Shown: positions 1 to 17,731 of the stretch, piece after piece | Layout: every line of letters begins with the position of its first letter | Position numbering within the stretch: the first letter of the stretch is position 1 | DNA from: a virus | Reading direction: 5' to 3' (one strand) | Virus record (IMG/VR): IMGVR_UViG_3300045988_136749 | Location: 1-17,731 of that record | DNA length: 17,731 nucleotides | The notes under the pieces: model-generated | Seen by the model: the letters and a program-made list of their open reading frames with translations, nothing else | What the model was told of the DNA's origin: nothing | Databases searched by the model: none | Position numbers and translations under genes: made by a program

Positions 1-31
1 GAGTGGTATTTCATTTCAACTTCGACTGTCA
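1..31. repeat. Left inverted terminal repeat (ITR)
   Basis: nt 1-31 (GAGTGGTATTTCATTTCAACTTCGACTGTCA) match the reverse complement of nt 17701-17731 at 30/31 positions. The first 22 nt are perfect and the single mismatch is at position 23. Short ITRs are the hallmark of protein-primed linear phage genomes. Confidence 0.9.
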
Positions 32-70
32 GTTGCACCTCGGATAGTCACAACCTGTGGAGCAAGTACT

Positions 71-90
71 CGCTCGCTGTCGCTCGCTCG
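71..90. repeat. GC-rich tandem decamer (CGCTCGCTGT / CGCTCGCTCG)
   Basis: The octamer CGCTCGCT occurs at 71-78 and again at 81-88, a 10-bp period. It is a locally GC-rich island in AT-rich non-coding terminal DNA. TGTGAG/TGAG repeats and a 7-bp inverted repeat (AGTACAT 105-111 / ATGTACT 126-132) follow. Confidence 0.6.
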
Positions 91-212
91 GCTCTGTGAG
101 ACTGAGTACATGTGAGTGTTTACTAATGTACTAAATTGTTGTTGTCATTTGTAACTTAGTTGGTACGTCATTCGTCAGAACACCTGTTCGTTTTTTCAAA
201 TTCGTTCTAACT

Positions 213-250
213 GAGAATGGTTCTCATTTGAGAATGATTCTCATTTGAGA
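213..250. repeat. 17-bp tandem repeat (2.2 copies); each unit contains a 13-bp palindrome (operator-like)
   Basis: GAGAATGGTTCTCATTT (213-229), GAGAATGATTCTCATTT (230-246), then GAGA (247-250). The second unit holds the perfect palindrome GAGAAT-G-ATTCTC. The units differ at one base. Confidence 0.7.
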
Positions 251-257
251 GCTGTCC

Positions 258-308
258 AATAAAAATGCCACCCACGTTACGAACATTCGTTCTGTAACTA
301 GAGTGGCA
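258..308 (-). terminator. Rho-independent terminator downstream of the packaging ATPase gene (compound hairpin)
   Basis: The outer stem TGCCAC (266-271) / GTGGCA (303-308) encloses the inner stem GTTACGAAC (276-284) / GTTC-t-GTAAC (289-298) with loop ATTC. On the minus strand the hairpin is followed by TTTTTATT (265-258). There is no T-run on the plus-strand side. Confidence 0.6.
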
Positions 309-425
309 ATATATCATTTACAAGTGGTACATTAAAGCGGTCTGCAATTTACCAACATACAAGTTAGCGTATTTTTCAACGTTGCTTTCTAACTGTATAC
401 ATTAATGTTAGCACTTGGTGATACC

Positions 426-1460
426 TTAATACGAAAGTGAAGCAAGTACAGCTTCTTTACACAACATGTCTTTAAATCTTAGACATCCTCTTTCAAAATA
501 AAATCTTAGGTTAGTTAGAATTAAGTCATTCTTTTTTAACATAACATAGTTAATATTATGGTCATCGGTTGTGACTGTTATTTTGATAGGACAGGTGTTA
601 TCTGGTTTATCATCACAGAATATAATACCAGAATCAGCATATTCCTTAATGCCATACATTCTATCCTTGTATTTAAGAGTGAATACATATCTTCCTCTTC
701 CACTTGGCTTATCAATAAAAGCTTTGCTGTCGTTAAGGTACACACCTTGGCTAGAATATGCAACGTATTTGTCACTTGAAAAAGCCTTATTGAAACCACT
801 CTGTTTTTGTGCAATAGATGCTGTGTCAATGTAGCCTTGTTCTAGTACGAACCCATTACCTCGCAAGAATTTTGTATCGTCTTTTAATCTGGCAGAGATA
901 CCCATAGCTGTATAATACGGGTTAATAATAGATACAGTATTACCACACATATAAACAGGTACATATCTAATTTGTTTTCCCTGTCCTCTTGCAACGCTTG
1001 TGTGTATGCTTAAAAATTTCTTTATTTCATCGGTACAATAGTGATTTGTTTCGCTCTGGAATTCGTCAAACATTATTCGTTGAACATCGGAAAAAAGGTG
1101 ACTGTATCGCTTTAATGCATCTGCATTATTAAGTGAGAACGCATAGCCGCATGGTTCTTCATTTAAGAACAGCTCATGAAAAATGCCAGAAGCTCGCCTT
1201 TTGCTTGTCATTTCGTATTCCCTAAAGAATAACGAGCCAATATCCTTAAAAAATTTGTCTGCTACATCATCTAACTCATAATTATATCGATATAATAAAG
1301 CGAATTTTTCGCCTCTTTTTATAAAGCTATTTACATTAAGTCTGCCAAAATAAGTTGTCTTTCCGCCTGTTCTATTGGTTGTCACCATATAAATTTCTGG
1401 CTTGTTTCCATTAATGTCAAGCATACTCAAAAGCTTTGTTCCATCATAGTATTTATTCAT
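426..1460 (-). CDS. DNA encapsidation (packaging) ATPase, phi29 gp16-like
   Basis: Walker A-like TNRTGGKTT near the N-terminus and Walker B-like IMFDEF. Size of about 345 aa and a terminal position are typical of phi29-like phages. The open frame begins at GTG 1472, but ATG 1460 (MNKYYDG...) is the more likely start. Confidence 0.8.
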   Translation of the reverse strand: MNKYYDGTKLLSMLDINGNKPEIYMVTTNRTGGKTTYFGRLNVNSFIKRGEKFALLYRYNYELDDVADKFFKDIGSLFFREYEMTSKRRASGIFHELFLNEEPCGYAFSLNNADALKRYSHLFSDVQRIMFDEFQSETNHYCTDEIKKFLSIHTSVARGQGKQIRYVPVYMCGNTVSIINPYYTAMGISARLKDDTKFLRGNGFVLEQGYIDTASIAQKQSGFNKAFSSDKYVAYSSQGVYLNDSKAFIDKPSGRGRYVFTLKYKDRMYGIKEYADSGIIFCDDKPDNTCPIKITVTTDDHNINYVMLKKNDLILTNLRFYFERGCLRFKDMLCKEAVLASLSY

Positions 1461-1487
1461 TGTGCATGTCACCCACTTCCTCTATAT

Positions 1488-1516
1488 ATTGTATCATACA
1501 TCTTGACAAAAATCAA
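1488..1516 (-). promoter_or_regulatory. SigA-type promoter for the ATPase gene
   Basis: Minus strand: TTGATT (1516-1511), 17-nt spacer, TACAAT (1493-1488), with an extended -10 TG (TGaTACAAT). The predicted transcription start lies just upstream of the GGAAGTGGGTG ribosome-binding region. Confidence 0.6.
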
Positions 1517-1531
1517 TATATAGTATATAAT
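1503..1531 (+). promoter_or_regulatory. Late-operon promoter, perfect consensus TTGACA-17-TATAAT
   Basis: TTGACA at 1503-1508, an exact 17-nt spacer, and TATAAT at 1526-1531. It lies 28 nt upstream of the holin start and overlaps the divergent ATPase promoter. Confidence 0.75.
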
Positions 1532-1558
1532 ATTTTAGATGAAAAGGTGGTGAAAATA

Positions 1559-1786
1559 ATGGATGTAAATGCTATTTTGCAGGCAGTAGGTACGTTAGGT
1601 TTTCCAATCGTATGTGCCATAGCTATGGCTTGGTATGTCAAGTATATGACAGATCGAAACAGGGAAGATATTGACAAACTTAACACACAGCATCAGCAGG
1701 AAATGAAAGAAGTAACGACAGCATTAAACAACAACACATTGGCACTACAAAAGTTATCAGATGTTATTAGTAAAGAGGGTGATTAA
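1559..1786 (+). CDS. BhlA/UviB-family holin-like protein (75 aa)
   Basis: The SD AAAGGTGGTGA precedes ATG 1559. The N-terminal TM segment (LGFPIVCAIAMAWYV) followed by a charged coiled-coil tail is the BhlA/UviB (YvrJ-like) architecture. The upstream part of the tracked ORF (1436-1558) overlaps the promoter and is unlikely to be coding. Confidence 0.7.
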   Translation: MDVNAILQAVGTLGFPIVCAIAMAWYVKYMTDRNREDIDKLNTQHQQEMKEVTTALNNNTLALQKLSDVISKEGD

Positions 1787-2125
1787 ATGAGGAATCAACT
1801 TTTAACACAACTACTTTCTTGCGGTGTGCAGACAATTGGTGAAAACAACGGAAAATATACTTTTTATACAGAGGTTTCAAATACTCATAAATTTATTTGC
1901 CCACCATTATTTGATGCAAGTATATCAGTTGGTAGTGTTATTATTGTAAAAGTGGCGCGAGTTGTTGACAATTCGCCTAATTTTGAATTATCGGTATTAG
2001 TGTGTTGTAATGCTTCTAGTAGCTTAGGTTTAGCGACTAATGATAATGAGAAAAGAAACAATCTTATGTGGCGTGAGTTGACAAATGCAGATTTAAAAAT
2101 ACACCCATCCGAAATTTCAAACTAG
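1787..2125 (+). CDS. Hypothetical protein (112 aa)
   Basis: The ATG abuts the holin stop (TAAATG) and is preceded by the SD AGAGGGTGA. It ends in a double stop, TAG TGA. No motif recognised. Confidence 0.6.
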   Translation: MRNQLLTQLLSCGVQTIGENNGKYTFYTEVSNTHKFICPPLFDASISVGSVIIVKVARVVDNSPNFELSVLVCCNASSSLGLATNDNEKRNNLMWRELTNADLKIHPSEISN

Positions 2126-2139
2126 TGAGGTGATTAAAA

Positions 2140-2733
2140 ACGGGAAAACAGATTGACGATTTAGTTTTACTTGCTATTCTTCAAAATCAAATAAATAAGG
2201 CTGTAGATGAAAACAAGGTTGATACTAGTAAGTTTGCAACTGTTAAGTACATTGAATCAATAGGTTCTTTAACGCAGGATGACAAAAATGATATTTCTAA
2301 AAACTTATATAATTTTTTGATTGAAAGATCTTCTTCTGTAGTATATAGATTAACTTATGAAAGTGCGTCATCATGGAGATATGTTTCTTATAACCCGCAG
2401 TTCGGAGCATTTACGTATTCGACAGAAGGATATTTTTATACAAAATTAAGAGTTGATAAAGAAGTAACAACTGATGCTACTGGTAATGTAACCAAAACAG
2501 ATGCAAAATCAGATTTGCCAAGACCTCAAAATTTTATTTTGAAATCAGATAAATATCCAGACGTAGTTTTTTATGCAAACTACTTTAACAACTCAACAGA
2601 TTCTGTCATATATCGCTTTTCAAGTGGTATTATCTTAGATTCATCCACTGAAACACCACAATACAAAATTGTTTTTGCCTCTTACAACGTTAATACAGCT
2701 AAAGTTACTTTTGTAGAGAAGGTGTTAGCATGA
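2140..2733 (+). CDS. Hypothetical (probably virion) protein, likely initiated at a non-canonical ACG
   Basis: The frame is open from 2134 to 2733. The tracked start (TTG 2317) has no SD, whereas a strong SD, GTGAGGTGA (2125-2133), sits 6 nt before ACG 2140. That matches the GGTGATTAAA-ATG architecture at 1787 and 7388. The 59 codons between 2140 and 2317 read as normal protein (KQIDDLVLLAILQNQINKAVDENK...). Confidence 0.5.
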   Translation, partial: TGKQIDDLVLLAILQNQINKAVDENKVDTSKFATVKYIESIGSLTQDDKNDISKNLYNFLIERSSSVVYRLTYESASSWRYVSYNPQFGAFTYSTEGYFYTKLRVDKEVTTDATGNVTKTDAKSDLPRPQNFILKSDKYPDVVFYANYFNNSTDSVIYRFSSGIILDSSTETPQYKIVFASYNVNTAKVTFVEKVLA

Positions 2734-2984
2734 AAACAGTAATTTTAAACTCAAAAGGTATTGACGTAGTAGCATTACAATCTATCTTACGCTCACAAGG
2801 GTTCGTTGGGCAAGACGGAAAACCATTGTCAATAGACGGACATGCAGGCAATAATACAATTTTTGCTATAAATTCTTATCAAAAGATGTTACGAGCTTAC
2901 GACATTGAATGTGGCACAAATGGCCATAATGATTCTTCATGTGGTTCAAAAATGTGGGAGTGCTTGTTAGGTGGTGATTGCTAA
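2730..2984 (+). CDS. Stand-alone peptidoglycan-binding domain protein (PG_binding_1-like, 84 aa)
   Basis: GIDVVALQSILRSQGF...IDGHAGNNTIFAINSYQK fits the PG_binding_1 pattern, and the C-terminal tail carries four Cys. It is coupled on both sides: ATGA overlap upstream and TAATG overlap downstream. Confidence 0.65.
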   Translation: MKTVILNSKGIDVVALQSILRSQGFVGQDGKPLSIDGHAGNNTIFAINSYQKMLRAYDIECGTNGHNDSSCGSKMWECLLGGDC

Positions 2985-4084
2985 TGGCTTTTACGCCTAG
3001 ACTTACATCAGCAGGCATGCAAGGTTCTAAATACTGGTATAGTGATAACCCATTTTATAAAGCTAACCTTGGCCCACAACAGACAGGCGGTAACTGTACA
3101 TGGTATGCTTGGGGCAGATTTTACGAGATTATCGAACGTTATCCATCTGGTTTATCAACATCAAATGCAACTAATTGGTATTCACGTACAACAGGTTTTT
3201 CAAAAGGAAAAGAGCCAAAATTAGGTGCTATTGCTTGCTATGGATATAACAGTGGTGGTGCAGGACACGTTGCAGTTGTTGAACAAATAACATCAGATGG
3301 TATTGTAACGTCAAACAGCGGTTGGTCATCTGGAAAGTATTTTTGGACAGAAAAAGCAAAAAAGAGCAACGGATATTGTCCAGAGTGGATGAATGGTTAC
3401 TTGCAAGGTTTTATATATGCTGACGTTGATACTGGTTCTATTCCAGACCCAACAGATTTGCACTGGCAATCTATCCCAGATTGGTTAGATAGTTATACAT
3501 CAGAAAAATCAGCAAACAACGCTTATTGCGTCGCAAGTTATTTACTTACAAAAGGCTGGTCTTTAAATGGTGTTTGTGCATTGCTTGGTAACGCTACAAT
3601 GGAATCTTTTATAAGCGCAGACCTTTTTGAAAAAGGTGTGGCAGAAGATGAAAGAGGGTATGGACTAGTTCAGTGGACACCCGCAGTTGAAACTATTATT
3701 CCTTATTTGAATCAAAATTATCCAGACTGGCGAACAAATCTTGATGATAATGGTTACGGCCAGTGTCAGCGATTGGATGATGAACGTCATAACAATCCTC
3801 AAGAATGGTATCCAAACTTTCCGTCAGTACCTAGTGAGTACAGAACTTATCAGACAATGGATGCTTTTTGCACTGCAACAGATGATGTTGAACATATGGC
3901 AAAATGCTTTTTGTACTGTTATGAAAGGCCTGCTGACCCATCAGCAACCATTGAAAAACGTGCAGAATATGCAAGATACTACTTTAATTTGCTACAGGAT
4001 TTTAACCCATCTTTGCCAACAGGAAAAGGAATAAGACGCAGAATGCCAATATGGATGTATCCAAAATTAAGAAAGAGGTGGTAA
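2984..4084 (+). CDS. Peptidoglycan hydrolase: N-terminal CHAP domain plus C-terminal phage tail lysozyme-like domain
   Basis: CHAP catalytic Cys context GGNCTWYAWGR and His context GAGHVAVVEQI. The C-terminal half carries LLGNATMESF...ERGYGLVQWTP, typical of tail-associated lysozyme-like domains. The SD GGTGGTGA precedes ATG 2984 (the tracked ORF starts at TTG 2978). This is the functional analogue of phi29 gp13, an endolysin, or both. Confidence 0.75.
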   Translation: MAFTPRLTSAGMQGSKYWYSDNPFYKANLGPQQTGGNCTWYAWGRFYEIIERYPSGLSTSNATNWYSRTTGFSKGKEPKLGAIACYGYNSGGAGHVAVVEQITSDGIVTSNSGWSSGKYFWTEKAKKSNGYCPEWMNGYLQGFIYADVDTGSIPDPTDLHWQSIPDWLDSYTSEKSANNAYCVASYLLTKGWSLNGVCALLGNATMESFISADLFEKGVAEDERGYGLVQWTPAVETIIPYLNQNYPDWRTNLDDNGYGQCQRLDDERHNNPQEWYPNFPSVPSEYRTYQTMDAFCTATDDVEHMAKCFLYCYERPADPSATIEKRAEYARYYFNLLQDFNPSLPTGKGIRRRMPIWMYPKLRKRW

Positions 4085-4085
4085 A

Positions 4086-4370
4086 ATGAAACAGGCAACA
4101 AAAGATGCATTATTAGCATTTGTCGGAGATAGAACAGACGACGAAGCTATCAGCATTTTGGAAACAATCAACGATGATGGTATCGAAGATGGTGAGGACT
4201 GGCATCAGAAATACGTTGATAATGACAAGGAATGGCGAGAAAGATATACAGCGAGATTCAAAGAGGGTGGAGCTCCACAGACAACAGTACCACCAGAACC
4301 AGAACCAGACCCTGAGGATGAAATGAAAAAGTTAACTATTGATACCGTCTTATACGGTGATAATAAATAA
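4086..4370 (+). CDS. Putative head scaffolding protein (gp7-like position)
   Basis: A 94-aa, strongly acidic, helical-looking protein immediately upstream of the major capsid gene, as in phi29. The assignment is by position and composition only. Confidence 0.5.
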   Translation: MKQATKDALLAFVGDRTDDEAISILETINDDGIEDGEDWHQKYVDNDKEWRERYTARFKEGGAPQTTVPPEPEPDPEDEMKKLTIDTVLYGDNK

Positions 4371-4385
4371 AGGAGTGATTTTTAT

Positions 4386-5771
4386 ATGCCAACTAAACCG
4401 AGAATTACGACTAATACAAATATTTCTGCGGATGTTGTAAACGCTATCAAAAATAGTGCATCAAACAATTATCGTGAGAATGTACCTTACGCGACACCAG
4501 ATGCAGATTCGCTTCGGGGTATTGGTGCTATCTTAATGAATAATCCTGCATTAATGAACGAGTTTATCAACACTCTTGTCAACAGGATTGCCTTTGCAAG
4601 AATTGCCAGCAGAATGTACACCAATCCGCTTAGAACGCTGAAAAAAGGTGTCATTGACACCGGTGAAACCATTGAAGATATTTTTGTAAATATTGCGAAT
4701 GTATATCAGTATGAAGAAGTAAGAGGCTCCGACAATGGTGCAGGTAACACATTTAAGCGTTTTGACAACGATGTGAGAGTTGCTTTCTATGTGATGAATT
4801 CACAGTTGACTTACCCTGTGACAGTTAATCGTGCGATGCTCAAAAATGCTTTCAATTCTTGGGCAGGCATGGATGAACTTGTAACCGGCATTATTCAGTC
4901 AGTTTACAGTGCGGCGGCTTACGATGAATTCAATATCACAAAATACATGATTGGTCAGCACATTCTCAAAGGAAAACTTACTTACTACACATTCACAGGT
5001 GGCCGTTATCTTGAAGCAGCTACACAGCTTAGAAAAGCTTCAAATGATATGTCATTTATGACAGACAAGCTTTCTATTGCAGGTGTTAAGACTTTCACAG
5101 AAAATGACCGAAAAGTTATTCTTATCAATACCAACTATGACGCAAACATTGATACAAATGTTCTTGCAGGTGCTTTCAATCTTCCGTACGCAGATTACTT
5201 AAACAGAAGAATCCTTATTGATTCACTTGGCACACTAGACGTTGAAAGACTTAACAAGATTTTTGCAAATGACCCCACATATGAAGAACCATCCGCTGAT
5301 GACATGGCTTTTCTTGATAACATTGCAGGTGTTATTTTGGATGAAGATTTTGTTCAGATTTATGACAATGTTTTTGAAATGCGTGATATGCCGAACCCTG
5401 TTTCACTTGACCACAACTATTTCTTGCATATGTGGCAGACATACGCAGTATCACCTTTTGCAAATGTCGTATGTTGCATTCCTGCTGAATCTGTACCTGC
5501 ACAGACAACCGATAACACAACAATTACACCATCAGCAGTAGCAGTTACAGGTAAACTCGGCAAAGATGGTACAGCCACAGGCATTCTTACTGCAACAGTT
5601 TCAACAGTAACAGGTGGCACAGAAACAGTTAAATGGACTAAAACAGGTGGTACAGCCACAGGTACTATTGCTTCAAACGGCGTTTGGAAAGCAGAGACAG
5701 CAGGTACTTTGAAAGCAAAAGCAAGTATTGGTACTATTGAATCTGATGAGGTAACTATTACAGTATCTTAA
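4386..5771 (+). CDS. Major capsid protein with C-terminal Ig-like (BIG2-type) domain
   Basis: 461 aa, following the scaffold gene. The C-terminal ~85 aa (ITPSAVAVTGKLGKDGTATG...EVTITVS) have the T/G/V-rich beta pattern of bacterial Ig-like domains, as in phi29 gp8. Confidence 0.8.
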   Translation: MPTKPRITTNTNISADVVNAIKNSASNNYRENVPYATPDADSLRGIGAILMNNPALMNEFINTLVNRIAFARIASRMYTNPLRTLKKGVIDTGETIEDIFVNIANVYQYEEVRGSDNGAGNTFKRFDNDVRVAFYVMNSQLTYPVTVNRAMLKNAFNSWAGMDELVTGIIQSVYSAAAYDEFNITKYMIGQHILKGKLTYYTFTGGRYLEAATQLRKASNDMSFMTDKLSIAGVKTFTENDRKVILINTNYDANIDTNVLAGAFNLPYADYLNRRILIDSLGTLDVERLNKIFANDPTYEEPSADDMAFLDNIAGVILDEDFVQIYDNVFEMRDMPNPVSLDHNYFLHMWQTYAVSPFANVVCCIPAESVPAQTTDNTTITPSAVAVTGKLGKDGTATGILTATVSTVTGGTETVKWTKTGGTATGTIASNGVWKAETAGTLKAKASIGTIESDEVTITVS

Positions 5772-5787
5772 ATAGGAGAGTGACTTA

Positions 5788-7374
5788 ATGAGCTATATTG
5801 CACCAGATACAGACATATATTTGCTTGCTAATGTTGAATGTGATAAAAGTTACGATAATGTTAAATATTTTGCAACTAAAAATGCACAGCATACTTATAT
5901 GTCTAGTAAAATCGTTAAGTCATTTACGAACCAGAGTTACGGGCGTGTCAACAAAGGCACGTTCCGTCTCTTCTGTAAAGCAGATGACGTTTATCAATGC
6001 AATTATTTAATGTTTCAGAATACAGCTTTCGGAAACAAGTGGTTTTACGCTTTTATCAATAGCATAGAGTATGTTTCTAATAACACTTGTGAAGTAAGAT
6101 TTACTATCGACTTATTCCAGACATGGTTTCTGGATTGTACAGTTGGGCAATGCTTTGTAGAGCGTGAACACGTTACTGATGATAGTATAGGCGCACACAC
6201 TCTAAATGAGGATGTGCCTACTGGTGAAATGATTACAGCTATCGAAGAACAGTTGACAGAGTTTTCAAAACAGTACACATACGGTGTAGAAATCTGTATC
6301 AGTGATACACAGTTAAGTGGCATAGCTAATCAGCCAACATGGTTTGACAAGCCTGTTTTGAGCGGTATTTTTCAGGGTTCTAAGATTGGTACAACAGATA
6401 ACAGCGATGACTTATTAACGTTTCTGAATAATGTCATTTCAGCAGGCTATCAGTCAACCATTATACAGATTTTCACAATTCCAAAAATATTTGCCCCATC
6501 TGGAACAGATTCAAGAGTACAGACATCAAGAGAGTTACCTACTTTGCCAACAAAGTTCGGTAATTATACACCTTTAAACAACAGACTGTATTCTTCACCT
6601 TTCGTTGACTATGTTGTTTATGCTCCAACCGGTGACAAGATGATTTTACATCCAGAATTGTTCAGTAATTACGAACACAGAATAGTGACTTTTTCTGGTA
6701 ATCAAAGTGTTACACCACAGATAATGTGTATTCCAACGAATTATAAAATAACAGGTGGTACTAACAAGACTGAGGGTTACACCCTTAATTATGGCATAAA
6801 AGGTTCTTTTATGTATGACGCTTATCAAGCTGAGATTGCATCATATGGAGTAGGCGAACTCGGCGGAACTATTGCTCATTGGTTACCTAGAATATTAGGA
6901 ACAGGCAATAAAGTTGCTGGCTCTGGTTTTGGACTCGGTATGGCACTTGACGCAGGTGGCGGTCTTCCTCTGCTAGGTGCGGGTATTGCAGGAGTTAGCG
7001 CAGTAAGTAGTGCTGTTAGTACAGCATCAGACTACTTCAAAGAAACGCATGATACATCAAAATTAAGTGGTGCTTCTGGTGGTTCTGTTCTTTGGTCACA
7101 ACAGATACTAGACACTTTTGTACAGGTTCGTCAAGTAAGGGAAGAGTATGCACGAATAGCTGATAATTATTTCAGTATGTTTGGATATAAGGTATGCAGA
7201 TTGAAAGTTCCAAACATTGCCACTAGACCATCATGGAATTTTGTAAAGTGTTCTACTGTTGCTATAACAGGAGCAATTCCTGCTGATGCAGAAGAATTAA
7301 TAATGAGTGTTCTCAAAAAAGGTGTAACATTCTGGAAAACAAGCTTCGGAAACTACACAGCAAATAATAAGTAA
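5788..7374 (+). CDS. Tail knob / distal tube protein, phi29 gp9-like
   Basis: The N-terminal block YLMFQNTAFGNKWFYAFI...FTIDLFQTWF closely parallels the phi29 gp9 block YIMFQN..YGNKWFYAF...EIDVLQTW. It contains a long Gly/Ala/Leu-rich hydrophobic loop (aa ~354-414). Confidence 0.85.
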   Translation: MSYIAPDTDIYLLANVECDKSYDNVKYFATKNAQHTYMSSKIVKSFTNQSYGRVNKGTFRLFCKADDVYQCNYLMFQNTAFGNKWFYAFINSIEYVSNNTCEVRFTIDLFQTWFLDCTVGQCFVEREHVTDDSIGAHTLNEDVPTGEMITAIEEQLTEFSKQYTYGVEICISDTQLSGIANQPTWFDKPVLSGIFQGSKIGTTDNSDDLLTFLNNVISAGYQSTIIQIFTIPKIFAPSGTDSRVQTSRELPTLPTKFGNYTPLNNRLYSSPFVDYVVYAPTGDKMILHPELFSNYEHRIVTFSGNQSVTPQIMCIPTNYKITGGTNKTEGYTLNYGIKGSFMYDAYQAEIASYGVGELGGTIAHWLPRILGTGNKVAGSGFGLGMALDAGGGLPLLGAGIAGVSAVSSAVSTASDYFKETHDTSKLSGASGGSVLWSQQILDTFVQVRQVREEYARIADNYFSMFGYKVCRLKVPNIATRPSWNFVKCSTVAITGAIPADAEELIMSVLKKGVTFWKTSFGNYTANNK

Positions 7375-7387
7375 GGTGGTGATTAAA

Positions 7388-8305
7388 ATGGGCAGAAGTA
7401 GAAGTAAGCGGAGATTTTTTCAAAAAGTATATTCTTCTGGCATACAATATAATCATTGGTTGATGAAATTTGCAAGCAATGCTGTAGCCTCTTATCGCGT
7501 AGAGGGTTTACCAGTAGAAATAGATTCAAGATGGTTAGCGCTAAAGCTCTTTGAACTTGGTTCTATTGCTTTCTTTTACGATTCGGATGCAGGTGAGTAT
7601 GCTTGTATGCAGTATTCGTGCCTTGGTACTTATGACTGTTATGGCAATCCCACAAAAATACGTGTATGGAATCCATGGACAGGATATCAGAGAGAACTTA
7701 ACAAAGGTGAGTTTGTTATTATATGGGATAACATGCTTAGGGTTAATATGTACAACGCCTACATTGATTTGTCGTATAGATTATGGAGAATTGACGGCAC
7801 AATAGATACAAACTGTGTAGCACAGAAAACACCTGTTATTGTACAATGTTCGGAAAATGAACGATTAACGTTTAAAAATCTTCTTGCAGGCGTTGACGCT
7901 GACAATCCGTACTTAGCCGTTGGTGATAATCTTTCATTAAAAGACATTAAAGCGTTACAGCTCGGCGCACCACTTGTAGCACCAGAGTTAATGGAAGTAC
8001 AGCAGACACTTTACAACAGAGGAAATGCTCTACTAGGTATCACATCTGTTATAGTTCAGAAAAAAGAAAGAATGGTTAAATCAGAAGTAGACACAGCTAA
8101 TGCTGATGCACTTGCTAATAGACGGTCAAGAACAATGGCCAGAGATTACGCTAGTGTACAGATTAAGGAAATATTTGGTCTGGATGTAACTTGGATTTTT
8201 GATGAAGGCGATGAACCAAACAAGGAACCTGATGAAGGAAACAGAGAAGATTTTATCAGCCGTATAAAAGTAGCTAGTTTAGGCACTTCTGTTATAGAGA
8301 GGTGA
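7388..8305 (+). CDS. Head-tail connector (portal / upper collar), phi29 gp10-like
   Basis: About 305 aa, with a basic N-terminus (MGRSRSKRR). VAQKTPVIVQ and KKERMVKSEV correspond to phi29 gp10 NAQKTPVLIR and KKERMVTDEV. The SD GGTGGTGA precedes ATG 7388 (the tracked ORF begins at GTG 7376). Confidence 0.85.
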   Translation: MGRSRSKRRFFQKVYSSGIQYNHWLMKFASNAVASYRVEGLPVEIDSRWLALKLFELGSIAFFYDSDAGEYACMQYSCLGTYDCYGNPTKIRVWNPWTGYQRELNKGEFVIIWDNMLRVNMYNAYIDLSYRLWRIDGTIDTNCVAQKTPVIVQCSENERLTFKNLLAGVDADNPYLAVGDNLSLKDIKALQLGAPLVAPELMEVQQTLYNRGNALLGITSVIVQKKERMVKSEVDTANADALANRRSRTMARDYASVQIKEIFGLDVTWIFDEGDEPNKEPDEGNREDFISRIKVASLGTSVIER

Positions 8306-8309
8306 TAAC

Positions 8310-9122
8310 ATGAGTAGATACACAACAGAAGTCAGATATATCTGTGAATCTCTTGCAGGACTTGACAAGTCGGTTGGCTATTCAAATGTTAATGAAGTCA
8401 TTGAAAAGTCAAGAAACAGAATCTTTCCACCTTTTGAAATATTTGACGAAAGTTATCGACCTGTGCTTGAGACAAAGATTCTTAAACATTTTTACACTAG
8501 AGAAATCGGGTGTGAAACGTTCGGCCTGTGGCAGTTAAGGCTTGACGCTAAACTATCAGTTATTATGCCGTATTACAACAAGCTTTACAAAGCGATTAAC
8601 ATTGATATTCCTATTATCGATAACGTTGATATGAACGTTGAGCATAATATCGGCAGGAATGCTGATACAAAGGTTACAGACAAGACGGGTGTAACATCAA
8701 GTTCTAATACAACAGCAAACACATCGGATAAAGCAAGCACTACAACTAATACAAATACAACGTCTAACGAAAAGATTAGGCATAGTGATACGCCACAAGG
8801 CGGCTTGGAAGGACTAGAGTCAAACGAATATATGAGTGATGCGTCTATATACGACACGACACAAACAGCAAAAAACACCTCAACTAGCAGTAGTGAAACA
8901 AGTAACAGTAGTAACACAAGTAGCAGTAGCAACAGCAATAGCAACAGTGACACAAATGCAAAGAGTACAGAAGAATATGCAGAGCATAGATGGGGAAAAG
9001 AGGGCACTGTAACTTATATTAGCATGGTTAATGAGTACATCGAAAAGATGAAAAACATTGACGCTATGCTGATTCGTGAACTTGAAGAATTATTTATGCA
9101 AATATGGGATATATGGGAGTGA
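8310..9122 (+). CDS. Putative lower collar / tail tube protein (gp11 position) with S/T/N-rich low-complexity tracts
   Basis: The position directly after the connector gene matches phi29 gene 11. There is no sequence-level match I can assert. It carries two Ser/Thr/Asn-rich tracts at aa ~126-155 and ~185-219. Confidence 0.5.
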   Translation: MSRYTTEVRYICESLAGLDKSVGYSNVNEVIEKSRNRIFPPFEIFDESYRPVLETKILKHFYTREIGCETFGLWQLRLDAKLSVIMPYYNKLYKAINIDIPIIDNVDMNVEHNIGRNADTKVTDKTGVTSSSNTTANTSDKASTTTNTNTTSNEKIRHSDTPQGGLEGLESNEYMSDASIYDTTQTAKNTSTSSSETSNSSNTSSSSNSNSNSDTNAKSTEEYAEHRWGKEGTVTYISMVNEYIEKMKNIDAMLIRELEELFMQIWDIWE

Positions 9123-9128
9123 TTCAAT

Positions 9129-10394
9129 ATGAGTTTTAAACCTAAAAATTTTAGAGAGTGGTGTAATCATACGATACCTGTTTTGCCCCAGGTATACGGA
9201 GATGAATTAAGTTATTATGAGTTGCTCAACAAAGTAGTTGAAAAACTCAATGCTATTGGCATTACAGTCAACGAATTGATTGAATATGTCAATAACTATT
9301 TTGACTCAAAAGACTGGCAACAGATGGTAAACAACAAACTTGATTCGATGGTTGCAGATGGTACGCTTGATAATATTATTAACAAAAAAATTTTTGGTGA
9401 ATTGAACAGCAATGTCAATATGCTTTTAGATAACAGAAAGAATTTTAGAAACTGTAAAATTTTATGCATTGGTGACAGCTTCGGAAGAGGTGTTTACGAT
9501 AATAGCGAACACTTAGAAAGTTCATGGCCTACAAGATTAGGCGAGTATGCAAATGGTAGTATAATCTACAACTATTGCCAGAGCAACGCAGGATTTCTTG
9601 CATTAGATAAAGGGTTTTTAGCTCAGCTTACTAGAGCAAAAAATGATGGTCACACAGATGCACATATTATTCTAATAGAGGGTGGCCAAAATGACGGGTA
9701 TCTTGATACAACTAATTTGTTTAATGCTGTTGTAGAATGTATCAATTATGCTAAACAGAATTTTCCTAACGCTGTTATCTATGTGATTGGTGCAAATACT
9801 GGAACAGCTTCACAAATTACAAGGTCAAAACGTCATGATGTGTGGGAAATTATGCAAAGTGCATCAAATTTAACTGGTGTTACGTTTTGGATGGCTAATA
9901 TGTATGTATGGAATATTAATGATACTTTGAGTAGTGATGGTATTCATCTAAACCAGTTTGGCTATCAAATGTTAGCTTCTGTTATTTATCAATTTTTATG
10001 TGGTGCAGACCCGCAGATTAACGCTGATAGATGGCTTGGTTTTCAAACAGAGTGGGCAGGTGATAAAATTACAATGAAGAACACCTCAAACTTTTTTGAA
10101 ACTGTTAATCTACCAAACAATTTTTATCTTAACGGTGATACTCCTGCAATTGTTAAGGATATAGAACTTTCAAATAATTATGCAAATAGAGAAAGTCCTC
10201 TGGCTATTTCTGTTCCAATGGGTGTGAATGGTGAGGATATTAACGGTTGGATGATTTTAAGATTAAGAAATGGACGACTTGAGCTGTGCCCACTTGCTTA
10301 TAAAGGTTCGGGCGGATATGTAACTTTGAGTGGCTCACATGAATTTTTTATGCCGCAGTTTACAGCAACATTTCCGACATTATTGATTATGTAA
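9129..10394 (+). CDS. Tail appendage / receptor-binding protein with SGNH (GDSL) hydrolase domain
   Basis: N-terminal tail-fibre-like helical region (YGDELSYYELLNKVVEKLN...). SGNH blocks: CIGDSFGRG (GDS Ser ~117), EGGQND (block III), DGIHLN (block V, D-x-x-H). It is the last late gene, in the gp12-equivalent position. Confidence 0.75.
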   Translation: MSFKPKNFREWCNHTIPVLPQVYGDELSYYELLNKVVEKLNAIGITVNELIEYVNNYFDSKDWQQMVNNKLDSMVADGTLDNIINKKIFGELNSNVNMLLDNRKNFRNCKILCIGDSFGRGVYDNSEHLESSWPTRLGEYANGSIIYNYCQSNAGFLALDKGFLAQLTRAKNDGHTDAHIILIEGGQNDGYLDTTNLFNAVVECINYAKQNFPNAVIYVIGANTGTASQITRSKRHDVWEIMQSASNLTGVTFWMANMYVWNINDTLSSDGIHLNQFGYQMLASVIYQFLCGADPQINADRWLGFQTEWAGDKITMKNTSNFFETVNLPNNFYLNGDTPAIVKDIELSNNYANRESPLAISVPMGVNGEDINGWMILRLRNGRLELCPLAYKGSGGYVTLSGSHEFFMPQFTATFPTLLIM

Positions 10395-10412
10395 ATGTTT
10401 CACGTGAAACAT
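10395..10412. repeat. Perfect 18-bp palindrome ATGTTTCACGTGAAACAT
   Basis: It starts at the base after the tail-appendage stop codon. It is fully self-complementary and centred on CACGTG. Confidence 0.8.
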
Positions 10413-10415
10413 AAC

Positions 10416-10444
10416 AAAGGGAGCCTTTTGGACTCCCTTTTTTC
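10416..10444. terminator. Bidirectional rho-independent terminator between the convergent late and early operons
   Basis: AAAGGGAGCC-TTTT-GGaCTCCCTTT hairpin. It is followed by TTTTTTC on the plus strand and by TTTGTTATGTTT on the minus strand. It lies exactly where + and - transcription converge. Confidence 0.75.
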
Positions 10445-10579
10445 TTAATGCGCTAATGCAATACACAAAAGCAGTGAATAAACGCACATTATAAAAAACA
10501 ATGTTAATTCGTTGAAAAGCCTTGCACTTATGGCTGATATCATAATCAACGCAAAAAACAAATTAAGTGTATTAGTCAT
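10445..10579 (-). CDS. Small hydrophobic membrane protein (44 aa), not in the ORF track
   Basis: MTNTLNLFFALIMISAISARLFNELTLFFIMCVYSLLLCIALAH has two hydrophobic segments. The ATG directly follows the upstream stop (TAAATG), with the SD GAGGAGGG about 10 nt upstream. It is the last early gene before the terminator. Confidence 0.5.
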   Translation of the reverse strand: MTNTLNLFFALIMISAISARLFNELTLFFIMCVYSLLLCIALAH

Positions 10580-10810
10580 TTAAATGGAACCCTCCTCATA
10601 CAATAATACGTATAAGGTGTCATTTTCAATTGCAAGACGAAATACATGCTTGTTTGCGAGTTCTTGATGTTTCATAACTAATTTCTTAAAATCCTGTGCA
10701 GTTACAGGGGTTGTACTTTGAAGTATTGATAGTTCTTTGCTATACCATATATTAGCACAAACTTTTACTTTTCCATGATCCAGTGCGATGCACAAATCTT
10801 TAACTGTCAT
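10580..10810 (-). CDS. Hypothetical early protein (76 aa)
   Basis: ORF in the early-operon orientation, with the SD AAAAGGAGAAAG upstream of the ATG. No motif recognised. Confidence 0.55.
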   Translation of the reverse strand: MTVKDLCIALDHGKVKVCANIWYSKELSILQSTTPVTAQDFKKLVMKHQELANKHVFRLAIENDTLYVLLYEEGSI

Positions 10811-10837
10811 TATTTCTTTCTCCTTTTCTTCATTCTT

Positions 10838-11059
10838 CTACACAACTGCCTTTACTATAAAATATCTTTTCGCCCGTTCTATAACAGTACCTAGGTCACG
10901 ACTTCCGTATCCCTCATACGAACTATCGCTATTAATAGGATGATATATTATAGTGTAGTAAGGGTTATCAAAGTATGTAGTACCTATTTTAATTGCTAAA
11001 AAGTCAACAGCAATCTTGTCGCTGTTATTGTCTTTATCAAAACTTAAATCATTATACAC
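10838..11059 (-). CDS. Hypothetical early protein (73 aa)
   Basis: GTG start preceded by AAAAGGAGAAAT. It overlaps the upstream gene by 8 nt. No motif recognised. Confidence 0.5.
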   Translation of the reverse strand: MYNDLSFDKDNNSDKIAVDFLAIKIGTTYFDNPYYTIIYHPINSDSSYEGYGSRDLGTVIERAKRYFIVKAVV

Positions 11060-11237
11060 GCTTATTTCTCCTTTTCTTCATTCTCCTGCATGCTTCACTC
11101 ACATATGCCTTATGGTTTGAATCATTATACTCAGCAACAGACGCTTTCATTATTTCATATCTGTATTGAAAGTATTCTTCACAAGCTGAATGACAATTTA
11201 AACATCTTTCACTACAATCTTTACAGGGTGCTTTCAT
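11052..11237 (-). CDS. Small Cys-rich (putative zinc-binding) protein with basic C-terminal tail (61 aa)
   Basis: N-terminus CKDCSERCLNCHSAC (5 Cys plus 1 His within 15 residues) and C-terminus RRMKKRRNKRV. The SD AGGAAGTGA precedes the ATG. Confidence 0.6.
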   Translation of the reverse strand: MKAPCKDCSERCLNCHSACEEYFQYRYEIMKASVAEYNDSNHKAYVSEACRRMKKRRNKRV

Positions 11238-11241
11238 ATTA

Positions 11242-11412
11242 TCACTTCCTTAAATATAACATTATTAACACAATAGTCCACCATATCACTACTGCTCCAG
11301 ATACACCAATAATAACAATCATATCTGGCCTTAAAGTGAGTAAATATAACAGGAATACTAGAAACAGCAATATTAGAACTAAAATGCTGATAAATACAAA
11401 CTTTTTAAGCAA
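11242..11412 (-). CDS. Small two-TM membrane protein (56 aa), not in the ORF track
   Basis: TTG start 6 nt after the SD AGGTGA. MLKKFVFISILVLILLFLVFLLYLLTLRPDMIVIIGVSGAVVIWWTIVLIMLYLRK has two clear hydrophobic helices. The stop lies 4 nt before the next gene's ATG. The plus-strand ORF 11090-11434 covering this region looks spurious. Confidence 0.55.
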   Translation of the reverse strand: MLKKFVFISILVLILLFLVFLLYLLTLRPDMIVIIGVSGAVVIWWTIVLIMLYLRK

Positions 11413-11421
11413 TTTTTTCAC

Positions 11422-11577
11422 CTACCATTTATAAGAATAATTAACGCCCTGTGAACTTTTTCTATTTTTAAAGTACGGAACTTTTTTAGCTTTTCTAATG
11501 TTCCTGCAAACTGTATACCAGTCAAGTGTAAATTTTTTTACTTCGGTATCATTCATTCCAAAAACTATTCTTTGCAT
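11422..11577 (-). CDS. Small basic protein (51 aa), not in the ORF track
   Basis: The ATG overlaps the dUTPase stop (TAATG), with the SD GGGGTGAG upstream. The sequence is MQRIVFGMNDTEVKKFTLDWYTVCRNIRKAKKVPYFKNRKSSQGVNYSYKW. It fills an otherwise unexplained 150-nt gap in a tightly packed operon. Confidence 0.45.
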   Translation of the reverse strand: MQRIVFGMNDTEVKKFTLDWYTVCRNIRKAKKVPYFKNRKSSQGVNYSYKW

Positions 11578-12122
11578 TATCTCACCCCACTTGAACCAAA
11601 ACCATTTCTATCATTATCTGTTAAATCTTCCACTTCAACCAGTTCAATTTCTGGCTGATTTCTTACAACCCTAAACTGTGCAATTCTATCACCTCTTGTT
11701 ATCACCGTATCTTCAACAGCATATGCAGGAAAACACCATTCATCATTTCTACCACAATATGAATTATCAATGATTCCCATACTGTTAGTCATTAAGACAT
11801 GATATTTTCTGAAAGTTGATGAACGCGGTAATACGTGTGCTTCATATCCTTTTGGTAGTTTCATTGCAACTCCTAACGGAATATTAACATATTCGCCTCT
11901 TTTAATGCGTACTGTTTTACCTGCTTTTAAATCAATCCAATCGCCGAGGGCATATTTTTCTGGCAGGACTGAATTAAAATATCCATGATTCTTTGCTAAT
12001 ACTCTAATTTTTTCGCGTGTGAAGAATAGTTTTCTACAGCTTCTTTGATAGACAGAATATCGTGATATAGATAAGACAGTTCTTCGTATGTAAGATAACA
12101 ATTTTTCTTTAGTTTTTTTCAT
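11577..12122 (-). CDS. dut: dUTPase, YncF/YosS (SPbeta-type) family, with a ~35-aa basic N-terminal extension
   Basis: GDWIDLKAG, PLGVAMKLPKGYEAHVLPRSS, TNSMGIIDNSYCG, GDRIAQFRVV and DRNGFGSSG match the conserved trimeric dUTPase motifs, closest to B. subtilis YncF/YosS as I recall them. The SD AAGGGGTGA precedes ATG 12122 (the tracked ORF begins at GTG 12131). Confidence 0.85.
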   Translation of the reverse strand: MKKTKEKLLSYIRRTVLSISRYSVYQRSCRKLFFTREKIRVLAKNHGYFNSVLPEKYALGDWIDLKAGKTVRIKRGEYVNIPLGVAMKLPKGYEAHVLPRSSTFRKYHVLMTNSMGIIDNSYCGRNDEWCFPAYAVEDTVITRGDRIAQFRVVRNQPEIELVEVEDLTDNDRNGFGSSGVR

Positions 12123-12402
12123 ATAATTCACCCCTTAATACGTTAATATATTTTTCTACAAAAGCTTTATAAAATAAATCTGCATCATAATATGTATATG
12201 AATTCATCAATATTTTTAAAGCATTTTCCAACTTGTTCATTCTTATTACACGCTTAATTGCAAGCAACGCCTGCTTTGCATCATATACTCTAATGTATTC
12301 GTTGTAATCTTCATCTAGCATAGTGTAAATATCTTTTCTTATTTGACTGTCTGATTTACCGCATTTGATACGTTGATTCAACAAGTAAAACACCTCCATC
12401 AA
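12109..12402 (-). CDS. Hypothetical early protein (~91-97 aa)
   Basis: Operon-oriented ORF overlapping the 3' end of the polymerase gene. The best SD, GGAGGTG (12397-12391), favours the TTG start at 12384. No motif recognised. Confidence 0.5.
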   Translation of the reverse strand: MMEVFYLLNQRIKCGKSDSQIRKDIYTMLDEDYNEYIRVYDAKQALLAIKRVIRMNKLENALKILMNSYTYYDADLFYKAFVEKYINVLRGELYEKN

Positions 12403-14326
12403 TTCTTTTTGGTATTAATTTACATGGTACATTTAAGCCGATTTTAAAATCATCAAATGTTCTGATGATAGGCCTGTGCGTAACTTGGTTGAAAAGAAAT
12501 CTGTTAACTGGTGTATTTTCTTTGTATTCTTCATACACAGCTTTTCCAGACATTGACAATTCAAACAAGTCTTTGCATCGCTGTGGCATTCCTGCACACT
12601 TAATGTTGTTGTAGGGTTCTTCTATCTTCTGCAAATCTTCATGCGTAACGTGCTCAATGTATGTTTTCTGCCTTGCGAAAATAGCCCTATCCCAACAGGA
12701 TTCAAGTTTCCATGCACAGAAATCAGTTTCATGTACTTTAATTCCTGTAATATGTTCTGGTGGTAAGTCACAGTGAATACTGTCTGTATCTGCATAGATG
12801 AAACCATGTTCTTCAACACCATAATAGTTTGCTTGAGCAGCTCTAATTGTAAAGTTTCTGGCGTAACTAGTAATAGCTGAACCAACAGGGATATAACCTG
12901 CTTCTTTGTCTTTAGCTGTAATGTTGATAAATCCTATTGAATTATCATCCTTAACGTACGCTAGTTTAAATGAAGAATCAGTAGATGAAGCCATTTTGCC
13001 GTACAAGTTATTTAAAAACAACTTAGCAAGTGTACGTCTAGCACCTTTGCTAGTCATTTTTATTTTTGCGTATTTATCGATGTATTCATCGAATATACCA
13101 ATTTCTGAATAAAAGTAACACCCGTCAAGAATCTCAAAGTCAACAAGCTCATAATGTTCAAGAATAAGAAAGTAATCTGTCATAGTCAATGTTAGTTCTA
13201 CTCTTGTATCACAGGTATTTCCATCAATGTCTATGTACTTGTCATAATACTTGCCTGTAGCTTTGTCAAACACATCAGACGTTTTTAAAGACTCTGTGCC
13301 CTTGTATAACATATTTCCTTTTATCTGAATGAATGGCAACTTACCACTTTTCAAATAGAATTTTGTCCTTATTCTGATAAAGAAATACACATTGTTTTGC
13401 AATGCTCTGTCTGGAATATAGTTACCAGACCAGAACATCGGTTTTCCGACAGGATATCTATTGCCGGACATTGAGTGCATCATAGATGGGTACAAAGAAT
13501 TTACATCCGCTGTAGTTCCATTTGTGTATATCTTGTTTTCTTTTCCTTTAACAAGATAACACCATCCTCCTCTATATGATTTTCTAACATAAGCATCAAC
13601 ATTCGACTTTCCATATATCTCAGAATCCAGTTCTATTTGCGTGACGTCTGGAAATCTCCTTTTCCAATCATCTTCTCCGACTATTTGTTTATATTCAGCA
13701 AGACAACAACTGCCTATTGTGAGTCGGTTATGACCTTCTTGAAAAACAATTTCAAGCGCTTCTTTGACAACAAGAACATCATTAGCTATATATTTTTTTT
13801 CTTCTGGTTTAATTTCACACCCTGCATAACGAAAACCTGTATATTCCATGTCAAGCTTCTGATGCTTAGTTTTAAAGGCTTTTCCTATTTCTTTCACAGA
13901 GAACGGAAGTAGCTTCAATGAATCCCGAAATTCTATTACCTTATTATTAATCTTGACTTTGATACTATACCATTGCCCCATTTCAGAAATAGTATACTTG
14001 AACGTATTGTTATACATTTCTTTGTCATGTTTCCATTCACAAGAATTAACACCATCGCCAGTATATGCTTGTTTTAGATGTAATTTATTCAGAAAAAACG
14101 ATATCCAAAAATTGCCGTCAAATTTTAGGTTATGAAAATAAACTATCAGATTAGATTTTAAATCACTTAAATATTCCCATGTTTCATCTATTGAATGCAA
14201 TATAGAAACATCTTCCGTGAACATTTCTACAATGGCAGATGCCCAAACCTCCGTATTTTTCTGGCCTTCATAGACTGTCGTTTCAAAGTCCCCAACCAGA
14301 TACTTTACTTTTTTAGGCCTTGCCAT
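12356..14326 (-). CDS. Protein-primed family B DNA polymerase (phi29 p2-like)
   Basis: Exo I DFETT, Exo II FHNLKFDGNF, Exo III YIANDVLVV, motif A DVNSLYPSMM, motif B KLFLNNLYGKMAS, motif C YADTDSIH and the KxY-type RQKTYIE all closely parallel phi29 DNAP. The SD GGTGGTGA precedes ATG 14326 (MARPKK...), 4 nt after the terminal-protein stop. The tracked ORF extends to 14353. Confidence 0.95.
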   Translation of the reverse strand: MARPKKVKYLVGDFETTVYEGQKNTEVWASAIVEMFTEDVSILHSIDETWEYLSDLKSNLIVYFHNLKFDGNFWISFFLNKLHLKQAYTGDGVNSCEWKHDKEMYNNTFKYTISEMGQWYSIKVKINNKVIEFRDSLKLLPFSVKEIGKAFKTKHQKLDMEYTGFRYAGCEIKPEEKKYIANDVLVVKEALEIVFQEGHNRLTIGSCCLAEYKQIVGEDDWKRRFPDVTQIELDSEIYGKSNVDAYVRKSYRGGWCYLVKGKENKIYTNGTTADVNSLYPSMMHSMSGNRYPVGKPMFWSGNYIPDRALQNNVYFFIRIRTKFYLKSGKLPFIQIKGNMLYKGTESLKTSDVFDKATGKYYDKYIDIDGNTCDTRVELTLTMTDYFLILEHYELVDFEILDGCYFYSEIGIFDEYIDKYAKIKMTSKGARRTLAKLFLNNLYGKMASSTDSSFKLAYVKDDNSIGFINITAKDKEAGYIPVGSAITSYARNFTIRAAQANYYGVEEHGFIYADTDSIHCDLPPEHITGIKVHETDFCAWKLESCWDRAIFARQKTYIEHVTHEDLQKIEEPYNNIKCAGMPQRCKDLFELSMSGKAVYEEYKENTPVNRFLFNQVTHRPIIRTFDDFKIGLNVPCKLIPKRIDGGVLLVESTYQMR

Positions 14327-14330
14327 ACTA

Positions 14331-15038
14331 TCACCACCCGTTTTCTGATTCATTCATCATTTCAGCCTGCACCTTTTCTTCAAATGATAACGGCGCACCG
14401 TTGATTATTGAAAGTAGTTCGTCTGTTGCTTGGTTTATGACTGCAACTGATGAACCCCACAGAACAGCCGAAACAATAACGTCTATGTCATTCATAGTTC
14501 TGGACGCTTCAACTAACCTTCTTCCGACCTCTGTCATACCAATGTCATTAATCATATTCAGCAGGAAAGACTGCATACTTTTTGAATATGATAATGCTTC
14601 TTTTCTCCTGCTTCTGTTCAAATCAACAGATTTGCCTAATGAAGATGTGAAGTCTGTAGCCACTTTTTGATATTCTGCTTCTCTTCTTTTACGTTCCTGC
14701 TCAATTTCTTCGTCTGTAGCATCCTTATAGCCATAGAACAAATCTTCCTCTTCTGGCGTTAATGAGCCATATCTTGAAAGAAATTCGTCGTTGAAGTTAC
14801 TAAACGCTATATCCTCTTCGTGTGGAAGATTTGCTTCAGCTTTAAGAGTTTCAACGTCTATCTTTTTAAGCTTATTTACGTAAGCTCTTAATTCCTTACC
14901 TCTGAAACCTTTTGCTTTAATCTGGCGCAAAGTCGGTATGTTTGTTGGAACATATTGTACACCTTGCTTTTTAAGCTTGCGCTCTAAGCGCTTTATACGA
15001 TTTCGCTCACGTTCGTAAGCAGTTAGTTTTCTTGCCAT
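14331..15038 (-). CDS. Terminal protein (phi29 p3-like), by position and composition
   Basis: It lies immediately upstream of the protein-primed polymerase and is translationally close-coupled to it. It is 235 aa with a highly basic N-terminus (MARKLTAYERERNRIKRLERKLKKQ), reminiscent of the phi29 TP N-terminal DNA-binding region. The genome also has ITRs. Confidence 0.7.
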   Translation of the reverse strand: MARKLTAYERERNRIKRLERKLKKQGVQYVPTNIPTLRQIKAKGFRGKELRAYVNKLKKIDVETLKAEANLPHEEDIAFSNFNDEFLSRYGSLTPEEEDLFYGYKDATDEEIEQERKRREAEYQKVATDFTSSLGKSVDLNRSRRKEALSYSKSMQSFLLNMINDIGMTEVGRRLVEASRTMNDIDVIVSAVLWGSSVAVINQATDELLSIINGAPLSFEEKVQAEMMNESENGW

Positions 15039-15071
15039 GTTGCACCTCTACAACTTCCTAGATTACCAGAG

Positions 15072-15284
15072 TTAAAAACCACAATCATCTAAAAGGTAAA
15101 GAATATTACATTCGTAATATGGAATCCACTTAGACGATATTATACGTTCGTTGGATAAAATATAGTTTTCGTTAGTATCTGATAAATTCAAGTAAATCTT
15201 ATCGTCATAACCTGCTAGAAATAACTGTATTATATCACACACTTTTACATTGTGTTTTATATTAAGCAATTCATCAAAGTTCAT
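15072..15284 (-). CDS. Hypothetical early protein (70 aa) in the phi29 gene-4 position
   Basis: The SD GTGAGGTGA precedes the ATG. It lies between the SSB-like and TP genes. No similarity to p4 that I can assert. Confidence 0.55.
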   Translation of the reverse strand: MNFDELLNIKHNVKVCDIIQLFLAGYDDKIYLNLSDTNENYILSNERIISSKWIPYYECNILYLLDDCGF

Positions 15285-15302
15285 TTTTTCACCTCACTAT
15301 GC

Positions 15303-15347
15303 AAAAAAAAAGAAAATATCGACGCCCACTGTATGTCGTGAGCGCCA
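15303..15347 (-). terminator. Intra-operon rho-independent terminator or attenuator after the SSB-like gene
   Basis: Minus strand: GGCGCTCAC-GACATACA-GTGGGCGTC (9-bp stem including two G-U pairs), followed by GATATTTTCTTTTTTTTTGC. Confidence 0.55.
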
Positions 15348-15375
15348 ATGCACTTATTTAATTACCTGCTTTAAA

Positions 15376-15726
15376 TTATAAGCTGTCAACGTCAAGTACG
15401 CAATCAACGTACTTGCGTCCGGCCTTTGACTGACCAGAGATTTTCTTAACAGGGAATGGGAATCCCTGCATGACAGTTTCAATGTCTTTGATACTTCTCT
15501 TGAATGTTCTAGACTGAGTACTGTATACCATGTTATCAGTCGTGATGATGGACATAAGTTCGGACGTTGTGCCGTCCTCTTTTACGTCGACAAACTCAAG
15601 ATATCCTGCAACATTGAGAACGTCGCCGTCATCGAGTGTCTTGACAGTTTTAATTGTCGGAGCTTTTGTCAAAAGGTATTCTTCTACTTTTGTAAAGTTA
15701 CGTGTTTCGTTTTTAATTGTAATCAT
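15376..15726 (-). CDS. Single-stranded DNA-binding protein, phi29 p5-like
   Basis: The pattern LDDGDVLNVAGY...EDGTTSELMSIITTDNMVYSTQSRTF...FPVKKISGQSKAGRKYVDCVLDV parallels phi29 p5 LPDGTIIEANAI...EETVTTIFAADGSLYSAISKTV...FKVKVVQGTSSKGNVFFSLQL. The size and the position between p6-like and TP match. The SD AAAGGAA is best spaced for ATG 15726; ATG 15732 and 15771 are alternatives. Confidence 0.65.
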   Translation of the reverse strand: MITIKNETRNFTKVEEYLLTKAPTIKTVKTLDDGDVLNVAGYLEFVDVKEDGTTSELMSIITTDNMVYSTQSRTFKRSIKDIETVMQGFPFPVKKISGQSKAGRKYVDCVLDVDSL

Positions 15727-15798
15727 AGTCATTATTCCTTTCTTTTTTTGTGTGTTGTATCGCGTGAACATAAAACAAATTTCGATTAACTAGTTACA

Positions 15799-16080
15799 TT
15801 ATTCTGACTGAGCTTTAGCTCTAGCTGGAAGAATCTCAGCTAATTCTAAAAACTTTTCTTCTGTCATTCCGTACAACTCTTCCTGTACCGCTACTTCTGT
15901 TACTTTCAGAGGGCGTACCTCTGCATGTTCTTTTGTGATTGCTTTCAGTGCATCGTCTGCTGAAAGTTCGCCTGACAGCTTATATTCAACTGTCTTAATT
16001 TCATCACTTGCGATGTCATATACTGTCGCTTTCGCTTTTGTACTCGTGATGGTACGAGTAACCATTCTCTTTCTTGCCAT
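15799..16080 (-). CDS. Histone-like dsDNA-binding protein, phi29 p6-like
   Basis: 93 aa. MARKRMVTRTITSTKAKATVYD... and ...ELYGMTEEKFLELAEI parallel phi29 p6 ...REITKTTVNVAKMV... and ...EVYELPVEKFLEVATV. It is the first gene after a consensus promoter, has the SD AAGGAGG, and precedes the SSB as in phi29. Confidence 0.65.
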   Translation of the reverse strand: MARKRMVTRTITSTKAKATVYDIASDEIKTVEYKLSGELSADDALKAITKEHAEVRPLKVTEVAVQEELYGMTEEKFLELAEILPARAKAQSE

Positions 16081-16135
16081 TGTTTAGGCCTCCTTGTTTG
16101 TTTGCTTTTTTATTCGTTTAACGTCCGCCGACGAA

Positions 16136-16188
16136 TTGACAGGACGGGAGTCGAACCCGTCGGAAGTGTTCCGCAAACCTGTCTGTCA
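16136..16188 (-). ncRNA. tRNA-like minihelix 1 (acceptor-like stem, small hairpin and T-arm); not a complete tRNA
   Basis: Minus strand: TGACAGA-CAGGTTTG-[CGGAA-CAC-TTCCG]-[ACGGG-TTCGACT-CCCGT]-CCTGTCA-A. The T-arm has a 5-bp stem and the 7-nt loop TTCGACT (GGTTCGACTCC matches the tRNA T-loop consensus). The 6/7-bp acceptor-like stem closes directly on the T-stem and is followed by an unpaired A. It has no D-arm, no canonical anticodon arm and no encoded CCA. Confidence 0.55.
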
Positions 16189-16218
16189 ACCTTTCTATAT
16201 GTAAGAAAGGAGGAGAGA

Positions 16219-16243
16219 GTAAAGAGTTGTCGGTTCTCTTTAC
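16219..16243 (-). promoter_or_regulatory. 5'-terminal stem-loop of the p6-operon transcript
   Basis: Minus strand: GTAAAGAG-aaccgacaa-CTCTTTAC, a perfect 8-bp stem. It begins at the predicted transcription start, about 7 nt after the -10 box. Confidence 0.5.
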
Positions 16244-16250
16244 ATTATTA

Positions 16251-16279
16251 ATTATATCACTGTTGTACTGAAATGTCAA
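16251..16279 (-). promoter_or_regulatory. Early promoter, perfect consensus with extended -10
   Basis: Minus strand: TTGACA (16279-16274), an exact 17-nt spacer, TATAAT (16256-16251), preceded by TG (gTGaTATAAT). An A-rich UP-like tract (AAAATAAATAAAAAATTCTTGAAAAAA) lies upstream. Confidence 0.75.
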
Positions 16280-16364
16280 CAGTTTTTTCAAGAATTTTTT
16301 ATTTATTTTGCACTATGGTTAGATATGACTAACTTCGCACATATTACGCTATCGAACGAATGTT

Positions 16365-16574
16365 CTAATAAGTCTCATGCTCAAAACCAACGTCGCAGTC
16401 TGTAAAAGCATCGATAAATTGCCACTGCTTAGAAAATATTCTAATGTAAGGGAGTCCACCAATTTGACGAGCATCGTCTTGTAAATATATATTTAATTCA
16501 TCACACCCTACTATTTTAAGTGGGTGCGAAAATTTAATACACATTTCTCCACACTTTGCACCTTTAACATACAC
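16365..16574 (-). CDS. Hypothetical early protein (59-69 aa)
   Basis: Operon-oriented ORF. The GTG start at 16574 overlaps the upstream stop; ATG at codon 11 is an alternative start. No motif recognised. Confidence 0.5.
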   Translation of the reverse strand: MYVKGAKCGEMCIKFSHPLKIVGCDELNIYLQDDARQIGGLPYIRIFSKQWQFIDAFTDCDVGFEHETY

Positions 16575-16675
16575 TATTCATCATCATCCTTTCCGTATAG
16601 CAACTGGCCTATTAACTCAGCTACTATCAAAATTATTATTGCAAGGCCTGCTATTGACAGACCTGCAAAAATCAC
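16574..16675 (-). CDS. Small single-TM peptide with acidic tail (33 aa), not in the ORF track
   Basis: The GTG start overlaps the upstream stop (GTGA) and AAAGG lies 7 nt upstream. The sequence is MIFAGLSIAGLAIIILIVAELIGQLLYGKDDDE. Its stop TAG overlaps the next gene's GTG. It fills the 97-nt gap between the tracked ORFs. Confidence 0.45.
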   Translation of the reverse strand: MIFAGLSIAGLAIIILIVAELIGQLLYGKDDDE

Positions 16676-16899
16676 TTTCTAACCTTTCTGTAGGCTTTAA
16701 ACCAAATGTTTTCGACCATGTAATTCTTAAAATCAGCGAATGTCCCATTCCCACATTTGAATTCGTTCTTTATTCTTTCTTCATCATATTCTGAATAAAA
16801 GCCGTCCTCGTTAGCTTTTCTTATAGCTGTTTGAAAAGTACAGCCATATAAATTCATGCAGTTAAACAATATCTTTCTTGAATACTCCCGATATACCAC
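16672..16899 (-). CDS. Hypothetical early protein (75 aa)
   Basis: The GTG start lies 6 nt after the SD GAGGAGGAA. No motif recognised. Confidence 0.55.
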   Translation of the reverse strand: MVYREYSRKILFNCMNLYGCTFQTAIRKANEDGFYSEYDEERIKNEFKCGNGTFADFKNYMVENIWFKAYRKVRK

Positions 16900-16902
16900 A
16901 AA

Positions 16903-17085
16903 TTATTCCTCCTCATCATCTATATAGTCTGAACAGCATTTTTCACGTTCCTCGTAAAACTTTACAAGCTTTTTATATCGCAAGTCAAAGTTTGAACCTC
17001 GTGATGGATAACCCTCACGTTCACATTCGTACACAAGTTCTTTAACATCATCGACAAAAGTACTCCATAATTCATCTAGTGTCAT
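16903..17085 (-). CDS. Small acidic early protein (60 aa)
   Basis: The best start is ATG 17085 (MTLDELW...), 7 nt after the SD GGAGGGAGG; the tracked ORF extends to 17124. It has 18 Asp/Glu against 9 Lys/Arg and ends in DDEEE. Confidence 0.6.
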   Translation of the reverse strand: MTLDELWSTFVDDVKELVYECEREGYPSRGSNFDLRYKKLVKFYEEREKCCSDYIDDEEE

Positions 17086-17206
17086 AATTAAACCTCCCTC
17101 CATGTAAACGTTCAGTTTCATCAATTTCGATTGATTGGCTGAACCAAACTGATTTTGCTATTTTCCAAGCATATTTTCCTGTTTTTGTATTTCCTTTTTT
17201 TGTCAT
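17072..17206 (-). CDS. Small basic protein (44 aa), not in the ORF track
   Basis: ATG 17206 lies 8 nt after the SD AGGAGG (17220-17215). The sequence is MTKKGNTKTGKYAWKIAKSVWFSQSIEIDETERLHGGRFNYDTR. It overlaps the next gene's start by 14 nt. Confidence 0.45.
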   Translation of the reverse strand: MTKKGNTKTGKYAWKIAKSVWFSQSIEIDETERLHGGRFNYDTR

Positions 17207-17248
17207 AGTTCTTACCTCCTACTTCTTACATGGTCACTATTGACCGAG

Positions 17249-17288
17249 TGCCACCCGCAGGAGTCGAACCTGCGGTACACCTTGTGGC
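17249..17288 (-). ncRNA. tRNA-like minihelix 2 (acceptor-like stem plus T-arm only)
   Basis: Minus strand: GCCAC-AAGGTGTAC-[CGCAGG-TTCGACT-CCTGCG]-G-GTGGC-A. The 6-bp T-stem carries the same loop TTCGACT and the same 11-mer GGTTCGACTCC as element 1. The 5-bp closing stem is followed by an unpaired A. It starts at the last base of the stop codon of the first early gene. Confidence 0.55.
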
Positions 17289-17515
17289 TAGTTCTGTCTT
17301 TCTTTTTTGCGTCTCATTTTCCACATTCTGTCAGCAAAATCAATCGCGGACATTATTTGATCATGAATGCGAAAGCCCTCAACAATATCAAATTGATATA
17401 TGCCATTTTTGAAACCCTGCATTCGGGACATATAAATTTTTGCTTGTTCATAATCTTCATTCATAGAAGCGATTACATAATTAACACGTTCTTTTTCAAA
17501 ATATGTTTTTTTCAT
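17288..17515 (-). CDS. Hypothetical first early protein (75 aa)
   Basis: The SD AAAGGAGGAAAC precedes the ATG, and it is the first ORF downstream of the right-end promoter. No motif recognised. Confidence 0.6.
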   Translation of the reverse strand: MKKTYFEKERVNYVIASMNEDYEQAKIYMSRMQGFKNGIYQFDIVEGFRIHDQIMSAIDFADRMWKMRRKKERQN

Positions 17516-17550
17516 TTTTTGTTTCCTCCTTTATCTCTCTTTCTGTTTAT

Positions 17551-17579
17551 ATTATATCACATAGTACACAAAATGCAAG
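17551..17579 (-). promoter_or_regulatory. Right-end early promoter with extended -10
   Basis: Minus strand: TTGCAT (17578-17573), 16-nt spacer (or CTTGCA with 17), TATAAT (17556-17551), preceded by gTGa. It shares GTGATATAAT with the promoter at 16251-16279. Confidence 0.65.
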
Positions 17580-17700
17580 ACGTAATTTTGCATAAAAATA
17601 GTACGTGGTTTGCACAAATACTTGTAAAAAATGTCACATAATAATTCTTGTAATTTTGCTCAAAAAACATACCTAACTAGCGCTATCATTTTGGGGAAAA

Positions 17701-17731
17701 TGACAGTCAAAGTTGAAATGAAATACCACTC
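17701..17731. repeat. Right inverted terminal repeat (ITR)
   Basis: Reverse complement of nt 1-31 at 30/31 positions. The mismatch is at 17709 (A, pairing with T, versus C at left position 23). Confidence 0.9.

Follow-up and report, generated by a model that had tools for sequence, protein, structure and literature searches.

The early region of the phage genome considered here raises the question of what half of a tRNA is doing in front of a p6-like protein gene. The window, that is, the whole stretch of 17,731 nucleotides that was analysed, is a complete phi29-like genome of 17.7 kb, a linear, protein-primed replicon with terminal inverted repeats. The preliminary description placed a tRNA-like minihelix at 16136-16188 on the minus strand, in the leader of a p6-SSB-TP-DNAP operon, and the minihelix (element 1) is present there in the sequence. 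The gene calls behind this operon setting also hold, with polymerase, p6-like and weak SSB matches in the PHROG families. The p6-like protein begins with the motif M-x-R-K-x-x-V-T-R-T-I, which is common to the p6 homologues in related loci. The positions of all features are presented in Table 1. The promoter of the p6 operon agrees with the consensus at 12/12 positions and is the sole perfect site found by the promoter scan in the early region. Its -10 box is kept in 27/27 close relatives, and the transcript probably starts near 16243. When the early region was compared by blastn with 50,697 phage records, no match was obtained; the relatives were collected through the DNA polymerase protein instead of a nucleotide search.

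Table 1. Positions of the genes, signals and RNA elements of the early region in the window.
Feature	Positions	Strand	Remarks
DNA polymerase	12356-14353		phrog_1907, E = 2e-132
Terminator-like hairpin 3' of the SSB-like gene	15318-15349	minus	12-bp stem, then U-rich tract; consensus scan only
SSB-like gene	15376-15771		weak SSB match
p6-like dsDNA-binding gene	15799-16080	minus	ATG at 16080, stop included to 15799; phrog_6370, E = 5e-11
Shine-Dalgarno site AAGGAGG of the p6-like gene	16089-16095	minus	
Hairpin CGUC-GGCG-GACG 3' of element 1	16122-16133	minus	2 nt past the discriminator; 99% paired
Element 1, acceptor/T-arm minihelix in the p6-like gene leader	16136-16188	minus	sequence, motif statistics, covariation
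Element 1 unpaired discriminator A	16136	minus	
Element 1 acceptor 3' strand	16137-16142	minus	
Element 1 T-stem 3' strand	16143-16148	minus	
Element 1 T-loop UUCGACU	16149-16155	minus	
Element 1 T-stem 5' strand	16156-16161	minus	
Element 1 linker	16162-16182	minus	invariant GG at 16178-16179; small hairpin GGAA-CAC-UUCC at 16162-16172
Element 1 acceptor 5' strand	16183-16188	minus	
Leader hairpin H2, CCUUUCU / AGAAAGG	16190-16210	minus	86% paired; other sequence instead in 4-5 relatives
Leader hairpin H1, 5'-terminal, AAAGAG / CUCUUU	16221-16241	minus	98% of cells paired, one compensatory pair, 27 sequences
Early promoter, p6 operon	16251-16279	minus	TTGACA, 17-nt spacer, TG-n-TATAAT (extended -10 TG)
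Shine-Dalgarno site GGAGG, then ATG of ORF 17072-17206	17215-17219; ATG 17206	minus	3' of the GGUCA-AUAG-UGACC hairpin
Hairpin GGUCA-AUAG-UGACC	17232-17245	minus	3 nt past the element 2 discriminator; 2/5 pairs compensatory
Element 2, acceptor/T-arm minihelix between two small early ORFs	17249-17288	minus	
Element 2 discriminator A	17249	minus	
Element 2 acceptor 3' strand GUGGC	17250-17254	minus	
Element 2 T-stem 3' strand	17255-17261	minus	
Element 2 T-loop	17262-17268	minus	
Element 2 T-stem CCGCAGG	17269-17275	minus	
Element 2 linker AAGGUGUA	17276-17283	minus	near-invariant GG at 17280-17281
Element 2 acceptor 5' strand GCCAC	17284-17288	minus	
Small ORF upstream of element 2, 75 aa	17288-17515	minus	last base of the UAG stop (17288-17290) is also the first of element 2

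Read on the minus strand from 16188 to 16136, element 1 has the arrangement UGACAG(A) / 21-nt linker / GACGGG-UUCGACU-CCCGUC / CUGUCA / A, and it is present in 27/27 close relatives having the upstream region. It had been drawn with an acceptor stem of 7 and a T-stem of 5 base pairs. The stack of T-arm and acceptor stands, but the junction does not: the relatives favour a 6-bp acceptor and a 6-bp T-stem, since the sixth T-stem pair covaries (G-C 14, G-U 9, A-U 2). The A-C mismatch pointed out earlier is confined to the window and one relative. Three of the six T-stem pairs covary, and 95.1% of the cells are paired compared with 38-56% when the partners are slid; the same fold is also the RNAalifold consensus. 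The minimum-energy fold of the window sequence taken alone shows a shifted acceptor register, GACAGG/CCUGUC. This register was rejected because the substitutions of the relatives break it and spare UGACAG/CUGUCA.

The minihelix is flanked by other helices. A single base (U16189) separates hairpin H2 of the leader from the acceptor 5' strand, and upstream of H2 lies an anti-Shine-Dalgarno-like CUCCUCC. In the hairpin that follows the element, pair 126/133 occurs as U-A (20 sequences) or C-G (7 sequences), a compensatory change. An additional outer helix UUCG/CGAA around this hairpin was discarded, as it clashes with the covarying inner helix and is missing in the relative L006.

Element 2, read from 17288 to 17249, is GCCAC / AAGGUGUA / CCGCAGG-UUCGACU-CCUGCGG / GUGGC / A. 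On its own it folds as drawn at -20.2 kcal/mol (z = -2.84, with 0/200 shuffles as good), and together with the downstream hairpin the folding z is -3.7. An alignment of 13 homologues gives compensatory changes at 4/7 T-stem pairs and 2/5 acceptor pairs. The pairing is 95.5% against 39-51% for slid partners, and the covariation score is 0.391 against 0.216 for shuffles (0/500). As had been noted, the window has exactly two copies of the 11-mer GGTTCGACTCC; they lie on the minus strand, at 16147-16157 and 17260-17270. The number expected by chance is 0.04, and none of 200 shuffles contained two or more matches. These shuffle statistics bear out the earlier view that the repeat in a second minihelix at 17249-17288 is not accidental.

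Because the T-stems and acceptor stems covary, the pairing is about 95% compared with 38-56% for slid partners, and no shuffle reaches the covariation score, the minihelix structure is, as judged from the alignments, real and under selection. Failure of the stems to be conserved and to covary in relatives had been named beforehand as grounds for abandoning the proposal; conservation and covariation are found for both elements.

The next question is what class of RNA these structures represent. Elements 1 and 2 each possess the properties of a tRNA top half: a stack of about 12 bp, a 7-nt T-loop of the type UUCRANY and closure of the loop by G53-C61. Both also have the single-stranded discriminator without CCA that RNase Z requires in Firmicutes. 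They are acceptor/T-arm mimics of the top half of tRNA and not decoding tRNAs. The preliminary description was right on the latter point: ARAGORN reports no gene, Rfam gives no tRNA match and the linkers contain no anticodon stem-loop. The ARAGORN search covered the window and 42 related loci and found 0 tRNA or tmRNA genes. At gathering thresholds no Rfam family was found in the window or in five divergent loci, and permissive scans (E <= 10) gave no tRNA match, only a local match to the T-arm of tmRNA and noise. This local match (RF00023) extends over the 17-nt T-arm and scores 14.4 bits (E = 0.003), or 11.2 bits in another scan, where the gathering score is 47.

Identity with tmRNA was rejected: there is no mRNA-like domain, tag ORF, pseudoknot or G3-U70 pair, the ARAGORN tmRNA search is negative and the T-arm match lies far below the gathering score. 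An intrinsic terminator was rejected likewise, since neither element appears in the terminator scan and the stems are followed by UUCG or CUCG with no U run. The features shared with the t-elements of plant mitochondria are the GGTTCRANYCC T-arm within a non-canonical tRNA-like fold and the location on the sense strand, in an untranslated or intercistronic region next to a protein gene. No Rfam or sequence link to the plant mitochondrial elements was found, and the present elements reside in phage genomes; the relation is one of analogy and not of family membership. No description of this element family was found in Rfam, in the literature searched in full text or in a 2024 review of phi29-like phages (PMC11476376), in agreement with the earlier remark that nothing of the kind was described for these phages.

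It is important to establish how widely the element is distributed. A first descriptor, which accepted any 6-of-7 acceptor pairing within 70 nt, was abandoned as too loose, its chance match being calculated as near certain. The strict descriptor demanded a G-C-closed T-loop, a contiguous 12-nt 3' strand and at least 11/12 pairs, with a shuffle control, and was applied to the window, 80 related contigs and 5 other public phage records; 4 GenBank records, among them that of a cultured Clostridium symbiosum phage, are related. Of its matches, 60 fall on the strand taken as sense and 1 on the opposite strand, with about 1.4 per strand expected by chance. The lone opposite-strand match is in a record with the polymerase on the minus strand, and hence is also sense. 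The family spans lineages with 51-97% polymerase identity. A relaxed descriptor applied to the clades of 60% and 55% polymerase identity and to phi29 returned background only (5 matches on one strand, 4 on the other). The absence of the elements from these two large sister clades and from phi29 indicates that phi29-like biology does not depend on them.

Acceptor stem and T-stem together always total 11-12 bp, but their junction is not fixed: the split is 6+6 for element 1 and 5+7 for element 2, and both 6+6 and 7+5 are seen in other members. A constant stack with a moving junction is expected if the selection is exerted by enzymes that measure the distance from the elbow to the acceptor end. 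RNase P is known to work as a ruler (PMC4919913). The linkers range from 8 to 35 nt across the family and are too variable between subfamilies for one alignment. Several lineages have a variant loop, UGCAANU (U55 to G), mostly without the linker GG, L057 being an exception. No member encodes CCA at positions 74-76; the discriminator A is followed by UUC in element 1 and by CUC in element 2.

The surroundings of the elements are also constant. They occupy gaps between early ORFs, the matches in coding regions of L004, L040 and L047 being judged spurious, and a hairpin, a Shine-Dalgarno site and a start codon come after each of them in this order, beginning within a few bases. This start codon is that of p6 in at least five diverged lineages. 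The distance from the element to the p6 start downstream is 50-80 nt; this holds for L029, for the clades of the window and of CS229P, and for L062 and L066, where each of the two p6 paralogues has an element in front of it. L055 has 3 copies, and the window, L029, L062 and L066 have 2 copies each. The three in L055, all of one cassette, stand ahead of three different ORFs, and the ORF downstream of element 2 differs between relatives. The early operon of the cultured phage CS229P2 (OP172773) is tightly packed apart from one large gap of 173 nt. Most of this gap is taken up by the element, and no promoter was evident on inspection by eye between the upstream ORF and p6.

We propose that the elements are the phage analogue of t-elements: they would punctuate the early mRNA by directing cleavage by the RNase P and RNase Z of the host, and the probability of this reading is put at about one half. 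A family of tRNA-derived mimics would sit in the early polycistronic mRNA of a phi29-like clade infecting gut Firmicutes, and the GG-containing linker could furnish the D-loop side of the tRNA elbow. Host RNase P would cleave first, at the 5' edge of the acceptor stem, and host RNase Z second, directly past the discriminator, which is the Firmicute route for precursors lacking CCA. The downstream mRNA, mostly that of p6 and in the window phage also that of SSB, would thus be freed from the upstream sequence and would gain a defined 5' end 2-3 bases before the small hairpin, near a strong ribosome-binding site. A 5' hairpin close to a strong ribosome-binding site stabilises mRNA in Firmicutes, and a stabilised message would suit a protein required in very large amounts. 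In the window, CGUC-GGCG-GACG would form the 5' end of the processed p6 mRNA, and this end together with the terminator-like hairpin at 15318-15349 would delimit a short p6-SSB mRNA. The RNA cut out, about 40-55 nt in length, would probably be given a CCA end and may also have a separate function.

The properties of the enzymes are in accord with this scheme. Hairpins composed of an acceptor and a T-stem-loop are efficient substrates of RNase P, whose natural non-tRNA substrates include the phage M3 and C4 RNAs and some mRNAs (PMC11143913). In B. subtilis, cutting 3' of the discriminator by RNase Z is limited to precursors without CCA, and a long 5' extension makes RNase P act first (PMC1874595). 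The t-elements of plant mitochondria, found through a GGTTCRANYCC screen, give rise to mRNA 5' ends by RNase Z and to 3' ends by RNase P (PMC1920247). The processing reading is favoured by the intercistronic position of the elements, their restriction to the sense strand, the lack of an encoded CCA and the hairpin, Shine-Dalgarno site and start codon downstream. Several points count against it. RNase P cleavage at element 2 would take the last base of the stop codon of the upstream ORF, and processing is not obviously needed in the window's clade, since p6 there has its own perfect promoter and 5' hairpin. The variant loop UGCAANU of several lineages and the absence of the elements from the two sister clades and from phi29 also weigh on this side.

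The minihelix could instead be the product itself, a processed and CCA-tailed tRNA mimic acting in trans, which would bind or soak up a host factor recognising the top half of tRNA. Candidate targets are toxins acting at the acceptor or CCA end, modification enzymes, or RNase P or Z; the position before p6 would then merely be the most heavily transcribed early spot. We consider this unlikely. The T-loop, the linker GG and the stack of 11-12 bp are conserved beyond what a simple hairpin needs, there are several copies per genome and the element lies downstream of a consensus promoter, all of which speak for a mimic; strict conservation of the T-loop would suit it equally well. Such a mimic is compatible with processing and indeed requires it. 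However, without an anticodon arm it cannot decoy anticodon nucleases. A G3-U70 pair lets AlaRS charge a minihelix, and neither element possesses it, position 3-70 being A3-U70 in element 1 and C3-G70 in element 2. The constant order of hairpin, Shine-Dalgarno site and ATG and the repeated link with the p6 start among unrelated element sequences indicate a role in cis, and whole sister clades are devoid of the element.

Slightly less probable again is a structure that acts in cis and is never cut, i.e., a stabiliser or insulator of the 5' untranslated region, a translation enhancer or a protein-binding site controlling p6, with the tRNA shape reflecting ancestry only. The location in the p6 leader near the Shine-Dalgarno site, the covariation of the flanking hairpins and the possible pairing of the leader CUCCUCC with the Shine-Dalgarno sequence are consistent with this explanation. 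However, a generic stabiliser needs no invariant UUCGANU loop, fixed stack, free discriminator or absence of CCA across lineages, and the same cassette stands ahead of unrelated ORFs. More doubtful than either is the proposition that the excised, CCA-tailed minihelices are abundant trans-acting decoys against a host defence or toxin directed at the acceptor/T-arm or CCA end of tRNA, or throttle the tRNA maturation of the host, with mRNA processing being secondary. Of the three roles offered in the preliminary description, early-mRNA processing by host RNases is the one favoured by the genomic context, which speaks neither for nor against mimicry or decoy activity.

It is very improbable that the elements are functionless, decaying relics of phage tRNA genes or of attP-type host tRNA 3' fragments. 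tRNA genes have been predicted in some other phi29-related clusters (PMC11476376), and the D-arm-like segment UAGCCAAAAGGUAAGGC retained in the lineage L035/L036 suggests descent from a full tRNA. However, compensatory changes maintain the stems, and this covariation largely refutes decay. The attP origin was rejected, as both acceptor strands are present, more than a 3' fragment would contain, and among 185,579 species the 3' half of element 1 has matches in 2 unrelated genomes only, neither of them from a Firmicute. The replicon is linear and protein-primed with no integrase among the ORFs scanned in the window, and the strand, position and downstream architecture of the elements are all non-random. 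Phi29-like phages need a prohead (packaging) RNA, which is transcribed from a strong early promoter and measures about 120-174 nt, and none was recognised in the window genome; that the p6 leader including element 1, about 150 nt with a three-way junction, is this RNA is scarcely credible, as no Rfam family, that of the phage packaging RNA included, matches at gathering score in the whole window and no packaging RNA match appears at E <= 10 in 1-1500 and 15900-17731, and the element occurs 2-3 times per genome and in other clades lies between ORFs with no promoter of its own. The 425-nt non-coding left end, adjoining the packaging ATPase gene, is a more plausible place to seek the packaging RNA.

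If the proposed cleavage takes place, this would be, to our knowledge, the first bacteriophage that keeps stripped-down top halves of tRNA purely as punctuation. The phage would borrow the RNase P, RNase Z and CCA machinery of its host for the mRNA of its most abundant early protein, and the principle of t-elements and tRNA punctuation would reach beyond organelles and eukaryotic viruses to the phages of Firmicutes. The elements would then define a new RNA family, a candidate for Rfam and for the annotation of gut viromes. They may also offer a natural set of minimal RNase P/RNase Z substrates in which the junction shifts while the total length is held, and compact self-processing cassettes (tRNA-like element, hairpin, Shine-Dalgarno site) for multigene expression in Gram-positive bacteria. 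The idea is directly testable in a cultured pair that carries the element, Clostridium symbiosum DA229 and the phages CS229P1-3.

It is useful to compare the elements with known systems. In animal mitochondrial transcripts and in bacterial tRNA-mRNA co-transcripts such as thrU-tyrU-glyT-thrT-tufB, intercistronic tRNAs are cut out and the mRNAs are released; the excision is performed by RNase P together with RNase Z, the place of the latter being taken by RNase E in E. coli. The punctuating tRNAs in these cases are functional in decoding, whereas the phage elements comprise only the half recognised by the enzymes. The mascRNA at the 3' end of MALAT1 and the tRNA-like modules in the TMER transcripts of murine gammaherpesvirus 68 define the ends of neighbouring RNAs; they are substrates of RNase P and/or RNase Z and have CCA added. 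Like the phage elements they do not decode and are parts of longer transcripts, viral ones in some cases, but they are eukaryotic, have full cloverleaf-like folds and adjoin non-coding RNAs.

The model substrates of RNase P and the M3 RNA of phage phi80 and C4 antisense RNA of P1/P7 (PMC11143913) share with the phage elements the minimal acceptor/T-stem-loop form and, in the natural cases, maturation of a phage RNA by host RNase P. However, the M3 and C4 RNAs come from coliphages and are small and non-coding; they are not intercistronic signals ahead of a structural or replication gene, and have no canonical T-loop with an elbow mimic. The tRNA-like domain of tmRNA (RF00023), the sole matching Rfam model, likewise lacks an anticodon arm and has a reduced D-loop beside its acceptor stem and T-arm. 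Partial mimicry of tRNA by non-decoding RNAs, some of them phage-encoded, is seen also in the bacterial YrlA or Y RNA-like RNAs (PMC4201824) and in the tRNA-like structures at the 3' ends of plant RNA viruses. The former differ in their long Ro-binding stem and free-standing gene (PMC4201824), and the latter are located at the genome 3' end, contain pseudoknots and are aminoacylated; the phage elements share none of these traits.

The t-elements of plant mitochondria (Forner et al. 2007, PMC1920247) are like the phage elements in having a GGTTCRANYCC T-arm with an acceptor-like stem, in their sense-strand location and in being non-decoding without an encoded CCA. The mechanism proposed for both is the same, with RNase Z giving the downstream 5' end and RNase P the upstream 3' end. 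However, the one group is found in an organelle and the other in phages of Firmicutes, and their origins are independent. The phage elements are smaller (40-66 nt), mostly without D and anticodon arms, and are accompanied by a dedicated downstream cassette of hairpin and Shine-Dalgarno site. Cleavage of the plant elements has been mapped experimentally, whereas that of the phage elements is predicted.

The two tRNA-like minihelices lie exactly where the preliminary description placed them, element 1 in the leader of the p6-like gene and element 2 further upstream on the same strand. Element 1 reads, from 16188 to 16136 on the minus strand, UGACAG-A-CAGGUUUGC-GGAA-CAC-UUCC-GACGGG-UUCGACU-CCCGUC-CUGUCA-A, and element 2 reads, from 17288 to 17249 on the minus strand, GCCAC-AAGGUGUA-CCGCAGG-UUCGACU-CCUGCGG-GUGGC-A. 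The 11-mer GGTTCGACTCC, reported to recur, is indeed found twice in the window, both times on the transcribed strand, against a shuffle expectation of 0.04. Element 2 alone folds as an acceptor stem and T-arm (z = -2.84; -3.7 with the downstream hairpin). The fold of element 1 from the window sequence alone favours a register shifted by five bases, because GACAGACAGG is present in it. For 27 homologues together, the consensus fold has UGACA/UGUCA and the T-arm; the shifted acceptor register is broken by the substitutions GGUCGG, GGCUGG and GGCCGG of relatives and was rejected. It was also confirmed that the elements are not decoding tRNAs: ARAGORN predicted neither tRNA nor tmRNA, and Rfam returned nothing at gathering thresholds. 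In a permissive Rfam scan tmRNA alone matched, over the 17 nt of its T-arm (14.4 bits, E = 0.003).

Relatives were collected from IMG/VR by a polymerase search (80 loci, 51-97% identity). All close relatives, and several distant ones, carry the T-loop motif on the same strand as the polymerase. The stems of both elements, whose conservation and covariation had been proposed as a check, are kept in the relatives, with compensatory changes. In the alignment of the element 1 leader (27 sequences, a shallow group) standard pairs fill 95.1% of cells, compared with 38-56% when partners are slid, and both-sided changes occur at 7 pairs, a number reached by 0 of 500 shuffles. Three of its six T-stem pairs are compensatory (G-C/G-U/A-U, A-U/G-C, C-G/U-A), the acceptor stem is invariant within this shallow group, and one pair of the hairpin just 3' of the element alternates between U-A (20 sequences) and C-G (7 sequences). 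For element 2 (13 sequences) 95.5% of cells are paired (39-51% when slid), with compensatory pairs in the T-stem (4 of 7), the acceptor (2 of 5) and the downstream hairpin (2 of 5). The covariation score is 0.391, against 0.216 in shuffles, and was reached by 0 of 500.

A structural descriptor was applied to the window, to the 80 contigs and to five further public phage records, namely phi29 and four related ones. A match needed a U[U/G]CRANN loop with a closing G-C pair, a 12-nt contiguous 3' strand, a T-stem of 5-7 bp complemented by a 7-5 bp acceptor, and 11 or more pairs, of which no more than two could be G-U. There were 60 matches on the strand taken as sense and 1 on the opposite strand, where block shuffles give about 1.4 per strand. 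The single opposite-strand match, in MT835854, is also sense, because the polymerase there is on the minus strand. The few matches inside coding sequence (contigs L004, L040 and L047) look spurious. The descriptor gave 0 matches in phi29 and only background in two sister clades (60% and 55% polymerase identity), even at relaxed settings. The elements are almost certainly a conserved, selected mimic of the top half of tRNA.

The acceptor and T stems total 12 bp (11 bp and a mismatch in one subfamily), and the interruption of the 5' strand shifts within the family (7+5, 6+6 or 5+7). A -1/73 pair (U-A) is possible in the window and is unconserved, since six relatives have C at -1. The discriminator is unpaired and mostly A; CCA is never next to it, and UUC is next in many lineages. 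A small hairpin begins 2-3 bases past the discriminator in most lineages, and the CS229P-like clade has just a 4-bp GGGC/GCCC pairing spanning an A-rich loop. Past the hairpin follow an A-rich spacer, a strong Shine-Dalgarno (SD) site and ATG. In L062 and L066 the arms of this hairpin repeat the acceptor-stem sequence and would permit alternative folds.

The T-loop is UUCGAYU or UUCAAYU in most lineages and UGCAANU in six contigs (L029, L030, L033, L034, L057 and L059); the variant loop GGUGCAANUCC amounts to U55 changed to G. Every canonical-loop element has a linker GG (invariant in element 1, near-invariant in element 2), consistent with mimicry of the tRNA elbow on its G18-G19 side. The variant-loop elements lack this GG, except that of L057. 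The variant-loop lineages repeat GUGCAAG or GGCGGUGCAA in the linker or just downstream, a hint that alternative pairings form or that a protein binds there. One lineage (L035, L036) retains a D-arm-like UAGCCAAAAGGUAAGGC without an anticodon arm, which suggests a full tRNA as ancestor.

The first 31 bases of the window are the reverse complement of the last 31, with one mismatch, and form a repeat of ~31 nt, GAGTGGTATTTCATTTCAACTT[C/T]GACTGTCA. With such inverted terminal repeats, the window amounts to a whole linear genome (17,731 bp); its repeat is far longer than the 6-bp repeat of phi29. Polymerase identity is 35% with phi29 and 63% with the closest cultured relatives, Clostridium phages CS229P1-3 (Clostridium_Q symbiosum). 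A likely first early promoter, with TGCAAA-like motifs repeated around it, precedes the first early ORF by ~40 nt. It was missed by a consensus promoter scan because its -35 hexamer matches at 3 of 6 positions only. The non-coding left end is a candidate site for the prohead RNA (pRNA) of this phage; the Rfam pRNA model gave no match there, and folding the minus strand over 30-262 gives z = -2.0. Two palindromic units in tandem also lie in the left end, as does a long hairpin with a T-run after it.

Features of the window and of related phage contigs (L numbers)
Feature	Position	Strand	Remarks
Terminal repeat	1-31, 17701-17731		inverted
Non-coding left end	1-425		425 nt; downstream of gp16-like packaging ATPase gene
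Palindromic units	213-247		GAGAATG(G/A)TTCTCATTT
Hairpin, T-run	~262-310	minus
gp16-like packaging ATPase	426-1472	minus
Late genes	1436-10394	+	major head protein, tail protein, upper collar connector, lower collar among them
Early genes	~17515 down to 10445	minus
dUTPase-family ORF	11577-12131	minus	downstream of polymerase; phrog_135, E = 1.6e-32
Protein-primed family-B DNA polymerase	12356-14353	minus	phrog_1907, E = 2e-132; Pfam DNA_pol_B_2
Terminator-like hairpin	15349-15318	minus	12-bp stem, then U-rich tract
phi29-SSB, weak match	15376-15771	minus
p6-like dsDNA-binding protein	15799-16080	minus	phrog_6370, E = 5e-11
p6 SD site	16089-16095	minus
Leader CUCCUCC	16211-16217	minus
UAG of 75-aa ORF	17288-17290	minus
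Likely first early promoter	17551-17578	minus	TTGCAT, 16-nt spacer, TG-a-TATAAT
Variant-loop sites	L029 482-524, 868-909; L030 1702-1751; L033 221-270; L034 1592-1641; L057 418-464; L059 near 1920
Repeated-cassette sites	L055 171-217, 695-743, 1267-1309; L062 2357-2399; L066 2025-2073; L083 1029-1074
p6-like paralogues, each with its own element upstream	L062 ~2447, 4595; L066 2122, 4385
CS229P2 element	OP172773 (L081) 1917-1969
ATGTTTCACATGAAACAT-type palindromes	L055 ~1850-2000; L057 ~480-600

Apart from the spurious-looking coding matches, the elements lie on the sense strand between early ORFs. A p6 homologue comes next in the window's clade (element 1), in the CS229P clade, cultured phage CS229P2 included, in L029, and at both p6 paralogues of L062 and both of L066, each paralogue having its own element upstream. 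The CS229P2 element is unannotated and lies in a 173-nt gap flanked by CDS 9 and the p6-like CDS 10; the record labels its p6, SSB and terminal-protein homologues hypothetical. In the CS229P clade the upstream ORF stops about five bases 5' of the element, and inspection by eye showed no promoter between the two or before p6; the element here is intercistronic and not, strictly speaking, part of a leader. Element 1 in the window's clade comes after a consensus promoter and two leader hairpins, and from the far-upstream early promoter region down to p6 no terminator was predicted in the window. The terminator-like hairpin that separates the SSB-like gene from the ORF after it makes a short p6-SSB mRNA plausible and suggests that this transcript is attenuated.

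Contig L055 has three copies of one cassette before three different ORFs, in the order tRNA-like element, UUC, CACCUGUAACAGGUG, AGAUUAUA, SD. As repeated in L055, L062, L066 and L083, the cassette consists of the element, UUC, a hairpin starting CAC, AGAUUAUA, SD and ATG. The UUCCAC junction after the discriminator is kept in these lineages despite differing hairpin sequences. Element 2 is followed by at least three unrelated ORFs among different close relatives. The first base of element 2 is the G of the UAG stop of the 75-aa ORF upstream; in relatives TAG or TAA commonly abuts the 5' end of the element. L055 and L057 have repeated perfect palindromes (ATGTTTCACATGAAACAT type) ahead of p6; these look like operators and occupy the position held by the tRNA-like element in other lineages.

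Hairpins of acceptor, T-stem and T-loop are efficient RNase P substrates, and some phage RNAs and some mRNAs are already matured by this enzyme (PMC11143913), which acts as a ruler of set length along the T-arm/acceptor stack, starting at the tRNA elbow (PMC4919913). In B. subtilis, RNase P acts first if the 5' extension exceeds ~30 nt and can cleave CCA-less precursors in vivo, and RNase Z cuts 3' of the discriminator in CCA-less precursors only (PMC1874595). By this scheme host RNase P would first cut 5' of U16188 and of G17288, and RNase Z would then cut after A16136 and A17249, freeing the downstream cistrons. The new mRNA 5' ends would lie just before the hairpin, near the ribosome-binding site; a 5' stem-loop plus SD design stabilises Bacillus mRNA. 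The p6 protein of phi29 is needed in very large amounts, and this would explain the repeated association of the element with p6. The leader CUCCUCC is complementary to the p6 SD site (RNAalifold pairs CUCC/GGAG) and is absent from the leader variants of L012, L017, L020 and L053. It could be an anti-SD that hides the p6 SD for as long as RNase P has not cut it away. At element 2, which shares a base with the upstream stop codon, an RNase P cut would leave that codon incomplete in the upstream mRNA. We put the probability that host RNase P and RNase Z cleavage releases the downstream cistrons at about one half.

A trans-acting decoy or tRNA mimic would be compatible with such processing. As the main role it is disfavoured by the fixed cis architecture, by the missing anticodon arm and by the absence of G3-U70. 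A cis-acting structure that stays uncleaved gives no reason for the joint retention of T-loop identity, stack length, an unpaired discriminator and the lack of CCA. Origin as a relic tRNA or attP fragment is contradicted by the covarying stems, the presence of both acceptor strands, the protein-primed lifestyle and the genome-wide search. The copy number and context of the element contradict its being the pRNA.

The earlier remark that no such element was known for phi29-like phages agrees with the searches made: full-text literature searches gave no phage counterpart, a 2024 review of these phages makes no mention of one, and Rfam has no family covering the elements. The principle is already known from t-elements, tRNA punctuation, mascRNA and TMERs, and the phage elements are therefore not a new category. 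In plant mitochondria the t-elements define mRNA 5' ends by RNase Z and 3' ends by RNase P, and, once released, receive non-templated C and A (PMC1920247). The phage elements carry the same GGTTCRANYCC motif that was used to find the t-elements, and by analogy they may be the same kind of device.

What the first reader, a model, noticed from the sequence alone, without database searches (positions are those of the whole stretch)
17249..17288. Second tRNA-like minihelix in the first early intergenic spacer
GCCAC-AAGGTGTAC-CGCAGG-TTCGACT-CCTGCG-G-GTGGC-A is a 6-bp T-stem with the same TTCGACT loop and the same 11-mer GGTTCGACTCC as element 1. A 5-bp stem closes it, and an unpaired A follows. Only 9 nt separate the 5' acceptor strand from the T-arm, so it is a pure minihelix. 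Its first base is the last base of the stop codon of the first early gene (17288-17515), and it sits 43 nt upstream of the next SD-preceded ORF. That is the position where an intercistronic processing signal would lie. The stem sequences differ from element 1 while the structure and loop are preserved. This fits selection on structure rather than a recent duplication or a decaying tRNA gene.
Basis: partly seen in the sequence, partly recalled or inferred. Interest (0 to 1): 0.75.

Follow-up and report, generated by a model that had tools for sequence, protein, structure and literature searches.

The report
tRNA-like minihelix between phage early genes
A 41-base RNA hairpin that copies the top half of a tRNA sits between two early genes of a small phi29-like gut phage. 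It belongs to an undescribed family of such mimics that probably recruits the host's tRNA-cutting enzymes, although this copy is dispensable in many close relatives.

Summary
Window 17288-17249 (- strand) folds into a 5-bp acceptor-like stem plus a 7-bp T-stem. Together they make a continuous 12-bp stack, the length of a tRNA acceptor/T arm. It has a canonical T-loop (TTCGACT), an 8-nt bulge (AAGGTGTA) and an unpaired A.

Homologues at the same early intergenic junction occur in 21 of 28 near relatives. In the 11 intact copies the T-stem is 100% paired and 4 of the 6 pairs counted show compensatory changes. G·U pairs place the structure on the mRNA strand.

The element belongs to a clade-specific family of tRNA "top-half" mimics: 54 hits on the early-sense strand against 1 antisense. 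None are found in phi29, GA-1 or six other outgroups. None are called as tRNAs or reach Rfam thresholds.

Element 2 is not essential. It is point-mutated, partly deleted or cleanly excised in 10 relatives, and absent in 7 more.

The best reading is a phage counterpart of plant-mitochondrial "t-elements". In this reading it is a generic tRNA-shape signal cut by host RNase P at its 5' end and RNase Z at its 3' end. Cleavage would separate early cistrons, release a small tRNA-like RNA, and leave the downstream mRNA with a 5'-proximal hairpin. Cleavage itself is inferred, not shown.

The parts
17249..17288 (-). Element 2: tRNA-like minihelix (top-half mimic), including the unpaired discriminator-like A17249
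   Evidence: Sequence; MFE fold; RNAalifold consensus; covariation; CM R1 hit at 89.3 bits
17284..17288 (-). 5' acceptor-like strand GCCAC. G17288 is also the third base of the TAG stop of ORF75.
   Evidence: Pairs with 17254-17250. Of the 5 pairs, 2 are invariant and one shows a compensatory A-U to G-C change. The TAG overlap is used as the upstream stop in 15 of 21 homologues.
17276..17283 (-). 8-nt bulge/linker AAGGTGTA, replacing the D-arm, anticodon arm and variable region. Its core GGTGTA is nearly invariant.
   Evidence: Alignments A1 and A2. A GG(Y) motif 1-5 nt after the 5' acceptor strand recurs in most family members. The idea that it mimics D-loop G18-G19 is inference only.
17269..17275 (-). 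T-stem 5' strand CCGCAGG
   Evidence: Pairs with 17261-17255. Four pairs show compensatory changes across relatives.
17262..17268 (-). T-loop TTCGACT (consensus TTCRANY, closed by a G-C pair as in tRNA G53-C61)
17255..17261 (-). T-stem 3' strand CCTGCGG
17250..17254 (-). 3' acceptor-like strand GTGGC
17232..17245 (-). Downstream hairpin GGTCA-ATAG-TGACC, starting 3 nt after the discriminator. It is kept in all 21 homologues, including those that lost the T-arm.
   Evidence: (91% paired, with U-G wobbles on the sense strand)
17204..17220 (-). SD site AGGAGG (17220-17215) and ATG (17206-17204) of the downstream ORF. That ORF is a 44-aa remnant of a 106-aa gene family.
17288..17515 (-). Upstream first early gene (75 aa, no known family). 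Its TAG stop overlaps the element.
17551..17579 (-). Putative early promoter P1 (TTGCAT ... TGTGATATAAT) that would transcribe ORF75, element 2 and the genes downstream
   Evidence: Read from the sequence. It has the same extended -10 as P2. No terminator-like site lies on the - strand between it and element 2.
16135..16189 (-). Element 1: paralogous tRNA-like element (7-bp acceptor, mini-hairpin linker, T-arm ACGGG-TTCGACT-CCCGT). It lies in the 5' UTR of the p6-like/SSB/TP/PolB operon.
   Evidence: It is found with an intact T-arm (acceptor at least 6 of 7 pairs) in 26 of the 27 close relatives; the 27th locus, L020, is cut off just upstream of p6. ORF93 matches a p6-like dsDNA-binding family and ORF131 matches phi29 SSB.
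16251..16279 (-). Promoter P2: TTGACA, 17-nt spacer, TG-n-TATAAT (12 of 12 consensus positions), upstream of element 1

Best explanation
Element 2 is a tRNA "top-half" mimic embedded in the polycistronic early mRNA. It keeps the parts of a tRNA that shape-reading enzymes use: a 12-bp acceptor/T coaxial stack, a canonical T-loop and an unpaired discriminator. It lacks everything that gives a tRNA its amino-acid or codon identity.

The most likely mechanism is that the host's tRNA-maturation enzymes treat it as a pre-tRNA. RNase P would cut before G17288 and RNase Z would cut after A17249, with CCA addition possibly following.

That would have three consequences:
1. It separates the first early cistron from the accessory genes downstream.
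2. It releases a roughly 41-44-nt tRNA-like RNA.
3. It leaves a downstream mRNA whose 5' end lies 3 nt before a conserved hairpin. That arrangement protects 5'-monophosphate RNAs from 5' exonuclease in Firmicutes.

An RNase P cut would also remove the G of the upstream UAG and leave ORF75 mRNA without a stop codon.

What is shown: the structure, its covariation, its strandedness, its conserved intercistronic placement and its family membership. What is inferred: the cleavages and their consequences. The element is accessory. It tunes expression rather than being essential.
For: Structure and selection:
- The fold is a 12-bp stack plus a 7-nt T-loop.
- In 11 intact homologues the T-stem is 100% paired, with compensatory changes in 4 of the 6 pairs counted. 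No shuffle (0 of 500) reaches the covariation score, and slid controls are only 36-51% paired.
- G·U pairs form only on the mRNA strand.

Only generic tRNA-shape features are conserved across the family:
- The T-loop TTCRANY with its G-C closing pair and the roughly 12-bp stack are kept.
- Acceptor sequences differ between clades (GCCAC, TGACAGG, TCCCGGA, AGGGTAC, TGGTAGG, GGACGGT and others), and the discriminator is A, T or C.
- This points to shape-reading enzymes (RNase P, RNase Z, CCA-adding enzyme) rather than to any one aminoacyl-tRNA synthetase.

Placement:
- Hits are 54 on the early-sense strand against 1 antisense, with about 2.65 expected on both strands together.
- The elements are always intercistronic or in a 5' UTR. 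In element-2 loci the upstream ORF's stop lies 0-9 nt before the element. In most members the next SD-ATG lies 41-56 nt after the discriminator; the CS229P1-clade copies and a few others lie farther, up to 116 nt.
- A hairpin starts 1-6 nt after the discriminator in 43 of 49 distinct tails, against 47% of control windows. Mean MFE is -5.0 against -2.8 kcal/mol.
- There is no own promoter and no terminator, so the element is co-transcribed.

Precedent:
- Bacterial RNase P tolerates extensive truncation of tRNA, and it processes mRNAs and phage regulatory RNAs (PMC4919922).
- Plant-mitochondrial t-elements were found with the same GGTTCRANYCC motif. They direct RNase P and RNase Z cuts at mRNA ends, acquire CCA-like tails, and leave some mRNAs ending inside the ORF (PMC1920247).
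Against: - No transcript-end, cleavage or CCA data exist for this phage or any relative. The only record found for the window is a DNA metagenome scaffold.
- The element is dispensable. Among 28 near relatives, 3 carry T-loop C56 mutations or a G53·A61 mismatch. Five have broken T-stems, one has a 12-nt and one a 26-nt deletion, and 7 lack the element. Any processing role is therefore non-essential.
- In the decayed copies the acceptor hairpin and hairpin 2 persist, so part of the function may not need tRNA mimicry.
- A ribosome terminating at the overlapping UAG would transiently unfold the acceptor stem.
- The CS229P1-clade copies lack the 5'-proximal hairpin.
- The hairpin criterion is loose, since 47% of control windows also pass it.
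Confidence: 0.45

Rival explanations
1. The released minihelix is itself the functional product: a trans-acting tRNA mimic. Once excised and CCA-tailed, it would act as an abundant decoy or sponge for a host factor that reads the tRNA acceptor/T-arm. One example would be abortive-infection toxins that modify or cleave tRNA 3' ends. Processing would then be only the means of making it.
For: - It lies in the very-early accessory region among small, fast-shuffling genes of unknown function, the usual place for counter-defence functions.
- Its patchy presence, absence and decay among near-identical phages is typical of host-specific accessory functions.
- Some genomes carry 2-3 copies, for example L060 with three.
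- Element 1 sits directly behind a consensus promoter, so it would be made in large amounts.
- The conserved GGTGTA bulge suggests a tertiary or protein contact beyond a bare helix.
Against: - No target is known and no defence or anti-defence family matched.
- The invariable placement between a stop codon and an SD site, on the mRNA strand, is what a cis role predicts. A trans-acting RNA could sit anywhere.
- The acceptor and discriminator are not conserved across clades, which excludes any identity-specific partner.
Confidence: 0.17
2. The element is a generic intercistronic structure that is tRNA-derived but no longer read as a tRNA. It would act as a stable hairpin pair. It could block exonucleases, insulate the two cistrons, or shape translation termination and re-initiation at the stop-SD junction. 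tRNA enzymes would play no part.
For: - The GCCAC/GTGGC hairpin and hairpin 2 survive in all 21 homologues, even where the T-arm is mutated or deleted. L006 is reduced to GCCAC-ACG-GTGGC.
- A syntenic element in L035, L038, L039 and L064 has a non-canonical loop, TGCAATT.
- The distance to the SD-ATG is tightly conserved.
Against: - A generic hairpin does not need the exact T-loop consensus with its G-C closing pair or a 12-bp stack. Yet these are the features retained across clades whose stems share no sequence.
- Eight outgroup phi29-like phages manage without any such element.
Confidence: 0.2
3. The element is a neutral remnant or a recombination linker. It would be a decaying piece of a former phage tRNA(-like) gene. 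Its nucleotide conservation would exist only because it serves as a homology patch where early gene modules are exchanged.
For: - Flanking ORF families are shuffled, with at least 3 families upstream and at least 5 downstream, around an element that is 87% identical.
- Relatives carry many decayed or deleted copies.
- The gene downstream in the window is itself a frameshifted, internally deleted remnant.
- The L006 deletion falls between two GGTG microhomologies.
Against: - Neutral decay does not produce paired compensatory substitutions confined to the stem while the loop, bulge and acceptor stay constant.
- A DNA homology patch has no reason to keep G·U-compatible changes on one strand.
- The family-wide strand bias of 54 to 1 argues for an RNA function.
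Confidence: 0.1
4. The element is a host tRNA gene fragment (att-type 3' remnant) or a real, unusual tRNA gene.
For: The T-arm and the acceptor 3' strand GGGTGGCA look like those of tRNA-Thr or tRNA-Phe in some bacteria.
Against: - ARAGORN finds no tRNA in the window or in 85 related loci.
- There is no anticodon arm and no D-arm.
- Genome hits to the 3' half are in unrelated phyla, and no clostridial or Lachnospiraceae genome appears among the 80 listed hits.
- The phage is a terminal-protein-primed linear genome with inverted terminal repeats (ITRs), and no integrase was seen among the ORFs examined.
- A 5' acceptor strand is present, unlike in att fragments.
Confidence: 0.02

Closest known systems
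Plant-mitochondrial t-elements (tRNA-like structures at mRNA termini; Forner et al. 2007, PMC1920247)
   Same: - Recognised by the same GGTTCRANYCC T-arm motif closed by an acceptor-like stem.
- Non-canonical or absent other arms.
- Embedded in polycistronic mRNAs at cistron boundaries.
- Some overlap the end of the upstream ORF, so that cleavage leaves an mRNA without a stop codon.
- Proposed, and partly shown, to be cut by RNase P and RNase Z and tailed with C/A.
   Different: - Those are organellar elements, derived from resident tRNA genes and mostly about 70 nt long with cloverleaf remnants.
- This one is in a bacteriophage, is only 41 nt long, has no anticodon or D arm, belongs to a covarying multi-copy family, and has no experimental end mapping.
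mascRNA/MALAT1 and MEN-beta tRNA-like 3' modules
   Same: A tRNA-like structure inside a longer transcript is cut by RNase P at its 5' end and RNase Z at its 3' end, then CCA-tailed. This yields a small tRNA-like RNA and defines the end of the upstream RNA (PMC4919922).
   Different: Those are eukaryotic nuclear lncRNAs. They retain a cloverleaf with a small anticodon stem, and the upstream RNA is protected by a triple helix. No coding cistrons are involved.
Synthetic acceptor/T-arm minihelix substrates of RNase P, RNase Z and CCA-adding enzyme
   Same: The architecture is the same: a 12-bp coaxial stack, a T-loop and a discriminator. Bacterial RNase P tolerates extensive tRNA truncation (PMC4919922). 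That minihelices are also accepted by RNase Z and CCA-adding enzyme is from my own knowledge.
   Different: Those are laboratory constructs without a bulge. This one is natural and has a conserved 8-nt bulge at the 5/7 junction instead of a continuous 7/5 helix.
Phage RNAs matured by RNase P (P1/P7 C4 antisense RNA, P4 CI RNA, phi80 M3 RNA)
   Same: These are phage transcripts that borrow host RNase P through tRNA-like features. "Phage-induced regulatory RNAs" are listed as RNase P substrates in PMC4919922; the individual examples are from my own knowledge.
   Different: Those are immunity or antisense regulators of temperate coliphages. They have no canonical T-loop, and they are not intercistronic punctuation in a lytic protein-primed phage.
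RNase III sites between T7 early genes (functional analogue); MHV68 TMERs (tRNA-like element followed directly by hairpins and cut by tRNase Z)
   Same: Host endonuclease sites punctuate a viral polycistronic early transcript (T7). The TMERs share the architecture of a tRNA-like element followed immediately by a hairpin. Both comparisons are from my own knowledge.
   Different: T7 uses a different enzyme and different structure. The TMERs are eukaryotic pol III transcripts that produce miRNAs.
tmRNA tRNA-like domain and plant-virus 3' TLS
   Same: Both are partial tRNA mimics that keep an acceptor/T-arm, with a stem-less D-loop analogue carrying GG. Rfam's only tRNA-clan signal in the window is a 17-nt tmRNA T-arm match at element 1 (14.4 bits against a gathering score of 47).
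   Different: The element has no G3·U70, no tag ORF, no pseudoknots and no genome-terminal position. Aminoacylation identity elements are not conserved.

Membership tests
Canonical tRNA gene | Cloverleaf with an anticodon arm and D-arm, detectable by tRNA finders | tested here: not met
   ARAGORN finds 0 genes in the window and 0 in L001-L085. Only 8-9 nt lie between the acceptor and T-stem.
Canonical tRNA gene | T-arm with the T-loop consensus TTCRANY closed by G53-C61, and an acceptor/T coaxial stack of 12 bp | tested here: met
   GG-TTCGACT-CC; 5 + 7 = 12 continuous pairs
t-element-type tRNA-like processing signal | GGTTCRANYCC T-arm plus an acceptor-like closing stem, with non-canonical remaining arms | tested here: met
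   motif definition from PMC1920247
t-element-type tRNA-like processing signal | Embedded in a longer mRNA at a cistron boundary, on the sense strand | tested here: met
   The stop codon overlaps base 1. The SD-ATG follows 42 nt after the discriminator. No promoter or terminator lies in between. Strand bias is 54 to 1.
t-element-type tRNA-like processing signal | RNA termini coincide with the element's ends; cleavage by RNase P and RNase Z; non-templated C/A addition | not testable with these tools
   No transcriptome or biochemical data are available. The only record found for the window is a DNA metagenome scaffold.
Structured RNA under selection (general) | Compensatory base-pair changes in homologues above controls | tested here: met
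   96% of cells are paired. Six pairs have double changes, and 0 of 500 shuffles reach the covariation score. Slid registers are 36-51% paired. RNAalifold gives 17 pairs, 6 of them with compensatory changes.
Structured RNA under selection (general) | Retention of the element in close relatives | tested here: inconclusive
   Of 28 near relatives, 11 copies are intact, 3 are slightly impaired, 7 are broken or partly deleted, and 7 are absent.
Any Rfam 15 family | Score at or above the family's gathering threshold | tested here: not met
   There are no gathering-level hits. The only hit at the locus is a chance-level Plastid-ycf2 match on the opposite strand (20.4 bits against 65.7).
Intrinsic (Rho-independent) terminator | GC-rich hairpin followed by a U-run | tested here: not met
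   No terminator-like site on the - strand in 15700-17731. The element is followed by CUCGGUCA, not by Us.
att-type 3' tRNA gene fragment / host tRNA remnant | Near-identity to the 3' half of a host tRNA, lack of a 5' acceptor strand, and association with an integrase | tested here: not met
   Genome hits are in unrelated phyla, and none of the 80 listed is clostridial. A 5' strand is present. The genome is linear with 39-nt ITRs and encodes a terminal protein and PolB. True att-type fragments are seen in Propionigenium for contrast.
tmRNA tRNA-like domain | G3·U70 alanine identity, tag-peptide ORF, pseudoknots | tested here: not met
   The acceptor is G-C, C-G, C-G, A-U, C-G. ARAGORN finds no tmRNA. 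The Rfam tmRNA match is a 17-nt fragment at element 1 only.

The most novel reading that the evidence does not exclude
A clade of gut Clostridia/Lachnospiraceae phi29-like phages has evolved its own "tRNA punctuation" system. In this reading, a family of anticodon-less tRNA top-half mimics co-opts host RNase P, RNase Z and CCA-adding enzyme to cut early polycistronic mRNAs. Some of those cuts would remove stop codons. The excised, CCA-tailed minihelices would accumulate as decoys that absorb host anti-phage toxins aimed at tRNA acceptor ends. That would explain why copies are gained, lost and decay in a host-specific way.
Probability: 0.12. Interest if true: 0.85.

Novelty: new variant of a known kind. 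Interest (0 to 1): 0.6.

Why it matters
If the inferred cleavages occur, this would be the first bacteriophage counterpart I could find of mitochondrial tRNA/t-element punctuation. A lytic phage would be using the host's tRNA-maturation enzymes, rather than RNase III as in T7, to cut and tune its early mRNAs.

It would add a new, covariation-supported RNA family to gut-phage "dark matter". The family has dozens of members and matches no Rfam family. It would also provide a natural minimal RNase P/RNase Z substrate of 41 nt with a conserved bulge.

The system is experimentally tractable. Clostridium phage CS229P1 on C. symbiosum carries a family member. Natural deletion variants such as L006 and L027 already provide the controls.

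Even on the conservative reading, the work shows that automated tRNA and Rfam annotation misses a recurrent structured element in these genomes.

Tried and rejected
- ARAGORN on the window and 85 related loci found no tRNA or tmRNA.
- Rfam at E <= 10 gave only chance-level hits.
- Megablast of the whole window against GenBank phages found no match. Relatives were found only at the protein level.
- Host-tRNA-remnant idea: the genome-wide pattern scan hit tRNA-Thr, -Phe and -His genes in unrelated phyla, plus att-type fragments in Propionigenium. No clostridial source appears among the 80 listed hits.
- Terminator or own-promoter idea: none was found.
- Stop-codon readthrough or coding extension: there is an in-frame TAG 16 codons downstream. 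I rejected this because variation is paired and stem-confined rather than codon-patterned.
- pRNA analogy: no Rfam pRNA hit. The loop-to-linker complementarity I looked for in the element-1 leader did not covary consistently (sequences). Dropped.
- Weak T-arm-like hits inside or antisense to late genes, for example L009:8068, lie within a 717-aa ORF on the other strand and were treated as chance.
- Eight outgroup phi29-like genomes (phi29, GA-1, CI644P5, CI461P3, MT835826, Athos, CPS1, Pize) have no such element.
- Six literature searches found no description of tRNA-like elements in phi29-like phages.
- Looking for RNA-derived contigs that might reveal transcript ends found only the DNA metagenome scaffold.
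- The PHROGs and Pfam scans named only two of the 10 early ORFs tested, the p6-like DNA-binding protein and an SSB. Nothing RNA-related or defence-related turned up.
Full report
**1. What the window is**

The 17,731-bp window is a complete linear genome with 39-nt inverted terminal repeats at 1-39 and 17693-17731. It is identical in extent to an ENA human-gut metagenome scaffold.

It encodes a protein-primed family-B DNA polymerase (12356-14353, - strand) and a putative terminal protein, assigned by its position next to PolB as in phi29 (14331-15038, -; no family match). It also encodes a phi29-type SSB (15376-15771, -) and a p6-like dsDNA-binding protein (15799-16080, -). Late genes lie on the + strand (426-10394). 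Early genes run on the - strand from about 17515 down to 10445.

The nearest GenBank relatives, by PolB identity, are the fecal contig MT835814 (66%) and the Clostridium symbiosum phages CS229P1-3 (63%). phi29 itself is at 35%.

**2. The observation**

On the - strand, 17288-17249 reads GCCAC-AAGGTGTAC-CGCAGG-TTCGACT-CCTGCG-G-GTGGC-A, exactly as reported.
- G17288 is the third base of the TAG stop of the first early ORF (17515-17288).
- The next ORF has AGGAGG at 17220-17215 and ATG at 17206.
- The 11-mer GGTTCGACTCC occurs twice in the window (17270-17260 and 16157-16147, both - strand), against 0.04 expected by chance.
- The 41-mer folds at -20.2 kcal/mol. That structure holds 97% of the ensemble, with z = -2.95.
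- Both the single-sequence fold and RNAalifold add the pair C17275-G17255. The helix is then 5 + 7 = 12 continuous base pairs, the length of a tRNA acceptor/T-arm stack. It carries an 8-nt bulge (AAGGTGTA) and a canonical 7-nt T-loop closed by G-C.
- A second hairpin, GGTCA-ATAG-TGACC (17245-17232), starts 3 nt after the unpaired A.
- ARAGORN calls no tRNA, and Rfam has nothing at gathering level.

**3. Comparative evidence for element 2**

A PolB-guided fetch returned 80 IMG/VR loci.
- A motif scan and a covariance model built on 11 intact copies found element-2 homologues in 21 of the 28 genomes closest to the window (the window plus 27 loci at 93-97% PolB identity). All lie on the early-sense strand at the same kind of junction.
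- In the 11 intact copies, 96% of cells are paired. The 6 T-stem pairs counted are 100% paired, and four of them show compensatory changes (C-G/U-A; A-U/C-G/U-A; A-U/G-C; G-C/U-A). No shuffle (0 of 500) reaches the covariation score, and slid registers give 36-51% pairing.
- G·U pairs in the T-stem (L012, L021) and U·G pairs in hairpin 2 (L018, L030) work only on the mRNA strand. The structure is therefore RNA, not a DNA palindrome.
- The loop, the bulge core GGTGTA and the acceptor are nearly invariant, while the stem varies in pairs.
- The genes around the element are shuffled, with at least three unrelated upstream ORF families and at least five downstream families. In 15 of 21 cases the upstream ORF uses the TAG that overlaps the element.

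**4. The element is dispensable**

The covariance model also recovered impaired copies:
- L024 has a G53·A61 mismatch.
- L010 and L014 have T-loop C56 changed to U or A.
- L016, L026 and L028 have a 2-nt deletion in the 5' T-stem strand.
- L011 and L015 have broken stems.
- L029 has lost the bulge and the 5' T-stem strand.
- L006 has lost the whole T-arm, leaving GCCAC-ACG-GTGGC. The deletion falls between two GGTG microhomologies.

Seven further close relatives lack the element. Five of these loci (L007, L009, L022, L027, L058) begin inside the terminal repeat, so the element there is truly absent rather than cut off. L025 begins at the early promoter, still upstream of where the element would lie. 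L020 is cut off just upstream of p6, so its status is unknown.
- L027 shows a clean excision that leaves only TCAATAAG...TGTAAGAA before the same 106-aa downstream gene.
- L007, L022, L025 and L058 lack the whole accessory block.
- L009 has no intergenic spacer at that position.

The acceptor hairpin and hairpin 2 persist in all 21 homologues.

Selection on structure is therefore real where the element is intact, but the element is accessory and is repeatedly lost. In the window itself, the ORF downstream of the element is a frameshifted, internally deleted remnant of the 106-aa family.

**5. A wider family**

The same architecture recurs across more distant clades, with unrelated stem sequences. 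Each member has an acceptor stem, a linker of variable length, a T-arm with TTCRANY and a discriminator.
- Element 1 has the acceptor TGACAGG/CCTGTCA and lies in the 5' UTR of the p6-SSB-TP-PolB operon, behind a perfect promoter at 16279-16251. It is found with an intact T-arm (acceptor at least 6 of 7 pairs) in 26 of the 27 close relatives; the 27th locus, L020, is cut off just upstream of p6.
- MT835814 has two copies.
- The CS229P1 clade has the acceptor TCCCGGA/TCCGGGA. L037, L040 and L041 carry longer versions with a D-arm-like GCC-AAAAGGTAA-GGC.
- L060 has three copies.
- L067 and L071 have two copies each.

With one fixed scanner there are 54 hits on the early-sense strand and 1 on the antisense strand, against about 2.65 expected on both strands in shuffles. 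Eight outgroup phi29-like genomes have none: phi29, GA-1, two C. innocuum phages, a fecal contig, Enterococcus Athos, C. perfringens CPS1 and Curtobacterium Pize.

Only the generic shape is conserved across clades. Acceptor sequences and the discriminator (A, T or C) are not. In most members the next SD-ATG lies 41-56 nt after the discriminator; the CS229P1-clade copies and a few others lie farther, up to 116 nt. In 43 of 49 distinct cases a hairpin starts 1-6 nt after the discriminator, against 47% in control windows. In L035, L038, L039 and L064 the syntenic element has a variant loop, TGCAATT.

**6. Origin**

A scan of 185,579 species genomes for the T-arm plus 3' acceptor pattern returned 111 hits. 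The 80 listed are in unrelated phyla, and none is clostridial. Those I examined are tRNA-Thr, -Phe or -His genes, or att-type 3' fragments. The element is not a captured host tRNA remnant. The longer CS229P1-clade forms suggest the family descends from a full tRNA-like gene that lost its anticodon arm. That is inference.

**7. Mechanism**

The element keeps exactly what shape-reading tRNA enzymes need and nothing that specifies an amino acid or codon. On that basis the most economical explanation is that host RNase P and RNase Z process it like a pre-tRNA.
- Bacterial RNase P tolerates extensive truncation of tRNA, and it already processes mRNAs and phage regulatory RNAs (PMC4919922).
- Plant-mitochondrial t-elements were discovered with the same GGTTCRANYCC motif. 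They direct RNase P and RNase Z cuts at mRNA ends, receive CCA-like tails, and sometimes leave mRNAs that end inside the ORF (PMC1920247).

Predicted products here are:
- ORF75 mRNA ending ...UA, with its stop codon lost;
- a 41-nt minihelix, or 44 nt after CCA addition;
- a downstream mRNA beginning CUC followed by a hairpin. From general knowledge of Firmicute RNA decay, that arrangement protects 5'-monophosphate RNA from RNase J1.

A(-1) cannot pair with A73, so the acceptor end is well defined.

All cleavage steps are inferred. I put this reading at about 0.45.

The rivals are:
- a trans-acting decoy function for the excised RNA (about 0.17, and compatible with processing);
- a generic stabilising or insulating hairpin that no longer needs tRNA enzymes (about 0.2), supported by the persistence of the two hairpins in decayed copies;
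- a neutral remnant or recombination linker (about 0.1), contradicted by the stem-confined compensatory changes;
- a host tRNA fragment or real tRNA (about 0.02).

**8. Novelty**

Six full-text searches found no description of tRNA-like elements in phi29-like phages, and Rfam 15 has no matching family. The kind of element is known: tRNA-like processing modules such as t-elements and mascRNA. The setting is new in three respects. It is a lytic, protein-primed bacteriophage. The form is an extreme 41-nt, bulged 5/7 minihelix. And it is a multi-copy, clade-specific family.

I rate it a new variant of a known kind, with interest 0.6. The structure and family are solid and testable. The function is unproven, and this particular copy is dispensable.

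Noticed in passing
window 1-39 and 17693-17731: A 39-nt inverted terminal repeat (90% complementary). The window is therefore a complete linear genome of a protein-primed phage. It matches ENA scaffold ERZ28569031 scaffold_4291 (17,732 nt).
   Followed up: partly
window 16135-16245 (-): The leader of the p6-like/SSB/TP/PolB operon contains two hairpins, then tRNA-like element 1, then a nested hairpin (TTCG-CGTC-GGCG-GACG-...-CGAA). The 168-nt leader folds with z = -3.3. The whole arrangement is conserved in the close relatives where that region is present, with covariation in the downstream hairpin (CGTC/GACG against CGCC/GGCG).
   Followed up: partly
window 17072-17206 (-): The 44-aa ORF after element 2 is a degraded copy of a 106-aa early gene family (MTRKEIQKQENMLVEKAWK...HTWREV). 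Its N-terminus is frameshifted, an internal segment is deleted, and the family's C-terminal TWREV survives in another frame.
   Followed up: yes
L060 117-1340 (+); also L067:1843, L071:~1700, L001:1029: A repeated intercistronic unit consisting of a tRNA-like element, TTCCAC, a covarying hairpin (CACCTG-n-CAGGTG), the motif GAGATTATAAC, an SD site and an ATG. L060 has three copies. The TTCCA could be an encoded CCA end that overlaps the hairpin. The GATTATAAC motif is unexplained, and a -10-like box is not excluded.
   Followed up: no
L037:~1640-1760, L040:1955-2040, L041:1468-1550 (+): The CS229P1-clade versions of the p6-leader element are longer. They contain a D-arm-like GCC-AAAAGGTAA-GGC, and L037 has an anticodon-arm-like hairpin with a non-canonical loop. 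This suggests the family arose from a full tRNA-like gene by progressive loss of the anticodon arm.
   Followed up: no
L035, L038, L039, L064, upstream of the p6-like gene: The syntenic minihelix has loop TGCAATT instead of TTCRANY (GGTAGG-TGCAATT-CCTAC, closed by a GCGTCGTCAT/ATGACGCG stem). It is a family member that has left the canonical T-loop consensus.
   Followed up: no
window 10383-10441: The hairpin AAAAGGGAGUC-CAAAAG-GCUCCCUUU lies at the junction of the convergent early and late operons. It is probably a bidirectional terminator. Rfam gave only a chance-level SSRC38 hit there.
   Followed up: no
window 17551-17579 and 16251-16279 (-): The two early promoters share the extended -10 GTGATATAAT. 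P2 is a 12-of-12 consensus match. P1 has a weaker -35 (TTGCAT) and was not picked up by the consensus scan.
   Followed up: partly
L111, L127, L148 (Propionigenium maris contigs): Three copies of the 3' half of tRNA-Thr(GGU), starting in the anticodon loop, lie near one intact gene (L120). This is the classic signature of elements integrated into a tRNA gene. It is unrelated to the phage but useful as a contrast.
   Followed up: partly
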